Source: Naegleria gruberi (Eukaryota). Taken from it: a DNA stretch of 64,000 nucleotides. The position numbers were made by a program, and so were the translations under genes. The notes beneath the pieces were generated by a model. The model was not told where the DNA came from. It ran no database searches and was given only the letters and a program-made list of their open reading frames with translations. Of the stretch, positions 1 to 64,000 are shown piece by piece (position 1 is the first letter of the stretch; every line of letters begins with the position of its first letter). Where the stretch lies: assembly GCA_000004985.1 (NCBI GenBank), contig GG738890.1; one strand, 5' to 3'.

Positions 1-1
1 A

Positions 2-286
2 CAAAAGTCTTCCAGCAAACAAGAGACCTACCACTGTAAAACTCCACTCAAATTACCAATCTCAAAGATTGATCCATCTATGGCTCTTGGATTTTTATGT
101 AGTACCAAACAAGATTTTGAAGATTTTTGTACTCTTGCAGAAACTCATTTAGCTTCACGATCACATCCTTTAATTTGTATTAGAGACCAAAAACCTCAAG
201 AACGAGACTTGGACGTCATTTCATTTGATGATTTGTCAGAGAATGGTGTTAAAGACGACCTCGATGACGACATTGTCATTTTGTAA
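2..286 (+). CDS. C-terminal fragment of a protein truncated by the window start; acidic tail (DDLDDDIVIL)
   Basis: The reading frame is open from position 2 through the TAA at 284-286, so only the 3' end of the gene is visible. No recognisable domain. Confidence 0.3.
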   Translation, partial: QKSSSKQETYHCKTPLKLPISKIDPSMALGFLCSTKQDFEDFCTLAETHLASRSHPLICIRDQKPQERDLDVISFDDLSENGVKDDLDDDIVIL

Positions 287-1623
287 ATATAAAATATAGA
301 AAGTTCAATGATTATTGTAAGAAAGCAACACACTCATTTACAGTTTTCTGTTGCAACCTCTGTAACTGTAGTCTCATTGGGAACTGTAGACTATCCAATA
401 CTCTAATTGAATTTGTGTTGGTTGTTCAAAATTATCACTAATTCTCCTCTCGGTCAATCCAAATTTCACAATCCAATCTTTGTCATCATCACTTCCAATA
501 ATTAAACACTTTACAACTAGTCCACTTTAAGAAACAATTCAATTTAAAATGTAACAATGAAATATTGACTGAACAAAATTGTTGAACGAATCTTACAGCA
601 TGAAGTATGATAGATTCTTAAAACATTTGAAATGTTTGAATCAAAAAGTCAACACTGTCCATTTAGTTCAATATCATATTTCTTTTCCTTTTATGGATGA
701 TAACAAGCCTCACAAGGATGTGTTCAAAGTGTTTTTTAAAACTTACGTACTGTCCCAAAGCAATAACATGTCTATAACTCTCAATTCTTCATATTATATT
801 AGCTTAACATTTCATCCTTCATTTCCTCTACATTCTTCCACTTTTCATGATGCACTCAATCAACGGGAGACGATCCTTCATTCACTTCACTTACACTTTA
901 CAAAACTTCAACAGAGTTGACTATAGAACAACAAAGTGTTTTAATTCACAGTACTATCAATACATGTTAGAGTATTAATTACAAAAATGACAAAGATGAA
1001 ACTTTAAAGGAGAGACATTTGTCATTTAATTCATTGGATAATTGCAACACCACCATCCAATCTAGTTTATCAGCCAAAATTATACAAATTTAAAAGTGTA
1101 TTTTTGCGCAAAGAATTTCTAGTCAACCACAAACTAACCAAAAAATAGCCTTTTATGGAGAGGACACAACAAAAGAAGATTGTCAATGAAAACAAGAAGA
1201 AATAAAAAATTAGGAAGGGCACTAGAAGTGTCATGCTTTGATGAGTATTGTCTAAACATTCTATTTGTCTTTAAATAAATCAAAAAAAAGCAACGAGAAA
1301 GGTTTCGGATCATCACCTAAAACGAAACTAAACTAATTCTTCTTCTGTTCTGACGATTGTCTCGAGTTAGCAATAATCTGTATCCATTCCAAGATTTGCA
1401 AATAGACATTGTCACTAGATCCATCCAAACAAAGACCCAAAGATTCTCAACATCTTTTTTATTCGAATCCGGCAGAAACATTTAAACATTTTAAATTCTG
1501 CACTATTTAGAAACGAGAAAGTAACCAAGGACTGCGTATTCTTGTTGAATTGAAAAAAAACAGTTCTTTTTAATAATAAGACGAAACTAAACTATTTGTA
1601 AATAATAACTAGAAGACTTTAAA

Positions 1624-2133
1624 ATGCAATCGGTGTGTGTTGAACGATGGAATGAAAAGCAAGTACACTATTGGCTGAGTCATTTAGACGAATGTCAAGT
1701 GTGCACCGATAACTTGAAGTTTTTATTAGAAACTTGTCAAATAGACGAAACTAAAGAGTCTCATAATGAACAATTCAATGAACTGCCCACCAACACCACC
1801 CACTCTCCATCCACATTATCATCCTTCAAAGAAATGATACCCTTCTTCAAATATCATGCTCTGCTTGGAATTGATTTATTAGAATTAACACTCGACGAAT
1901 TATTTTCAATATTTTTCAATGAAGAAAACCAAGAAGAGAACGAGGATGAAATTATAGATATTCCATCGAACTGTAATATAGAGGATGAATCAACGAAATT
2001 ATTGATTCACAAATTGTACTACCATTTATGTATTTTAAAATTTAACAATCAAAATTCTGTAAATAATATTAGACAAACATTTAATTATTGCACTGAGTGC
2101 ATAGATAGCCGAGTTAATTCGAGGATTCATTAA
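1624..2133 (+). CDS. hypothetical protein with possible SAM-like N-terminus
   Basis: 169-aa ORF with an A-rich start context. The N-terminus has a W..KQVHYWL pattern weakly reminiscent of SAM domains, and the centre is acidic. Confidence 0.3.
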   Translation: MQSVCVERWNEKQVHYWLSHLDECQVCTDNLKFLLETCQIDETKESHNEQFNELPTNTTHSPSTLSSFKEMIPFFKYHALLGIDLLELTLDELFSIFFNEENQEENEDEIIDIPSNCNIEDESTKLLIHKLYYHLCILKFNNQNSVNNIRQTFNYCTECIDSRVNSRIH

Positions 2134-2216
2134 AATAAACTGCCATAATAGTTTGCTTACCTAATTAAATTAAATTATTCATTGCGAAATGTTGACAGTT
2201 GTCACTTTAAAAAAAA

Positions 2217-4226
2217 ATGAAACAATTTCTCACTAGTGTTCTGGCACTGCTGCTAACTGTTGTTTTACTGCTTGTGATGGTAGTGAGTTGTCATGATGCT
2301 GCCGACTCGATCATGAATGGGAAGTTTATTTCAATTTCTTCCAGTTTCGAATATTATCAAGATACTCCGTACAATGTAACTTCAACAATTTATGATTTTA
2401 CCAACATTTCCGAAGTTAATAACACATTCCTCTATACTTATGGATCAGAAATTGGTTTTTTAAATTATGGAATTGCCTTCCAAGTGATTAGTTTAATTTT
2501 CGAATTTATTTTAATTGCCATGTCAGCCACACCATTGATTTCTAAAAAAGGAAGAACTTGGCAGAAGAAAGTACTATTGGCATGTTGTTTGAGTGCTTCT
2601 GTTATGGAGTTTGCTGCTCAACCTTTTGATGTGTTGAAAGTGTTTCATCCAGTTCAGGATAAATCTATTGGAAACGTTGGTGGTAAGTAGTTTAATTGAA
2701 TATTGAATCTTTGATCAAATATTTCAGTTCTAATTCTTCCAGTCTTTCTTGCAAAACTTCAATTCCATTCCATTTTTGGTATTTTCGTCTATTTATTCTT
2801 CCACATTAATCGAATTATTTTAACAATTGCCGAAAGAATTAACACTAAAAAGAAGAGAGAAGAAATGAAGGAACATTACAAGAAGGCCATTCTTCAAGCT
2901 ATTGCCTCTAAAAAACCATCTCTTCCAGTTTCCAATAATTTACACGAAAGAGAAAGACCAAGATCCGCCAGCATGGATAGCGTTCATTCAGGCACTCATT
3001 TAATCAATGGAACAACTAGTTCAGTACCAGGATCAGTCAACACAACAGGAACTCCTGGAAATAAGACACCACCCAACATGTTTGCCACAATTAGTTCACC
3101 AACAAGTTTGACACCTTCAATTAATTCAGTTTCGTCTCCAGCGAATGATGAATTATGGTATATGAGAAAGCAAACTGTTTCTCCAACCTCTAATCAAACA
3201 TTGATTGTACCAAATGTTCAATTGAGATCTAGTTTGGATATTGCCACATCAAATGCTCATCCAAGTGTTTCAACATTGGCAGTGAGTAGTAGTGTTTCGA
3301 ATAGTGGAGAATTGAAACCATTAACAAAGAATGCACTCCTTCTACCAAATAATCTTCCTGGAAGTAGAAGAGGAAGTACAGCTTCAAATATTTCCAATTT
3401 TTCAGATACATCAGTGAGTGGATTACTAGTTCCAAATGCAAAGAAATATCTATTCGATCCAAATATTTCACGTGAAAGAAAGAACAGCAATACGTCCACT
3501 AATAGTCAATTGAGTGAATTGGAAAAGACACTCGCATTGGCTGTACCTACTAATTCATTCTATGAAAAATATCCAAGTTCTAAACTTGTGAAAATGATCA
3601 AATTTATCAAGTTTTCAATGATTGCAGTTTTAGTTTTGGATATTATTATTGGATTCCTTGATATTGTAGTGTTGGGTATTTTCTACTTGTGGGATTTGGT
3701 TGGACCAGCTGATACTGCATTCTTTGCAACTCTTGACATTTATCCATTGGTAGCTCTTATTCTGGCAGTTATACTTTCTTTCATGATGATTCTGTTTGCA
3801 TTTGTCAATTTGGCACAAGTTATTGGACTCACTGTAGCTCTCTATCTTCATCCAGATCATGATGATGCAATTAAGAGTGCTATTTTGGGCCATCCATTAC
3901 CTTCCAATGCTGGATCAACTGGTCCACTTAAAGTAGCTCTGGAATCAATTGAGGAAAATCGTGTAAGATTAGTCATTTCATCAGCAGTGATTATTTCTCA
4001 ATTATTTGTGGCTGTTTTCGTTGCCATGTATCCTATCCTCTATCACAGCATGATGATTCAGGGAATGAGTTTCCTCTTCCAAATTATTTATTATTTTGGA
4101 AGAAGAATTGGAACTTTTGGAGCTATTTTAACAATTTACATGTTATATTCTCCATTCTTTCACATGTATCATAGTATTACAAAAATAGCAACTACCAAAA
4201 ATAAGAGAATTCTATTCTTTAGATAA
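2217..4226 (+). CDS. multi-pass membrane protein with N-terminal signal/TM and an S/T/N-rich central region; 2 exons
   Basis: Two ORFs in the same frame are joined by a 45-nt intron at 2683-2727 (gtaagtag...atttcag) that contains an in-frame stop. Exon 1 is 2217-2682 and exon 2 is 2728-4226. There is a hydrophobic N-terminus (LLLTVVLLLVMVV) and several C-terminal TM helices. Confidence 0.5.
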
Positions 4227-4331
4227 ATAAATTATTATTAACTGGATATTATTTATCGATTGCTTATTTACAGTATTTGGAAAGATATTGAGATCGCAAT
4301 GATTCATTGGATATGTACAGATCAAATTCAA

Positions 4332-4634
4332 TTAAACAAAGCTTAAACTATGTGCAACTTTTTGTAAAAATGTTTTTGGTACTTGCTCTTCCAAAAGATC
4401 TGGAAGGATTGGTCGTCCTACTCCGTTCTTTTTTCCAACAATGACGAAACCTTTAGGTTCTGATGGATTTTCTTCTGCTTTTGGAATTGTTGGTTTCTTT
4501 TCCTTTACAATTGTTTCGGTTTTAAGTTTGGATGAATAGTTTCGAACTGAGTTTCTGCTAGGTGAAAGTAATTTGTTTGACCAAGAGATGGTGACTCGGC
4601 AAAGTTTTGATGATAATCTTGTAATAAACGACAT
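4332..4634 (-). CDS. small basic hypothetical protein with a possible mitochondrial-targeting-like N-terminus
   Basis: 100-aa ORF with an R/S-rich N-terminus and a KGFVIVGKKNGVGRPI motif. No family recognised, and an upstream exon is possible. Confidence 0.2.
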   Translation of the reverse strand: MSFITRLSSKLCRVTISWSNKLLSPSRNSVRNYSSKLKTETIVKEKKPTIPKAEENPSEPKGFVIVGKKNGVGRPILPDLLEEQVPKTFLQKVAHSLSFV

Positions 4635-4916
4635 TCTCTTTTTGTTGGAATTGAATTTGATTGTTTTCTTTTGTTGTCATAAATATTTTTTACCAAGTTA
4701 CATGGACAAAGAAGGGTAACATATCTTTTAATATTTTGATTGGATTGATTTAACAAAAATACATTGCCAAAAGTGACAAGATGTTTCATCATGTGTTATT
4801 AAAAAAATAGGATGTTCTCCTTAAAGATTAATGATTTAATGAAATCTTGGTTGATATAATTAAGGTGGGATTAATGTATTTTATGAATTTTAAAGTGGAA
4901 GATTGATTAATGTGTC

Positions 4917-4989
4917 GGGGTCTTGGCGCAGTCGGTAGCGCGTAGGTCTCATAATCCTAAGGTCGTGAGTTCGATCCTCACAGACCCCA
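4917..4989 (+). tRNA. tRNA-Met(CAU): tRNA-Met (anticodon CAU), elongator type
   Basis: A 73-nt cloverleaf can be drawn. The acceptor GGGGTCT pairs with AGACCCC, the D-arm is GCGC/AGTCGGTA/GCGC, the anticodon loop is CTCATAA, and the T-arm is GTGAG/TTCGATC/CTCAC with discriminator A. T54 in the T-loop suggests elongator rather than initiator. A T4 run follows at 4992-4995. Confidence 0.85.
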
Positions 4990-4991
4990 AC

Positions 4992-4995
4992 TTTT
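4992..4995 (+). terminator. Pol III oligo-T terminator downstream of tRNA-Met
   Basis: A TTTT run lies 3 nt after the discriminator base. Confidence 0.5.
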
Positions 4996-5247
4996 GTTGT
5001 TTGTTAATTTTTATTATTATTTCTACTATTGAAATACTCTTATTATAACTTGAATTCGCATAAGAACGAAGAAGCAGAGTTGATTCATCGATTTAACTTG
5101 TCTGCTATTTTTAATTTTTGAATTTCAAAAATAAATATCCAAAGTTATCCCGTTTATCCTACTTCTTGATTTGGAAAAAACGAAACCAGCAGTGTCCAAA
5201 TCCATCCTAATTTTACGAGCACAACCTTATTAAAAACACTAAAAAAA

Positions 5248-6367
5248 ATGTCTAAACACCTCAGCTGTGTCTTGTTATTACTGTTACTTGTCGCCATTGT
5301 GCATGCTCAAGTTTTCGAATCTACTTCCAACTTTCGTCCAGGATTATACGAAATTAGTTTCAACTCTTCATTGCCAGTTTCTTTTGGCAGCTCCCCAAAT
5401 CCACTCCCACCACACGATCCATTGGATCAAAACCATCATTGATTACTCATCCAGAGAAGTCAATCGTCAATTCAAACTTTCTTCCATGGAATATTTAATT
5501 TTCAAATCCTCCGCAAACTTTACAATTTCTCATGAAATCAAAGAAGCTTTTGGAGTATTATCTAGCAAGAATACTCACATTTTGAGAATTCCATCACATG
5601 GCATTGAAAGATTATTCTCCAATTCCATTATTTTGACCCATTCGAATAAGAATGTTCTTTATTTGAAAAGAAGTTTCGGCTACAATCATTACGGACCTTT
5701 CACAATTAATTTAGGATTTAAATTTAGAGAATCTGATGATCCAGAATATACCATGTACTCATTTCCATCTTCAAACATTTTGGAAATTTCAATTCCTATC
5801 GAAGTTCCAACTTCCAAAAAATCATCAAACTTTAACACACCTTTCTATTTGTATATTCAATGCAATTCACTATCTGAGGAGTGTCCATTAGAATTGAGAG
5901 TAGCCAACACAGAACATACTGATATTTTGACCATTGTAACCATTTGTATTATTGGCGCCATTTTACTTTTTATTGCAGCAATTTCACTTCCAAGTTTGTA
6001 CATTGCCTGTAAAGGAAAAAAGAAAAATTCTGAAAAGGTAATTAGAGAAGACTCGAGAACACAAGATGGAGAAACACATCACGTCAATAATGAGGAAATG
6101 TCTGGTCAAATTTGTAGAGTTAGCTTTGAAATGCCACGTCCATCCATTAGCTCTGATATTCCAGATGATTTGTTGATGAGATATAGATTACAAAACTCTG
6201 CTAGAAATCAACAACCTGTTGAGTTGTACACTGTTAGCAATGAACAAGAATGTGTTGAGTTGGAGGGAAATCCCAGTCCCTGCCCAAATCAAACAGAAGA
6301 TTCTGATGATTCAGCGGCAGTTCCATATCAACAAAAATCAGTTTACAATAAGGAAAGTTTCAAGTAA
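5248..6367 (+). CDS. secreted/type I membrane protein with signal peptide and single C-proximal TM; frame disrupted near 5390-5450
   Basis: The signal peptide ([21 protein letters not shown]) lies in frame +1 (5248-5442). The body of the protein, including the TM helix [22 protein letters not shown] and a basic stop-transfer KGKKKN, lies in frame +2 (5267-6367). The two ORFs overlap, so a clean intron does not fit. This implies a frameshift, a sequencing error, or a non-canonical short intron. Confidence 0.4.
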
Positions 6368-6504
6368 ATTGATGAGAAGGAAACGCTTTCCAATAAAAGA
6401 AATGGAATTTAGAATTTTTTTTTTCACTTCTTTTTGAAAATGCTCTTCCTATTGAGATAGCTCCATTTACTTTCCAATAATTGTTTCTTAGTTGACCATT
6501 ATTC

Positions 6505-8641
6505 TTATTTATTTGTATGACAAGCAGTGAATAATTGAGCGCTCTTATCTACTAAATTCCTCTTCACCTCTACAAGTCCCAACTTTTTCATCATTGGTCG
6601 ATAGGTTTCGTATAAATGTTCTGAACTAAACAACACATAAGCTCCTCCCCAAAACACTCCTCCCATAATATAACTCGCAATTCGATGTTTAAACATGATC
6701 GTCCACAAGGTTTCTCCCACAAATTGTTCCGTAATAAATCCCAACTCTGACACCACCTCATAAATCATATAAATCAATGCAAGTAAAATAAGAATCAAAT
6801 ATTGAGAAAATTTGAATTGGAGAAAATAAATCTTTCTCTTCTTTTTCAGCATGAAATAGATTTTCAGAGAATAGGTAAAGATAATTGACCAGGAAATGAT
6901 TAAGGCAATGAAGGCAACTGGCATTGACAGGACTCGAATGTAACCAGAGATGATTTTTGCTGTGAAGGCAGTGACGATACAGGCAATAATGAGAATCATG
7001 AGGAGAATGGAAGCACAGAATAGGATTATTCTATTGGAAAGGTTTAAATTACTTTCGAATATAAAAGTATATTACTTACAAGCCATGAATGGAAACTTTC
7101 TTGTTTTTTCCGTCCAATTTCAATAAAACTTCCACAAATGATCCAGCAAGTGGAATATTATAAACACAAATGAAAGCTAATGAAGCTATTAGAAAGGTAG
7201 TAGTAGGATAAACTGCTGTTCCATTAATACCGTAAGAAGCAGCATGCAATAATGCATTCATGAATAAACAAAAAACACCCATCAGCAAACTGACAACTGT
7301 CAACAATTTCATGTCACATAAAATTCTCAATAATTCATGTTGCAAATGCTCCTTCATTGAATTTCTAACTTGTTCTGATCCTGCATTCTTATCCTTGTTT
7401 GGTAATTCTTCTTTCGTTTCGGCTACAGGAGTAGAAACTCCTTCAAATGAAATCACAACTTGATCTGATTGAGAACTGACAACTTGAATAGGAGTTGAAC
7501 AATTTTCTGAAGTAGTTTCTTCATTAAGAATTGGTACTATACTAGCATTGGATGGGCTTGGTGAGCAAATTTCCTTCAATGGCATTATTTTTGCTGTAGA
7601 CGAAACCATTGGAGAAACTTGAAGTTTCTTTTGAGATTTCTCAATCACTGTCATATTTTGTCTGGCAATCATGTGATCCTTCCACTTTTTCACATTCCTC
7701 ACCAGAATTGGAATGAAACAAATTATTGTAATGACAATCATTTGTAAAGTGTGAAATAGAATTTCAATTATTTTCAGAGAAGGATGCGAACTCAGTGGAA
7801 CCCAAAATTTCACATAAACACTTGAACATTCAAAGAAGGATAATGTTTCAAAGGTGATTTCACTTGAATTGGAGCTTGTTGATGTGCAGTGGCATAGCAG
7901 TGTTCGGTTGAAGAAGGGAATTGTTGACATTCCACAAGTTTCTTCCATGTTTCGTCCAAATATTACGTCCAATGTTTGAACTTTAGGGTAAGCACTCTGC
8001 TGGACAATAGCTGGTAAAGTTTCTGTATGAAATTGTTTGAAATATGGATTATTTTCTTTACAAAACATGAAATAATTGAAGGCGTTCACCAATTCGAATA
8101 GATTTGCTTTCGTATTTCCGTTTTGTAGAACTATATCAAAACCATTAATGAAATAAATTCTTTCAATCGTAAAATTCTTCTCGATTAATAAACTATCCAG
8201 ATACGGCACGAAGTATTGAGTCATTAAAGTGATATTGTTGAACATTTCGAATAATTCTAAAGTTTGATTTCTCATGACAGCATTCGAATTCAAACTAGCA
8301 CAGTAAGGAGCAATATCAGACTCCAACATTACCAAATTATACTGATAATCCACCAAAGAGGCTCCATTAATAACAAAATTCTCTCGGAATAATGCATTCG
8401 GCAGAGAATCACAATTATACGAATCCCAATTCTGCACCATATCATTGGTGTAATTAAAATAATAACCAGCCACCACACTGAGTTCTTCTCCAATATTTTG
8501 CAATCTCCAATAGAGTGGACATGTAGAGGGTGATGATGATGAACTTGTTTCAGTCAATTGTGCACCAAACACTGAGGACATCATAATGAGGAGAATGAAT
8601 GTGAGATGAGATGAAGTTGTCATCATGTTGTGTTGTTGCAT
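6505..8641 (-). CDS. membrane glycoprotein-like hypothetical protein (signal peptide, large Cys/N-glyc-site-rich ectodomain, multiple C-terminal TM helices); 2 exons
   Basis: Exon 1 (7080-8641) and exon 2 (6505-7030) are joined by a 49-nt intron at 7031-7079 (minus-strand gtaagtaata...ccaatag). The join restores the frame into MILIIACIVTA. The N-terminus is hydrophobic and the ectodomain has many NxS/T sites. Confidence 0.5.
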
Positions 8642-8874
8642 CTTTTTTTACTGTGTTATGAAGGTGGGCAACACTGAAAACTATTTGGGCTCAATAATCG
8701 TTGATGAGGCAAAATAGAGATAGATATTGTTTTGGGGAACGGAGAAACTAATCAGTTTCCATATTAGTATGAAAAGGAAAGGATTGCACTTTGATTTCAC
8801 TTGTCAAGACGTCGTTCACCTCAAACACTTGATGACTTGTTGCCTTAACATTGTTAACAAACACAAGGTTGTCT

Positions 8875-11670
8875 TTATTCTGAAATTATTGTTGCGACTG
8901 ATTGGCTTTTGATAATTTCCTTAAGTCTTTCAATTTCCTTTTGTTGTTCTTCAATGAGTCTGTTCTTTTCTTTGAGAAGGTCGATGGTTGCAAATTGATT
9001 ACCCGAAGATTTTCTCTCAAGGATTGGAACTGCCTTTTGTGCTACATTGGTTTTGTATTTTCTCTTTAGGTTGTTTACCTTCTCAAGAATTTCACCTGCT
9101 GTTGGTCTATTGTTAGGATCTGTATCAATACATTGCTTAACAATTGCCATTTCTTCTGGGAACTTTTTGACCATTTCAGAAGGTATTATACCATCTTTCA
9201 AATCTTTCAAAATAAATGCTCGTTCTGTACGGGTTCCAAATGGATGCAACAATTCAAACAAAATTACACCCAAACTATAAATATCAGCCTTTTCATTATA
9301 CTGTGAATTGGATAATTGTTCCAAACTTGCATAGAAATATGTGCCTACACCCACAGTGTGATCAATGTTTGTTGGACTACATGGTCTGTTCATGATTATG
9401 CACGAACTTGAATCATGAGGTCCATCACAACTTGCTCTATTGTGATTTATAGTTTCAAAGCAATATTTGGCAAGTCCAAAATCTCCAATTTTAACAGTAT
9501 TGTCTGATGAAAGGAAAATGTTAGAAGGCTTCAAATCACGATGGATAACTCCTCTTTCGTGTATATGTTTGATGCCATCACAAATTTGACCAAAGAAATG
9601 CAATGCTTCATTCATATTCAGCTTCTTATCTTGAGTTCTTTCAGTTGACCATAACCAATCATCTAGTGTATGAGGATTGCACAACTGCATTTGAATGAAA
9701 AGTACCATCTCGAATTTGTTATTTTTCTCATTGAACATGTCTTTGAGTACTCGGAAGAGATGGCTCGTAGTCTTTTTCTTTTCTACAGCAAATTCAAGAT
9801 AACTCATATCTGTAGGAGGTGAAAAAGGGAGCTCGAAAGTTGATTCCATATTTGCAACTGATCCAGAATTGAAACTAGTTTCTGGGCTCATCTCGAAAGT
9901 TAAAGTGTTAGGAAAAACTGTTTTAGGACTTCTTCTATTGACATCAACATGAGGAATAATATCATTCTCTTCCTCATCATCTGAATCAGTAGCATATCCC
10001 ATACTGGAGAAACGTTCCAAATTAGAAGTGCTCATTGATGATTTGAAATCTGATCGGTCGTGATTAGTGTGAGATCCTCCAGTTTCATCTTCTTCTGGTG
10101 GAAGTTCATCGTCATGCATACCATTGGTGTTTGGCTCAAACCAAGCTTGGTTATATCTTACAATATTTGGATGGTCCAAAGCTGCCAAAGCTCTCACTTC
10201 TCTAATTACTTGCTTGTAGACATCTTTTAATTCTTGACTATCTTTGAATGAGAATTTAATCTTCTTGATAGCATAGTAGTGACCATCAATCTTGTGTTTA
10301 CAAACGAACACAACACCAAAAGCACCTCTACCAATTCTTTGTTTGTGATAAAAATCTGATTTGTATCTACTAGGACTGAAAAAGAGTGAATCAAACAAAG
10401 GCAAGGATGTCAGTAAAGTTGAAGATTTGTTTGGTGCATATTCATTACTGTTAGCTGAGAGGAAGGAGTGATAACTTTCCGATCTTGGCAAGCTGCCAAC
10501 CTTTGGTGCTTTGCTTTTTCCTGTTCCACTCACATCATCAGGTTGTACCTTTGAATGTTTAGTGTTGATGTTATCAGTGTCTTCCAGACTGATTGGCCAA
10601 TGCTCTATCACATCCTTCACAAAATCCTTACATCTCTTTTTCAGAACACGAGGATCCAACAAGCTAGTATCATTCAGAAATCCACCAGCGTGCAACTTTT
10701 TACACAATGAAAGGAAAAAGTTAGGATCTGGATTATATTGCCTTGCCACATGTTGTAATAAGAACAATACAAGGGTATCCTTCTTGTCTGGTTCCACTCC
10801 GATTTGTTGTTTAACAGAAGAGAATGAATCTTTTTGCTTTGCTGCTTCCAAACTCAGTGAAGAAATAGAAATGTCAGCATCACTGTCTTCATATTCCTCG
10901 TTTTCATTATCGCTTTCACTATCAGAGTTTGCTTCCGAATCTTCTCCAGAATCTTCAGCCAAGTTAGATTTAAACCAAGTTTTTCTACTCTCTTTCATCT
11001 TGCCAAATTCCGTCTTTGGTTGGTAGGATTTGCTCATGGATTTGTCTTCATCAGACTGTTCTCCATCAGATTCATCCGAAGAAGATGTAGACTCTTCTTC
11101 AGATTCTTCACTATCGGAGCTTGTGTAATACTTTTTCTTTGGGAAAAAGTTTGGTTTTGCAGAGGATGACAAGTATCCTCCTGATGGGAGTGTAGAGCTC
11201 AAAACACCAGCCACATCATCCTCTTCGTCCTCTTCAAAATCTCTTCTTCTATGTTGTGATTTGTTTTGCAAAAATTCATACATTTCATTTACAAGTACCT
11301 CATCATGAGGACTCAGCTTTTTTGGTGTCTTTTCCTTCCTTTTAATTTCATGAAAATCATTACTACTTCTAACAGAAGGAACAGAAGAACGACTCGTACT
11401 TTCATCTTCCAAATCATAGTGTAGCGATGAATCATAGGATCCAAATATTTTAGAATCTGGAAGATAATTTTCGTGGTTCATGATGATAGGTGTGGACTTG
11501 GTAGGTGTTTGTCTTGCTTTAGATGATGGAAATGAGGGTATTGGCTTGGTAGTAGTGTTGTTGTTGTTATTACTAAAGTAAGATCCAGTAGGTAGATGAT
11601 TAGAGGGTGTTGTTGGAGATGCACTCATCCCTTTGTGTTGTGGTGGTTGTGGTTTTACTTTTTGGAACAT
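8875..11670 (-). CDS. eIF2-alpha kinase family protein kinase (HRI/PEK-like) with long low-complexity N-terminal region
   Basis: Protein kinase motifs are present (AIKKIK, HRDLKPSNIFL, DFGLAKY). The eIF2-alpha-kinase hallmarks are a large acidic insert between subdomains IV and V, the LFIQMQLC motif, and the HPFGTRTERAFIL (HPF-T-ER) motif. There is no HisRS-like domain and no clear TM. Confidence 0.75.
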   Translation of the reverse strand: MFQKVKPQPPQHKGMSASPTTPSNHLPTGSYFSNNNNNTTTKPIPSFPSSKARQTPTKSTPIIMNHENYLPDSKIFGSYDSSLHYDLEDESTSRSSVPSVRSSNDFHEIKRKEKTPKKLSPHDEVLVNEMYEFLQNKSQHRRRDFEEDEEDDVAGVLSSTLPSGGYLSSSAKPNFFPKKKYYTSSDSEESEEESTSSSDESDGEQSDEDKSMSKSYQPKTEFGKMKESRKTWFKSNLAEDSGEDSEANSDSESDNENEEYEDSDADISISSLSLEAAKQKDSFSSVKQQIGVEPDKKDTLVLFLLQHVARQYNPDPNFFLSLCKKLHAGGFLNDTSLLDPRVLKKRCKDFVKDVIEHWPISLEDTDNINTKHSKVQPDDVSGTGKSKAPKVGSLPRSESYHSFLSANSNEYAPNKSSTLLTSLPLFDSLFFSPSRYKSDFYHKQRIGRGAFGVVFVCKHKIDGHYYAIKKIKFSFKDSQELKDVYKQVIREVRALAALDHPNIVRYNQAWFEPNTNGMHDDELPPEEDETGGSHTNHDRSDFKSSMSTSNLERFSSMGYATDSDDEEENDIIPHVDVNRRSPKTVFPNTLTFEMSPETSFNSGSVANMESTFELPFSPPTDMSYLEFAVEKKKTTSHLFRVLKDMFNEKNNKFEMVLFIQMQLCNPHTLDDWLWSTERTQDKKLNMNEALHFFGQICDGIKHIHERGVIHRDLKPSNIFLSSDNTVKIGDFGLAKYCFETINHNRASCDGPHDSSSCIIMNRPCSPTNIDHTVGVGTYFYASLEQLSNSQYNEKADIYSLGVILFELLHPFGTRTERAFILKDLKDGIIPSEMVKKFPEEMAIVKQCIDTDPNNRPTAGEILEKVNNLKRKYKTNVAQKAVPILERKSSGNQFATIDLLKEKNRLIEEQQKEIERLKEIIKSQSVATIISE

Positions 11671-12788
11671 GTTGTTGCTGTTATCGTGGAATAGTGGATT
11701 ATATTAATTTACAAGTCTATAGTTGTTGTTTTGTTGTATGTTTTACAGGATTATATATTCATTCGTTTTGTCTCGGGTATAGGTTTTCAAAATCCACACA
11801 GATGATACCAAAATCCGATTCTAAATTCAAGTATTTACAAAATGTTGTTATTGTTGTTACTATTATTGTTGTTGTTGTAGTAGCAAAATATTCTTCAACT
11901 TGCTATCCAAAGTCAGTGATTGGTGAATGTCGTCGCAGTAGCAATATCAGAGAGATGAGAGAAGAAGGACGGTTGCTTGTCCTTGATAGCCAGAGAGCGG
12001 GACAGTATTGAAATTTTTTTAAAAGAAAAACTTCAGCTTCAGATTCTCTCTACGTGGTGGAAGGCAGTTGTAGTACTACAAGAAAGAGAACAAGATATTC
12101 TGAACACAATTGAGAAAATGATGGTATTTTGCTGATTTGCGGATGGGTTTATTTTCCAGAGTCACTCAATCAAGGATTTTGATCAAAAAGATTGGTTTTC
12201 TTTCTTGTATCAATATTCCGAGAATGATTGGATTTTTTTTTGATTGAAGTTAGCGCCCAAATATTCTTCTCCTCTGAAGCTTTAAAAATTTGAATCGGGA
12301 AAGTTTGAAGTTCGGAAGAGATTACCTTATCTACCTCATGAATGGTTCATGGAAATGGAGAATGGACTATTCAATGATCAAATTTGATTGTATTGAGAGA
12401 TTGCTTCGAGAATTTTGTTGGTTGCATGTGAAGAAAATCTGTTGTGTTTTATTACAACGGTTTTTATTTGAAGTTTGCTCAGAGTTTACAATGACAAGTC
12501 ATCATGCAAATTTGTACAATCAAAACATTGAACACGTTTTCAAAGAAATTTATTGTTACTAACTGAATGACGGTGATTCATCATTTCCTGAAACGTTGAT
12601 TTAGAACTTGAGATCTTTTTCAATGTTCTCACCATTAGAAACTAAAAGGAGTACTAGAGCATTGAATGTGTGGCCACACTACAGTTACTCTTTACCATAT
12701 TTAAATGTGTTCAATTTCCAAACCAACGTAGCTAATTGCAACTTGCATGTAACTGTTATTTGTTCCGTTGTAATCAAGTTCATTTCCA

Positions 12789-15509
12789 TTGAAAAAAATG
12801 TCTGATTTGCTCCAGCAGATTGTTGGTGATGAGGACGAATACTATGATGACGATGACGACGATTATGATTACGATGAAGAATACAATGATGAAGAAGAAG
12901 AAGGAGGAGAAGAGGAAGAAATAATAGAAGAGAATGATGCGGAAGAAATTATTGAACAAACTAAAGCTAATCTAACATTTAAAAATCACTCCGAACGAAA
13001 GCAAGAATTAAAACAGAACAAACATACAAAATCTAAACTAGTTGCTTCCAGTAATGATAATCATCATCACTCAGAACAAGTATTAGAAATTTCGGAAGAG
13101 GAAATGGAATACTATAAACAATTGAAACTCTATGGAATTAATGGTCCACCAAAGAAGGAAGATGGTGAATTGAATGAGGAAATTAATTTCAAATTGGATG
13201 TTTTACAATCCTCTAAAATGTTTTTCGAAAGTGTACAGCCGACATTGGTTACTATTTATTCTGGATCTAAATTATATGATGATCAGTACAGACACCTTCG
13301 TCAAAATTCATATAGATTAATTAGAGAGAAGGGTTATCAAACAGATCAAGAAATGATGGCAGCAGAGTTGACTCATCCAAGATTATTAGTGGATATTATG
13401 CCTCTTTCAAAATCTATTGACTATGTGCAACAGATTATGAACAGAACTGAACATTTGAGCTGTTTATCATCCGATATGAAATATTTATATATTTATGGAG
13501 GAAAGTATAGAAATTCACTTCGAGATGATTTTATTCAATACGAGATACTAACAGGTAAAATGAATATTTACAATAATTTGAGTTTAGCATCCCATATTGA
13601 TAATTATCAGGGAACTTGTATTGTAATACCTCCATTATTTGGTGGGGGAATGTTTGAGCATGATGGTAAAGTCTATATTATTGGAAAGGGAGAAAAATCT
13701 CCAAGTACTCATATTTACACAATTGAAAATCTTAGAGAACCAATGAAGGTTAAAAACGGAATCAGTGCAGGTTATCCTTGGTCATATCAGCATGTAAATA
13801 CTATATTTAATAGTAGAACTTTTTTTACTATCCATCATTCATATGAATCAAATGTTTTGGAAGTTTTCTTATTTGGAGGAAAATGTGCAGAAAAAGCTAT
13901 GGATGAGATGATTAATATTCACATTCCAATACAAAATTCATATGTACAACCTATTACCTATACTGTATTGACAAAACCTAAAGTTGGAGAGTGGCCATCA
14001 GCAAGATATGGCCACTCTTCTTGTAACATAGCAAATCTTATATTTATTTATGGTGGTATAAATACCAAGAATCAATTATTGAATGATCTATACATGTTCG
14101 ATACAACCACTCAAGTTTGGACTGAAGTCAGTGTCGAATCAATGCTTCCACCACCTCTCTTTAAGCACCAATCATTCTCAATTAATAACCAATCTTTTTA
14201 TATATTTGGTGGTCAAACTCAACACGACGCTTCCAACTCACTATTTAGATTTGATATAACAGACAAGAAGTGGTACTTGATCGAGGTTATTTCAGATGAA
14301 AGAAATGCAAAATTGTCAGGTCATCAATGCTTGGCAACCAGTAACAAGTTATTCATTATTGGTGGAGTTTCTGATCAGGAAAATACCAAATCAATGAGAA
14401 ATTTCAGTGTTCTCTTGAATGTGAGTGATCCAGGAAAACCTATCCCAATCTGTAATTATTTATCTACCAAGAGAAGAGAAGGATATTTGTGTGACATTAT
14501 TTTTAGAGTTAAGGATATGGGAACCGATACTACAAGTCACATTTTGGCACATCGGTGCATTCTAAAAGCAAGATGTTCCTACCTAACTGAAAAATTTTCA
14601 AACTGTGTAGAAACTATGAATACTCATAATTTTGAAGGAACATTTCTAGATGAGGAAATTGGAGTGGTGGATATATCTGAATGTCAAACACACATTTTTG
14701 AAAAATATTTGGAATTCTTGTATAGTGGATCTCTTTATTTGGAGAATTTAGAGGTGGTTAGTCAATTTTTGGAATTTGTAAAGAATATTTCTACAGAAAG
14801 ACACTACCCTTCCCTTCAAAAGATTTGTACATTGGATAGTAGAAAGGATTTGAGTTTGACCAAACAAATTTTGGCCGATATGCACAAGGATTTTGCCACT
14901 CTGATTGACGACAATACCTATAGCGATGTAGTGGTAGTTTTGGATCAGGAAAATATGTTTGAAAAGGATTCTGTTCCTATGGAAGATGGGGAATTCAACG
15001 AAGAGCTTCTTTCTCCTCTCACTTCAGCCACTATTTCTTCTTCTGGAATTTCTGTACATAGGCTCATCATGTCCAGATCACCATTCTTCTCTAGAATGTT
15101 TGTAACATCTGGCATGATGGAAACCAAAGAGAAAGTTGTACACTTGTCAGACTATTCCAAAGAAGTAATGATTGATCTCTTAAAGTATTTATACACAGAT
15201 ATTATTCAACTCTCTCCAAGCAATTGTTTGGGTGTGCTAGTATATTCCCTCATGTTTGACTTGACAGATTTGGCAAGTTGTTGCAGAAGAATGGTAATTT
15301 CACTACTGGACAACAGCACTGTGTGGGTGGTTCATGAAATTGCCATTCTCTACAATGAAAAATCCTTAGAGAGCGAATGTGAGCACTTTATTGCTAACAA
15401 CTTTGTGACTCTGAATTCGAGTTCTGCATTTTTAGACCTGCCAGATATGACTAGAATTAGAATTAAACAACTCTACGAAAGAAAGTATCATAAGAATAAG
15501 ACTAAATGA
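12789..15509 (+). CDS. LZTR1-like protein: Kelch-repeat beta-propeller followed by two BTB/POZ domains; acidic N-terminus
   Basis: There are about six Kelch-type repeats (YIYGGKYRN, LFGGK, IFIYGGINTKNQLLNDLYMFD, FYIFGGQTQ, LFIIGGVSDQ). Two BTB domains follow (YLCDIIFRVKD...HRCIL and YSDVVVVLDQ...VHRLIMS). The N-terminus has D/E/Y runs encoded by a GAT/GAA repeat. Confidence 0.75.
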   Translation: MKKMSDLLQQIVGDEDEYYDDDDDDYDYDEEYNDEEEEGGEEEEIIEENDAEEIIEQTKANLTFKNHSERKQELKQNKHTKSKLVASSNDNHHHSEQVLEISEEEMEYYKQLKLYGINGPPKKEDGELNEEINFKLDVLQSSKMFFESVQPTLVTIYSGSKLYDDQYRHLRQNSYRLIREKGYQTDQEMMAAELTHPRLLVDIMPLSKSIDYVQQIMNRTEHLSCLSSDMKYLYIYGGKYRNSLRDDFIQYEILTGKMNIYNNLSLASHIDNYQGTCIVIPPLFGGGMFEHDGKVYIIGKGEKSPSTHIYTIENLREPMKVKNGISAGYPWSYQHVNTIFNSRTFFTIHHSYESNVLEVFLFGGKCAEKAMDEMINIHIPIQNSYVQPITYTVLTKPKVGEWPSARYGHSSCNIANLIFIYGGINTKNQLLNDLYMFDTTTQVWTEVSVESMLPPPLFKHQSFSINNQSFYIFGGQTQHDASNSLFRFDITDKKWYLIEVISDERNAKLSGHQCLATSNKLFIIGGVSDQENTKSMRNFSVLLNVSDPGKPIPICNYLSTKRREGYLCDIIFRVKDMGTDTTSHILAHRCILKARCSYLTEKFSNCVETMNTHNFEGTFLDEEIGVVDISECQTHIFEKYLEFLYSGSLYLENLEVVSQFLEFVKNISTERHYPSLQKICTLDSRKDLSLTKQILADMHKDFATLIDDNTYSDVVVVLDQENMFEKDSVPMEDGEFNEELLSPLTSATISSSGISVHRLIMSRSPFFSRMFVTSGMMETKEKVVHLSDYSKEVMIDLLKYLYTDIIQLSPSNCLGVLVYSLMFDLTDLASCCRRMVISLLDNSTVWVVHEIAILYNEKSLESECEHFIANNFVTLNSSSAFLDLPDMTRIRIKQLYERKYHKNKTK

Positions 15510-15530
15510 ACTCTAGATGGTGGAAAGGTT

Positions 15531-16592
15531 TCAAAGCAGCTTGATTCTCCAAAATAGAATTCTATTGTCATAGCTTGCAGTGGAGAAGCTAATTTGATGA
15601 GATTCCTTTTTGAATAGTTGTAAACTGTGAATGTGTTTTGAATGGTAGATTCCTCTTTCATTTTCCAACTTTCCAACAAATTTCCATTCATTGCCATTTT
15701 GCAATTCGAATAGAAATGGTGCATTATCATAACCAGCAGCTATAAAATGCTGTGTTGAAACAAAAATTCCACAAGTAAACGCCAATCCACTGTGTAATAT
15801 TTCCTGTTTCGGATAATCTTTAAAGCTTGGATCCAACTTATCATTCGTATATCTATAAAACAAAATTGATGAATTTGAACAAAGAACTGCCAACCATAAC
15901 CCATCTGGAGAGAATTCCAAATAATTTGCCTTATTTTCCAATAGCCTTCTCATATAAACAGTACCATACCTATCTTTTGTTCTTTCTTCATTCCACTTAC
16001 TTGCACAATAGATCAGTAAACTATTCGAAACATCCACACAAGCAATAGTTCGACAATTGGGATGCCAAGCACAAGCAATTGCTGCAGAATTTAATTTCTT
16101 TAATTTTGCAAATCCAAAAGCAGTTTCTTCTTCATAATGACAAACAGAAAGAGTTTGATGAGATCCAACAGCAAATCTAGAGCCATCTTTCGCCCATTTG
16201 CAGAAGAAACATGGAGAACGGCTTCTTGTTAGGATTTTGATACAGTTTTTTAAAGTGTGTTCATGATTTTCGTCTAGTTTCCACAATTTACACATCTTTC
16301 CAATAGAATAGGTTGAACAGGTTACAATCGTGTTGGTTTCTTGATTCCAATCAAATTTAATTTCAGTATCTATGGTTTCCGAATCTTCATCATTCAAAGT
16401 AGAATCAATAATATATTTACAATCACTTTTCGAATAATCCATTCCGAATTCATTATCTGAATCCATACGAAACGGATTAAAATCTTGAGGAATTTGATAA
16501 ATAAATATGAGAGAAGTATTTTTCTTGCTGATTGCTAATAAATTTCCATTCCAAACGTGATGTGATAGAAATTGTTCACCAGTGTTTGCCAT
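15531..16592 (-). CDS. WD40 protein resembling Arp2/3 complex subunit ARPC1 (p41)
   Basis: An N-terminal SHHVWN...LAI motif resembles ARPC1 SCHAWN. The C-terminal FIAAGYDNAPFLFELQNGNEWKFVGKL resembles ARPC1 VAAGHDCFPVLF...GKLSFGGRL. The sequence is divergent and could be a paralogue. Confidence 0.55.
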   Translation of the reverse strand: MANTGEQFLSHHVWNGNLLAISKKNTSLIFIYQIPQDFNPFRMDSDNEFGMDYSKSDCKYIIDSTLNDEDSETIDTEIKFDWNQETNTIVTCSTYSIGKMCKLWKLDENHEHTLKNCIKILTRSRSPCFFCKWAKDGSRFAVGSHQTLSVCHYEEETAFGFAKLKKLNSAAIACAWHPNCRTIACVDVSNSLLIYCASKWNEERTKDRYGTVYMRRLLENKANYLEFSPDGLWLAVLCSNSSILFYRYTNDKLDPSFKDYPKQEILHSGLAFTCGIFVSTQHFIAAGYDNAPFLFELQNGNEWKFVGKLENERGIYHSKHIHSLQLFKKESHQISFSTASYDNRILFWRIKLL

Positions 16593-16982
16593 TTTTTTTA
16601 AATGAAATTTTTGTAAACTTCCCTTTCATTGAATTCACAGAATTATTACAATTTTTTCATTAAGCACCAAATCTATCGAAAAACCTTTTTAAGGTTCAGA
16701 TGAAATCTATTCTCACAAATAGGAAGTATACAAAATAAATGTCCTATACCTCCGATTTTTTGATGGAACATGTCGGAATTATTTGTTTATCTCCTTCAAC
16801 AGCAAATCTCTAGCTCGACAGAAAACCTTAGAATAAAATTCAAAGCTAAAACACTGAAAAAAACGCGCCATTTGTTGCGAGCTGCTTGAAGAGTTTCATT
16901 TCTATTGTCGTTTTTCTTTATTTGCTTGATAATTTTGATATATTTTGTTGTAATATTAATAATTCTGTATTAAAAAACAATA

Positions 16983-17408
16983 ATGGAGGATCATAATAAT
17001 TCAATGTTAGTTTCACGTTCGGAATCATCCCTTTCGTTAGTTTCCAATCAAACCAATGAACCACTTCATAAGAGAATGTCGAGTGGAGTTAGTTTGGATG
17101 ATTCCATTGAAATTCTGGAGGAAGGAGCAAATTCTCATCATGGTGATTCCAATGATGTAGATGATAATCATACAAAAATACAAACAACAACAATTAATGG
17201 ACAACGAAGAATTGTGGGCAAACAGCAGCAAGAAAAGAAACATCTTCCTCATGAGCCTGGAATGTTCTCTACATTTGTTGATTCGTTTTTGGAATATGTT
17301 GAAGATGTGTTTGGATTGGGAGGTGATGCAAATAATAATAATGGAGAACATCAAACTCATGATCCTACTGTGGATGCAAAGGCTAATTTTAGTAGTTTTA
17401 TCAATTAA
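16983..17408 (+). CDS. hypothetical S/N/D-rich protein
   Basis: 141-aa ORF with an A-rich start context and no recognisable domain. Confidence 0.3.
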   Translation: MEDHNNSMLVSRSESSLSLVSNQTNEPLHKRMSSGVSLDDSIEILEEGANSHHGDSNDVDDNHTKIQTTTINGQRRIVGKQQQEKKHLPHEPGMFSTFVDSFLEYVEDVFGLGGDANNNNGEHQTHDPTVDAKANFSSFIN

Positions 17409-17446
17409 TGAATATCATTTGATGAAGAGTATATTATGAATATCAT

Positions 17447-17621
17447 ATGATGAAGAATAATTTAGGATTTAATTGTAAATATTGTAATTATCAATGAATT
17501 TGGATTATGAATAAACACGTCTCTATTGAGAATAGAGCTACGTGAGCTTGACTTTTCTCTACTTTTAAACTTTCAGCAATTAATTGATAGCATTGACTCT
17601 TTTTCCAATTGTTCTTTTTCA
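17447..17621. repeat. direct repeat copy 1 (~175 bp, ~95% identical to 21886-22059); orphan duplicate of the 3' end of the RNA-ligase gene
   Basis: By eye this aligns base-for-base with 21886-22059, with a few substitutions and 1-2 small indels. The flanking sequence diverges immediately outside both ends. Confidence 0.85.
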
Positions 17622-17794
17622 TCACTAGTGAAAGTTGAATTAAATTTGAAGATGTTCATTTCCATATCTAATGATTTCAATTGTTTTGCCTTACTAATAA
17701 CCTCCAATGTTTTATCATTTGTACTTGAAAAACCATATTGACATCCCAAACAAGTAGAGCTGCATGTTGCTATCTATTCTAACAACACAATAAT

Positions 17795-19422
17795 TCATAA
17801 TAACACACAATTTGGTTCTGATTTTGCTTTGTAATTTGTCACCTCAACTTTTGTCTTATCAATTAAAAGAGTTTTCAATTGATCTATTTTAGATTCATTT
17901 CTAATATTATTTGCTTGAATAGCAAGATGTTTCAATTGTTTCATTTCATTAATGTATTCAGCTCCAATATTTCCAATTCTATTATAACTAACATCAAGTT
18001 CGGTCAATTGTGTCAGTTGGCTTAGAAATTTACATCCTTCATCAGAAATATTATTAAGAGCCATGCTAAGATCAGTCAATTGGGTCAGTTCACTAATATT
18101 TTTACATCCATTATCGGAAATATTATTTCCATTTAGATATAGAATAGTTAGAGATTTCAGATTGGTGATGGATTTGATTGAATCATCGCCTATTGAACTT
18201 GAGCAAATGCGTAAGTCAGTTAATTGTGTCAATGTAGATAAATATTCGAAACTTTCTGCGTTAATCTTATTGTAACTGAATCTGAGACAAGTTAATTGTT
18301 TAAATTGACTGATATGTTTAGCTCCTTCACTTCCTATCTCATTATGACTAATATCAAGTTCAGTTAAATTACCAAGTTGACTAATATATTCCGTTCCTTC
18401 ATTACGAATACTATTATTATTAATTTCCAAAAACATCAACTGTTCCATTTCACTAATGAATTTAGCCCCTTCAGCGCCAATTTTGTTATCATAAATGGAA
18501 AGTCTTGTCAATTGTTTGAGTTTTCTAATTTTCTTACATCCTTCAGCTCGTAGATTATTCTCTATTATGGTAAGAGTAGTTAAGTTTCCCATCTCACTAA
18601 CATATTCGACACCTGTTTCACCAATATAATTGTTACTGATATCAAGATTGGTCAATTGTTTCATTTCACTTATGGATTTAGCACCTTCTTCACCAATTCT
18701 ATTACAATTAATTCCAAGATTGGTCAATTGATTGAGAGCTACAAGATATTTAGCACCTTCTGCACAAATGTCATTCACACCAATATTAAGAATTTTCAAT
18801 TGGCTTAATTGACCTATAAATTTAGCACCTTCTGCTCCCAACTCATTTGTTCTAATATCTAGATTAGTCAACTTTAATTTGGTCAAATAACTAGCTCCTT
18901 CAGCACTTATATTATTCCCATAAAGATTAGCACTTGTCAATTCTTTACATTCGCTCAAATATTTCACACCTTCATTTCCTATTCTATTGTAACCTATTTC
19001 AATACTTGTCAATCTTTTAAAATAATTTAATTATTATTAAATCCAATTGATATTGTCGATTTGTCTTCCACTTTTAGAAAAGTTACATTTTGTAAAAATT
19101 GTGATTTTTGCATTCGTGAATTCTTGTTGTAAAGTTTCAATGAAAGTTTCAATTTTTTTACAATATTTAACCACTGTTTGGAAACAAGTGCGCAATTTAG
19201 AATTAGAAATTTAAAATTTCGAGAATGACACAAGAAGGAAAGAGTCTCTAATAGTGTATCGTCTGAGAATTGTTTCGAATAATTGTTTGTTTCTTCCGAA
19301 TTATTAAACATTAATTTTTTACACTCTATTCCGATACGTGGCGATGATGATTCTTGTTCGGAATGAGAGGATTTAAAATTCGAAACTGGGACTGAAAAAT
19401 TCTTATTGTTCAATTCACTCAT
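17795..19422 (-). pseudogene. F-box / leucine-rich-repeat (RI-type LRR) protein gene, apparently disrupted between F-box exon and LRR body
   Basis: The upstream ORF (19027-19422) encodes an F-box (DTLLETLSFL...LVSKQWLNIV). The downstream ORF (17795-19012) encodes about 16 RI-type LRRs (L..L.I..N.IG.EGAK), but its first codon is TTG and its first ATG lies about 115 codons in. The two ORFs are in different frames 14 nt apart. No GT-AG intron restores the frame. A near-tandem duplication of an LRR-start segment (STISIGFNN / TSIEIGYNR) spans the junction. The gene could still be functional if I have missed a non-canonical intron. Confidence 0.5.
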
Positions 19423-19556
19423 TTTTTTCTATTAACTTTCATACTGTAAAATATATTTTACAATTTTGTAAGTGTCTTAGCAAAAAATGATGAATAAATT
19501 CTGTTTAAAAACCTTAATTTAAATGGTTTTCAAAAAATGCAAAAAACCTTAAAAAA

Positions 19557-21854
19557 ATGGCAAGACGAGCGAAAAAACGTTTTTCAAAAACTAACCACAA
19601 GAGATCTGCTGCAGCAGAAGAGGACAAAACCACAAATGTTTCCAGCAGACTAGTCTCGGGATGCCTTAATGATACAAATAATACAACAATAAAACAAGAA
19701 GAACCATCACAACAATTAAAGAAATGTAAAATAGAAGTTGTAGAAAAATCTATAGCAGATGTAGATTTAAGGCTACGAAATATATATCATGATGAAGAAG
19801 CTTCACATCGACAACAAGAAATATTAGGGAATTCATTCGTAAGATACCTTCCACCTGTTTTTGGAAAAACAACACACGAAAGCCTTAAAAATCTCACTGT
19901 ACGAAAGGAGAAGATATTTAGGTATGAATTATTCCCTGAATGTATTTATCCACCAGAGAAACAAGATCTTGGTGAATTGATTGCAAATTTGATAAAAGTT
20001 AGTGTGAAAAGTCTTTTGGAAGGTAAATTATCTGAAAAGGAGCAAAAATTAAGAATTACTTTAACTGGAAGATCAGGTGATGGAAAAACTTTCTTACTAT
20101 ATTATTTAGCCAATAAGTGTAATGATTCCTGTATTTTTATTCCAATTCATCTTTCAATTAATGAGTTTTTTTATAGAGCTAGAATTCCTGATGAAGATGC
20201 TCTGTTGATTGACTGTGGAGTGTTAATTTGCTCCTATTTGACCTATGTTCAAGAGTTTTTGGAGAGTGGCATTACCAATCCTTACAAAATTATGGAACTG
20301 TTCAACAATACATATTCAAGAAAGGTAATGGAGAGAGCAATAACATTTGCAAGCACCAACAGTAATATGTTAGTACGAGTAGAATGTCAAAAATTGAGTA
20401 ACAAATTTGGTAAATATCCAGTGTTTGTTATTGATGAAGCACATATCATGGCCTCATCTCTTGCCAACAAAATTTCAAATGATGATGGAAAAAGAAATGA
20501 ATCTGCATTGACTGCAATAACGAGAGTGGCAGGATCAATCCCTGTAATTTGTTGCTCCACCAAGATATCCGGAGTTAATCTAGGAATAGATGTTTCTGGT
20601 TCTGAGCATTTGTACAAGTTTAATTTAACAACAGATATTATTGATATACCAAAGAGAGACATTTCCCCAAGCGATTTCATTTCCTTCTTTATTAACCCTT
20701 TTGAGAATGAAGATGTAAAACTCTTTACAAATATGCTTCTCTCTGAATGCCCAGTCCGTATTCATACAATGATTATAGATGAGTACTGGTTAGTTATGGA
20801 CAAAAACTTCCAAACAGATTCAAACTCCAAAACATGGAATCTGAAGAAAGCTATTAAGGGAGTGCTCACAAATCAAATGCCTTCTTTAGGAAAAAAAATG
20901 AAAGAGGAGTTTGATAATATTACTAATGAACGGCTAAAAAAGCTATTATTCTTTGTTTGGACAGGTTTAAATCCTAACATTGAAAACAATTCAGATTTTG
21001 ACTCGAGTTCACTAAAGAGCGTGGTACAAGAATTCAACCTCCATTCACATGATTTGTCTCAAGAGTATGAATTGTTCTCTCAACAAATGCTGCATCTGGG
21101 ATGTGGTAAACCAAAGGACGGAACTTATAGATTTTCTGATGCTTTTTTTAGGTTTGGATATTTTGAATCCATGAGAGATGATAATTGGTACACATATGTT
21201 GAAAACTTGGGGAGCTGTATGAAACACGTAGTACAATCTCATGTTGGGAAGAAGGGATTTCTTTTTGAAAGAGTTATTGGATTATTGTTAATGAGCATTT
21301 CAAAATCATTAAAGGGGAAACCACTTACAAGTTGCGTTTTGTTTGCAGGGGCAAAAGGCACTTGGTTGGATAATTACACAATCACCATTAGATCAGTAGA
21401 AATGACCCCAAAATATTATGAGCCATTGATTTTGTTTGAAATAACGGACATTATTGCCTGTTCAATTGACGAAAATTCAAGTTGCGATTTATTTCTTTCC
21501 TTAGTTCCTATCAGCAAAGATGAAAAGTTTGTTCCTTGTTTAACTTCTATCAAATTTCTAAAGACATTGCTTGGTGAAGAGGAAATTTTCAAGTCAACTT
21601 TGATTGAAAATCAACAAACAAATGTTTTATCATTTAATGAGTTGATGATAAGAAGTAATCACCACGCCAAAAGAAGATTAAGACTTGGATTTGCTGCCAA
21701 TTCTGTAATTGGACATGATGTTAAAATATCAAATGATGATGACATTCAAATATTGTTTTCCCTTAATCACAGATTATTATTTGATTATTTGAAAGAAAAT
21801 TTGGATTTTCTTCATGAAGCATTGATGAATCTCAATACCATTATTCATCGATAG
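19557..21854 (+). CDS. orphan P-loop NTPase (Walker A GRSGDGKT, Walker B VFVIDEAH) of unassigned family
   Basis: 765-aa intact ORF. Walker A is LTGRSGDGKTFLLYYL and a DEAH-type Walker B, YPVFVIDEAHIMAS, lies about 115 residues downstream. No other recognisable domain. It is divergently arranged with the F-box/LRR gene across a ~135-bp shared upstream region. Confidence 0.5.
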   Translation: MARRAKKRFSKTNHKRSAAAEEDKTTNVSSRLVSGCLNDTNNTTIKQEEPSQQLKKCKIEVVEKSIADVDLRLRNIYHDEEASHRQQEILGNSFVRYLPPVFGKTTHESLKNLTVRKEKIFRYELFPECIYPPEKQDLGELIANLIKVSVKSLLEGKLSEKEQKLRITLTGRSGDGKTFLLYYLANKCNDSCIFIPIHLSINEFFYRARIPDEDALLIDCGVLICSYLTYVQEFLESGITNPYKIMELFNNTYSRKVMERAITFASTNSNMLVRVECQKLSNKFGKYPVFVIDEAHIMASSLANKISNDDGKRNESALTAITRVAGSIPVICCSTKISGVNLGIDVSGSEHLYKFNLTTDIIDIPKRDISPSDFISFFINPFENEDVKLFTNMLLSECPVRIHTMIIDEYWLVMDKNFQTDSNSKTWNLKKAIKGVLTNQMPSLGKKMKEEFDNITNERLKKLLFFVWTGLNPNIENNSDFDSSSLKSVVQEFNLHSHDLSQEYELFSQQMLHLGCGKPKDGTYRFSDAFFRFGYFESMRDDNWYTYVENLGSCMKHVVQSHVGKKGFLFERVIGLLLMSISKSLKGKPLTSCVLFAGAKGTWLDNYTITIRSVEMTPKYYEPLILFEITDIIACSIDENSSCDLFLSLVPISKDEKFVPCLTSIKFLKTLLGEEEIFKSTLIENQQTNVLSFNELMIRSNHHAKRRLRLGFAANSVIGHDVKISNDDDIQILFSLNHRLLFDYLKENLDFLHEALMNLNTIIHR

Positions 21855-21885
21855 CCATTTATGATTGTGAATCCACATCCTTATT

Positions 21886-22059
21886 TGATGAATAATTTAG
21901 GATTTAATTGTAAATATTGTAATTATCAATGAATTTGGAGATTACGAATAAACACGTCTCTATTGAGAATAGAGCTACGTGAGCTTGACTTTTCTCTACT
22001 TTTAACCATTCAGCAATTAATTGATAGCATTGACTCTTTTTCCAATTGTTCTTTTTCAT
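21886..22059. repeat. direct repeat copy 2; overlaps the last ~50 codons and stop of the RNA-ligase gene (minus strand)
   Basis: Partner of 17447-21621 with ~95% identity. On the minus strand it encodes ...ALFSIETCLFVISKFIDNYNIYN*. Confidence 0.85.
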
Positions 22060-23835
22060 TAGGATGGACATGATTTCATGAATTTGGAGTCGATAAATTT
22101 TACACAATTCACTTGATGGGATGCCTAGTGGTTGACCTTTGTAATATTGGATTTTCTCATCTGAAAACATTTCATCTCTTTGGTGAGCTTCATGATTAAG
22201 TAAGCATTTAGGATAGGAAGTGCATTGATACAGGAGTGTACCAACTTTGTACGTATGAATATCAAAACATTTACCACAATGACACTTTCTATATTGCACT
22301 AAATCTCTTTTCAGTCTTTTCAAAACCATAGCCTTCCCACAATAGCATTGTACCTTGTATTGGTTAGTTTTCTTGTCTAGAAATGGTTTCGTTTTGGCTA
22401 GACCATTGTTTGGCTCTGTAACTTTCAACTTCTTGGCTGGTTGGCAATAATTTTCAGAGTGCTTGCTTGCTCTACTACTAAGCACTGCACTCTCGAATGC
22501 CTCTTGTTGACTCTGACCAGAGAATAATTGAGCTACAATGTAAGTTGAATTATTCTTCAATAGTTGAGATAGTGTTGGTTTTTCAGAACAAGTGCTGTTT
22601 TTGAGGACCTTAATTAAATCAAATAATCTTGATCGATTTTTCACAGAGGGATCGTTTTGAAATGTTTCAAATTCTTGTTCGTTCATTTTAGAACAGGTAC
22701 TCCACAAACTTTCTAATTGTACAATTTCCTTTTGGAGAATATTCTTACAGTATTGATATCTAACTTCGAGTTCTTTCATTTCATATTCACATTCGTAGTA
22801 CTTGCTCAAAACTGAAATGATAAATGGCTTATCGGAATTACTCGATTTCTTATAGTCTTCAAAGTGAACAACGAACGGAATGAGGAATTTTGGAGTGGCT
22901 TGAATCCATCCTCTATATTTCATTTTATGAATGAGGAGATAGAATGGATTTTTCAATTTCAATCGCTGATTGTTGGTGTCTCTCATGATGAATCCTTCAA
23001 TTCTCAATCTTGCTTCTACATTCTCATGAGTAGAGATGAATGTATCCAAATGTTTGAGAGCTTGTTCCAGACTTGAAAAATTCTCAAAACGTTTTGGTCT
23101 CTTCCAATTCTTCAACTCGGCTCTCTTTCTCAATTTCAAGCAAATTTTATCAACTTGATCCCTGGAGAGTTCCTTTCCACTTTGTGTCTCTACAATTGTC
23201 AGTAAGTAAATGACAGGATTCTGATAGATTTGAACAATTTCATTTTGTGAGGAACACATTTCCAAACAATAGGTCAGTGATGGATCCAAATCCTTTCCAA
23301 TCTCATTCAATTCTACTCCGCCACAAATTTCCACAAATAGCTCTCTATATGTTTTCTGTGTTTCACTTCCAATTGCCAAATAATCCTCACAAAAGTTGTG
23401 TCTCGTTGCAATCATCCACTCTCCCTCATAGCAAAACATTAAAAGAAACGTTCCATCTTCCTTTGTCTCCAAACTGAAATTAGAATAATCAAACAATTTG
23501 GATTTCTCCAATGATGGCGACTGATCCTGTTCCAAAAACACCAATTCTCTATCATCATTTAGTCCTCTAATATTCGGAGAGGACGAATACGAATGGTGCT
23601 GATTAAAAAACCTGGTCATTCCTCTCGCCACAATTTTCCACGAATTTAATTCCAACACCAAGCCTCTGCATTCATTGACAATTTGTTCATCACGTGGCGA
23701 TTGAATATTGTCATAATTTAATACAATTAATGGGAAGGAAGTTTGATCGGGATGTGTTGATGAGCGAATTTTGTATTTTTCATGGAGAGTCGTGATGGAT
23801 TGACCCTTCTGTTGGAGGAATTGTTGTGTTTGCAT
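21904..23835 (-). CDS. Rnl2-family (ATP-dependent) RNA/polynucleotide ligase-like protein with Cys-rich C-terminal zinc-finger-like module
   Basis: Nucleotidyltransferase motif I is KEDG (LETKEDGTFLL). Motif IV EGFIMRD lies about 160 residues downstream and motif V LKLKN follows about 15 residues later. This spacing matches T4 Rnl2. The C-terminus has a CYCGK...CHCGKC...C cluster. The likely start is the internal Met (MQTQQF) at 23835, which has an A-rich context; the ORF itself extends to 23922. Confidence 0.55.
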   Translation of the reverse strand: MQTQQFLQQKGQSITTLHEKYKIRSSTHPDQTSFPLIVLNYDNIQSPRDEQIVNECRGLVLELNSWKIVARGMTRFFNQHHSYSSSPNIRGLNDDRELVFLEQDQSPSLEKSKLFDYSNFSLETKEDGTFLLMFCYEGEWMIATRHNFCEDYLAIGSETQKTYRELFVEICGGVELNEIGKDLDPSLTYCLEMCSSQNEIVQIYQNPVIYLLTIVETQSGKELSRDQVDKICLKLRKRAELKNWKRPKRFENFSSLEQALKHLDTFISTHENVEARLRIEGFIMRDTNNQRLKLKNPFYLLIHKMKYRGWIQATPKFLIPFVVHFEDYKKSSNSDKPFIISVLSKYYECEYEMKELEVRYQYCKNILQKEIVQLESLWSTCSKMNEQEFETFQNDPSVKNRSRLFDLIKVLKNSTCSEKPTLSQLLKNNSTYIVAQLFSGQSQQEAFESAVLSSRASKHSENYCQPAKKLKVTEPNNGLAKTKPFLDKKTNQYKVQCYCGKAMVLKRLKRDLVQYRKCHCGKCFDIHTYKVGTLLYQCTSYPKCLLNHEAHQRDEMFSDEKIQYYKGQPLGIPSSELCKIYRLQIHEIMSILMKKNNWKKSQCYQLIAEWLKVEKSQAHVALFSIETCLFVISKFIDNYNIYN

Positions 23836-24096
23836 TTTTTTTGGCTTGATTTTACAATTTCGATTTTGAACTTGTGAGATACTTAAAAGAATATTATTGT
23901 GTATTGAAAGAATAAATATCACAACATTTGCTTTAAATGATTTGTAAGTTTAACATCTCTGACAGCTTTGATGTCAATGTTCTGGTGTGAAAATCTTGAA
24001 AAAGGTCTTGCTATCAAACGAAGCAATCCTCGGCAACTTGAGAACTCATTATTTCAAAACGTTGTTGCTTGAGTCTTGTTATGGAGTTGTACGAAA

Positions 24097-25548
24097 CTAA
24101 TTATTGGTATCACTAATGTTATTAGATTCTTGTGCATTTTGTTGAGAAAGATAAACTCGAGTTGAATGTAAATGATCAAATAGGGAGGTATGAGTGAATT
24201 CCTCTGAAATCCATTCAGGAATTGCAGTTTCAAAAGTCCACTTGTCTGATAATTCGTAACGCCATGAATGTAGATGGATACTCAGTGGTACAGTGTCATC
24301 TTCCTCAATGTTTTTAGAGGTATATTCTGCATTACAGGAAATGCAAACAGTTTCAAATGGCTGTAAGAAGGTTTCCTCTTCAGGTCGAATGTTTGTATGT
24401 GAACGTTTGAAAGGACCTGGTTTTGGCTTTTTTGATTTGGGAGCATTCTTTTCAGAGGTCTCCTTTCTCTTGTGAGGATTTTCTTCTGTTGGTATGGAGG
24501 TATCTGTTGATGATTCACTATTTTCCAAGGAAATATCAGATGTTGATTCGAGTTGGTGATTGGAAAAGTCGACTCTCCAACTTTCTTCCAAAGTCTTTTT
24601 TTGCACTTCCAATTCCTTAATGAATTGTTCGTTATAGAAAAAATCATTAATGATAGGATTTCCAATAGATTCCAAATGAATTCTAATCTGATGTGTTCTT
24701 CCAGTGATTGGTTTACACATTATGAGTGAAATATCCTTTTCCTTATTGTAGACAATACCAGAAAAGAGAGTAATTGCCTCAAACGTTCCCAATTCATCAT
24801 CTGCTGACCAAGTTCCATTCTTGTGATTTTTGCAATATACCTTCTTTTCACATTTCACAAAACTGTTATTTAAATCCTTCACCAATCCACTCACTTCATA
24901 TTCTCCTTTCCACTTTCCTTTCACAACAGCCAAATAATATTTTCCAATTGCCTTTTCTCTTGTCTTGATCATTTCCACAATTTCTCCCGAAACCTTCTTA
25001 TTCTTTGCCAAAACAAGAACTCCCGATGTACTATGATCCAATCGATGAACAACATGAAGTGTTCCATATCCATTCTCCTCCAAAATATAAGTCAATGAAT
25101 TCTTTCGATATCTTCCACAGGGATGAATAGGAAAACTAGCTGGTTTATCGACAACTAATAAATCTGACTCATCATATAAAATTGGAATATTCCTATCAAA
25201 TATTGGTTTCTCATGAAAATGTACTCGATGAGCAATTGTCTTGCTTTTATCCCACTTTTCCTCTAAATTATTTAAATTTTCGTTATTAATTTTAAATCGA
25301 CCTAATTCGAAGGCTTTCATCAGATATTGTTCGGAAAAGTAGGGAAATTCCGCTCTATAGACATCAAGTACCTTCTTATCAACCCATCTATCTCGACATC
25401 CTGTTTGAAAGTCGAGAAAATAGGGAATTGCATGACGAAGTCCATTCCGAACAAGATATTGTTTGCCTCTTGCTAATTCAATGGTTTTCTTGACGAGGAG
25501 ATTTGAAGATGATGACACTGTTGGAATTGTTAGAGGCATCTCACTCAT
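24097..25548 (-). CDS. RluA-family RNA pseudouridine synthase (RPUSD-like)
   Basis: S4-like N-terminus and the RluA catalytic motif HRLDHSTSGVLVLAKN. The C-terminal tail is acidic and S-rich. Confidence 0.75.
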   Translation of the reverse strand: MSEMPLTIPTVSSSSNLLVKKTIELARGKQYLVRNGLRHAIPYFLDFQTGCRDRWVDKKVLDVYRAEFPYFSEQYLMKAFELGRFKINNENLNNLEEKWDKSKTIAHRVHFHEKPIFDRNIPILYDESDLLVVDKPASFPIHPCGRYRKNSLTYILEENGYGTLHVVHRLDHSTSGVLVLAKNKKVSGEIVEMIKTREKAIGKYYLAVVKGKWKGEYEVSGLVKDLNNSFVKCEKKVYCKNHKNGTWSADDELGTFEAITLFSGIVYNKEKDISLIMCKPITGRTHQIRIHLESIGNPIINDFFYNEQFIKELEVQKKTLEESWRVDFSNHQLESTSDISLENSESSTDTSIPTEENPHKRKETSEKNAPKSKKPKPGPFKRSHTNIRPEEETFLQPFETVCISCNAEYTSKNIEEDDTVPLSIHLHSWRYELSDKWTFETAIPEWISEEFTHTSLFDHLHSTRVYLSQQNAQESNNISDTNN

Positions 25549-25611
25549 TTTTTTTATTAATTATATATTTATTAAATTATATATTTATAAAATATTTATT
25601 TAATTATTAAA

Positions 25612-28600
25612 TTAGAAATATTTATCGCCATTACAACTTGATTGATGGTTGTAAATTGGACCACTTGAAGTTGCACTATATCCACAAAGCCAACAAAAAT
25701 GATTTGGGCAAGCTCTACAGGTCATATGGTTACATCCCTCATTCTTTTCAATAGGTGTGTGGCATTGTGGACAACTCTTGGTATGTCTCCTCTTGTATTC
25801 TTCAAAAAGTTTCTCACAATCAACACAAGGTCCTTGGTGTGCATTTTTGTGACATTTCAAACAATAGTCCTTATCACAAACGATGCAATAGTATGATTGA
25901 ACTCCTGTTACTCTCGATAGATTTTGACAAGTATTACAGTATGTCCATTTAGTCTTATTAGATGTAATGTACTTCTCAAGGAGAATGTTACATGGTTGAG
26001 TGAGTTTCTTGGCATCATTATCAAAGGAGCATACGATATCCATAAAAGGTAATGGTTGTTGGCAGTAATTACAGCAAAGAAGACCTGATTCAATGTTGAA
26101 ACCATCTACTTGGAGAGCTAGACATGCTTGACAACATGTGTGTCCACAAAATGTAAGGTTGTTTGGGTTAATATCATTACAACAAATATCGCATTCATTT
26201 GTTGAAGAAGCGCCACTATGGGTTGATTCAATTTCTTCAACTTTCTTCTTTACAGTTTCAAAATCAGCCTCTGAAGAATCAACCTCTAATGTTCTTTTCT
26301 TAAGGTTCAAATGTATACTCCCCTTAATACACTTTTTAATGTCATCATAAGAAGATCCTCCATTTCCTACAATTGCTTTCATGTTTCTTAATTTGATTTC
26401 TCTAATTTTACTGGCTTGAATAGTGCCAGATATTTCCTTTGCAACAAAATCCCTTTGAGGTCCAAATACTTTGATAGATGATGATCGAGAATCAAAAGCA
26501 AGTAAAATCTCAGGATACCTTTTTGTTGTATCCTCCTTGATTTTGGGGAATCTTCTTTGAACGTTAGCTTTCAAGGAGAATGCTATTTTGATTATTGTGT
26601 GTGAGATTATCTCATTAACTTTCTTTTTGGCCTTTTCAAACTCTGACAAATTTGAAACTGCTTCAAACTTGATTTTTCCACTGTTACCAGTTTCAGTCAT
26701 TTTCTTATTGGGTTCTTGAATGATCTCATTGAAAGACACTTTGATTTGGTGCTCATAGTATATGCTTTCAAAAACAGCACTCAACACATTTTTCTTGTTA
26801 AGACTTTCAAAAACATTTTTTGGAATAGTAATTGAATCGGTCTTATAATATAATTGTAAACTTCCATTTCCAAAAGTAGTCCCTTGTAATGTTGCAATGG
26901 CTGTGTCAGCACTCCTCTTGTTATTATACTTAACTAGAGCTTTGATGAATTTCTTACTTTCCTTTTCAGCTAATGGCAACAATTCCATAACTTCTAATCC
27001 TGGAAATTGTGTAAATAAAGAGTGCAGTTGTGTAGTAATCATTTCTAAGTCAATCAGATTGTTACACTCATCTCGGTGGAAAAAAATTTGTGTGTAAGGA
27101 AGTTTGTTTTTAAAAAGAACACCTGCTAAATGTGACTCTGTGAAATCGGTAGAAAGTTGATCAAAAGCGAGTTTGTTTTGTTTGATTTGAACTTTCCCAA
27201 GTGAACCATTCAAAACTTGATTTGCCTCTATAGCAGATTGGTTGTTAGGAAATTCAACCACTGCTTTTCCTTTGCAAGGAGTAAGGTAATATTTAAGTTG
27301 AATAAAGGGAACATTTTCATCTATTTGCAGCTGTGTATTTTCACTGAGACTAGATGGGAAAAGTTGAATAAAAGTTTCATTCTTCAACTCGGAATAAACT
27401 CTTTCTGCAACTATGCTGTCTTCAAAGGTAACATAGCCCTCCAATTTCTGTGCGCTTGTATTGTTTGGATATGTCACAAACTCCCATACTGGTCCATATT
27501 TCACAAATAGTTGCTCAATATCACAGGCACTCTTCTGCTCAATAGCTATTTTAAAGTTAATTCTTACAAACTCCTTGGAGGTTAGGATTTTTACAACATT
27601 TAGACCAGAACCAACCAAGACTCTGATATTCTTTTGATCATTAGGAACATATTCGTATAATTGTTTGGAAATTCTTTCCTCAATCTGTTTGCAGAATTTT
27701 TCAATTTTTGGTTTGTTTTCTTGCTCTTCATTTTCAGATAATTCCATTCTCAACTCATTCATTTCTTCATCGACTTCGACCAACACGCCAAGTTCTTTCT
27801 CTAATTGTTCTAAAAGCTCTCCACCTCTTGCTTTCAAAAGAGGAAGAGCAGATTTAGGAATTTTCTTGTTATAAGGTTTTTTGACAAATTGTTTGATACG
27901 ACTATAGTTAAAAGATTGGTTATACTTTTGTATAATATTAATATCTACAGGGGTGACGTTTTTCATGTAGAGCTTTTCAGTTCTCATAAGTTCATAGAAG
28001 AGAACATATGAAGGAGGTTTTTCTTCTGAAAATAATACAGATGATGGATGGAGACAAGCTTCTAAATTCAATTCCAATAACTTATAGATGAAATTTCCAT
28101 TACTACTCTTTCCTATATAGTACGCAAAGTTAGAGAATAAACCACAAATAATAGAATCCAAAATTACTTTCTTTTTGAGTTCCTCAGAAGTGTTCTTATC
28201 ATTGATACTTTCAGAGTTAAGGGATTTAATACTCTTCTCAAGATCTTTCAAGGTTGCGAAGGCCATATTGAATGCAGAATAATTCAAATGATTGTCCTTA
28301 CAAAATTGTGATCTTTCTTTAGATTTTTTCTTCAAAAATTGTTCAAATAGCAAATAGAGAGAATATAAATCTCCTTCCTGTTGAGAGGAAGAAAGCTTGC
28401 TAATCGAAATATCATCCTTGTCTTTTCCATCCTTAGATCTTTGGAAAACAATGTTAGATACAGTTGTAATAGCAGCAACTTTTAAAATATCAGATGAAAT
28501 TCCATTTTCAATTCCTTCAATAATCATCTTGGAAACAGATGGTTCCATATAGAGTTGAGATGCAATTTGACCTGATTTGGTAATACGCAAAAGGTTAGCA

Positions 28601-30852
28601 CCAGTAATCTCTACAAACCCAAGACTTATCAGTTTAGCTAATTGAAACGTCAAATCTTTAGGAGACGGTTTTTCAATCAGGTCATAGGCTTTCAATGAAT
28701 CAATAGAAATAGGTTTAGAGGAATCCTGATGGAGAATTATTTGAAGCAAAACAGAGCCGAGATGAGATCTAAATATTTCTGCAGGTTGTGAGATACTGAA
28801 TTGCTCAAAGTCTGATAATGAATAAAGGTTATAACATTCACCAGGTTGGGTTCTACCAGCTCTACCCCTTCTTTGCTTTGATGAAGATTGACTAATGTAG
28901 TTTACCTTAAGAAGGGAAATGTTTCTGTTTTGGTCAAAAGTTCTTTCTTTTACACGTCCGCTATCAATTATTGTGGTAATACCATTAATTGTAACTGATG
29001 TTTCAGCAATGTTGCTAGAGAAAATAACCTTTGTCTTGCCTTTGATTGGATTCAAAGCTCTTTGTTGGCTTTCAACAGGAAGCTTTCCGTGGAGTGGAAG
29101 AATTTCAATTTGTTCTTTGAATGACGTCTTGTTTTTAAGCATTGATTTTAATTTGTGACAAGCAGAATCAATTTCTTCAGGATTAGTCAAGAATACCAAT
29201 ATATCACCGGACAACTTATTTCCTGCTTTGGATCTAGATGAGAGAACAGAAACAACCTTTTTTACGCTTTGTTCAACATATTTGTCTTCTGATTTCTCCC
29301 AATGAACCTCAACTGGATACAATTGGCCAGGCACTCTAATAATTGGACAATCATTAAAATATTTGGAGAATAAATTTTCATCAATAGTGGCAGAGGTAAT
29401 AATAATTTTCAATGGGTCTCCAGTTCCTTTTCTTTCCTTGTACAGTTTCTTTAGTTCACAAAGAAGAATGTCTGTAAAAACAGTTCTTTCATGTGCCTCG
29501 TCAATTATTACACAACTATAATTTTTCATCTTCTTTTTCAATAATTCATGAAGGAGAGCTCTGTCAGTCATGAACATGAGTTTGTTTTTTCTCCAATCTT
29601 CAGGTGTCAACCTCTTGTCAACAGATCTAATTAGTGGACTATCAGTGCATAACATTTCCTCACTAATTCTTTTAGCTAATGATTGAGCCGCAATCTTTCT
29701 TGGTTGGGTACAAACAATTTTCTTTTTGAATATACCAGATTCTAATAAATACTGAGGTATTTGTGTAGACTTTCCGCTTCCTGTATGACCAACGATCAAA
29801 ACAACATCGTTACTTGAAATTTCATCAATAATCTTTTGTCTAAATGCATAAAAAGGAAATAGATTTGTTGCTCTTTTCAATTCCCTTTCAATGGCCTTAA
29901 TTTTGATTTCTAACTTTACCTTTGATTCCAAAATTCTCTTAGTTTGGATTTCAAAGGTGGCCTGTTGCTCTAACAGTAGGGTTTCTTCAGATTTTATGGC
30001 AAGTTTGTTTTCTATGTACTTTTCATAGTCAGATTCTAACAGCTTGACATTTTCCCTGTTCTTACGTTGAATATCTTTAAGTCGTATTCCAAACTGGCTC
30101 TTCATCTTGGAAGTTTCAAAGTACGCTTCATCCACCTCTTTGATTTTGGATTTGTTAGAAGAGTAGGTATCCAAAATAAATGAACCAAATGGATCAGGGA
30201 GAAGCTGCTCTTCGAATGAATAATCATTGTCTAAGAATTCTAAACCGTTTGATACAACACTACTAGAATCACTGATGACTGACATTGTTTCATCAGTAGA
30301 GCTGTCATCATCACTGTCAGATTCAACCAAAGTTTTCCTTTCTTTCATCTTGCTTTGTTGTCTCTTATTGAAAGTGCTAGCATTCGACAATGATGAGTGA
30401 TCAAAAGTACAGCAAATTTTGAAGCATTCTGCTCCATGCTGGCACTTTTTTCTGTTATTGTGTTCGTACAAGCATTCACGGTTAGCACATTCATCTCCCT
30501 TTTCACAAGTAATTGGTACAAGTTTAGGTAATCTTTCATCTCCCTTTGACTTGTTAACAGTGGAAGGAGGATTAGCTCCAAGACCATTCTTGTGGTTTTT
30601 GTTCTTGTTGTCTCCTTGTTTTTGGCTCTTTGCTACTCCACTTGCTACATTATTCTTGATGGAAACAGCCGAGCTGAGAGTGTTGCCTGCTGGAGGGGTG
30701 ATTGTAGAATTGTTAGCTGTGTGATCTAATGTACATTTAATATTCTTACAGCTAGAACCAAATCTACATTTCATTCTAGAGTTATGACGAAAAGTACACT
30801 CAATGTTTTTACACTTGTCATCAAATTTGCAAAGGGGAATGTGTGGTAACAT
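25612..30852 (-). CDS. large multidomain protein: N-terminal CCCH zinc fingers, DEAH-box RNA helicase core, C-terminal RBR (RING1-IBR-RING2) E3 ubiquitin-ligase module
   Basis: CCCH fingers are present (CKFDDKCKNIECTFRH; CRFGSSCKNIKCTLDH). The DEAH helicase motifs are GHTGSGKSTQIPQYLL, IIDEAHERTV, SATID, and HA2/OB-like sequence. The C-terminus has CDICCND...CGHTCCQAC (RING1), an IBR, and CNHMTCRAC...CWLCG (RING2). Confidence 0.8.
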   Translation of the reverse strand: MLPHIPLCKFDDKCKNIECTFRHNSRMKCRFGSSCKNIKCTLDHTANNSTITPPAGNTLSSAVSIKNNVASGVAKSQKQGDNKNKNHKNGLGANPPSTVNKSKGDERLPKLVPITCEKGDECANRECLYEHNNRKKCQHGAECFKICCTFDHSSLSNASTFNKRQQSKMKERKTLVESDSDDDSSTDETMSVISDSSSVVSNGLEFLDNDYSFEEQLLPDPFGSFILDTYSSNKSKIKEVDEAYFETSKMKSQFGIRLKDIQRKNRENVKLLESDYEKYIENKLAIKSEETLLLEQQATFEIQTKRILESKVKLEIKIKAIERELKRATNLFPFYAFRQKIIDEISSNDVVLIVGHTGSGKSTQIPQYLLESGIFKKKIVCTQPRKIAAQSLAKRISEEMLCTDSPLIRSVDKRLTPEDWRKNKLMFMTDRALLHELLKKKMKNYSCVIIDEAHERTVFTDILLCELKKLYKERKGTGDPLKIIITSATIDENLFSKYFNDCPIIRVPGQLYPVEVHWEKSEDKYVEQSVKKVVSVLSSRSKAGNKLSGDILVFLTNPEEIDSACHKLKSMLKNKTSFKEQIEILPLHGKLPVESQQRALNPIKGKTKVIFSSNIAETSVTINGITTIIDSGRVKERTFDQNRNISLLKVNYISQSSSKQRRGRAGRTQPGECYNLYSLSDFEQFSISQPAEIFRSHLGSVLLQIILHQDSSKPISIDSLKAYDLIEKPSPKDLTFQLAKLISLGFVEITGANLLRITKSGQIASQLYMEPSVSKMIIEGIENGISSDILKVAAITTVSNIVFQRSKDGKDKDDISISKLSSSQQEGDLYSLYLLFEQFLKKKSKERSQFCKDNHLNYSAFNMAFATLKDLEKSIKSLNSESINDKNTSEELKKKVILDSIICGLFSNFAYYIGKSSNGNFIYKLLELNLEACLHPSSVLFSEEKPPSYVLFYELMRTEKLYMKNVTPVDINIIQKYNQSFNYSRIKQFVKKPYNKKIPKSALPLLKARGGELLEQLEKELGVLVEVDEEMNELRMELSENEEQENKPKIEKFCKQIEERISKQLYEYVPNDQKNIRVLVGSGLNVVKILTSKEFVRINFKIAIEQKSACDIEQLFVKYGPVWEFVTYPNNTSAQKLEGYVTFEDSIVAERVYSELKNETFIQLFPSSLSENTQLQIDENVPFIQLKYYLTPCKGKAVVEFPNNQSAIEANQVLNGSLGKVQIKQNKLAFDQLSTDFTESHLAGVLFKNKLPYTQIFFHRDECNNLIDLEMITTQLHSLFTQFPGLEVMELLPLAEKESKKFIKALVKYNNKRSADTAIATLQGTTFGNGSLQLYYKTDSITIPKNVFESLNKKNVLSAVFESIYYEHQIKVSFNEIIQEPNKKMTETGNSGKIKFEAVSNLSEFEKAKKKVNEIISHTIIKIAFSLKANVQRRFPKIKEDTTKRYPEILLAFDSRSSSIKVFGPQRDFVAKEISGTIQASKIREIKLRNMKAIVGNGGSSYDDIKKCIKGSIHLNLKKRTLEVDSSEADFETVKKKVEEIESTHSGASSTNECDICCNDINPNNLTFCGHTCCQACLALQVDGFNIESGLLCCNYCQQPLPFMDIVCSFDNDAKKLTQPCNILLEKYITSNKTKWTYCNTCQNLSRVTGVQSYYCIVCDKDYCLKCHKNAHQGPCVDCEKLFEEYKRRHTKSCPQCHTPIEKNEGCNHMTCRACPNHFCWLCGYSATSSGPIYNHQSSCNGDKYF

Positions 30853-31094
30853 TTCTTCAACCGTTTTTTTAGTTTTGAATTACCATCAACTTCATGTCAT
30901 GCCAACCGAGTCACATTCATGAATTCCCAAGGTCGTACAAGTCAAAATGGCTAAGAAATCTGGCATCACCCCAAAATTAATAATTATTATTTTAGTTTGG
31001 TACCAAATTACAACATTATACAAATGACAACTCTCATTGACAGTTAGGAAATGACTCTCTTAACAAGTTAGCCAAAGTCAAGGCATCTTCGAAC

Positions 31095-32195
31095 CTATTG
31101 TAAAGAACAATTCTTTTTTTTTGAGGCAAAAGTGTGAAATCTGAAAGCCATGGCAGATCTGTACATTTCATCAAAGACTGATTTGAGCCCCTGTTGTGTT
31201 AAGCTTGAACAGTAACCTATTTGTACGAGATGTGGAAAGTTATGAAATTTTCTTTCCAGAGTAAGTTGTCCTGCTAGTGAGTAGGCATCCAAATCCTTTC
31301 CTGTTATTATAATGTGAATTGGAATAAGGGGAAAATTCATGACAAGTTTTCTCAAATTCTGAAGAATATGTTTCTCAAATAATTGTTCATCATCCACAAG
31401 ATTATTCAGTTCTGTACATTTACAAGTAAAAGCCACAACATCAAAAGGCTGTTTGATAACTTCTTGAACAATCTTCTCATTTGACAAGGACATAGACTGC
31501 ATTGTGCACATTATCACACATCCATCAATCATAATATTTGCTTCAAACAATGACGCCTTTTCTATCATACCATCTTCTGGGAAGTAATTAGTACAATAAG
31601 AACAGAGTAAACTGGATTTTCCACTTTTAGGAAGCCCTATAATTCCAATATTCAGCCGTAAAGGGGTTGATGTTAAACTACTTGCTCGTTCCATGACAAC
31701 AGAAGGTGATTTACCAACATCATATTTTGGTAGAGAACTTTCTAATAATTCTCTTTCAAAATTAATCATTTCTCTAAAGATGTGAAATAATGTCTTGACA
31801 GATTTTAATCTCAACCCTAACAATTCTAATTGGTAAATAATAAAAGTCTTATTCTCTTTCAAACTGTTCTCTTTCAATTCTTCAAATTTTGGTAAATTCC
31901 TATATAATTGCAATAACTTTCTATATTGATTTACATCTACAATCCAATTAGATTTTGATCCTTCTTCTACAATCATTCCTTCAATACAATTTACTACTCT
32001 CCTATAAATTTCCATTCTGCTCTTTATCAATTCCATTCCGAAGCGATTTAACAGTTCATCAACTTGTTCTTCATCTCTAGAAACTGAGAGAAAATACAGT
32101 AAATAATACCGATCAGCAGAGCCGAGAAATTTAATCATCTCATTGAAACAATCATGTTGCTCTGAATACAACCGAGCAAGATGACAACTTGACAT
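31095..32195 (-). CDS. atypical Rho/Rac-like small GTPase domain protein with ~170-aa N-terminal extension; switch II DTAGQ motif not conserved
   Basis: P-loop GLPKSGKSSLL. The G4-like motif is ITGKDLD. The G5 region YCSSLTQQGLKSVFDEMYRSA closely resembles Rac [21 protein letters not shown]. Where the DTAGQ motif is expected the sequence reads CTMQS. The start is taken as MSSCHLA at 32195; the ORF extends to 32276. Confidence 0.5.
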   Translation of the reverse strand: MSSCHLARLYSEQHDCFNEMIKFLGSADRYYLLYFLSVSRDEEQVDELLNRFGMELIKSRMEIYRRVVNCIEGMIVEEGSKSNWIVDVNQYRKLLQLYRNLPKFEELKENSLKENKTFIIYQLELLGLRLKSVKTLFHIFREMINFERELLESSLPKYDVGKSPSVVMERASSLTSTPLRLNIGIIGLPKSGKSSLLCSYCTNYFPEDGMIEKASLFEANIMIDGCVIMCTMQSMSLSNEKIVQEVIKQPFDVVAFTCKCTELNNLVDDEQLFEKHILQNLRKLVMNFPLIPIHIIITGKDLDAYSLAGQLTLERKFHNFPHLVQIGYCSSLTQQGLKSVFDEMYRSAMAFRFHTFASKKKNCSLQ

Positions 32196-32571
32196 TTTTT
32201 TAAAAGGCTGCAATTTTTGAAAAAAAATAATATTAATAAATTCAAATGATATTCTTAATGAGATCTTGCTTATCAAAGAAAGATCTGAAATTTAATAGTC
32301 TATTAGCACATTGAATGAGTGATGTGTTCTTTACAAAAATTCAATAAATAAGGTCAATGGCGTTCCACCCCCATAAAAGGATCTTCGTGCCTCCACTTTC
32401 CTTTATAAAAATCTGCTATCTCTGTGGTGCCCTTAATAGCCGCATCAAAACTGCAGAGTTTTTGATGAAAAGTAAAAAAAAACGAAAACTTCCCTCCACT
32501 TCTGTTTCTCTGAGGTTTTATTTAACTGTAAATTAGTGTAAAATTTGTTAGTAGGTAGAGAACACAATCAT

Positions 32572-34032
32572 ATGATGAAGATGATGGAAAAGAAGAATAT
32601 TGGTGTTGTGAGTATTGGTACCCGAGGTGATTTTCAACCATTCATTGCCTTTGCATTAGCTTTACAGGAAAGATTGCCCGAATCACAAGTTTACTTGATC
32701 AGTAATTCAATCTATGATCAAGTTGCTGCTCAGATTATTCATGGTAGAAAATCAAAACTCTTATTCAGAGGTTTGAGTGGTAATCCGAGAGAGACCTTGG
32801 ATCATCCAGAAACAAAGAAGGCCCTAAAGACTGGTGATTTGAGTAAGTTAGAATTAAACAAGCCAACGGAGGATTTGATTAAGAAGTGCATGGTCGACTT
32901 GATAGATTTGAGCGTGAATCAAATCAAGTTTGATTGGTTTATTAGTGCTCCGATGACATTCCCTGTTGTGTGGATGCTTAGTGAAAAGTTTGAAATTCCA
33001 ATTGATTGTATTGCTTTGGTTCCTGATGCTCCAACTGAAGATTTCCCATTCTGTGTGGTTTCGGCTTCAAGTTTGGGAGCTGAACAAAATTTGGCAACCT
33101 ATGAAATGATTTACAGTGTTGGATTTCAAATGATGCAACACTTGTTCAATGAACAGAGAGAATTATTGGGACTCCCAAAGATGACTCAAAGTTGGAATAG
33201 CATGAGAGAAAAGCTCAATATGCCTCTCTTGTTTGCATGCTCTAAACATTGCTTTGATAATCAAAAACCATCCAAATATAGAGACAATGTTGAATTGACT
33301 GGATATTTAGAATTGAAATCTGAGGGAGAATCACTCTCTCAAGAATTGGAAGAGTTTTTACAAGTTGGCCAAGCTCCAATCTTTTTATCATTCGGTTCAA
33401 TGCCAGCACTCGATCCGTTCCAATTATTTGAATTGGCTCATGATGTACTTGTAAAACATGACTCGAAGAGAGTCGTCTTGTCCTGTGGCTGGACAAATAT
33501 TGATTCAATCTTTACAGATTTGAAGGAACATAAATATGAACAAGAACAATCCACAACCTTCTCTGAAGAGGAATCCACCAAATACGAATCAATTCTCTCC
33601 AATATGAGAGATTTAATCACAGAGAAGAGACTGCTAATTATTAAGGAAGCTCCATACTATTTGCTCTTCCCTAATTGTGCAGCCATAGCCCATCATTGTG
33701 GAGCTGGTACAACTGGAGCAGCTGTTGTAGCTGGAACACCACATTTACCAATTCCAATCTTCCTTGATCAACCATTCTGGGGACAAAGAATGTTCGATCT
33801 TGGTGTTGGTTCTTCTCCAATCTTGTTCAAGGATTTGACCAGTGACAAGTTAAACGAAGCAGTGAGTTATGTATTGGATGGAGAGAAGAGTGAATCTATC
33901 AGAAACAAGGCACTTGAAATTAAAGAACTCATAGAAAGAGATGAGGCTGATCCTTGTGAAATCAATGTCAATATTTGCTTGAAAAATTATTGTAATCATC
34001 CATTCATCGTTCCAAAACAAGAGCTCGAATAA
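32572..34032 (+). CDS. GT1-family UDP-glycosyltransferase, sterol 3-beta-glucosyltransferase-like
   Basis: N-terminal VSIGTRGDFQPF resembles UGT51 GSRGDVQPF. The C-terminal HHCGAGTTGAAVVAGTPHLPIPIFLDQPFWG resembles the sterol glucosyltransferase donor-binding motif. The ORF caller's start at 32545 is a TTG; the first ATG is at 32572. Confidence 0.7.
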   Translation: MMKMMEKKNIGVVSIGTRGDFQPFIAFALALQERLPESQVYLISNSIYDQVAAQIIHGRKSKLLFRGLSGNPRETLDHPETKKALKTGDLSKLELNKPTEDLIKKCMVDLIDLSVNQIKFDWFISAPMTFPVVWMLSEKFEIPIDCIALVPDAPTEDFPFCVVSASSLGAEQNLATYEMIYSVGFQMMQHLFNEQRELLGLPKMTQSWNSMREKLNMPLLFACSKHCFDNQKPSKYRDNVELTGYLELKSEGESLSQELEEFLQVGQAPIFLSFGSMPALDPFQLFELAHDVLVKHDSKRVVLSCGWTNIDSIFTDLKEHKYEQEQSTTFSEEESTKYESILSNMRDLITEKRLLIIKEAPYYLLFPNCAAIAHHCGAGTTGAAVVAGTPHLPIPIFLDQPFWGQRMFDLGVGSSPILFKDLTSDKLNEAVSYVLDGEKSESIRNKALEIKELIERDEADPCEINVNICLKNYCNHPFIVPKQELE

Positions 34033-34059
34033 ATCTTAAACTCTTTATACAATATGAAT

Positions 34060-35037
34060 TTAGAAAACTTTTGTCAATTTGAGAGCAATAGGAACACCTA
34101 CAGCCAATAAAATAGCTACAATTACAGTAAATATAACCACAACTGCAATGATAATGTAAAGACATTTTCTACTTGTCTTTTGAACCTTTCTGGCAGTCTT
34201 AATATCCTTAATACCCTTTTCTACATATTCTACAGTACAAGCACAGTTATATTCAATATTATCCAGTAATTCATCTTGTTGTTCAACTAACATGGCAAAA
34301 TCCATAAACATGGAGTGTAATTGTCTCAGAGAGTGTTCAATTTGTTTCAAATCATCGTGTGTTTCAGAAGCTTCATTATAGTAGGCATCGAGTGTGGCAG
34401 ATTGTGATGAGGTCAGACCATCCATCGATTGTTGAACCAAGTCAGCAGGATTCAGTGTACTCTTGTCTGCCATTTCATCGACAACTCTATCCAATTCTTC
34501 ACCACTTGCACCTCCACTTGATGAATTGACAATTTTCAAAATACGTTTCAATCTATTCTTGTAATTAGATTTGAATTGTTGTTGTAAATCTTGATAAGTA
34601 TTCAAAGTATCAATAAATTCCTTTGTCAGGAGAGCATGTTGTTGCTTTCTAATTCTAATTACAGGTGAATTTGCTTCTTCCTTTTCCAATTCCATTGTTC
34701 TTTCATTCATAGTTCTCAAATCTGTTTGAATTTTTTGAACATTTCTTCCAGTTTCGTCAATTAGCATCTTTTGACGTCTCTTTAATGTTTTTTGCTCTTC
34801 TGCAATAGTTGCCGATAAATATTGATTGTAAAGTTTTTGTAATTCTGTCAATTTAGTTTCTGTTTGTGCAATATTATCTTTAATATCTTGAACTTCTGCA
34901 TAGTATTCTTCCATAAATTTTCCCAACTCTCTAGTTTCGGATGAGTGAGCATCAGAAGATTCTCTATTTTCCATTTCAACATCCAATGATGAATATTGTG
35001 GACGACGCGATAATTCATTAATTCTGTCAATGACCAT
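34060..35037 (-). CDS. syntaxin (Qa-SNARE) with Habc region, SNARE motif and C-terminal TM anchor
   Basis: Syntaxin-like coiled coils and a SNARE motif (ATLDAYYNEASETHDDLKQIEHSLRQLHSMFMDFAMLVEQQDELLDNIE). The juxtamembrane sequence KARKVQKTSRK is followed by a TM helix IIIAVVVIFTVIVAILLAV. Confidence 0.8.
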   Translation of the reverse strand: MVIDRINELSRRPQYSSLDVEMENRESSDAHSSETRELGKFMEEYYAEVQDIKDNIAQTETKLTELQKLYNQYLSATIAEEQKTLKRRQKMLIDETGRNVQKIQTDLRTMNERTMELEKEEANSPVIRIRKQQHALLTKEFIDTLNTYQDLQQQFKSNYKNRLKRILKIVNSSSGGASGEELDRVVDEMADKSTLNPADLVQQSMDGLTSSQSATLDAYYNEASETHDDLKQIEHSLRQLHSMFMDFAMLVEQQDELLDNIEYNCACTVEYVEKGIKDIKTARKVQKTSRKCLYIIIAVVVIFTVIVAILLAVGVPIALKLTKVF

Positions 35038-35686
35038 TTTCTCTACTAGTTTCGAATATTAGTGTATTTTCTGTAAGTAGTAGTAACAGAAAGGTTGATT
35101 ATTTTAAATATTGGAAAGTTGATTATACTAACAAGTGTGATGATGAGAATGATTTTGTTGTTGATGATGTATTTGTTTTGTAGTTGTTGATTAGAGGAGG
35201 ATTAAAAATGTATTCGAAACCAACAGGTGCGATTTGGAATTAGTTTCGAATAAAATCCAATGATACAAACCTATTAAATTTTGATGTTGTTTGTTGTGTT
35301 CGATTTTCAAATTGATACAACGGATATTAATGTTTTTGCTTGCTGATGGCAAGGAGACGTTTTTTCTTTTTTTTAAATTTAAATATTGAATGTCGCTTGT
35401 CATAGATTATCAGTAACGTTCATCAACACCATAAGAAAGGAAGTTGTTCTAATCCTGTTTGATGTTCGAAAACAGAAGAAATAAGAGAACTTAGAATAAA
35501 TAAATTTTATTCTCAAAATTTTACAAAATATTGAAATTTAGATAATAATTGACATCTAAATGCAAAATCAAAGATGTTCTTCCCTTTCGAGAATGTATGA
35601 ACCAAACTTTGACTTTTTTTCAAAAAAGTGAAAGAGCTCTTGCGAAGAAACACTTTCACTTTTGAATTATTTCATTCATTGATGAT

Positions 35687-37303
35687 CTACTCTTCAATAG
35701 ATTCCATTCTGTGAGCAAATGAATTAGTATCATCGAATAACTCATCAGTGGTGGCAATTGTTGATTGAGGAAGGCAGACTTGGGCAAAATAGCTTTCATC
35801 TTGCTTTTGGTCAATGAGAGAAACATCCCTGTCAATAGCGTATGTCATGGCATATTCAGTTAATTCTTCATCGTTCATTCCTTGTTCATCAATGTTAATA
35901 ATATATTCAAAGAGTTCTCTATTGGTGAGGATGGAATTTAATCCTTGCTTTTGGAAGAATTCATTAACGTGTTGACAATCATTCTTGAGGAAAGACTTGG
36001 CATTCATGTGATGAGATTCAACTGATTGAGAAACATCAATAAAGTAAACTTCTCCGTGAAGATAGAGGATATTGTACTCACTCAAGTCAGAGTGAATCAA
36101 GTGAGCCTTTTGGTACATCTTTCTCATGTTGAGAATGACCTTCTTGTAAGCTCCTAGAAGTTTTTCCATTGAAGTAAAGTTTACATCTCTCAAACTTGGT
36201 GCTGGGAATCCTTGTTTTCCAATAAAGCTCATTAAAATAACGTGATCCTTGAGGAGATAAGGAGTTGGGCAACTGACACCAGCATCTTGAAGTTTCTTTA
36301 AATTTCTCATTTCCTTTTCAGCATACTTTTTAACATTCTTTTGGCTGTTTGTCTTTAACTTGTCCTTGAAACGATGTTCAGAATTTTGATATTCTTCTCT
36401 TCTACGGAATGAAACTCCAACAATTTTGAAAATCTTGATACAGTAATCAATTTCTGCACCAGTAGTTTCTCCAGTGACAACATCCAAGCATCCAACAGCA
36501 TGATAAACATGAGATTCCTTACCACTAGAAACACATCCATCCATTCTAGTGATAATTCCAGAATTCATCAACTTGTACAAAATCATTGATGTTCTGTGAT
36601 CCATAACCTTATCGGAAGTACTTTGATCAGTCTTGTCAACAGTACGAATTCTTTGAATTGTTTCCTTCTTATTTCTTCTAGAACTAAATTGTTGAGCACT
36701 GGCATCTTTCAATTGACCTTGGAATACTTTAGTATCTGCCTTCATAATGGCATCAATACGATCACCTCCAAGTCCCAAACTATTAGCATTTGAAATATAG
36801 GAAACATCATACATTGATTCCATAGCATATTCTTCATCAAGAGTTAAATCTTCATCTCCACGAATATTTTCCAAATCTTCTTCATCGGAATAATCAGAGT
36901 CATATTCTGGAGCAATATATTGTGCATTGGAAACACCTCCACCTCCAATCACAATAGCAACCTTGGAATTTTCTTCTTCTTGTAAAATTCTAGCCAATTC
37001 TTCATCAGTCAAATTTTCAAAAGATTCCTTCTCCGAGCTGCTTTCTTCTTGTTGAGATGCTTCAGATGAATTAGCTGCTTGTTCTTGAGAGTTTTGTCTA
37101 GCAGCCTCTTCCTCTGCTTGAATTTGTTCCAAAATCAAACGTTGTTGTTCAACATCAATTTCATCCAAACAAAAATCTTGTTCATAGGCAGCAGTGCTAG
37201 TAGTAGTTTGTGATTGGAATTCAGACAAGGAAATTCCCTTCTTCTTCTTCTGAGAGGCACCATTATTTTGGCCCTTCTTTTGTCCCTTGTTCTTATTACT
37301 CAT
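35687..37303 (-). CDS. RIO-family atypical protein kinase (RIO1/RIO3-like) with acidic N-terminal extension
   Basis: RIO domain motifs are present: GCVSSGKESHVYHA, the catalytic LIHSDLSEYNILY, and the metal-binding FIDVSQSV. Confidence 0.8.
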   Translation of the reverse strand: MSNKNKGQKKGQNNGASQKKKKGISLSEFQSQTTTSTAAYEQDFCLDEIDVEQQRLILEQIQAEEEAARQNSQEQAANSSEASQQEESSSEKESFENLTDEELARILQEEENSKVAIVIGGGGVSNAQYIAPEYDSDYSDEEDLENIRGDEDLTLDEEYAMESMYDVSYISNANSLGLGGDRIDAIMKADTKVFQGQLKDASAQQFSSRRNKKETIQRIRTVDKTDQSTSDKVMDHRTSMILYKLMNSGIITRMDGCVSSGKESHVYHAVGCLDVVTGETTGAEIDYCIKIFKIVGVSFRRREEYQNSEHRFKDKLKTNSQKNVKKYAEKEMRNLKKLQDAGVSCPTPYLLKDHVILMSFIGKQGFPAPSLRDVNFTSMEKLLGAYKKVILNMRKMYQKAHLIHSDLSEYNILYLHGEVYFIDVSQSVESHHMNAKSFLKNDCQHVNEFFQKQGLNSILTNRELFEYIINIDEQGMNDEELTEYAMTYAIDRDVSLIDQKQDESYFAQVCLPQSTIATTDELFDDTNSFAHRMESIEE

Positions 37304-37534
37304 CGGTCAGGAGGTGAAAATCAAATTCTAAATTCTGTGATGAATGATTTAATTTTTTAGCTTTTTTTTTTCCAAATCTATTTTTAATTTCAAATTCAAT
37401 ATTTCCTTCGAATTGTAACTTTTGAGTGTGTCAAGGTGAGAATTGAAGTAAAGGTTGAAAATGATAAAACAATGCAACATGAAATAGGTATGGGAGGTTT
37501 CATAAATGAAATAAATTAAATGATGTTTCATATA

Positions 37535-38821
37535 TTAAAATGTACAGGAGAGAGAAACTGCATAATGATCTGAAAGTTGAGTGCAAGGCATGGATTCGGT
37601 AATTTTCTCTAATGGTCGAAAGAATGGTTCAATGCAACAATTCTGCACAGAAAGTGTTGGGATTTGAAGGGATGATTCAACTAGAAAGATATAGTCGAGT
37701 CTTTCCTTAGTGATGAGAGTTTCTGGATTGGTGAGAATGACCTCTCTTGGTTTCTCTGTTCCATTCTCCACAATGAAATCTCCAAAAGAAATTGGATGAT
37801 TGCCTTGTTTCTCCAATACTAGATCTGTAATTGAAAGTTTGGATTCTGATTCACCCTTCCTTTCTGATAATTCCTTTACAATGGATGTATATTCATCAGA
37901 TATGTGAGAACCTTGAAGAGGGGAAATGTCGAGAGGATATTGTTTTTTCAAAGCTTCTAATGCTTCATTATTGTTAATTTCATTAAGACGATCCATCATC
38001 CAATTGTACCATTCTGGCTTATTTCTGGCATCGATATTGAAATCACCACAAACCAATGCTGAAACTCCACTGAATTGTTTCATCTTTCTGTGAATGAAAA
38101 TTGCCATTTCACTCACTTGAGATTGTTGAATTTTCCAATAGCTTTCGTCCTTCAAATCATAATTAGCCTGAGTGTGAGTATTGAATATGAGGAGATATTT
38201 CTTCTCCTGTGAATCCTTCTTTGAAATATCCAGCAAGACACTCAAAACTCCCTTTGTGGTATATCCATCAATATTCGATCCTTGTGAAAATATGAAAGAA
38301 TCTCTTTCAACAATTTGAAAACGACTCATAATAACCAATCCAGAATCAATTGGTTTCAACTTCCAAGTATTTCTCGACAAGTGCACATGTTCAAAATCCG
38401 AAAATTCCTTCAATAATTTACTCAATCGATTACTTGCTGTCGAAAATAATTCCTGTAAGCAAATAATATCAAAATTGTCCTCCTTCATCTTGATAATCAA
38501 CTCATCCAATCGTGCATCTTTATAATCACTCTTATTTGTCTTGACAATTGGTCTCATAAACACATTGTAGGATAGTAATTTTAAATCCATGAAGGCTCCT
38601 TGTTTAATGTCGGAGGAATTTCCTTCTTGATAATTATTCTTATCGGAGTAGGATTTTATTTTTCCACTCTCTTCCTCCTCATCAACAACTCTTGCAGCAA
38701 TAATAGAATGATCATCCTCACTTGTTCCCAATTGCAAATCATTCACCTCAGAAATAATTGGTTGTTGCTCATTCGAGTTTTGCATTTTTTTTAATTTTTG
38801 TAAAAATTGCAAATTATCCAA
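37535..38821 (-). CDS. endonuclease/exonuclease/phosphatase (EEP) family protein, neutral-sphingomyelinase/DNase I-like fold
   Basis: LKLLSYNVFMRP and FDIICLQELF match the EEP N-terminal motifs. C-terminal GDFN and SDH motifs are also present. An alternative start at MQNSNEQ is possible. Confidence 0.6.
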   Translation of the reverse strand: MDNLQFLQKLKKMQNSNEQQPIISEVNDLQLGTSEDDHSIIAARVVDEEEESGKIKSYSDKNNYQEGNSSDIKQGAFMDLKLLSYNVFMRPIVKTNKSDYKDARLDELIIKMKEDNFDIICLQELFSTASNRLSKLLKEFSDFEHVHLSRNTWKLKPIDSGLVIMSRFQIVERDSFIFSQGSNIDGYTTKGVLSVLLDISKKDSQEKKYLLIFNTHTQANYDLKDESYWKIQQSQVSEMAIFIHRKMKQFSGVSALVCGDFNIDARNKPEWYNWMMDRLNEINNNEALEALKKQYPLDISPLQGSHISDEYTSIVKELSERKGESESKLSITDLVLEKQGNHPISFGDFIVENGTEKPREVILTNPETLITKERLDYIFLVESSLQIPTLSVQNCCIEPFFRPLEKITESMPCTQLSDHYAVSLSCTF

Positions 38822-38982
38822 AAAAGTTATTTTTATATTTGGATGGAAAATGGAGTTATCTGGATAACAGGAAGGAAGATTAAGAACAAAAATGTTAGAT
38901 CTTGTGAGAATGGAAATATTTTAATTTATTTATTAAATCAATTTCAATTTTTTCAATAATTCTTTTTGGAGATTAGTTTACT

Positions 38983-39381
38983 TTAAACATCAACATCTCT
39001 AACGAAAACTCTTTCGGCCAATTGTCTTCCATTGAACAAACTATCCTTATCATTCTTTGTCAACCAAATTCTTGAATCCAAAAGCTTAAATCCATGATTG
39101 GCCAACAATGTCCACAATGTCCATGAACCAACAGTCATTGGTGAGGAAGAAATAATTTTAGTATTATTAACCCATTCAATTTCATGACCAATCAACAATG
39201 TAAGATTAACTGATCCGAATGGAATCTTGGAAACAACATCACCCTTTGCTAATCCACTTGGATAGTCAACCTTGAAGAGTTGTTTAAAAATTTCAGGTGA
39301 AGTTTTAAGAGTGCTGTGGACATCAAAGGAGTCAGATGTGGTGGCGATCACTTCCTTGACAATGACAAATTCTTGTGGCAT
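38983..39381 (-). CDS. small hypothetical protein (~130 aa)
   Basis: ORF 38983-39447; the probable start is the internal Met (MPQEF) at 39381, preceded by an A-rich tract. No recognisable family. Confidence 0.3.
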   Translation of the reverse strand: MPQEFVIVKEVIATTSDSFDVHSTLKTSPEIFKQLFKVDYPSGLAKGDVVSKIPFGSVNLTLLIGHEIEWVNNTKIISSSPMTVGSWTLWTLLANHGFKLLDSRIWLTKNDKDSLFNGRQLAERVFVRDVDV

Positions 39382-40082
39382 TTTCGATTTTTGTTTTTTT
39401 TTTATTGGATTTGATGGTTGTTCAACTATTTTCATCTGATTGATCAAATAATGTGATAAAGAGTGTTACATGAAAAAGATGACAGGCAAATCTTTCGGAA
39501 GAACTCTACTGATCTTGCCTTTAGGAGTTGTTTTGGGTAAATGAGAACCTTAGCTCTGAAAAAGTTGTAGTTACTATCCAACTGTTAACAGTTGTGCAGT
39601 AAATTCCTCAAGTTGCATATAAAAAATAAACCCAGATAACGCAGAAATCATGTTTGCTTTGAAAATGTTTATGATGTTTATTTATGAAATAATTGTAAAG
39701 CAATCTTTCTTTGATTTTGATTTAATGAACCCTATCATTCGAATATATTGTTATTCAATTTCTAATAACATAAGTAACTACAGTTTTTCAGAAGAATCAT
39801 TTAACCTTTCAATGTTAAAACAAATTTCTGAAGCATCACCCATAAATAGTGGTTCCCCACCACATTAAGACAAAAATTCACAATTTCAAGTATTCGTTAC
39901 TCAAATTCTAAACATCCTCTCAAAAAACAACCGCCTTCAATAACAAAAAAAAAAACTCATCACACAGTCTTCGTTCAGTTCCATAGTTTCCTCTGAACAC
40001 AACTCGTCATTATCAAATATATATAAAAATTTGCAAAAACACAACAAACTGAAAATTTCACAATTTTAGAAGAAAAAGAAAA

Positions 40083-42782
40083 ATGATTAGTGAATTGATG
40101 AATAAGCAATTTCTGGTCATTGACGAGACTGATATTGCCAATATAAAAATCAATAATGATAAATCGAAAGGATCATCCTCTCCCAATACTCACTCTCGGT
40201 CAACTAGTGGTGGTTTGGCAATTTTAGCTCCGAATTCACCACCTTCTCTGACTCCATTGAGTACTTCACCTTCTCATGGAAATGGATCCCCGAGTAGGTT
40301 TTCAGGACATAGGAGAGGATCATCACTTTCGAAAGGTCAATTGGAAATTAGAAAGGTTTATGAAAAGATTTCGAATAGTCCAATTTTTAATGTGAAGGAT
40401 AAAGTTTTGGAAAAGAATCAGAAGGCTATTCAATTGTCAAATGATGAATCTCTATTGGCACTCTATTTTAATGATTGGTTGGAAGTTATGGAAGAACAAT
40501 GTGATTCCCATCATTGTAATCAACATGGAAAATCAATCATGGTTAAGAAGAAGGATCATTTTCATGTTAAATTCACAATGTATGATATGGATGATTATCC
40601 ATTTTACTTTCCTTTGAATTTGTTGGATGATGGAAGATTACACGATGATTTTGTCAAGTTTAGTGTTACCTTTTTCATTCCTTCAATTAAGGAAAGAGAG
40701 AAGACATTTCTATTTTTGGAAGATGGGTTAGTACACAAGGTGGAAAGATCAGATTTTAAATTGTCAAGTGAAGGAGCTTTGAATTATAAGAGTGCATCCA
40801 TTGTGATTCGTGAACATTCGGATAAGTGTAAGATTTTGAAGAAATTGAAAAAGATTTGTAAAGTCATTCAAGAGTTCAATATTGACAAGACATTCCACAT
40901 GAATAATAAGGGTGGTTCCTTCTTCTTTTGTAGAAAGATTGCCAAGATTTTCTCAGAGGAAGGAAATTTAAAATCATCCCTTTCAGATAACATTAAGAAA
41001 CTCTTCAAATTGTGGAAAGAAAGTGCTGATAAGAAGAAGGAAGATGAGGAGCATTTAGATGATTTCTATCATGACCCATTCTACAGTAAGAATGAACACG
41101 TTCCAATGGATGATTTGTCAAATTTAGTCAAAAAGGCAACACAAACTATTCCAGAAAAGGTAAAGTCAAATGCTATTCATCCATCTGCCTATGAAATTAT
41201 CAATGAAAAGATAATGACAACATCCTCCATGATGGCCAATGGAAAGGATACATTCCCTTTATTCGAATTTCACTTACCAAAAAAGGGACACTTCCATTTT
41301 GAAAGTTACTCTCAATTCAATGAATTTCTCTATGAACATTTCCAAAATGAGGAAGGATTGGAAAAATTGAAGAAACAACATCCTATGGATTATCTCTATC
41401 TCAAAATTTTGGATAGAAAATTGTGGTGTTGTAAGATTGCTACAGGATTATTTGATCCTCTCATTTCCAAACCTTACTTGTTCAATATTGGATCGAGAAA
41501 ACCATTCTTTTCCATTCCAATATCTTTGAAGGAATATTTTGGAAATGCTGAATCTGTTCAAATTGATTATACCAAACTGAAAGAATCCAAACAAGGAAAA
41601 ACTGTAAAAGTTCTATGTTTGGATGGTGGAGGTATGAGAGGTCTGTGTATTATAGAACAATTAATTGCTATGGAACAAAAAACTGGAAAGAAAATTAATG
41701 AACTCTTTGACCTAGTGTGTGGAACGAGTACAGGTGGAATTATTTCATTCTTCATTGAGGCAGGATATTCAATGGAGGAGGTAAAAGCCAAGTACATGCT
41801 GATGGGAAGAGATATTTTCAATATTAAGAGCAAATTCTCAAACATGAAGAAGGCTTTTAATTTTTTGAGAGGCAAGAGTTGGTACGAAACTAAAATTATT
41901 GAAAAGTACTTTAAAGAAGAAACTGGCAGAATGGATTTGTATAGTGCAACCAATACTAGACCTTTCGTATTTGTGTGTGGTACCATCAAACCAGAGAAGG
42001 TGAAAGAACCAGGGTCTGTTGTCTCATCCAAGTTTGTTGAGCAATTCCCATATATTTTCAGAACTTATCCTAATCCTTTCCTCTCCACTAAAGAATTATC
42101 AGACAAGATATTGGATCCATATCTTGACTTTTTACCAAAGAATGAATATGATGACATCTTTTATTCGGGAACTACTACAGGACGTGGTGTGAAAATTGTT
42201 GAAAGTTTGAGAGCTACTACAGCTGCTCCAATCTTTTTCGATCCAACCATTATTGGAAATGACCACTTCACTGATGGTGGTATTGTAGCCAATAATCCAT
42301 CTGCCATTGCATTGAATGAAGTTATGAGAATGTACATGGGACATTCCTCCTTTATCTTTGTATCTTTAGGAACTGGTAAGAAGAGAAGAAAAGTTTTTGA
42401 TTCTGAAAGTATTGATATGAGTTCTACCGCTTCTTCAAAGAAGGGTTCTTCCTTCTCATCGACCTCTTCTGCGGACAATATCAGTGAGAGAAGTTTTGTG
42501 GAAAATTTAATTATCACTGCATCAGATCTCAAACTATTGATTGATTTGGTCATTTCCTCTGAGAGAATTCATGCTCAAATGTTGACCACTGTTAAATTAT
42601 TGAACGAGAGAGATGTTAATGCAAATATCAGCTATTATCGATTTGATCCAGAAGATTTGGGTCAATATGATTTGGATTGCATTCTTCCAGAAGTAATTGA
42701 AAAATATGAGAAGACAACCAGAGAATACATTCTCTCGCAACCAGACTTTGATGTCGTTTGTAAGAGATTATTAGATCCTTAA
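40083..42782 (+). CDS. patatin-like phospholipase (calcium-independent PLA2-like) with ~500-aa N-terminal region
   Basis: Oxyanion hole LCLDGGGMRGL, lipase serine motif GTSTGG (GxSxG), and the catalytic Asp in FTDGGIVANNP. The C-terminal tail is S-rich. Confidence 0.8.
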   Translation: MISELMNKQFLVIDETDIANIKINNDKSKGSSSPNTHSRSTSGGLAILAPNSPPSLTPLSTSPSHGNGSPSRFSGHRRGSSLSKGQLEIRKVYEKISNSPIFNVKDKVLEKNQKAIQLSNDESLLALYFNDWLEVMEEQCDSHHCNQHGKSIMVKKKDHFHVKFTMYDMDDYPFYFPLNLLDDGRLHDDFVKFSVTFFIPSIKEREKTFLFLEDGLVHKVERSDFKLSSEGALNYKSASIVIREHSDKCKILKKLKKICKVIQEFNIDKTFHMNNKGGSFFFCRKIAKIFSEEGNLKSSLSDNIKKLFKLWKESADKKKEDEEHLDDFYHDPFYSKNEHVPMDDLSNLVKKATQTIPEKVKSNAIHPSAYEIINEKIMTTSSMMANGKDTFPLFEFHLPKKGHFHFESYSQFNEFLYEHFQNEEGLEKLKKQHPMDYLYLKILDRKLWCCKIATGLFDPLISKPYLFNIGSRKPFFSIPISLKEYFGNAESVQIDYTKLKESKQGKTVKVLCLDGGGMRGLCIIEQLIAMEQKTGKKINELFDLVCGTSTGGIISFFIEAGYSMEEVKAKYMLMGRDIFNIKSKFSNMKKAFNFLRGKSWYETKIIEKYFKEETGRMDLYSATNTRPFVFVCGTIKPEKVKEPGSVVSSKFVEQFPYIFRTYPNPFLSTKELSDKILDPYLDFLPKNEYDDIFYSGTTTGRGVKIVESLRATTAAPIFFDPTIIGNDHFTDGGIVANNPSAIALNEVMRMYMGHSSFIFVSLGTGKKRRKVFDSESIDMSSTASSKKGSSFSSTSSADNISERSFVENLIITASDLKLLIDLVISSERIHAQMLTTVKLLNERDVNANISYYRFDPEDLGQYDLDCILPEVIEKYEKTTREYILSQPDFDVVCKRLLDP

Positions 42783-42864
42783 TAAATAAATTAATATTTC
42801 TTTCATTACACTTATCATGGCTTTTTTGAGGATTTAATTAAGGATTTAATTACAAGAAATTTAT

Positions 42865-45800
42865 TTAATAATATTTCACTCCATATGGTGATTCTTGATC
42901 TGAGGCAGATTGATGTACTTTTTGATGTTCTTTCCATGCCAACATTTGATGCTCTGAGGAACAGAAATAAGTTGGAGCTACATGAACACCCTTTCTTCTC
43001 AATGAAGCACAAAAGTTACATTCATACATTGATTCTTGACCACAAACAACACACGGTTGATTCACTGGGACCCTACGAGATGATTTAGTAGGAGTAGCTG
43101 GGGTAGTAGGGGTCTTGGTTGGAGTGGTGGTTTTAGTTTCTTCTTGTTTTTCACTATTTCCAAAAGGAGAAAATGCACTCTTACCAGAAGAAAAGCTTGG
43201 GAAACTGTTAGAGTTAGAAGTATTGTTAGACATGAAAGGACTGTTTGCTCCAAATCCTAATCCTCCACTCGATACAAATCCTTTGGATGGAGATGAAAAG
43301 CTTGTATTATCATTGACATTGGCAGGAGGTTGATTCCAAGTTGAAGAGCTAGATTCACTTCCCCATGTACTACCAGATTTGTTATCAAAGTATGAGAGGA
43401 ATGCAGAGGATGTAGAATTGGAATTATTGTAGGCATTAATCAAATTACTTGAGGTTTTAGGAAGGGGTGGAGAAGGGGATTTTTCAGAGAGTAGTGAGTC
43501 AGTTACAGAGTTGGCAACCTCTTGGTGATGGTTTAAGGAATAAGAAGGTGAAGGAGTTGTTGAAACACTCTGGGAGAAATTATGTTGATTGGCCAAGCCA
43601 AATGCTGATGATCCAGTCATAATATCCCATGAAAAACCTCTTGGAGCATTATTTAGTGAGTTTGAATTGTCAAAGAGTTGCATTTGTGAGAATTGTGACA
43701 TTTCATTGGATTGATTAGATATTGGAGAGGATGGGAATCCAAAATTACTTCTATCTTTGACTCTTGGTGAGCTCACAATAGGACTAGCTCTTGGAGTATT
43801 ACTCATATTCAACCCATTATTAATCATATCAAGAGGATTCAGGGTTGGTGTTGTACTGTTTGATCCGCTTTGGCTCTTTTTAGATCCTTTAGAAAGTTGA
43901 TCGAGTGAAGGATATTCCTGTTCATATTGTCTAGATGGTGCATTATTTGGAATTCCAAGTACTTGTCCTCCACCAACTGGATTTGGTATATTCATTCCTC
44001 CTATGAAAGCATTTCCTGGCATTAATCCCACTACCATATTACTAGGGTATTGAATATTTCCAATAATATTACCTCCTCTCACTAGTAAACCTCCAGGTTG
44101 TTGTGCTCCGAAATTACTTGTTGTAAACTGTTGTGGATTAGTAGTATTAGGAGGTGGTTGTTGTGGTTGTTGTTGTTGAACAATAGGAGGTTGATTAGCA
44201 AGAGCACCAAGAAGAGATGATGAAGCAAGAGGTGTTTGCCAGGCAATTGTTGGTGTTGTTTGTTGAGGATTTAAGAGTGGCGATGGTGTTGCAGATGTTA
44301 ATGGAACATTAGTGTTTGGAGAAGGTATGATTACCTTATTTGGGATTGGTTGGGAAGTTGGAGTGGTGGATGAATTTGTTGTAGTCTTATTTGTAGAAGT
44401 ATTCACAGTCAAGTTGGCTGTTGATTTCTTGGTATTGCTGGCTGTGGTTGTTGGTTGGACCTTAGTTGTGGTTGGAGTTGGTTTGGTATTGTTGGCAACC
44501 GAATTCTTTGTGGCATTGGATGAAGCATTTCCCTTTTTAGAGGCATCAATCCATTCCTGTTCGCTTGGTCTCGGAGTATCACATAATTTACATCTACTTA
44601 AAGAATTTACATTCAAATAGGTGCATTCACTACAGCTCCACTTGTTTGCAGAACCAGTGCTACCAGTACTAGAAAATGAATTGGTAGAACTTGTTGAACT
44701 TGTAGAATTGGTTCTTTTCCTTCCTGTTGAATAATTTGAGCTGGTTGAAGCAGGAGTTGTAGGAGCAGTACTTTTAGCTTGTTGAGCCTTTTTGGTTTGT
44801 TTTAATCGTTGTTCCTCATTATGTTCCTTAATATAAGCAGCCCACAAAGATGAAGTTCCAATAATTTCTGACATTTGATCACCAAGTTTTTCCACAGTAG
44901 GTATCAACTCAATGCACTTATCTATGAGTAATTGTTTGAGTGTTGCACTGATAGATATTATACTTTCATCATCAGGAGTTTGACTTTCAGAGGTTGTATG
45001 TAAATGCTTAGAGTTTAGTGAGGCACCCTTCTCATCATCTGGATCCAGAAGAGTAATTCCTGTCATATTCGTTGCAGGTAAATTCTGCATAAACTCTGAG
45101 GCAGAAATCAAATCTTTGTGTAACCGAATTGCAGCATTGTTGGATGTTGTAAGTTTGGATAACATTTTTTCATCGGTTATAGTTTGTATGGACTTTTGAG
45201 ATCTTGGAGTTTTCCATTCTTTCAACTCGCTAATACTCTTTTTCAAACGATCTATTCTTTCCTTAATGTGTCTCACACCAGCAAAAGCCTCAATTAGTTC
45301 ATAAATTTGATCTGGTGATAATTCATTTACACTAGCCATTTTACATATCGAATCGAGAATTGGAAATTCACTTGCATGATTATGACTTGATTTGTCCCAA
45401 TCTTGAATGATTTCCTCAACTCGATCATCAATACTAACTTCTACCAATTTACCATTCTTTTTAGCTTGACATGTTCTGTGTTTCATATTTCTATCACCAA
45501 CTACAGCAACATAATCAGCAATTGAATTTGTTATTACTTCCTGAAGATGATCAGGCTTAATAAATTCATGATCATCGGGAGAACTTGGTACCTCCTTGGT
45601 ATAACAACCAAGCTGTGTATAAACATTAATACCTCTATTTAAAAATGTATCTTGAATTTGTTGAGCATAATTTCGTACTCTAACATCTGCAGCAAATAAA
45701 ACAATAATATGTAATAAAGGTTTTCTACTTAAAAAGGCTTGTGTAATAGGATCTAATCCATTTTTGATATTACTTAAAGTTTCACTATGATTAGAAACAT

Positions 45801-46422
45801 TCATTAAATTATTTGATGAAGAGTAGTGAGTGGAATGATATCTACCACCCGAAGTAGTATTAGAGGATGTTTTTGATAAAATTCTTGGATTATTTGTACT
45901 TGAGCTATTTCGTGATGAATTCGAAGAATATGAAGAATGTGTAGATCTAGGGGAAGAAACTTGAGAGGAAGATTGATTATAAGATCCACCATTATTATTT
46001 GATGATCCGTAAGAGGAAGAAACATGCTGAGATTGAAATTGGCTTGGTCTTGGTATTAAAGAAGATGAGGAATTGTTAGAGTACTTTCTTGATGATGAAG
46101 CCTTTGTACTATCTTCAGAAGTTGTACTTCTTGAATCATTTTCTTCATAATTTTCCTTACCATAGCTACTTTCATCGTCTTGATAATCATCATCATCCTC
46201 ATCGTCATAATCATCCTCATGATGGCGATAAACTGGTTGTGATGAATAAGTAGTATTACTTCTATAGTTCGAATTATTATTACTATATGAATTATTACTT
46301 GAATTTACACGGTTTTGATTTTTCAATATTGTAGGTGGAGTTTTTGTATAGTCGTGAGTTTTGATATTTTTCGATGCTGTTGTTCCACCACCTCTAGAGT
46401 TATTAGTTCGGTGCTGAGTCAT
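42865..46422 (-). CDS. large low-complexity protein with class-II-aaRS-anticodon-binding-like domain, RanBP2-type zinc finger and C-terminal MYND zinc finger
   Basis: The N-terminus (HIIVLFAADVRVRNYAQQIQDTFLNRGINVYTQ...YVAVVGDRNMKHRTCQAKKNGKLVEVSIDD) fits the HGTP_anticodon fold pattern. WSCSECTYLNVNSLSRCKLCDTPRP is a RanBP2 ZnF. CVVCGQ...CNFC...C.SEHQMLAWKEHQKVH is a MYND finger. There are long S/T/N/Q/P tracts. Confidence 0.65.
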   Translation of the reverse strand: MTQHRTNNSRGGGTTASKNIKTHDYTKTPPTILKNQNRVNSSNNSYSNNNSNYRSNTTYSSQPVYRHHEDDYDDEDDDDYQDDESSYGKENYEENDSRSTTSEDSTKASSSRKYSNNSSSSLIPRPSQFQSQHVSSSYGSSNNNGGSYNQSSSQVSSPRSTHSSYSSNSSRNSSSTNNPRILSKTSSNTTSGGRYHSTHYSSSNNLMNVSNHSETLSNIKNGLDPITQAFLSRKPLLHIIVLFAADVRVRNYAQQIQDTFLNRGINVYTQLGCYTKEVPSSPDDHEFIKPDHLQEVITNSIADYVAVVGDRNMKHRTCQAKKNGKLVEVSIDDRVEEIIQDWDKSSHNHASEFPILDSICKMASVNELSPDQIYELIEAFAGVRHIKERIDRLKKSISELKEWKTPRSQKSIQTITDEKMLSKLTTSNNAAIRLHKDLISASEFMQNLPATNMTGITLLDPDDEKGASLNSKHLHTTSESQTPDDESIISISATLKQLLIDKCIELIPTVEKLGDQMSEIIGTSSLWAAYIKEHNEEQRLKQTKKAQQAKSTAPTTPASTSSNYSTGRKRTNSTSSTSSTNSFSSTGSTGSANKWSCSECTYLNVNSLSRCKLCDTPRPSEQEWIDASKKGNASSNATKNSVANNTKPTPTTTKVQPTTTASNTKKSTANLTVNTSTNKTTTNSSTTPTSQPIPNKVIIPSPNTNVPLTSATPSPLLNPQQTTPTIAWQTPLASSSLLGALANQPPIVQQQQPQQPPPNTTNPQQFTTSNFGAQQPGGLLVRGGNIIGNIQYPSNMVVGLMPGNAFIGGMNIPNPVGGGQVLGIPNNAPSRQYEQEYPSLDQLSKGSKKSQSGSNSTTPTLNPLDMINNGLNMSNTPRASPIVSSPRVKDRSNFGFPSSPISNQSNEMSQFSQMQLFDNSNSLNNAPRGFSWDIMTGSSAFGLANQHNFSQSVSTTPSPSYSLNHHQEVANSVTDSLLSEKSPSPPLPKTSSNLINAYNNSNSTSSAFLSYFDNKSGSTWGSESSSSTWNQPPANVNDNTSFSSPSKGFVSSGGLGFGANSPFMSNNTSNSNSFPSFSSGKSAFSPFGNSEKQEETKTTTPTKTPTTPATPTKSSRRVPVNQPCVVCGQESMYECNFCASLRRKGVHVAPTYFCSSEHQMLAWKEHQKVHQSASDQESPYGVKYY

Positions 46423-48372
46423 TTTGTTTTAAAAAGAGTGCTGATGATGAAATGTTGATACTATTATTATCAATGAAGAAAAACCTTTAAAATTGTCGGA
46501 TGATCAAAAAAGCCTTGTTTTGAATATTATATTGCGCAGCACCAAATATTATTGCAATAACTTTAAAAAGGTGCAAAAAGGCTTGTTGGCTAATTTTTGA
46601 AAAATTCACTTGTTGAAAAACAAATCTATTATTTGATGTTGTTATTGTTGTAGAATTTAAAAATTGTATTCTTCTTGTTGATGATTTTTGGAAAATAAAT
46701 GATGATGATGAATCTCTACAAGCCACACACAACAAAAATCGAATCTTTTTCTATTGGCAATCTTTTTCGTCCTCGAGAGAAAAGGTTATTTTTTACTATT
46801 GGTTTTTGCGCCAAGAATATTTTGAGAGTTTTGGTTGTTTCATCAACATAGCCTTGTTTGTCTAATACAGGCCAACTTGGAAGTTTACGTTTTGATCAAA
46901 GTTTAAAAAATTGAAAAAGTTCATAAGCTCGCGATGTAATAGGCTCATGATGGTTTTTTTGTTGTAGTTCATATCATTAATTAGAAGAAGGATTAAAAAA
47001 GATTAAAAAATTAGGAATGAATAATTGCATCTGCACATATTATATTATTAAATAATTAAATATAATTAATTTATGTGATGAGAAAAATTGCATTCCGAAC
47101 TATGTCTTCCTCAGTAAAAACAACTGATCACACCTTACAAATTGGGAAGATGATGATAATGTGCAATTGTTTGTGGAAGGTTAATTATCTGACACATCCT
47201 AAAAGCGTGGCAACAGGGTTTCTATTCTGGTGATTAATTGGCAATTACGTACCTTAAGAAAATCATAGAAAATGCAAGGTTTGGATTCAAGAATGCTTGG
47301 ACATTGGATAAGATATCTACAAAATAGTTTCTAATGAGCTACAATCCAACATGCCATATTCAGAAAGTAACTGTATTTTTTACTCTTGACCTGTTGTAAA
47401 AGTTTGTTGTACCCGAGGACCTCTCACTTATTGTTGAAATTATTACTGAAGCGCTGCTAGTTGACCAAACATTGTGTTATCCTAATACTGGTCACCAACT
47501 AACTGGCTAATCTTTAGGTACAAAAAAGACTGATTACCAAATTGTAGATACGCAACTTTTCTAACGTGCTGAAGAGCTTTGTTGGAAATATTGTTCATAA
47601 TTAGCTCATACTTTTAAAAGGGCAGCTATTACCAGTTATTATGTATGTGATGACGGACAGCTGTCATTTTTACATCATGTAGAGCCAACACAATCCACAA
47701 AAAAGAACGATTAGTTGACAGAAATCATGTGACTTTTGGTATTCAGCACCAAGATAATTATTCCGCAATACAGAAACTGATAGTACGTTTTTGCATCAAA
47801 GCTTTCATTTCTTAAGAGAACTGCAACCCCTCCTCACACATTATAATTGACTATTGAAACTGGTTGTAACAAATTGCCTTTTCCTTCACTTGCTTTGTGA
47901 GTTGTTGGAACCCCACTTAATTTACCCAAGATTCTGCACGTTATCCTTTCAATATGTTTCTCTGTTGTTGGATGCAGAGCCACAAGGCAACAACATTGAG
48001 AAAAGGAAGGAATGCAAATGTGTTTCGTCTATTGAGAAGTAGCTTACCAATTTGCTTCGGACACATTGGTCCAATCATACCACAAAGAGTAGACAGCTAC
48101 AAACCTTCCATTAAAAACGTAAGAGGCACTTCCATTGTTAACATCACAACTTCTCCTGTCTATTTGTTGTTTCCATCCGTAATATTGACCGACCTCACTT
48201 AACAAATTGATTTCAGACAAGAAAAAATTGTGTCAACCCTAATTGCTAGCCTAAATTTTCACACAACACACAATATTTCTCCTACAAGTCCCTCGACACT
48301 CTAATTACTACTACTTTGTGTTAACACATTTGGTCCACTTGTATCCAACAGGTTAAATAGCACAAATGTTGA

Positions 48373-49662
48373 TTGTCTCAAATTGACATGTCTTTCCAAC
48401 ACCATCCCTATAATCCCAACTCTTCTAGAACAAAACGAGAACGTTTTAATTGGTCCTCTTTCATGGAGAATCAAGCTGAGGGTGTTGGTTCTTCTTCATC
48501 ATCAAGTAATTCACATAATAATCAGTTATTGATTACAACTACTATTCAACCACAGCATCATCATCAACAGAATCAACAACCAACACTTTCAGATGCTTCT
48601 TCATCCAATAATTCACATGCCACCAAATCATCTCCACATGATAATTCAATTCTGATTCATCAATCCAAAAAGCAACAAGATGAAACCCCTATGAAACAAC
48701 AACATTCCATGCCACGCTATTTTGGTGACACACCTTTAATGTCAGCTAGCAATTCTATGGCAACCCAACCCTCTTACATGAACGAACATCAAGGGATCCA
48801 AATACTACCCCATCCAACCACTATTATCAATCCTCCAATCACACAAACAAATATCTTGAACAGTCCCTTGACTATTCAAGGCAACAACACAATGCCCATT
48901 ACCATTCAGCAACCACATGGGATTATGAGGATGACAAACAACAATACAGAGACAAGAAAGTCAAACAACAAGAAGGAATATCAACAACATGGAAAAGAGA
49001 AAGAGGAATATAATATTCGACTACCTTCCATTTTTGAATGGTGGCATGAAGATAGTCCTCCAACATCATCTAGCTCTCCTTCAAACAATCCTTTCAGTTT
49101 TCCTCCTGCTTCCACGAATACCCAATTTTTTGACAAGACTCATTCACCACCTCCTTCTTCTTCATTTGTTCCAATTTCGAATTATCATGACCAACATGCC
49201 AATTCTACTACGAGTTTTACTACTTTTCGGAAGAAACGTCATTCCCCAGATTCACATGCAGCCATATCTCACGATTTCACACAAATAGTAGCACATCAAC
49301 AGCTGTTAGATAATAGTCCTCGTTCTCAATCTCCTCCAAATAATAACAATATTAATAATTTGAATAATTCTATTAACAGTAGTGGAAGACATAACACAGT
49401 AACAAGTAATATTTCTTCTACTCTAAATGCTACTCCAACAAGTCAATTATCAAAAAAGAGGAAAACCACAAAACCTACTGCCACTGTAATGATACCCTCA
49501 ACGAGTTCAATCGCTCCACAACAAGATTCCTTTCTTTTACAAAATGAATATGAACAATTTAATAAGGGAGAGCATGAAATGCAGAAAAAAGGAAGAGGAG
49601 AAAAGATTTTCAAATATTCTTACTATCAATATAACAATACGAGTTCAAACAATAAGCAATAA
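48373..49662 (+). CDS. Q/N/S/P-rich low-complexity hypothetical protein
   Basis: 429-aa ORF with no recognisable domain. Coding potential is inferred only from ORF length and composition. Confidence 0.35.
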   Translation: MSQIDMSFQHHPYNPNSSRTKRERFNWSSFMENQAEGVGSSSSSSNSHNNQLLITTTIQPQHHHQQNQQPTLSDASSSNNSHATKSSPHDNSILIHQSKKQQDETPMKQQHSMPRYFGDTPLMSASNSMATQPSYMNEHQGIQILPHPTTIINPPITQTNILNSPLTIQGNNTMPITIQQPHGIMRMTNNNTETRKSNNKKEYQQHGKEKEEYNIRLPSIFEWWHEDSPPTSSSSPSNNPFSFPPASTNTQFFDKTHSPPPSSSFVPISNYHDQHANSTTSFTTFRKKRHSPDSHAAISHDFTQIVAHQQLLDNSPRSQSPPNNNNINNLNNSINSSGRHNTVTSNISSTLNATPTSQLSKKRKTTKPTATVMIPSTSSIAPQQDSFLLQNEYEQFNKGEHEMQKKGRGEKIFKYSYYQYNNTSSNNKQ

Positions 49663-50251
49663 CATTTTTGACATTGAGAAAAATTTTGACATTTTCGAGA
49701 ATTGTAAATAAATTAAAATTTTTATTCGAATATTTCCACATTAATACAAATACCCATATGAAAAAGTAAATGGGCATGCGAGAGCAGCGGAACATGCACA
49801 ATAATGACTGGTTGTTAACTCTTTCATGTAGTTTCTTCCTTCTTGGATTTAATTCTTGCGATGGCAGTTGCCATCTTTAACATGTTATTTTGTTTTCACA
49901 CAAATGTTGAGAAGCTGATTTTAATTGGAGTGAGTAGCCAGAGGGTTGTTGTTTGTGCAAGCATTAAATATTTGGGTTATTCTTGTTTGGATTACATGTA
50001 ACAGAGTTGATGAACAAAATATAAATGGTCTAATTCATACTTGCTGTAAATTAATGATCCTATTAAATATCATATAATAATATTGTTGAACATCCACTTT
50101 CTGTTGTTCATGATGTAGAAAAATTGCACTGATTACATTCTCGGAGTTAAATCAATAATTTCACAGCTGTCGTTGTCGTGACATTTTTTTTCTGAATATT
50201 CTTCAAGTACCATTACTGTTCAATTATTTTATTTTTAGACATAACAACGAG

Positions 50252-50335
50252 GCTCATATAGCTCAGTGGTAGAGCATTTGTCTTATGAGAAATGAGGTTA
50301 GCAGATGGCCGAGGGTTCGACCCCCTCTATGAGCA
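50252..50335 (+). tRNA. tRNA-Ile(UAU): tRNA-Ile (anticodon UAU) with a 12-nt intron adjacent to the anticodon loop
   Basis: The acceptor GCTCATA pairs with TATGAGC. The D-arm is GCTC/AGTGGTA/GAGC. The anticodon stem TTTGT pairs with GCAGA (two G-U pairs) only after removing 50289-50300 (gaaatgaggtta). The loop is CTTATGA, the T-arm is GAGGG/TTCGACC/CCCTC, and the discriminator is A. A T7 run follows at 50344-50350. Confidence 0.7.
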
Positions 50336-50343
50336 GCTCAAAT

Positions 50344-50350
50344 TTTTTTA
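50344..50350 (+). terminator. Pol III oligo-T terminator downstream of tRNA-Ile
   Basis: A TTTTTTT run lies 9 nt after the tRNA 3' end. Confidence 0.5.
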
Positions 50351-50629
50351 TTCAACTTTGCAATAACAGTGATTTACAGGGCTAATTAAAATAAGCAATA
50401 GCTTATTTAAGGATTTTCCAAATCATATGGAACAACTCTACACTAGTATTACATTTCCACCTATTAATCTTTTGAGATTCAGTAAGTGCTGTACCTCTAA
50501 TGTACAACCTCCTCCTCCTCAATAAACATCACAACATCTACACAACCAATATATTTATCCATCAACTACAGTTGTTTTGCGAATCAAGCATTATTTTAGC
50601 CTCAATACAGCAAAAAAAAATGAAAGAGG

Positions 50630-53571
50630 AAATTGAGTGCGAAATTGGCTCCTCACTGCCAATTTGTTCTGTTGATGATGTTGCTGCAGTAGGTGATGGA
50701 AGATTTGAAGAGGCCGGTGCTGGTTGTAGTAGTAGCAGAGCTAGGATGGATATGAATTTAAAATTGTCATCATTAGAAAAATCATCTTTATCAGCACCTT
50801 CATCGTCAAGGCAGTTATCCACTTCTTTTGTTGGAAATAATAATAGTAGTACTAATATGATGGTTGTTCAACAACAACAACAACAACAACAGCCGAGGAA
50901 TAATTTTGACGGCAATGGTTTAAAGCAAGAAAAACCATCAACACAATTAGTGGAATCGAAACCGAGAACGGACTATCCAGATTATCATCAAGACAAGAAT
51001 GGAAAGAAATATGTAAATAATCAAGAAGAAGAAATTCAAAAGAAGAGTAGACTGCGGAAATTATATATTAAATACTTTAGGAATGTTTTTTTGGCTGATG
51101 AAGACGATCAATTGAAATATCAAATGAAAATACGAGCAGCAGAGGAGCAATACAAGATACTAATACTTTTAGGACTTAGTTTGAATTTAATCACGTCAAT
51201 ATTCTATATTGAATGGAATTTTATTAGACAAGTCAACTTTTTCTCATTGTGCTTCCTTGACACCTTTTTGGATATTGTGGTGCAGTTATTACTAATATTT
51301 TGTGGAGCTGCAAAGGATTTGCCAACACTGGAATTGGCTCACGTTTTTAAGAATTTAATTTTGGGCTCAGTGAGAGCTGTTAATCAAATCTATTCAGGGT
51401 TCTACTCACCCATATGGATAATGAATGGCTTTGCATTGCTTATATTTTCTCATGTGGCGTTTTTCAGAAATTCACTCTCTCTTATATCCTGTCTGACCCT
51501 CATTTTCAGTTCCATGTTTGGGCAGTATGTATCTTTCCAAGTAATGTTTTCAGAAGTGGAGAGGGGAGGAAGATTCATCACACTCACTCATCTTGAGAAG
51601 CAAACACCACACATGCATATGGTCTTGAATTCATCTATTTATTTACAAACTATTCTACAAAATACCATTATACAGGTGTTCATTCTTGCATTGGGAATCA
51701 TGTTCTCGAGAGATGTTGAAGAGCAGTACAGTAGAAGTATCCGATTTGAATATCAAATCAAAACTGAAAGGTTTTTAAATGCATCAAAAACCAAGTTTAT
51801 TGGAAACTTGTCTCATGAGGTGAGTGCTATTCTATTATTTGTACATTTTCAATTAATAACTATTTAAATTAATTATTTTAATTTTGAAAAATAGATGAGG
51901 AATCCATTACATGGAATGATTGGAATTATTGAAATTTTGAAAATAGAAATTAAAAAGATTATTGACACACTGAGCCAAACGGATTTTAACAAACATGAAA
52001 CAAGAGAACCAGTAATTAAGGAGGTAATCTCTGCTAGTGAATCGAACATTGACCTCATCGATGATATACACAGTAATGCAAGAATGCTCTTGAATATATT
52101 TTCCAATTCGCTTCAAATAAGTAGTCTCGAGTTGGGTCAATTGAAATTGAATTATAGCCACTTCAACATTCTGGAAATGAGCGATTCCATCATTTCAGTG
52201 TTTTCAACCATTGCAAGAGACAAGGGTCTTGTACTTCAGTCATTCTTTGATGTTGAAAATGTTCCAATCGTACTCAAAGCAGACTCGGTAAGACTCTCTC
52301 AAATTTTAATCAATATTGTATCCAATAGTGTCAAGTATACAAGGAATGGAAAGGTTATCTTCACTTGTGGAACAGTTGACAGATCAGATGCAGACTTTCC
52401 ATTCAAAGAAGAGAGGATTTCTCTCGATATTGGAGAATCTGAGCCTATTGAAGAGGATAATATTTGCTTTTTAAAAATTGAGTGTAAAGATACAGGAATT
52501 GGAATTGCTCCTGATCAGTTGGAAAAGTTATTTGAACCTTTTCATATTGTTGAGGAAAAGACTGTGAAACAAAATATGGAATTTGATAGGTACTATACCC
52601 AATCCGTTGTTAACACTAACAATTCATTCAACGATAGACACGGCCTCGGATTGAGCATCTCCCACAAATTGATTCAATTAATGAGGGGAAAGATTATTGT
52701 AAAGAGTAAAGTCAATGAAGGAACGACAATCACTCTCTACATTCCAACAATCAAAATTCCACAAGAGGAATCGAAACAGTATTCTGAATGCATACATAAT
52801 AAGATTAAAGAATTGGAAACGAGCGATGTCAGAGAAGTATTAATTTTAGACGACGATGACGGAGTGAAAGATGTTCTTCACAAGTATTGTGCATTTGTTT
52901 TCAAAAAACCAATCAGAGAACTATCCACTGAGAAGGATGCCATAGATTTTTTCAATAGCACAACCAATCTTAATAATTGTTTGATACTGTACAATTCAAA
53001 CAAGTTTTCCTCTCCGTTCTCCATGAATATTAATGCGAAGGAAAATATCATCATTCAGCTTTGTTCTCGATCAACAACATCCAATTTGAACTCTAACACA
53101 CTCTATCTTCCTTTCAAATTTGAAAAGTTTATCAATATTTTGTACAATAATATTGTTGTAAAGAATAAGGAAAATGACAAGTCATTCCATATTGATAAGG
53201 TTGCAAATGGCGCCAAGAGAGCTCTCGTTGTCGATGATAATGATGTCAATAGAAAAGTACTTCAGAAATTAATGACCCTTCTTGGCTTTGAAGTGGAAAC
53301 AGCTGCTGATGGTTTGGAAGCTTTTGAGATGGTGAAAAAAACGTCAAGACCATACGATATTATTCTAATGGATCTGCTAATGCCAGTCCTTTGCGGAAAG
53401 GAGAGCTGCAAACTCATGAGAGATTTAAAATGCTCTGCCAAGATTATTGCTGTCACTGCAAACATTTGGGAAAGCATGGATACCATTCAACAGGCAGGAT
53501 TTGATTCTGTTTTGAGGAAACCAGTCATGCTTAATGACCTCCGAAAAGAACTCTCTAAATATCTTAACTAG
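50630..53571 (+). CDS. hybrid sensor histidine kinase (TM sensor region, HisKA, HATPase_c, C-terminal receiver domain); 2 exons
   Basis: A 75-nt intron at 51820-51894 (gtgagtgct...aaaaatag) splits the H-box, giving LSHE|MRNPLHGMIG. The ATPase G-box is HGLGLSISHKLIQLMRGKI. The receiver domain is ALVVDDNDVNRKVL...YDIILMDLLMP...K. There are several TM helices N-terminal to the kinase. The start is taken as MKEEIEC at 50630, after an A9 tract; the ORF extends to 50500. Confidence 0.8.
50870..50893 (+). repeat. (CAA)n microsatellite encoding a poly-Q run inside the histidine-kinase N-terminal region
   Basis: caacaacaacaacaacaacaacag is visible directly in the sequence. Confidence 0.6.
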
Positions 53572-53802
53572 ATGGAATTTAATGATTATTTAATTTACTG
53601 CTTCAATTAATGTGGACGGATCGTAAAAGTAATAACAATTCTTGATGATTTTTCAAAACATAATTAGTTGGATGTATTCTCCAATAATTGATTGACACTA
53701 TCCGATATCAATTTACCAGTGATCTCTATTGACAGAGTTATATTTTGAATAAGAGAGAAATTATTAGATATTATTCTTGATAATTTACAATGCTATTTCA
53801 TT

Positions 53803-54705
53803 TTATTGATTCTTTGCATATTCAATCAAAGAAGTTGGCTTTACATCAAAGAGATTATTATCAAGCTTTTCAACAAGTGACTTTCCAGAAACAATTCCCC
53901 ATTTCAATTGACTAAAAGCGATTGAAAGGAATTCTTCAGGAGCAAAACCATTCTTCAACTTTTCTTGGATTTGGTTGAGTAAATCTTGAGCTGATCCAGC
54001 ACGAACCAAAGTTGCTTGTGGACCCACAACAATGTCAGCCACTTCTTTCAAGGTCAATTCATCACCTGCAATGTTAATTGATTTGTTTTTCAAGTTTGGA
54101 TTCAAAGCAGCTTGAACAACATATTTGGCAATATCAGCAGTGTCAGTCAATTGAACCTTACCATGTAAATCTCCATAATATTTGTAAGAATCACCTTCCT
54201 TTTCAAAGAGGAAGTTTGGATAGAATGCAAACTTGTAGAAAATACTTGTATGAATCAGTAAATAGTCAACTTGAGTTTGATTCTTCAAGTCAACAACAAG
54301 TTTCTTCTTTGGATCATTGAGAAGAAGTTCACCAAATTCGAAATTTTCATAATTTGAACCAAAGCTTGATGGAATAAACTTGTTTACACCAGCCAACTTG
54401 GCAGCATTCAACAATTTCAATTGACCATCATAGAAAACTGAATGATCACCAGAAACTGCACTCACAATGACTTGAATTCCCTTCAATGATTGAGCCAATT
54501 CTTCAACAGTTGAACCAACAACATCTCCTTCAATCAAGTGAGCTCCCAACTTGACCAATTCTTCAACCTTTGTTTCACTTCCCTTTCTAACAAGAATGTG
54601 AGTTTTAACACCTGATTGACTAAGGAATGCTTTAGTAATTTGAGAACCAAGGAAACCACTGGCACCAACAATGACAACAGATGAATAATTATTAGAGTCA
54701 GACAT
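53803..54705 (-). CDS. NmrA-like / isoflavone-reductase-like NAD(P)-binding protein
   Basis: Rossmann motif VVIVGASGFLGSQI near the N-terminus, and overall NmrA/PCBER-like layout. The start is taken at MSDSNNYSS (54705); the ORF extends upstream to 54861. Confidence 0.65.
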   Translation of the reverse strand: MSDSNNYSSVVIVGASGFLGSQITKAFLSQSGVKTHILVRKGSETKVEELVKLGAHLIEGDVVGSTVEELAQSLKGIQVIVSAVSGDHSVFYDGQLKLLNAAKLAGVNKFIPSSFGSNYENFEFGELLLNDPKKKLVVDLKNQTQVDYLLIHTSIFYKFAFYPNFLFEKEGDSYKYYGDLHGKVQLTDTADIAKYVVQAALNPNLKNKSINIAGDELTLKEVADIVVGPQATLVRAGSAQDLLNQIQEKLKNGFAPEEFLSIAFSQLKWGIVSGKSLVEKLDNNLFDVKPTSLIEYAKNQ

Positions 54706-54997
54706 TTTAATATATTTGTTTTGATTGTTTTTTTTAAAGTTTGTTATTTTGTTTGGCAAAGACTTATTGCGAAAGAAATATCTATTTATATTATTGGAAG
54801 AAGATAGATTATACGCACGGATCCAGGTCCGTAATGAGGACAGTTTCTGATAACCGGTCAAGAAAATGGCAAAGTTGACATGTCATGATGGAAATTCCTT
54901 TCTGTGAAATGTTAGAAATTTCAAAGAACTTAAAAATCCAAATGGAAAATTCCAAAAATTATTTAATAATTCTTTTCATTGTAATAAATTTACATGT

Positions 54998-56067
54998 TTA
55001 TTCCATGAAAGATTTAATAATTGTTTGACTGTCAGTAATCTTCTTCTTTGGATCAGCAATTGGAAGAATGGAACCATCTTGACATTGAATATACAACACA
55101 GATTCATCATTTGAAAGTTTCATTGCTTGGAATTTGGAAATTGATTCAGGTCTTGCTGTAGATCCATAATTTTCAGAATCCAAATTAATGTAGTGAATAT
55201 TGTCACTAGTCAAAACCAATAACAAGTGTCTACTTGGTGACATGAACATATCCAATACTATTTCAATTAACAATTCTCATGAAAATTAATCTATGAACAC
55301 TTACCTTTTTCACATGATGGAATAGTTCTGAAATTGTACATTGGAGAAACGTCACTCATCAAGAACATGAACATGTTGTGATATTCTCCCTTTCTGGACC
55401 CATTAATCTTCTTGCAATTAACAAAATCAGGAGTATTCTCATCTGCATGAATAAACACAACATTGGCATCATGTGAAACCAAAGCATGATGAATTCCAAA
55501 TTCTTTAAACTTGTCAAATGAATAGAGATGATCTTCAACCACTCTCTTTTTGACAATCTTGTTAAAAGTAACAGATCTCAATCGGTAGTCATTGCAGAAC
55601 ATGTAAACCTTATTACCTTTGCCACCTTCGACCATGAAATTGAAACTTGTGCAAGTGGTGGTGCTGTCAGGGAAAATTTTGACAGCTTCAATCAGTTTGA
55701 CAATTTCACTGCCATTCCAATCAAAGCGAATGTAGGTGGCATCTTTAAGGAAGACGAAAGCAGTTCCAAATTGGAATTTGATACTTTGAATTCCATGCAT
55801 GGCGATACTGTAAAGTTTAGTCAAAGTTTCGTAATTCCAAATGGCCAATTCGCTCTCAGTCCATGAGAAACCAACTTGATAGTCATCACTGTGGGTGATA
55901 CCCAAGACTTTACCTTCATGAATCTTGTTTCGAATAGGTGTGCCATGGGAAGCAGCAGAATCATTTAATGTGATAGACGAAAGTGTACCATCTTCTCTAC
56001 CAATAATTAACTGTTGAGTAGTATTTGAATTGTTTGGCTTGAAAGCGTAAAAGGCAGTGAATGACAT
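54998..56067 (-). CDS. hypothetical protein (possible beta-propeller); 2 exons
   Basis: Exon 1 (55305-56067) and exon 2 (54998-55257) are joined by a 47-nt intron at 55258-55304 (minus-strand gtaagtgttcat...gaaatag), giving ...PSCEKG|VLDMFMSPSR. No family recognised. Confidence 0.4.
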
Positions 56068-56786
56068 TTTTTTAAATAAATCAAAGCAATGATGATCGTT
56101 TGATTTGATTTGAGAGTCAATTGAGTGTTAAATACCTAAGGCATCAAATCTCGAGATATGCAAATGAATGTTTCAGCACATTTTCAATGTTGTTAATACG
56201 AGTTGTGCAAGGCAAGAATGGAAATATCCAGCAAGATACTGCAACACTGTTGTCGCATTTATACACTTGTTTTTGTCCGTTTTACAATTACAGCTCACCG
56301 CTCCAATTAGCCGTTTAAAAAAATAAAAAAATTCTAATATAATATGAAAATTTTAATTTAAAAAAAAATCACCAATGCTCACTGATTAGATCCTTACCAC
56401 AAGGGATGAAGGTCATCAAAGAGGTGTTTACACCGATAAGTACATCTGAATATTGAAAAGGAAGTTGTATCTTATTCTCTTGCAAGCTTGAATATTATTA
56501 GCTGAAGCTGTTCATCACGGATAATACCTCTACTAACACATGGTGATGAAAAATAATAATATTATTTAAATATATCTAATATATTATTCAACAACCTCCG
56601 TGGAGATTGAACATGAAAAAATCTTACGAACAAACTGAATTTCCGCCACTAATACGAAAAATATCAAAAACCAAAAAAAATTGGCGCTTTTTCATTGGTT
56701 CATCACGCGTATTTTTTGATCATCATCAAATATTATTTATAATTTAATTATTCTTTAATAAAAAACCAAACACATAATTGTTAACA

Positions 56787-57575
56787 ATGTCAAAGAAGGA
56801 ACTTTTAAAGGTTATTGTCTTGGGAGATTCTTCCGTTGGTAAGACTAGTTTGATGAATCAGTTCGTTAGTAAAAAGTTTTCAACTCAATACAAGGCTACT
56901 ATTGGAGCAGACTTTTTAACGAAGGAGGTTATGATTGAAGATAAGATGTGTTCCTTGTCAATTTGGGATACTGCTGGTCAAGGTTTGTTTATTGGATATT
57001 TAAATTTATTATAATTATTAATAACGAATTTATTGTTGAACGTTTCTAAATATTATTACTAATATTATTGGATAAATACATATTCTTATTGGAAATAATA
57101 TCAAACAGAACGTTTCCACAGTTTGGGATTTGCATTCTTTAGAGGATCCGATGCTTGTGTACTTGTTTTTGATATTACTGTACCAAAGACATTTGAAAAT
57201 GTTAATAATTGGAGAGATGAATTCTTGATGCAAACCACTCCAGAAGATCCTGATAATTTCCCATTCGTACTCATTGGAAACAAGGTTGACATGGAAAACA
57301 TGAGACAAGTCCAACAAAAACAGGTCACTAATTGGTGTAGAAGTAAGGGCAATATTCCATATTTTGAATGTAGTGCCAAGGATGGTACCAATGTAGAAAA
57401 TGCCTTTGGTATGTAGACAAGTTTGTTATTATGTTGTTAATAATTGTGAATTGTAGTAACTTTGGCAAAGAGAGCATTATCAGTGGCTAAGGAAGATATT
57501 ATTCAAAGAAATGAAGGGTTGACAGACTTTGGAGACGAACCAAAGCCTCAACAAAACACTGGTTGTTCTTGTTAA
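56787..57575 (+). CDS. rab7: Rab7 small GTPase; 3 exons
   Basis: Near-identical to Rab7 across G1 ([10 protein letters not shown]), the effector loop ([13 protein letters not shown]), G3 (WDTAGQERF, split by intron 1), G4 (GNKVD), G5 (SAK) and the C-terminal CSC prenylation motif. Exons are 56787-56982, 57109-57408 and 57457-57575. Introns are 56983-57108 (126 nt, gtttgt...acag) and 57409-57456 (48 nt, gtatgt...ttgtag). Confidence 0.9.
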
Positions 57576-58376
57576 TTATAAGCAAGAGATTAACTTGTAA
57601 TTGTATCATACTATCTAATTTATACACATATTTGTACATATTTTCTACTTTATAAATTATTGTTTGATTTTACACGAATTGATAATATTATAAATACTGA
57701 CAACTTTAATTGTCCTTTAATCTCTTAATATCCCTAAAAACCTAACCCTTGACATGATGAAATAATTACATTTACAATTGTCTCTATATTAGAGAATTTA
57801 AGATTTGGATAAACAGTTGTGCCATAACTACTTTACCTGGCTTATGGCTTGTGTTAAAATAAGGTTAAAATCAAAAGAAAGACTAAAATTTCCTAAAATA
57901 CAATGGATACCTAGTTGGATGGAGGCCATTTCATGCCTTAATGGAGGCATGAATTTTGCCATTCTTCATTTCGCATCTCTTTTACCATTCCAATCAAGTT
58001 ACCGCATGTGTAATATAGAATTATCACATCCAATATTATACCTCTATAACATTTATAATAATCTCAATAATTCAACAAACAATTAATCATTTAATGTGAT
58101 AAATACCTCTCCTTAAGATAGTGGGTTCAATACGGGAAATATATTTTACCTGCGATTTTTTGAAAACGCCAAAAACCAATTCACTTCCTTAATTAGCCCT
58201 CGAATTTCAAGTTTGGTTTTCTCCTCCTACGTAAAAAACAAAAGAAAAACGCCAAAATCTTAAAAACCCCTTAACAAATCAACCTTAATTGCCGAGTTGA
58301 ATCTTGAAACAAACTCTAAACTCTATATTTTACAGAGAAAAGTAGCTTGTTAAATATTGATTGATTAATAATAATA

Positions 58377-61300
58377 ATGGAGGAGAAGAAGGTGATTAAC
58401 AGTATTACCATTTCATCTTCGGACGCCAGCAATGAAGAGTTTCTAGATTATAAAAACCCTCATGAATCCAATTCGGTAGGAGGACATAACGAGAGTGGTA
58501 ACAATGTAAGAAATACTAATAATACTGTGGGAGCACCATCACACATTGGTGGTGGCTCATCAACAATATCATCGGGTCAACAATCATCAGCTCTCACTGG
58601 TAATAACAAATTTATAACTCTGAGAGAAACCCTATTTCAATTCCTAATATCACTTAATGTTAAAACGCCTAAGGTTAATTCCAAAAGAGGTGCCTTTATT
58701 AATTTTCTCTTATACTCATACCTATTGTATATAACTGTGATTATTTCTTCGAGCCCTAGCTTGATATCACAAGATCCAACAACCTCTACATCATCATCAT
58801 TGAATAGTTCTAATAGTATGTTATGGGGAGGTATTCCTGGATGGATTTGGAGAGTACTCTTCTATCCAATCAATCTAGGGGCTGAACATTATCCGTATGA
58901 GGCAATTGTTTCACTCTTGGCTATATTTGTGGCCATTGAGGGAATGGCCTTATTTTTCTTCTACTTGTTCAAAGTTTTTGTAGATAGGGGAAGTAAGGTC
59001 GTGCCTAGAATGAGGATAGCGCTTAGGATATTCTCTATGGTCGTATTATTCCTTTCTCCCTTCATTGTTTGGATACACTCCATTCCTATGGCTATCTATT
59101 CTTCAAATGGGTCATTGACTCACTTTCCAACCATTCAGTACAATTCTCCAATGAACATTGCAGCTATAGTCATTGGATGTGTTGGCATAGTACTAACAAT
59201 TATTATAACACTGATAGGATCCTATATTGTTGTGGAAACAATACCTCCTTCGTTGAGATATATCTTTTTTGCTGCTGAAAGAGTTTACCCTCTCACTGCC
59301 TTATTCATTTTCAACCAATTATCAGTTTTACTCACTGTAATATGTGATGTGAATTATGTAATTGTTGGCTCCTCTTTAAAAATAGTTCTTTCACTGCTAT
59401 TGATTGGAATTTTTGCTAATCGATTGCCATTCTTTAAGAGATTTGAAAATTCAATATTGATTGGAATTTTATGTGCCCGAGTTGTTGGATCGATTGGTCC
59501 AATAGTTAGTCATTCAATATTAGTGAATAGTAGTGGTCTTTCTTCTCAATTGGTGGAGACAATTGGCGGATCTGTTACTGGAGGAACATTGGTGTTAATG
59601 ATTGGATTTTTCATTCTCTCAACAACAATATTTCAAATTTACCTTATTTTGATGACAAGAGGTGTTAAAAAATCCCTCAGAGAATTATTCAACAACAGAA
59701 AAACCTCCAAAACAGAGAGTATCAAATATTACATGAACTGTGAGGAAACACATACTTTGAAAAAGTTGCTCACCTTTATGAAATTTTCCTTAAATAGTTT
59801 TGAAGAGAAGGAAGATTCAGATTTTGAGATTTGTAACAATTTAGTTCAGAGCTGTATGAATACCAAAGTTGCAATTGATGTTGAATATTTAATCTTATCA
59901 GGAATGTACTTTGGTTTCTTTGGCGATGCTGATGCTAATTTGACGAATTCTGTGATTTCGATTGGAATAATGACGAGAGGATTGAAGCACCAACCTAACA
60001 TTATTCAAAAATTCCACATTATTCTAAGAACGAGGGAGATTGAATCCATAGCCTCTCAATCCAATGCTTTCAACCTTGAACTCAAGCAACAAATGAGCTC
60101 TCTGGATAAGAAACAAGTTCTCATCATGTATTTTCACAGAGAATTCTTCAAAGAACTCTTGAGTGATAAGCCACACATTGTCAAATTGGAAAATATTAAC
60201 AGAACTGTCACTAAAATGGTGAATGACTGTGATAATAGATATAGAAATTTGGCAGCCATGCACCGAAACAACAAGACTCTGTTAAGATCATATGCTGTAT
60301 ATTTGGAAACCTTGCGTTTTGAAAAGGAGGCAGCTCAAGAATTATATGAAGAAGCCAATACTCTCGAGGAGGAAGAAGTCAAGAGAGGAAGAAGACCCAC
60401 TCACAAAACAAGTCGTTTCTTTGTCCCTCAAAAAGGTGGTTCTAGAAATAGAGTCTTTCCAGTAACAACCACTTCAGAAATGAGAAGGGATTTCACACCC
60501 GCTAATGATGACGTTCAAGAGATGGTTATTGTCGATGAAGAGAATTGGGATTCTGTCAGTGCCATGCAAGATGAAGGAACCAAGAAGGAGATTGTCTATC
60601 GAATGGCTCTCAATTCACCAGATGACAATAAGAATTACACAATTTGGTTTGCTCTATTTTGCTTTTTCACAGTCATTGTATTCGTTACTTGTTTGGCAAC
60701 TTCATTATCAATCAATGACGAAACTTCGAAGAGAGTTTCACTTCAGGAGACAGTTTGCAGTTTGAGTTCAATACCTTCATTGATGGCTCAACAAATGAGA
60801 GCCATTCTAGCCAAGTTCAATCACGCCTCACATCCAGAGGATTTGGTTGAATTGGAAATTATCAAGTCAGTTTCTAGAAAACAAATAGAATATCTAATAT
60901 CCAAGGTACAGCTTGTGCAATATGCTTCTACATCTGGGGCTTTTATTGAACAAGTTGTCAAGACCTATACGGATCAGAGTTGGGACTATTACATTCCCAC
61001 AAAACAATTTGATGAATTGGCAGATCCATTGTATGATATTGGTAACTCATCGGTTGGTCAATTTGTAGATATGATTATTGATTCAGGAAGTGATATTATT
61101 GATGGAATGGAGGATTTAACCACTTTCAATAAGACTCTATCCAATTATCCGTTTCTTCTCATCTTCCTTAATAGAAAGCACTTGACAGAGGCATTTGATT
61201 CATTTTGTGTAACTTTTATTGAAGGATCAAAATATAGCTCCCAACAAGGAAGTATAATTTTTCACAGCGTTTGTTGTGGAGTTTTGGGACTTTACCTTGT

Positions 61301-63653
61301 ATTCACCTCTATTTATCTTTTCGTGCTGAGAACAGAACTATTACAATTACACAGAATATTCAATAAGGTTTTCACAAAGGTTCCCAAAGATGAGACTGGT
61401 AAAATTTTCCATTCATTTGATAAGAAGGTCGAAGATGAAATTAGAAAAGAGAATAGAACTATTTTCACACCGCAGGCAATGTTCTTGTCTTTCACAATTG
61501 CCACTATTGTGGTAGTGGTTATTGTAACCATTTTGGTAATTGTAGAATTCAATATCAATGCTAGATCTGCAGAGTCGACCATGTTAGCAACCAATTCTAT
61601 GAATACCGTAGTATTAAGCTCCATGGTTGTTAATTTTAACTTGTTAGAAATGATATTAGAAAGTCATTTGTATCCAATACCACAAGAAACCATCAAGAAG
61701 ATTAATATTGAACAGCTGGCTATAGCGAACTTTGCTTGGAGAGCTATTTCTGTAGGAAGTGAATCGAATAATTACAAGAGTTCCATCTATGGAGTTTATG
61801 AAGAAATTGATCAGTTATTGAAAGGCAGTTGTGTGAATGCTACAGGCTCACCTGAAAGGCTGACAAACACTACTGAAATGATGGCAGTTCTAGATTGTAT
61901 GGGAATGGAAGATTTAGTAGATATGTTTGTTTCTCATGCTACTGAATTCAATCAAGATTTTGCTGTCTCACTTAACGAACCTGAAACTGAAGTGGAAAAT
62001 TACTTTTCACATATTTATTATGTTTCGATTTATCTTTCACAAAAATTATTTGAATTTATCAAGACATTTGTTTCACATTCAAAGAATGCATCAATTGTCA
62101 TTACATATGCATCTTGCTTTGGTGGATTGGGTATTGTTTTGGTTCTATTCTACTTTTCCTATACATTCCTTCAAAACTTTTGGGATGAAAAGCATCATGC
62201 TAGAACAATGCTCAACTATGTTAAGTGGAATATTTTGGAACAGAATAGAGAGCTTAATCAATTTGTTATTTCACACGAAATTGGTGGATTTACCTATTCC
62301 ACTGTTGAAAAGATTGCAAATAAGGTAAAGAAAGGGATGAGTAGTGAAGAGGAGGAGGCAGAAGATCCAATGTCAATGACCATCTCAATTCTAAATGCAA
62401 CCACAGATGGTAGTGTTATTTGTAATCATGAAGGTGCTATTCAAGTGTTCAACAATGCAGCTGAAGATATGTTTGGATGTAGAAAGAGTCAAGTTGTTGG
62501 TCTCGATATTTCAAATCTGTTCTCTATGGAGGATCAACCAAGAGTTTTGAAATTTATTACCTTAATGAATTCATCCAGCAATGTAGGAGGAGAGGTATTG
62601 GAAATAGATTGTCAGAGAAGAAACCAGACTATTTTCCCTGCCAAAGTCACTCTATGTGTCAGCTACTATAATAAGAAACCAATTTTTTCATGTTTCATTA
62701 GAGATGTTACAATGGAAAAGAAGCAAAATGCACTGATTCAAGAAGAAAAGAAGAAGAGTGAAGAACTCTTGTTGAATATTCTTCCAAAACCAGTTGCTCA
62801 TAGATTGATGGAAGGTGAAAGAAATATTTCAGAAAAGTTTGGAGATGTTTCTGTTTTCTTTTCAGATATGGTTGGATTTACCAAATTTTCATCCCAGATG
62901 GAAGCTTCTGATTTGGTCACCATGTTAAATCAAATTGTGGAGGGATTTGATTCTCTCACTGATAGGCATGGATTGGATAAGATTAAAACCATTGGTGATG
63001 CCTTCTTTGCTGTAGGAGGTTTATATGCTTCAAAATCGAGCGACCATCCTGAGAGAGCTTTGAAATTCTCAATTGATGTTTTTGGATTTTTGAATCAATT
63101 TAATAAGAATGAAAAGAGGAATATTAATATTCGTATTGGACTTCATACCGGACCGTGTGGTAAGTAGTAACATGTTTATTCATGAATACTGAAAATTAAA
63201 GTTGGTGGAGTGATTGGTAAACTCAAATTTGCCTACGATTTGTGGGGTGATACAATCAATACTGCCTCAAGAATGGAATCTACAGGTGTCCCGGGAAGGA
63301 TTCACATGAGCAGATCAACCTATGAGCGTGTTCATGACTTGGGATTCAAGTTTGAGGAAAGAGACGAAATTATGGTAAAAGGAAAAGGCAAGATGAAAAC
63401 CTATTTACTTCACAGCAAGCACCACTTGCCAGCTTTGGAAGAATATGACATTACAGTTAGTACAGACGCTATTCCAGTGGAGAATAATGGATTGGAAGCA
63501 GCAAGATTAAATATTCCAAAAGTGAAAAGCATGTCTGGTCTCTCCCAAATATCAAACTTGGACGACTATATGGTTTCAAATAGGTCTGAAACAAGAAGTT
63601 ATGGGTCCATGAGCCAAAGAGGAAGCGCTGAAGATTTTAGTAAATATCAATAA
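58377..63653 (+). CDS. large polytopic membrane protein with PAS domain and C-terminal class III adenylate/guanylate cyclase catalytic domain; 2 exons
   Basis: About 10 N-terminal TM helices and additional TM pairs in the middle. A PAS-like segment sits near residues 1340-1440. The cyclase-linker motif is LLNILPKPVAHRLMEGE. Cyclase homology domain motifs are FGDVSVFFSDMVGFT, KIKTIGDAFFAVGG and RIGLHTGPC|VGGVIGKLKFAYDLWGDTINTASRMES. A 42-nt intron at 63160-63201 (gtaagtagtaac...attaaag) interrupts the cyclase domain. Exons are 58377-63159 and 63202-63653. Confidence 0.8.
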
Positions 63654-63732
63654 ATCTGTTGTGGGCTATGAATTATTGGAAGTATTGGGTTATTTTGAAA
63701 TGAAATGCTTTATTAAACATCTATCTTTCATT

Positions 63733-64000
63733 TTACAAGTCACCAATGGAAAGGTTGCTAGAACTTAAATGGGATTGTTTGGTTGAGCTGATGTTAGACA
63801 TTTCGGAAGCCATCTTTACTAGATCTGCACTCAAAAAGGCAACACACTCAGAGAAGGTAACTTGTTGATTATTGTTCGGATCAATGGTGGAAATACTTGT
63901 CATCAATTCAGACTCATTACAATTTGGATTTACCGTCATTAATAATCTCTTAATCTCAACTTGGTTCAAAATACCATCTCTGTTGATATCAATTTCTCTA
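63733..64000 (-). CDS. EF-hand calcium-binding protein, 3' part (gene extends beyond window end)
   Basis: Minus-strand translation across the window end gives a canonical EF-hand loop, DINRDGILNQVE. The ORF is open to position 64000. A further EF-hand-like region (DPNNNQQVTFSE) follows. Confidence 0.5.
   Translation of the reverse strand, partial: REIDINRDGILNQVEIKRLLMTVNPNCNESELMTSISTIDPNNNQQVTFSECVAFLSADLVKMASEMSNISSTKQSHLSSSNLSIGDL

What the first reader, a model, noticed from the sequence alone, without database searches (positions are those of the whole stretch)
17447..22059. 4.4-kb segment bounded by ~175-bp direct repeats, one of which is the genuine 3' end of an RNA-ligase gene
Positions 17447-17621 and 21886-22059 are ~95% identical direct repeats. 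Copy 2 encodes the last ~50 codons and stop of the minus-strand Rnl2-like ligase (21904-23835). Copy 1 is an orphan duplicate of that gene end with no upstream ORF continuation. Between the repeats lie an apparently disrupted F-box/LRR gene and an intact orphan DEAH-signature P-loop NTPase that share a short divergent promoter. This is the signature of a segmental insertion or duplication, for example by non-allelic recombination or an unusual mobile cassette with a long target duplication. It is not ordinary intergenic sequence. A repeat-flanked NTPase+LRR cargo is the most system-like unit in the window.
Basis: seen in the sequence. Interest (0 to 1): 0.6.

Follow-up and report, generated by a model that had tools for sequence, protein, structure and literature searches.

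The report
Gene-end duplication flanking a Naegleria insertion
In the amoeba Naegleria gruberi, a 4.3-kb piece of DNA carrying two genes was inserted into the tail of an RNA-ligase gene, and 172 bp of that tail were duplicated so the ligase stayed intact; it is a well-documented one-off rearrangement, not a new genetic system.

Summary
R1 (17451-17622) and R2 (21886-22059) are 96.6% identical direct repeats. They are the only dispersed non-LRR repeat in the 64 kb (self-BLAST E 1e-76).

The window is Naegleria gruberi nuclear DNA. R2 is the true end of an Rnl1/T4-type RNA ligase (not Rnl2): 51 codons, the stop and 18 nt. R1 is a decayed orphan copy.

In N. fowleri, N. lovaniensis and an environmental relative, the ortholog of gene 16983-17408 lies directly downstream of the ligase. 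None of them has an LRR or NTPase gene in between.

An independent metagenome contig (~99% identical) has the same NTPase|ligase junction, so that junction is not an assembly artefact.

The 4263-bp insert has no terminal inverted repeats, no transposase and no second copy. Its codon usage is host-like. Its left end cuts an LRR gene, within a patch where the LRR repeat and the ligase sequence match 13/16 in register.

Best reading: a lineage-specific, repair- or replication-mediated insertion of native DNA, with a long target duplication that kept the conserved ligase C-terminus.

The cargo is a frameshifted F-box/LRR family gene plus a fast-evolving orphan AAA+-like ATPase. It is not a demonstrable "system". 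Interest is low to moderate.

The parts
16983..17408 (+). Gene X, a 141-aa conserved Naegleria protein of unknown function. It is the ancestral convergent neighbour of the ligase.
   Evidence: Its orthologs lie immediately downstream of the ligase. The stop-to-stop gaps are 249 bp in N. lovaniensis, 219 bp in N. fowleri and 39 bp in environmental contig L007. tblastn gives 1.8e-8, 1.7e-7 and 5e-7, with shared VRSES and EPGLF..VDS.LEY motifs.
17408..17463 (.). 28-nt tandem duplication (two units, 86% identical). The second unit runs 13 nt into R1.
   Evidence: (family D13). Its origin is unexplained; it may be slippage in the old ligase/gene-X intergenic spacer.
17451..17622 (-). R1, an orphan decayed copy of the ligase 3' end. 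It is the left copy of the target duplication.
   Evidence: 96.6% identical to R2, with a 2-bp deletion that breaks the ligase frame. At two codons (W to S, and V to I) R2 keeps a residue found in orthologs; the tryptophan is conserved in N. fowleri and N. lovaniensis but not in the environmental relative, and at the V/I site isoleucine also occurs in N. lovaniensis.
17623..21885 (.). Inserted segment M (4263 bp), absent from the orthologous site in three relatives.
   Evidence: no LRR or NTPase hits at the orthologous loci. No TIRs. GC and codon usage are host-like.
17573..17773 (-). Remnant of further LRR units, in the LRR gene's frame but beyond its stop codons. It runs across the M|R1 junction.
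   Evidence: VISKAKQLKSLDMEMN; 30 bits to N. gruberi LRR paralogs against a shuffled maximum of 24; the CAATTG motif at 17678 and the one in R1 at 17606 are exactly one 72-nt LRR period apart.
17795..19422 (-). Gene of the F-box/LRR_RI family, disrupted by a 1-nt frameshift near 19030. The F-box ORF is 19027-19422 and the LRR ORF is 17795-19012.
   Evidence: Pfam F-box and LRR_6. The N-terminus matches N. gruberi F-box/LRR paralogs P0023 and P0025. Best paralogs are 34-52% identical, and there is no identical annotated protein. Frame analysis.
19423..19556 (.). 134-bp divergent intergenic region between the F-box/LRR start and the NTPase start.
19557..21854 (+). Orphan 765-aa AAA+/STAND-like P-loop ATPase (Walker A GRSGDGKT, Walker B VFVIDEAH) with an unassigned C-terminal half.
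   Evidence: The only close match is the N. gruberi protein itself. There are 8 distant environmental relatives at 27-44% identity. Pfam gives only weak AAA_22 and nSTAND3 hits. The AF2 core, residues about 130-340, resembles AAA+ folds such as PCH-2 and ORC4. dN/dS is about 0.5 against the second strain.
21886..22059 (-). R2, the functional 3' end of the ligase (51 codons, stop and 18 nt). It is the right copy of the target duplication.
   Evidence: It has no SNP against the second strain.
21904..23835 (-). RNA ligase of 643 aa: an Rnl1/T4-type nucleotidyltransferase domain plus a C-terminal DUF3268 zinc-finger domain.
   Evidence: Pfam PF09511 at 1.1e-22 and PF11672 at 2.5e-7. Orthologs are 51-56% identical in N. 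lovaniensis, N. fowleri and an environmental contig.

Best explanation
This is a lineage-specific structural insertion in Naegleria gruberi, not a genetic system.

Ancestrally the RNA-ligase gene and the small gene X (16983-17408) were convergent neighbours, with about 60 bp between their stop codons. In the N. gruberi lineage a 4263-bp piece of native-looking DNA was joined into the ligase gene 153 nt upstream of its stop codon, that is, 156 nt from the end of the stop. The piece carried the 3'-truncated end of an F-box/LRR family gene, that gene's body, a shared 134-bp divergent promoter region and an AAA+-like ATPase gene.

During the event, 172 bp of the target were copied to both sides of the insert: the last 51 codons, the stop and 18 nt of flank. 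The right copy (R2) keeps the ligase whole. The left copy (R1) is an orphan that has since decayed.

The most likely mechanism is DNA-repair or replication-based. One option is a template switch (FoSTeS/MMBIR-type) that returned 172 bp behind its departure point. The other is fill-in of a widely staggered break. Either would join at short homeologous patches.

Only an insertion that regenerated the strongly conserved ligase C-terminus could persist, which would explain why such a long duplication is seen.

Shown: the repeat, the empty sites, the independent M|R2 junction, the absence of transposon hallmarks and the host-like composition.

Inferred: the direction of the event, the repair mechanism and the role of selection.
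For: - **Repeat.** It is real and unique in the window.
- **Source organism.** The window is N. gruberi.
- **Empty sites.** The gene X ortholog directly follows the ligase in N. lovaniensis (L002), N. fowleri (L003) and the environmental contig L007. No LRR or NTPase homolog is present at those loci.
- **Which copy is original.** At the Trp codon R2 keeps the residue found in the N. fowleri and N. lovaniensis orthologs, while R1 carries the changes and a frameshift.
- **Age.** R1 and R2 differ by only 2.3% plus one indel, whereas the ligase proteins of the species are only 51-56% identical. The duplication is therefore much younger than the species splits.
- **Independent support.** ENA metagenome contig L001 (44 SNPs, about 99% identical) has the same NTPase|R2-ligase junction. 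The junction is real, and the insertion predates that strain split.
- **No transposon hallmarks.** The insert ends have no TIRs (local score 17 against a shuffled mean of 17.6). M holds no transposase, integrase or RT domain, and no tRNA or Rfam element.
- **Native composition.** NTPase codon usage is indistinguishable from neighbouring genes (RSCU r 0.93, GC3 0.27). The LRR gene's best relatives are N. gruberi paralogs.
- **Left end is not a discrete terminus.** It cuts through LRR-like coding sequence. The junction lies where the LRR unit TGAAATGAAACAATTG and the ligase TGAAAAAGAACAATTG match 13/16, exactly in the 72-nt LRR register.
- **Precedents.** Flanking duplications of 111-250 bp are reported in PMC5488345, and small duplications at the inserted sites of replicative insertions in PMC5120786.
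Against: - No donor locus was found. The NTPase has no paralog in any searched protein collection, and the best LRR paralog is only 34-52% identical. The insert is therefore not a recent copy of an extant annotated locus. It must have moved without leaving a copy, lost its donor, or come from a close relative.
- The X|R1|M side of the structure was not seen in a second assembly.
- The phylogenetic position of the environmental relative is unknown, and N. fowleri and N. lovaniensis are sister species (my own knowledge, not tested here). Polarity rests mainly on the youth of the duplication.
- The microhomology argument uses the LRR consensus, not the true donor sequence. My rough estimate of its chance probability is only 0.01-0.1.
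Confidence: 0.62

Rival explanations
1. M is a non-canonical mobile cassette, or part of one. It inserts into gene 3' ends and makes a very long target-site duplication. Its AAA+-like ATPase, possibly with a nuclease-like C-terminal half, acts in transposition.
For: - M is flanked exactly by direct repeats of target sequence.
- The ATPase family is rare and patchily distributed. It is absent from N. fowleri and N. lovaniensis and is known only from a few environmental contigs.
- The conserved C-terminal pattern KG..E ... D[LV]F ... S[IV]KF is reminiscent of PD-(D/E)xK motifs (resemblance only, not tested).
Against: - There are no TIRs or LTRs and no TC/CTRR Helitron ends (sequence).
- No transposase, integrase or RT domain is present.
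- It is single-copy as far as protein searches can tell.
- The left end truncates an LRR gene rather than ending at a defined terminus.
- The environmental homologs lie in unrelated contexts without LRR neighbours.
- IMG/VR holds no relatives.
Confidence: 0.07
2. A circular DNA that already carried a copy of the ligase 3' end integrated by a single crossover (Campbell-type). This is analogous to genomic islands that integrate at gene 3' ends and bring a replacement end.
For: The end product is exactly what ends-in recombination gives: direct repeats made of a gene's 3' end, the gene restored, and an orphan copy on the far side.
Against: - M encodes no tyrosine or serine recombinase.
- The circle would already need M next to a ligase end, which presupposes the arrangement to be explained.
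- The in-register LRR/ligase homeology at the M|R1 junction points to an illegitimate junction there rather than a pre-existing one.
Confidence: 0.1
3. M is ancestral at this position. R1 is a later 172-bp templated patch copied from the nearby ligase end into the spacer next to gene X, and the relatives lost M.
For: - Short templated patches copied from nearby sequence are a known outcome of break repair (literature list).
- A 28-nt tandem duplication sits at the X|R1 edge, which suggests local polymerase slippage.
- N. fowleri and N. lovaniensis are sister species (my own knowledge), so they count as one loss.
Against: - M would have to be absent from three relatives, including the environmental lineage L007.
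- The patch would have to land, by coincidence, exactly at the border between M and gene X, so that R copies flank precisely the segment missing elsewhere.
- The LRR remnant is truncated at R1.
Confidence: 0.12
4. It is an assembly artefact: a false duplication or a mis-join of haplotypes in the draft assembly.
For: The assembly was made from a strain said to carry more than one haplotype (my own knowledge, not tested). The X|R1|M side was not recovered from a second data set.
Against: - The window contains no N.
- R1 and R2 differ at 4 sites and by a 2-bp indel, so they are different sequences and not one read pile used twice.
- An independent MEGAHIT contig from another sample reproduces NTPase|R2|ligase.
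- R1's left flank is the gene that synteny predicts should sit next to the ligase end.
Confidence: 0.03

Closest known systems
Insertional rearrangements made by replicative repair (FoSTeS/MMBIR) or break fill-in, with a duplication at the insertion site
   Same: A kilobase-scale piece of ordinary genomic DNA sits at a new site. A stretch of the target is duplicated on both sides. No transposon features are present, and the junction lies in a short patch of similarity. Small copy-number gains at inserted sites are reported for human insertions (PMC5120786).
   Different: The donor is unidentified, so microhomology cannot be read directly. This is a single fixed event in a protist, inferred from comparison and not observed.
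Unusually long target-site duplications at retroviral or retrotransposon insertions (HERV-K HML-2, 111 and 250 bp)
   Same: The direct duplication of target sequence is of the same order of length, and it was confirmed by comparison with an empty pre-integration site (PMC5488345).
   Different: Those inserts are LTR elements. This insert has no LTRs, gag/pol, RT or integrase.
Bacterial genomic islands and integrative elements that insert at the 3' end of a gene and regenerate it
   Same: The direct repeats consist of a gene's 3' end. The gene remains intact, and an orphan partial copy marks the far border.
   Different: That family is defined by a site-specific recombinase and att sites. None is present here, the host is a eukaryote, and the far border cuts an LRR gene.
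N. gruberi F-box/LRR_RI gene family (for example P0021, P0023, P0025)
   Same: The disrupted gene in the insert has the family's N-terminal F-box-like motif and 24-residue LRR_6 repeats.
   Different: It is only 34-52% identical to the nearest paralogs. It is frameshifted and has in-frame stops before further LRR remnants, and it is not in the annotated proteome.

Membership tests
Class II (TIR) DNA transposon | Terminal inverted repeats at the element ends | tested here: not met
   The local alignment of the first 150 nt against the reverse complement of the last 150 nt scores 16-19 for M, R1+M and M+R2. Shuffled controls average 17-18.
Class II (TIR) DNA transposon | Short target-site duplication of fixed length (2-11 bp) | tested here: not met
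   The duplication is 172-174 bp.
Class II (TIR) DNA transposon | Transposase gene, or multiple copies sharing the same termini | tested here: not met
   M has no transposase domain. The window has no second copy, and the ATPase has no paralog in the protein collections. A search of whole-genome DNA was not possible.
LTR retrotransposon / endogenous retrovirus | LTRs belonging to the element, plus gag/pol (RT, integrase) | tested here: not met
   The flanking repeats are host ligase coding sequence conserved in orthologs. There are no RT or integrase domains.
Helitron | 5'-TC and CTRR-3' termini, insertion without TSD, Rep/Hel protein | tested here: not met
   The junction sequences show no such termini on either strand. 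No HUH or Pif1 helicase domain is present.
Site-specific integrative element (genomic-island type) | Tyrosine or serine recombinase encoded by the element | tested here: not met
   Pfam, NCBIfam and PADLOC scans of the ORFs in M find none.
Site-specific integrative element (genomic-island type) | Direct repeats made of the 3' end of the target gene, with the gene regenerated | tested here: met
Repair- or replication-mediated insertion with target duplication | Empty site in related genomes | tested here: met
   Gene X and the ligase are adjacent in L002, L003 and L007.
Repair- or replication-mediated insertion with target duplication | Microhomology or homeology at the breakpoint junctions | tested here: inconclusive
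   At the M|R1 junction the LRR unit consensus and the ligase match 13/16 in exact 72-nt register. The real donor sequence is unknown, and the M|R2 junction is ambiguous.
Repair- or replication-mediated insertion with target duplication | Identifiable donor locus | not testable with these tools
   The full N. gruberi genome could not be searched by DNA. Protein searches find no second copy.
Segmental duplication by non-allelic homologous recombination | A second, highly similar copy of the duplicated segment | tested here: not met
   Only the 172-bp ends are duplicated. No near-identical copy of the NTPase or LRR gene was found.
   The Pfam hit is RNA_lig_T4_1 PF09511 (1.1e-22). NCBIfam gives TIGR02308, T4 RnlA family, at 1.7e-8 and below its cutoff. 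No Rnl2 family is listed.
NLR/STAND NTPase-LRR immune module | NACHT/NB-ARC-type STAND NTPase domain joined to LRRs in one protein | tested here: not met
   Only sub-threshold nSTAND3 and AAA_22 hits are found (E 0.0005-0.02, below the gathering cutoffs). The LRRs are in a separate, oppositely oriented, frameshifted F-box gene. PADLOC finds nothing.

The most novel reading that the evidence does not exclude
The 765-aa AAA+-like ATPase family would mark a so-far undescribed kind of eukaryotic mobile or selfish cassette. It would insert into the 3' ends of conserved genes and regenerate them through a long target duplication, as a eukaryotic counterpart of island integration. The family is rare and patchy, and has a conserved C-terminal region that might be a PD-(D/E)xK-like nuclease. 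Under this reading the LRR gene is passenger DNA.
Probability: 0.04. Interest if true: 0.7.

Novelty: new member of a known kind. Interest (0 to 1): 0.27.

Why it matters
The locus is a clean, datable example of how a compact protist genome gains genes at a new position without destroying an essential neighbour. The insertion landed inside a conserved coding region and was tolerated because 172 bp of that region were duplicated.

It could be useful in three ways:
- as a marker for N. gruberi strain and species relationships;
- as a case study for repair-mediated insertions in Heterolobosea;
- as a correction to the current annotation, where the NTPase model is mis-spliced and the F-box/LRR pseudogene is not annotated.

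It does not reveal a new molecular system.

Tried and rejected
**Giant-virus or bacterial origin of the window.** Rejected. The window matches N. gruberi, and its codon usage is uniform across genes.

**An intron joining the F-box and LRR ORFs.** Rejected. The two frames overlap by only a few nucleotides at 19027-19033, and both flanks align to family members. A 1-nt indel in the run aataataattaaatt explains the break. I worked through GT..AG candidates by hand, without a systematic scan, and found none that restores the frame.

**An intron removing the two stops at 17795 and about 17776.** Only a 33-nt GT..AG candidate fits. I judged that too short, so I treat the region as degenerate.

**Transposon hallmarks.** The scans for TIRs, tRNA genes and Rfam families were negative. 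I also read the junction sequences by eye for Helitron termini and found none.

**Defence-system reading of the NTPase.** PADLOC and NCBIfam found nothing. A PDB profile search found nothing. The AF2 model is poor (pLDDT 49) and shows only a generic AAA+ core.

**Viral origin of the NTPase family.** The IMG/VR scan found no relatives.

**Second-assembly confirmation of the X|R1|M side.** This failed. Exact-protein look-ups of gene X, the WD40 gene, the ligase and P0001 found nothing. A junction 24-mer is absent from the JGI metagenomes.

**More family members with genomic context.** The attempt failed.

**Literature.** Searches for Naegleria-specific work on such insertions returned nothing relevant.

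Full report
**1. The observation**

The repeat is real. R1 (17451-17622) and R2 (21886-22059) align over 174 columns with 4 substitutions and one 2-bp gap. A self-BLAST of the 64-kb window gives this pair at E 1e-76. Outside the internal 72-nt periodicity of the LRR gene, no other dispersed repeat appears. The window contains no N.

R2 is the end of the minus-strand ORF 21904-23835: 51 codons, the stop at 21904-21906 and 18 nt of flank. R1 translates in the same frame to MKKNNWKKSQCYQLIAESLKVEKSQAHVALFSIETCLFII. It then loses the frame through the 2-bp deletion, and nothing ligase-like lies upstream of it.

**2. Where the window comes from, and what the genes are**

The 765-aa ORF is identical over 553 residues to a 'predicted protein' of Naegleria gruberi. 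The window is therefore nuclear DNA of this free-living heterolobosean amoeba.

Pfam assigns the neighbouring genes as follows:
- a Kelch/BTB protein at 12789-15509;
- a WD40 protein at 15531-16592;
- an unassigned 141-aa protein, called gene X here, at 16983-17408;
- an LRR_6 protein at 17795-19012;
- a weak F-box at 19027-19422;
- the NTPase at 19557-21854, with AAA_22 below its cutoff;
- the ligase, with RNA_lig_T4_1 (1.1e-22) plus a DUF3268 zinc-finger domain;
- an RluA-type pseudouridine synthase;
- a 1746-aa DEAH helicase-RRM-IBR protein.

The ligase is therefore Rnl1/T4-type, not Rnl2-like.

**3. The empty-site test**

Ligase orthologs were found in N. lovaniensis (56% identity), N. fowleri (54%) and an environmental contig (51%), and their loci were fetched.

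In all three, the gene immediately downstream of the ligase is convergent with it. It is a small protein of 167, 172 or 124 aa, and the gaps between the two stop codons are 249, 219 and 39 bp. This protein is the ortholog of gene X. tblastn gives 1.8e-8, 1.7e-7 and 5e-7, and the proteins share an N-terminal VRSES motif and a C-terminal EPGLF..VDS.LEY motif. The environmental protein also shares the ANF.S tail with N. gruberi.

None of these loci contains an LRR or NTPase homolog. Apart from this gene pair, the loci share no detectable synteny with the window. That makes the conserved X-ligase adjacency all the more telling.

In N. gruberi, removing M and one repeat copy restores X and the ligase with about 60 bp between their stops. 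The ligase C-terminus encoded by R is highly conserved (QIHEIM..KKNNW.KS.CY...KSQAHVALFSIETCLF). At the Trp codon R2 keeps the residue shared with N. fowleri and N. lovaniensis, while R1 carries Ser. At the other coding difference R2 has Val, as in N. fowleri and the environmental relative, and R1 has Ile, as in N. lovaniensis.

**4. Reality and age of the structure**

An ENA metagenome contig (L001, 4737 bp, sample ERZ929261) covers window 20648-25535 with 44 SNPs. It has the same NTPase|R2|ligase arrangement. That junction is therefore independent of the reference assembly, and the insertion predates the split of these two strains.

Between the two strains the ligase has dS about 0.019 and dN/dS about 0.1. 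The last 401 codons of the NTPase have dS about 0.034 and dN/dS about 0.5, and the ORF is open in both strains.

R1 differs from R2 at 2.3% of sites. This is similar to neutral divergence between the strains, and tiny compared with the 51-56% protein identity between species. The duplication is therefore recent on the species scale.

The X|R1|M side could not be confirmed from a second data set.

**5. Anatomy of the insert**

M spans 17623-21885 (4263 bp).

*No transposon features.* M has no terminal inverted repeats, no tRNA or Rfam element, and no transposase, integrase or RT domain. Its GC content and codon usage match the surrounding genes.

*The F-box/LRR gene.* It belongs to an N. gruberi family with this architecture (P0021, P0023, P0025). 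The F-box frame ends at 19029-19027 and the LRR frame opens at 19030, with homologous sequence on both sides. A single-nucleotide frameshift in an A/T run therefore separates them. No identical protein exists in the searched collections, so the gene is not annotated.

*The left end.* Beyond the LRR ORF's stop at 17795 and a second stop near 17776, the same frame continues with LRR-like sequence (VISKAKQLKSLDMEMN). This scores 30 bits to paralogs against a shuffled maximum of 24. It runs straight across the M|R1 border, so the insert's left end cuts an LRR gene and is not a defined terminus.

*The junction register.* The CAATTG motif that recurs once per 72-nt LRR unit occurs at 17678 in the remnant and at 17606 inside R1, exactly one period apart. 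The LRR unit consensus TGAAATGAAACAATTG matches the ligase sequence TGAAAAAGAACAATTG at 13 of 16 positions in that register. This suggests that the junction formed where donor and target happened to resemble each other. I rate it as suggestive only, with a rough chance probability of 0.01-0.1, because the donor itself is unknown.

**6. The ATPase**

*Relatives.* An exhaustive HMMER search of 1.84 billion representatives found only 8 relatives (E 1e-22 to 4e-4, 27-44% identity). All come from environmental assemblies on low-GC contigs of eukaryotic appearance. None comes from N. fowleri or N. lovaniensis.

*Genomic context elsewhere.* One relative lies in the same metagenome as the ligase/X contig L007, but on a different contig and in a different context.

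*Conserved sequence.* LTGRSGDGKTF (Walker A) and FFVDEAH (Walker B) are conserved. So is a C-terminal pattern KG..E ... D[LV]F ... S[IV]KF.

*Family and structure searches.* Pfam gives only sub-threshold AAA_22, nSTAND3 and AAA hits. PADLOC, NCBIfam and a PDB sequence search give nothing useful. The AF2 model is poor (pLDDT 49), with a moderately confident core at residues about 130-340 that resembles generic AAA+ folds such as PCH-2/TRIP13 and ORC4. IMG/VR holds no relatives.

*The annotated gene model.* The annotated N. gruberi model (572 aa) splices out about 21216-21313 and changes frame. Homologs align to residues 549-673 of the unspliced ORF, so the 765-aa reading is the better one.

**7. 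Interpretation**

The simplest history is an insertion of native-type DNA into the ligase gene 153 nt upstream of its stop codon, with 172 bp of the target duplicated at both sides.

The final structure fits either of two routes. One is a replicative template switch that returned 172 bp behind where it left (FoSTeS/MMBIR-type). The other is fill-in of a widely staggered break. Precedents exist for both kinds of signature: small gains at inserted sites of human insertions (PMC5120786), and 111-250-bp flanking duplications confirmed against empty sites (PMC5488345).

Selection explains the survival of this particular event. An insertion at this point without the duplication would have removed a strongly conserved ligase C-terminus.

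Four rivals remain less likely, for the reasons given with each:
- a non-canonical mobile cassette;
- Campbell-type integration of a circle;
- an ancestral M with a later 172-bp patch;
- an assembly artefact.

The main gap is the missing donor. No second copy of either cargo gene exists in the searched collections. M was therefore either moved rather than copied, or its source has been lost, or it lies in unsampled DNA.

**8. Verdict**

The 'mobile cassette' and 'system' ideas are not. This is a new instance of a known kind of rearrangement. It is of modest interest, mainly as a neat natural example and as an annotation fix.

Noticed in passing
L002 13331-16381 (N. lovaniensis PYSW02000054.1): A 972-aa gene with OrfB_IS605 and Cas12f1-like TNB domains (Fanzor/TnpB-like) lies about 400 bp beyond the gene X ortholog in N. 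lovaniensis. No gene with those domains is called in the 10 kb beyond the gene X ortholog in N. fowleri (L003), so it may be a separate lineage-specific insertion next to the same gene pair.
   Followed up: no
window 23943-24096: About 160 bp in the window (roughly 23943-24102) stand where strain contig L001 has only 6 nt, a net difference of about 154 bp, between the pseudouridine-synthase stop and the ligase start. The difference also changes the last residues of the RluA-type protein (483 against 487 aa). The extra sequence has no other copy in the window.
   Followed up: partly
window 21004-21037: Seven of the 24 SNPs between the window and L001 in the NTPase gene fall within 34 bp. This is a local hypervariable patch, or possibly a small conversion tract.
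   Followed up: no
window 19557-21854 versus P0001: The public N. gruberi gene model for the NTPase (572 aa) removes about 21216-21313 as an intron and ends early. Homologs support the uninterrupted 765-aa ORF, so the model is probably wrong.
   Followed up: yes
window 21904-23835 and 17795-19422: No NCBI-sourced N. gruberi protein identical to the ligase or to the F-box/LRR ORFs turned up in the homology searches. The ligase's only near-identical hit comes from an ENA metagenome. These two genes seem to be missing from the reference annotation.
   Followed up: partly
window 17408-17463: A 28-nt tandem duplication (24/28 identical) starts at the last base of the gene X stop codon, and its second unit runs 13 nt into R1. 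No explanation was established.
   Followed up: partly
window 25612-30852 (-): A 1746-aa protein combines N-terminal CCCH-like cysteine-histidine repeats (my reading of the sequence, not a domain hit), a DEAH helicase with HA2 and OB domains, RRM domains and a C-terminal IBR (RBR-type E3-like) module. This is an unusual architecture that may deserve a separate look.
   Followed up: no
L005 6000-7194 and L007 (both from JGI metagenome 3300002220): The same environmental sample yields a ligase/gene-X contig and a contig with an NTPase-family homolog. GC content is similar (37-38%). The NTPase homolog is split over three frames, so it has introns or is a pseudogene. The two contigs may come from one uncultured Naegleria-like organism.
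   Followed up: partly

Follow-up and report, generated by a model that had tools for sequence, protein, structure and literature searches.

The ligase gene and its duplicated 3' end

The window, the whole stretch of 64,000 nucleotides of contig GG738890.1 that was analysed, contains on its minus strand an uninterrupted ORF of 643 codons, with an ATG at position 23835 and a stop codon at 21904–21906 according to the ORF listing and its translation (Table 1). The source is Naegleria gruberi NEG-M, where the ORF is the annotated nuclear gene NAEGRDRAFT_80922 (EFC40808.1), which carries the UniRef name "T4 RNA ligase 1-like" and has the same G+C content as its surroundings. Judged from the sequence and the predicted structure, it is an intact gene for an ATP-dependent RNA ligase with a catalytic half like that of T4 RNA ligase 1 (T4 Rnl1). 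The orthologue in N. lovaniensis has different neighbours and synteny is absent, so that no inference can be drawn from the gene context, and with a eukaryote as host the neighbourhood is uninformative. A search of the literature for the accession numbers of the gene found none.

The 3' end of the gene takes part in a local direct duplication, as the preliminary description had proposed. The 172-nt copy A, located 4.4 kb from copy B, agrees with it at 168 positions and differs by 4 mismatches and one 2-nt indel, and a 43-nt core is found exactly twice in the window, where 0 occurrences are expected by chance. Copy A is frameshifted, and the remnant encoded on the minus strand reads ...KKNNWKKSQCYQLIAESLKVEKSQAHVALFSIETCLF.... 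A frameshifted duplicate of the 3' end and the many ligase paralogues of N. gruberi could be taken as signs that the ligase gene itself is a decaying or inactive copy, but the full ORF is open with every catalytic residue intact, the orthologues of N. fowleri and N. lovaniensis are 54–56% identical over 99% of the length, and the degeneracy is limited to the 172-nt fragment, which makes decay very improbable.

Table 1. Features of the ligase gene and of the duplicated segment (positions in the window; aa, residues of the predicted protein).
Feature	Position	Strand	Identification
Complete CDS, 643 aa plus stop	21904..23835	-	NAEGRDRAFT_80922 / EFC40808.1 / XP_002673552.1, exact-sequence match
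Adenylyltransferase domain, aa 1-299	22939..23835	-	PF09511, PDB profile search, hhalign, Foldseek
Insert between N-terminal sub-domain and motif I, aa 81-112, low-confidence and species-variable	23500..23595	-	AF2, alignment
Motif I KEDG, aa 125-128; K125 predicted AMP-accepting lysine	23452..23463	-	Aligned to T4 Rnl1 K99-E-D-G
Motif III region TYCLEMCSSQN, aa 188-198, with E192 and N198	23242..23274	-	Aligned to T4 'TANFEFVAPTN' (E159)
Motif IV EGF, aa 280-282	22990..22998	-	Aligned to T4 E227-G228
Motif V LKLK, aa 292-295, with K293 and K295	22951..22962	-	Aligned to T4 K240/K242, 'FKIKS'
All-helical middle domain, aa 300-458, family-specific HKxKYRGW motif at its start	22462..22938	-	AF2
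Cys/His-rich C-terminal module, aa 459-643, overlaps Pfam DUF3268	21907..22461	-	PF11672 aa 528-633, AF2
Copy B of local direct duplication: last ~51 ligase codons, stop, 18 nt of 3' flank	21886..22059		
Copy A, 4.4 kb away from copy B: remnant of the ligase 3' end, frameshifted and non-functional	17451..17622		

The adenylyltransferase domain

The catalytic motifs follow each other in the order known from nucleotidyltransferases, KxDG and then motifs III, IV and V (acidic, EG and KxK). The KEDG, EGF and LKLK motifs pointed out in the preliminary description are present, are conserved in the homologues and are not fortuitous, and its view that the protein belongs to the RNA-ligase branch of covalent nucleotidyltransferases agrees both with this conservation and with the match to the Pfam family RNA_lig_T4_1 given below. 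The lysine of KEDG is the motif I lysine and aligns with K99 in the KEDGS of T4 Rnl1. Other aligned pairs (T4 Rnl1/N. gruberi) are R54 of the ECRG sequence/R57, K75/R75-F76, E159/E192, E227/E280 and K240,K242/K293,K295.

Residues K125, D127, G128, E192, E280, G281, K293 and K295 are invariant in an alignment of 12 sequences, and the same catalytic residues are kept in 60–65 of 65 more distant homologues: K125 in 62, E192 in 62, E280 in 63 and G281 in all 65, and K293 and K295 in 62 each. N198 is present in 58 of the 65. A profile search on a larger scale with these 65 sequences gave no further named taxa.

Motif I is preceded by an N-terminal sub-domain with R57, R75 and F76, where R57 and F76 are invariant among the 12 sequences and kept across the homologues. 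This sub-domain is common to T4 Rnl1, Trl1 and MthRnl, and the roles of the residues equivalent to R57 and F76 have been described for T4 Rnl1 and Trl1 (PMC6379707). T4 Rnl1 (RnlA; PDB 2C5U, 5TT6, 9DO4) has the same two-part adenylyltransferase domain, composed of the N-terminal sub-domain and the nucleotidyltransferase core, but the N. gruberi ligase differs from it by a disordered insert of about 30 aa before motif I, which is gapped and variable in the 12-sequence alignment and has an AF2 pLDDT below 50.

Assignment to the Rnl1 type

The catalytic half is, by profile and by model, nearest to T4 Rnl1, with Rnl2 far behind. The Pfam family PF09511 (RNA_lig_T4_1; Rnl1/Trl1 type) matches aa 55–299 over the full profile with E = 9.8e-23, and with the T4 RnlA family phrog_562 the match is at 1.5e-31. 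When the family profile was searched against the PDB, T4 Rnl1 was found at 1.4e-23 and the ligase domain of fungal Trl1 (Trl1-LIG) at 6e-6, and hhalign against T4 Rnl1 gave a probability of 98.9% (E = 2e-17). The AF2 model of the protein has a pLDDT of 83 and a pTM of 0.74, and with this model Foldseek retrieved T4 Rnl1 first (5e-15), then Trl1-LIG (1e-8). The protein reaches only 34 of the 242 bits required by the NCBIfam equivalog model of T4 RnlA, TIGR02308, and is thus no T4 RnlA orthologue.

The preliminary description had placed the gene in the Rnl2 family, which would imply a ligase like T4 Rnl2 or trypanosome REL1 that seals nicks in duplex RNA. The KxDG, EG and KxK motifs are generic and would suit such an enzyme, and weak matches to PF09414, the Rnl2-type family, are seen in 4 of 65 module-bearing relatives. 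The distance between motifs I and IV had been put at about 160 aa; this fits the 155 aa from K125 to E280, and the value comes closer to that of T4 Rnl2 than to that of T4 Rnl1, but it is no pointer to Rnl2, since it falls between the spacings of T4 Rnl1 (K99–E227, 128 aa) and T4 Rnl2 (K35–E204, 169 aa) and is therefore uninformative on the family. Against an Rnl2-type enzyme, PF09414 gives no match to the N. gruberi ligase at E <= 1, compared to about 1e-22 for PF09511, a PDB search with the family profile yields neither an Rnl2 nor a REL1 chain at E <= 10, and T4 Rnl2 comes at rank 35 in Foldseek with 4e-5 versus 5e-15 for T4 Rnl1. The Rnl1-type N-terminal sub-domain is also present and conserved, and Pfam detects no Rnl2-type C-domain family. 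The Rnl2 placement is hence given up as hardly credible.

A capping enzyme or a DNA ligase was also considered, since either might have been the best match. Neither is on top: DNA ligases appear in Foldseek from rank 23 down, with E >= 6e-6, there are no Pfam matches, and both were rejected. NgrRnl (Rnl5), the sole characterised ligase of N. gruberi (PMC4408790), belongs to the same superfamily but has an N-terminal OB-like domain and lacks a C-terminal appendage; it is a distant fold match to NAEGRDRAFT_80922 (Foldseek rank 25, 1e-5).

The middle helical domain

In the AF2 model, motif V is followed by helices from residue 297 to 453, in the same position as the helical C-domain of T4 Rnl1. 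Whole-protein alignments, from the PDB profile search as well as hhalign, extend into this T4 domain. The helical domain was also taken alone, and at the sequence level hhalign against T4 residues 247–374 then gave a probability of 0.6%, while a search of the PDB found no ligase. Because the similarity of the isolated domain is not significant, equivalence to the T4 Rnl1 C-domain is not claimed. In T4 Rnl1 this is the tRNA-specificity domain, to which the N. gruberi domain is not detectably related, and a T4-like specificity for tRNA anticodon loops should thus not be assumed.

The C-terminal Cys/His module

Compared to T4 Rnl1 the protein, here a product of a eukaryotic nuclear gene, has an extra Cys/His module of about 185 aa. 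The zinc-binding-like region that the preliminary description saw at the C-terminus is supported by a match of aa 528–633 to DUF3268 (PF11672, 'zinc-finger-containing domain') with 31.5 bits, above the cut-off of 28.4, and phrog_1934 matches the ligase at 1e-8; from sequence and model, zinc binding is predicted. In the model, short beta-hairpins that include a zinc ribbon of the topoisomerase type are followed by three helices, and when aa 476–643 are modelled alone the pLDDT is 91. Cysteines lie in CYC (497–499) and CHC (518–520) and at positions 523, 538, 544, 578 and 628. Eleven Cys and His residues are invariant or nearly so (H459, C464, C497, C499, C518, C520, C538, C544, H586, H619 and C628), and seven of them, from C518 onwards, are kept in 56–65 of the 65 homologues and also in stand-alone members of DUF3268.

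These stand-alone members are small bacterial and phage proteins with a zinc finger, 110–190 aa long, that share with the module the ribbon C-x-C/C-x2-C...C-x3-5-C and, after it, G-x-P-x-G-x-P, R-x-x-x-H and H...C helices. They differ in having no link to a ligase and in lacking the extra N-terminal hairpins that contain H459, C464, C497 and C499. One stand-alone relative (P0155) matches Zn_ribbon_Top1 at 7.5e-9, and the structural matches of the module are uncharacterised phage and Orpheovirus proteins. Around two phage DUF3268 genes, one located in a DNA replication and recombination block and the other among tail genes, no RNA-repair signal was found, and these mixed contexts indicate that the module is not specific to RNA repair.

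As a single homology query the 163-aa module alone gave no usable matches, but a profile of the module matched 1409 clusters in a representative library. The top ~90 of these matches are mostly proteins of 450–700 aa with the module at the C-terminus. In 65 long module-bearing proteins that were scanned, PF09511 was found in 49 and PF09414, weakly, in 4, and about 50 protein clusters, protist-like or from microbial eukaryotes, have the module behind ligase domains. Some relatives carry a further domain, in the order ligase, module, P-loop kinase (P0085) or ligase, module, 2H phosphoesterase (P0014 and P0095). The organisms with the kinase and 2H fusions are uncultured, and two of the fusion proteins are fragmentary.

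Binding to single-stranded nucleic acid is known for zinc ribbons of the topoisomerase type. The module has a pI of 9.3, and among 14 homologues it is basic in 11; it may contact RNA. A real ligase with a module that instead serves in protein-protein docking, for example to recruit healing enzymes, or that is an enzymatic domain with a His/Cys active site, is an unlikely alternative in view of the basic character, the ribbon class, and the phage copy that lies among DNA-metabolism genes.

Proposed function in RNA repair

The N. gruberi protein is best explained, with a probability of roughly 0.7, as an Rnl1-type adenylyltransferase combined with a helical domain and a zinc module that would act as the sealing enzyme in heal-and-seal RNA repair. 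By analogy to T4 Rnl1 and Trl1, K125 should attack ATP to form ligase-AMP, with the gamma-phosphate held by R57 and R75 and the adenine contacted by F76. [quoted passage not shown] The choice of substrate would lie in the two domains past motif V, the helical domain and the basic zinc-ribbon module. In other protists the ligase-module unit can continue into a P-loop kinase or a 2H cyclic phosphodiesterase, and this makes the sealing step of heal-and-seal repair, for example of broken tRNA or other RNA loops, the likeliest role; end-healing in N. gruberi would be supplied in trans.

The same fusions could suggest a Trl1-like (Rnl6-type) ligase that needs a 2'-phosphate at the 3'-OH end and acts in tRNA splicing or non-conventional mRNA splicing together with a separate kinase and CPDase. 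The ligase domain of fungal Trl1 (PDB 6N67, 6N0T, 9QW7) has an Rnl1-like adenylyltransferase domain in common with the N. gruberi protein and is its second-best match in both sequence and fold, and the kinase and the phosphoesterase that are joined to the ligase-module unit in some relatives correspond to the two healing activities of Trl1. The conserved basic HKxKYRGW after motif V is also found roughly at the position of the RxxR 2'-PO4 site of Trl1 (PMC6379707), which is a positional lead only. However, the N. gruberi ligase has no KIN or CPD domain, Pfam finding only PF09511 and PF11672, no similarity to the Trl1 C-domain is detected, and the relatives are ordered LIG-Zn module-KIN or LIG-Zn module-CPD as opposed to LIG-KIN-CPD in Trl1. 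T4 Rnl1 is by far the more similar of the two (1e-23 versus 6e-6 for Trl1), and the two RtcB ligases of N. gruberi could serve in tRNA splicing (PMC4408790). A Trl1-like role is accordingly regarded as rather improbable, and an Rnl1-type sealing enzyme is preferred.

Families of RNA ligases are defined in the field by the domain that is appended to the nucleotidyltransferase core. The ligase-plus-module proteins might, as a tentative and by no means favoured proposal, form a distinct and undescribed clade of eukaryotic RNA ligases, in which a multi-zinc module directs heal-and-seal repair in amoebae and other protists separately from Trl1 and RtcB, and which is seen as LIG-Zn-KIN or LIG-Zn-CPD fusions in some lineages.

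Implications for the ligases of N. gruberi

The RNA ligase repertoire of N. gruberi is, to our knowledge, by far the largest reported for any eukaryote. The preliminary description had called ligases of this kind uncommon in eukaryotic nuclear genomes, but this fails for N. gruberi, which is reported to have 13 ATP-dependent RNA ligases and two RtcB ligases (PMC4408790). EFC40808.1 is absent from the seven Rnl1-type N. gruberi accessions listed in the literature, and NAEGRDRAFT_80922 would therefore add another Rnl1-like ligase to the set. Sequence and model suggest an enzyme that seals RNA during repair and is targeted by a zinc-ribbon module. It belongs to a known and well-understood class of enzymes, of which it is an uncharacterised variant, and makes a modest, incremental addition with no new principle. 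The architecture of an Rnl1-like adenylyltransferase, a helical domain and a DUF3268-type zinc module recurs in about 50 clusters, and the fusions to end-healing enzymes place a domain family that is otherwise anonymous, and also frequent in phages, in a testable functional context, RNA repair. Should substrate specificity be set by the module, this would represent a further way to target RNA ligases, and the protein might be useful as a tool enzyme.

The ligase gene and its annotation

The ligase reading frame is unbroken over 643 codons on the minus strand, with the ATG at 23835 and the stop codon at 21904–21906. The translation contains KEDG (aa 125–128), EGF (aa 280–282) and LKLK (aa 292–295), followed by a cysteine-rich C-terminus with CYC at 497–499, CHC at 518–520 and further cysteines at 523, 538, 544, 578 and 628, and the position and motifs given in the preliminary description are thus correct. 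The intact reading frame and the presence of full-length orthologues with 54–56% identity rule out a pseudogene. By exact-sequence look-up the gene is NAEGRDRAFT_80922 (EFC40808.1, XP_002673552.1, UniProt D2VR12), with the UniRef name 'T4 RNA ligase 1-like N-terminal domain-containing protein', and the same gene arrangement is found, identical, on an ENA metagenome contig.

A domain name is already on record for the gene, and N. gruberi has been described as rich in RNA ligases, with seven of the Rnl1 type, five of the Rnl2 type, one Rnl5 and two RtcB (Unciuleac and Shuman, PMC4408790). EFC40808.1 is absent from the seven Rnl1 accessions of that study, indicating that the published number of Rnl1-type ligases may be an underestimate. 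A literature search on the accessions of the ligase gene gave no mention. In the literature searched, three points appear to be undescribed, namely NAEGRDRAFT_80922 as an Rnl1-like ligase beyond the seven listed, the recurrent architecture of Rnl1-like ligase, helical domain and DUF3268-type zinc module, and the fusion of ligase and module to healing domains in other protists.

Features of the ligase locus and its surroundings (window coordinates unless a contig is named)
Coordinates	Strand	Feature
17451–17622		Direct repeat copy, frameshifted fragment of the ligase 3' end
17795–19012	-	LRR gene, 405 aa
17996–18847		72-nt periodic DNA repeat, at least 9 copies, 60–80% identity
19557–21854	+	P-loop NTPase-like ORF, 765 aa
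21886–22059		Direct repeat copy: last ~51 ligase codons, stop, 18 nt of flank
21904–23835	-	Ligase, NAEGRDRAFT_80922
24097–25548	-	RluA-type pseudouridine synthase (PF00849, EFC40809.1)
25612–30852	-	1746 aa: DEAH-box helicase core (DEAD, Helicase_C, HA2, OB_NTP_bind), RRM, IBR (RBR-type half-RING)
50252–50335	+	tRNA-Ile(UAU) gene call, 84 nt
51895–53571	+	Hybrid histidine kinase, HATPase_c and response-regulator receiver
58377–63167	+	PAS-domain adenylate/guanylate cyclase, 1596 aa
PYSW02000054.1 (N. lovaniensis), 13331–16381		Fanzor/TnpB-like eukaryotic gene, 972 aa, OrfB_IS605 and Cas12f1-like TNB domains

Catalytic domain

Judged by sequence profiles and by the modelled fold, which all agree, the catalytic domain is of the Rnl1 type and not of the Rnl2 type proposed earlier. 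In Pfam, PF09511 (RNA_lig_T4_1) matches aa 55–299 over all 227 profile positions with E = 9.8e-23, and the Rnl2-type 'RNA_ligase' PF09414 gives no match at E <= 1. The best PHROGs family is phrog_562, the T4 RnlA family (1.5e-31). Searched against the PDB, a 12-sequence family profile picks up T4 Rnl1 (1.4e-23) and the Candida glabrata Trl1-LIG (5.9e-6), and chains of Rnl2 or REL1 are absent from its matches even at E <= 10; the hhalign comparison with T4 Rnl1 has a probability of 98.9% (E = 2e-17). When the AlphaFold2 model (mean pLDDT 83, pTM 0.74) is searched against the PDB with Foldseek, T4 Rnl1 is the top match (5e-15), followed by Trl1-LIG (1e-8), Rnl3 (3e-8) and NgrRnl, an Rnl5 (1e-5), with T4 Rnl2 at rank 35 (4e-5). 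All these profile and fold comparisons contradict nick sealing of the Rnl2 kind. The distance of 155 aa between motifs I and IV, taken in the preliminary description as an Rnl2 sign, is misleading, since it is due to inserts relative to T4 Rnl1 and is family-neutral.

In the alignment with T4 Rnl1, R57 corresponds to R54, R75-F76 to K75-F76, K125 to K99, E192 to E159, E280-G281 to E227-G228, and K293 and K295 to K240 and K242. In the Michaelis complex of T4 Rnl1, R54 and K75 touch the gamma-phosphate of ATP and F76 the adenine (PMC6379707). Except for R75 these positions are invariant in the 12-sequence alignment, and those of them checked in a larger, more distant set are kept in 56–65 of 65 homologues.

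Helical middle domain

What defines an RNA ligase family is the set of domains attached to its nucleotidyltransferase core (PMC6379707). After motif V, aa 300–458 are predicted by AlphaFold2 to be all-helical, like the C-domain of T4 Rnl1, and whole-protein alignments run on into that domain. A 26-sequence profile of aa 300–458 alone finds neither T4 Rnl1 nor any other ligase in the PDB, and hhalign gives it a probability of 0.6% against T4 Rnl1 residues 247–374. The protein scores 34 bits with the NCBIfam T4 RnlA equivalog model, which has a cut-off of 242. The protein thus has an Rnl1-like adenylyltransferase domain; it is no orthologue of T4 RnlA, from which it differs in the sequence of its C-terminal appendages.

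Putative C-terminal zinc module

Residues 528–633 match Pfam DUF3268, 'zinc-finger-containing domain', with 31.5 bits (cut-off 28.4), and also phrog_1934. Modelled alone, aa 476–643 reach a pLDDT of 91 and form nine short beta-strands and then three helices. Among 65 homologues C497, C499 and C538 are conserved in all, C544 in 64, C518 in 63, C520 in 61, C464 in 60, H459, H586 and H619 in 59 each, C628 in 56, H548 in 54 and C578 in 47; these ligands should suffice for two predicted zinc sites, and possibly for a third. In appearance C518/C520...C538-x5-C544 ('YQCTSYPKC') resembles a C4 ribbon of the topoisomerase type, and P0155, a stand-alone relative, matches Zn_ribbon_Top1 (7.5e-9). The module is basic (pI 9.3), as are 11 of 14 homologous modules.

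Distribution and fusions of the module

A module profile searched against a representative library of 1.8 billion proteins gives 1409 clusters. The top 90 or so are mostly proteins of 450–700 aa with the module at the C-terminus, and the remainder are mostly stand-alone (110–190 aa). PF09511 is present in 49 and PF09414 in four of 65 long module-bearing proteins scanned, and 53 reach the DUF3268 threshold. Among named organisms, the full ligase-module architecture occurs in N. gruberi, N. lovaniensis, N. fowleri and Pelomyxa schiedti; contigs of other members encode eukaryote-type proteins (for example HMG box, ubiquitin, RING and Rce1).

In one relative (P0085) a ligase fragment and the module are followed by a Zeta-toxin/AAA_33 P-loop kinase, and in another (P0014) ligase and module precede a 2H phosphoesterase, an arrangement also seen in the fragment P0095. 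The Trl1-type heal-and-seal pathway comprises a ligase, a polynucleotide kinase and a cyclic phosphodiesterase (PMC6379707), and the match of the fusions to these activities is the main evidence for a role in RNA repair or RNA end-joining. A Trl1-like function, with a requirement for a 2'-PO4, is possible, Trl1 being the second-best match after T4 Rnl1; the fusions to a kinase or CPD in relatives would fit it, as would the HKxKYRGW motif conserved behind motif V.

Stand-alone DUF3268 genes are found in 593 phage records. Of two neighbourhoods inspected, one is a replication and recombination block with a RecA-like protein, a Cas4 exonuclease and a helicase, and the other lies among tail genes. 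Because of these mixed contexts the module by itself is better regarded as a zinc domain with a general association with nucleic acids than as one specific to RNA repair.

Genomic surroundings

The window is AT-rich (G+C about 33–35%) with densely packed long ORFs of eukaryote-typical content, such as Kelch-BTB, WD40, LRR, DEAH helicase with RRM and IBR, syntaxin, RIO kinase, patatin and PAS-adenylate cyclase. Several of the ORFs match, by exact-sequence look-up, N. gruberi proteins encoded on one scaffold. The local duplication of the ligase 3' end reported earlier is real: the two direct repeat copies (174 and 172 nt) share 168 matches, with 4 mismatches and one 2-nt indel, and a 43-nt core is present in exactly two places of the window, the chance expectation being zero. 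The 4.26-kb block between the copies, which holds the LRR gene and the 765-aa ORF, appears to be the product of an insertion or rearrangement in which the 3' end of the ligase was duplicated. The 765-aa ORF shows weak P-loop matches only (AAA_22, AAA, nSTAND; E = 1e-3 to 0.2), and the protein collection lacks its exact sequence, although the adjacent genes are annotated in N. gruberi; the ORF may be an unannotated or differently modelled gene. The 72-nt period matches the leucine-rich repeats of the LRR protein, each 24 aa long.

Directly upstream of the ligase and on the same strand is the pseudouridine synthase gene, so the ligase adjoins a second RNA-modifying enzyme, a pairing not kept in N. 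lovaniensis, where the Fanzor/TnpB-like gene sits about 1.2 kb downstream of the ligase orthologue. The mix of helicase, RNA-binding and ubiquitin-ligase-like domains in the 1746-aa protein is unusual, and the histidine kinase and the PAS cyclase are bacterial-style signalling proteins within a eukaryotic window. The tRNA-Ile(UAU) call exceeds a standard tRNA by about 10 nt and may contain a short intron, which would bear on the ligase, since the joining of tRNA halves in splicing calls for an RNA ligase.

Predicted function

The intact gene, the conserved catalytic apparatus and Cys/His module, the confident fold prediction and the domain fusions are directly supported. The protein is predicted, with a probability of roughly 85%, to be an active Rnl1-like ATP-dependent RNA ligase. 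By analogy with T4 Rnl1 and Trl1, ATP would adenylylate K125 in a two-metal reaction, the AMP would be passed to an RNA 5'-phosphate, and attack by a 3'-OH would seal the break. Judging by composition and domain fusions, the RNA substrate, for which broken tRNA is a candidate, may be selected by the helical domain together with the zinc module, and the ligase may carry out the sealing step in RNA repair. For a putative RNA-targeting role of the module in a heal-and-seal pathway the odds seem evenly balanced; a docking or catalytic role is also conceivable. The ligase is of modest interest, since its chemistry is almost certainly that of the classic ligase pathway.
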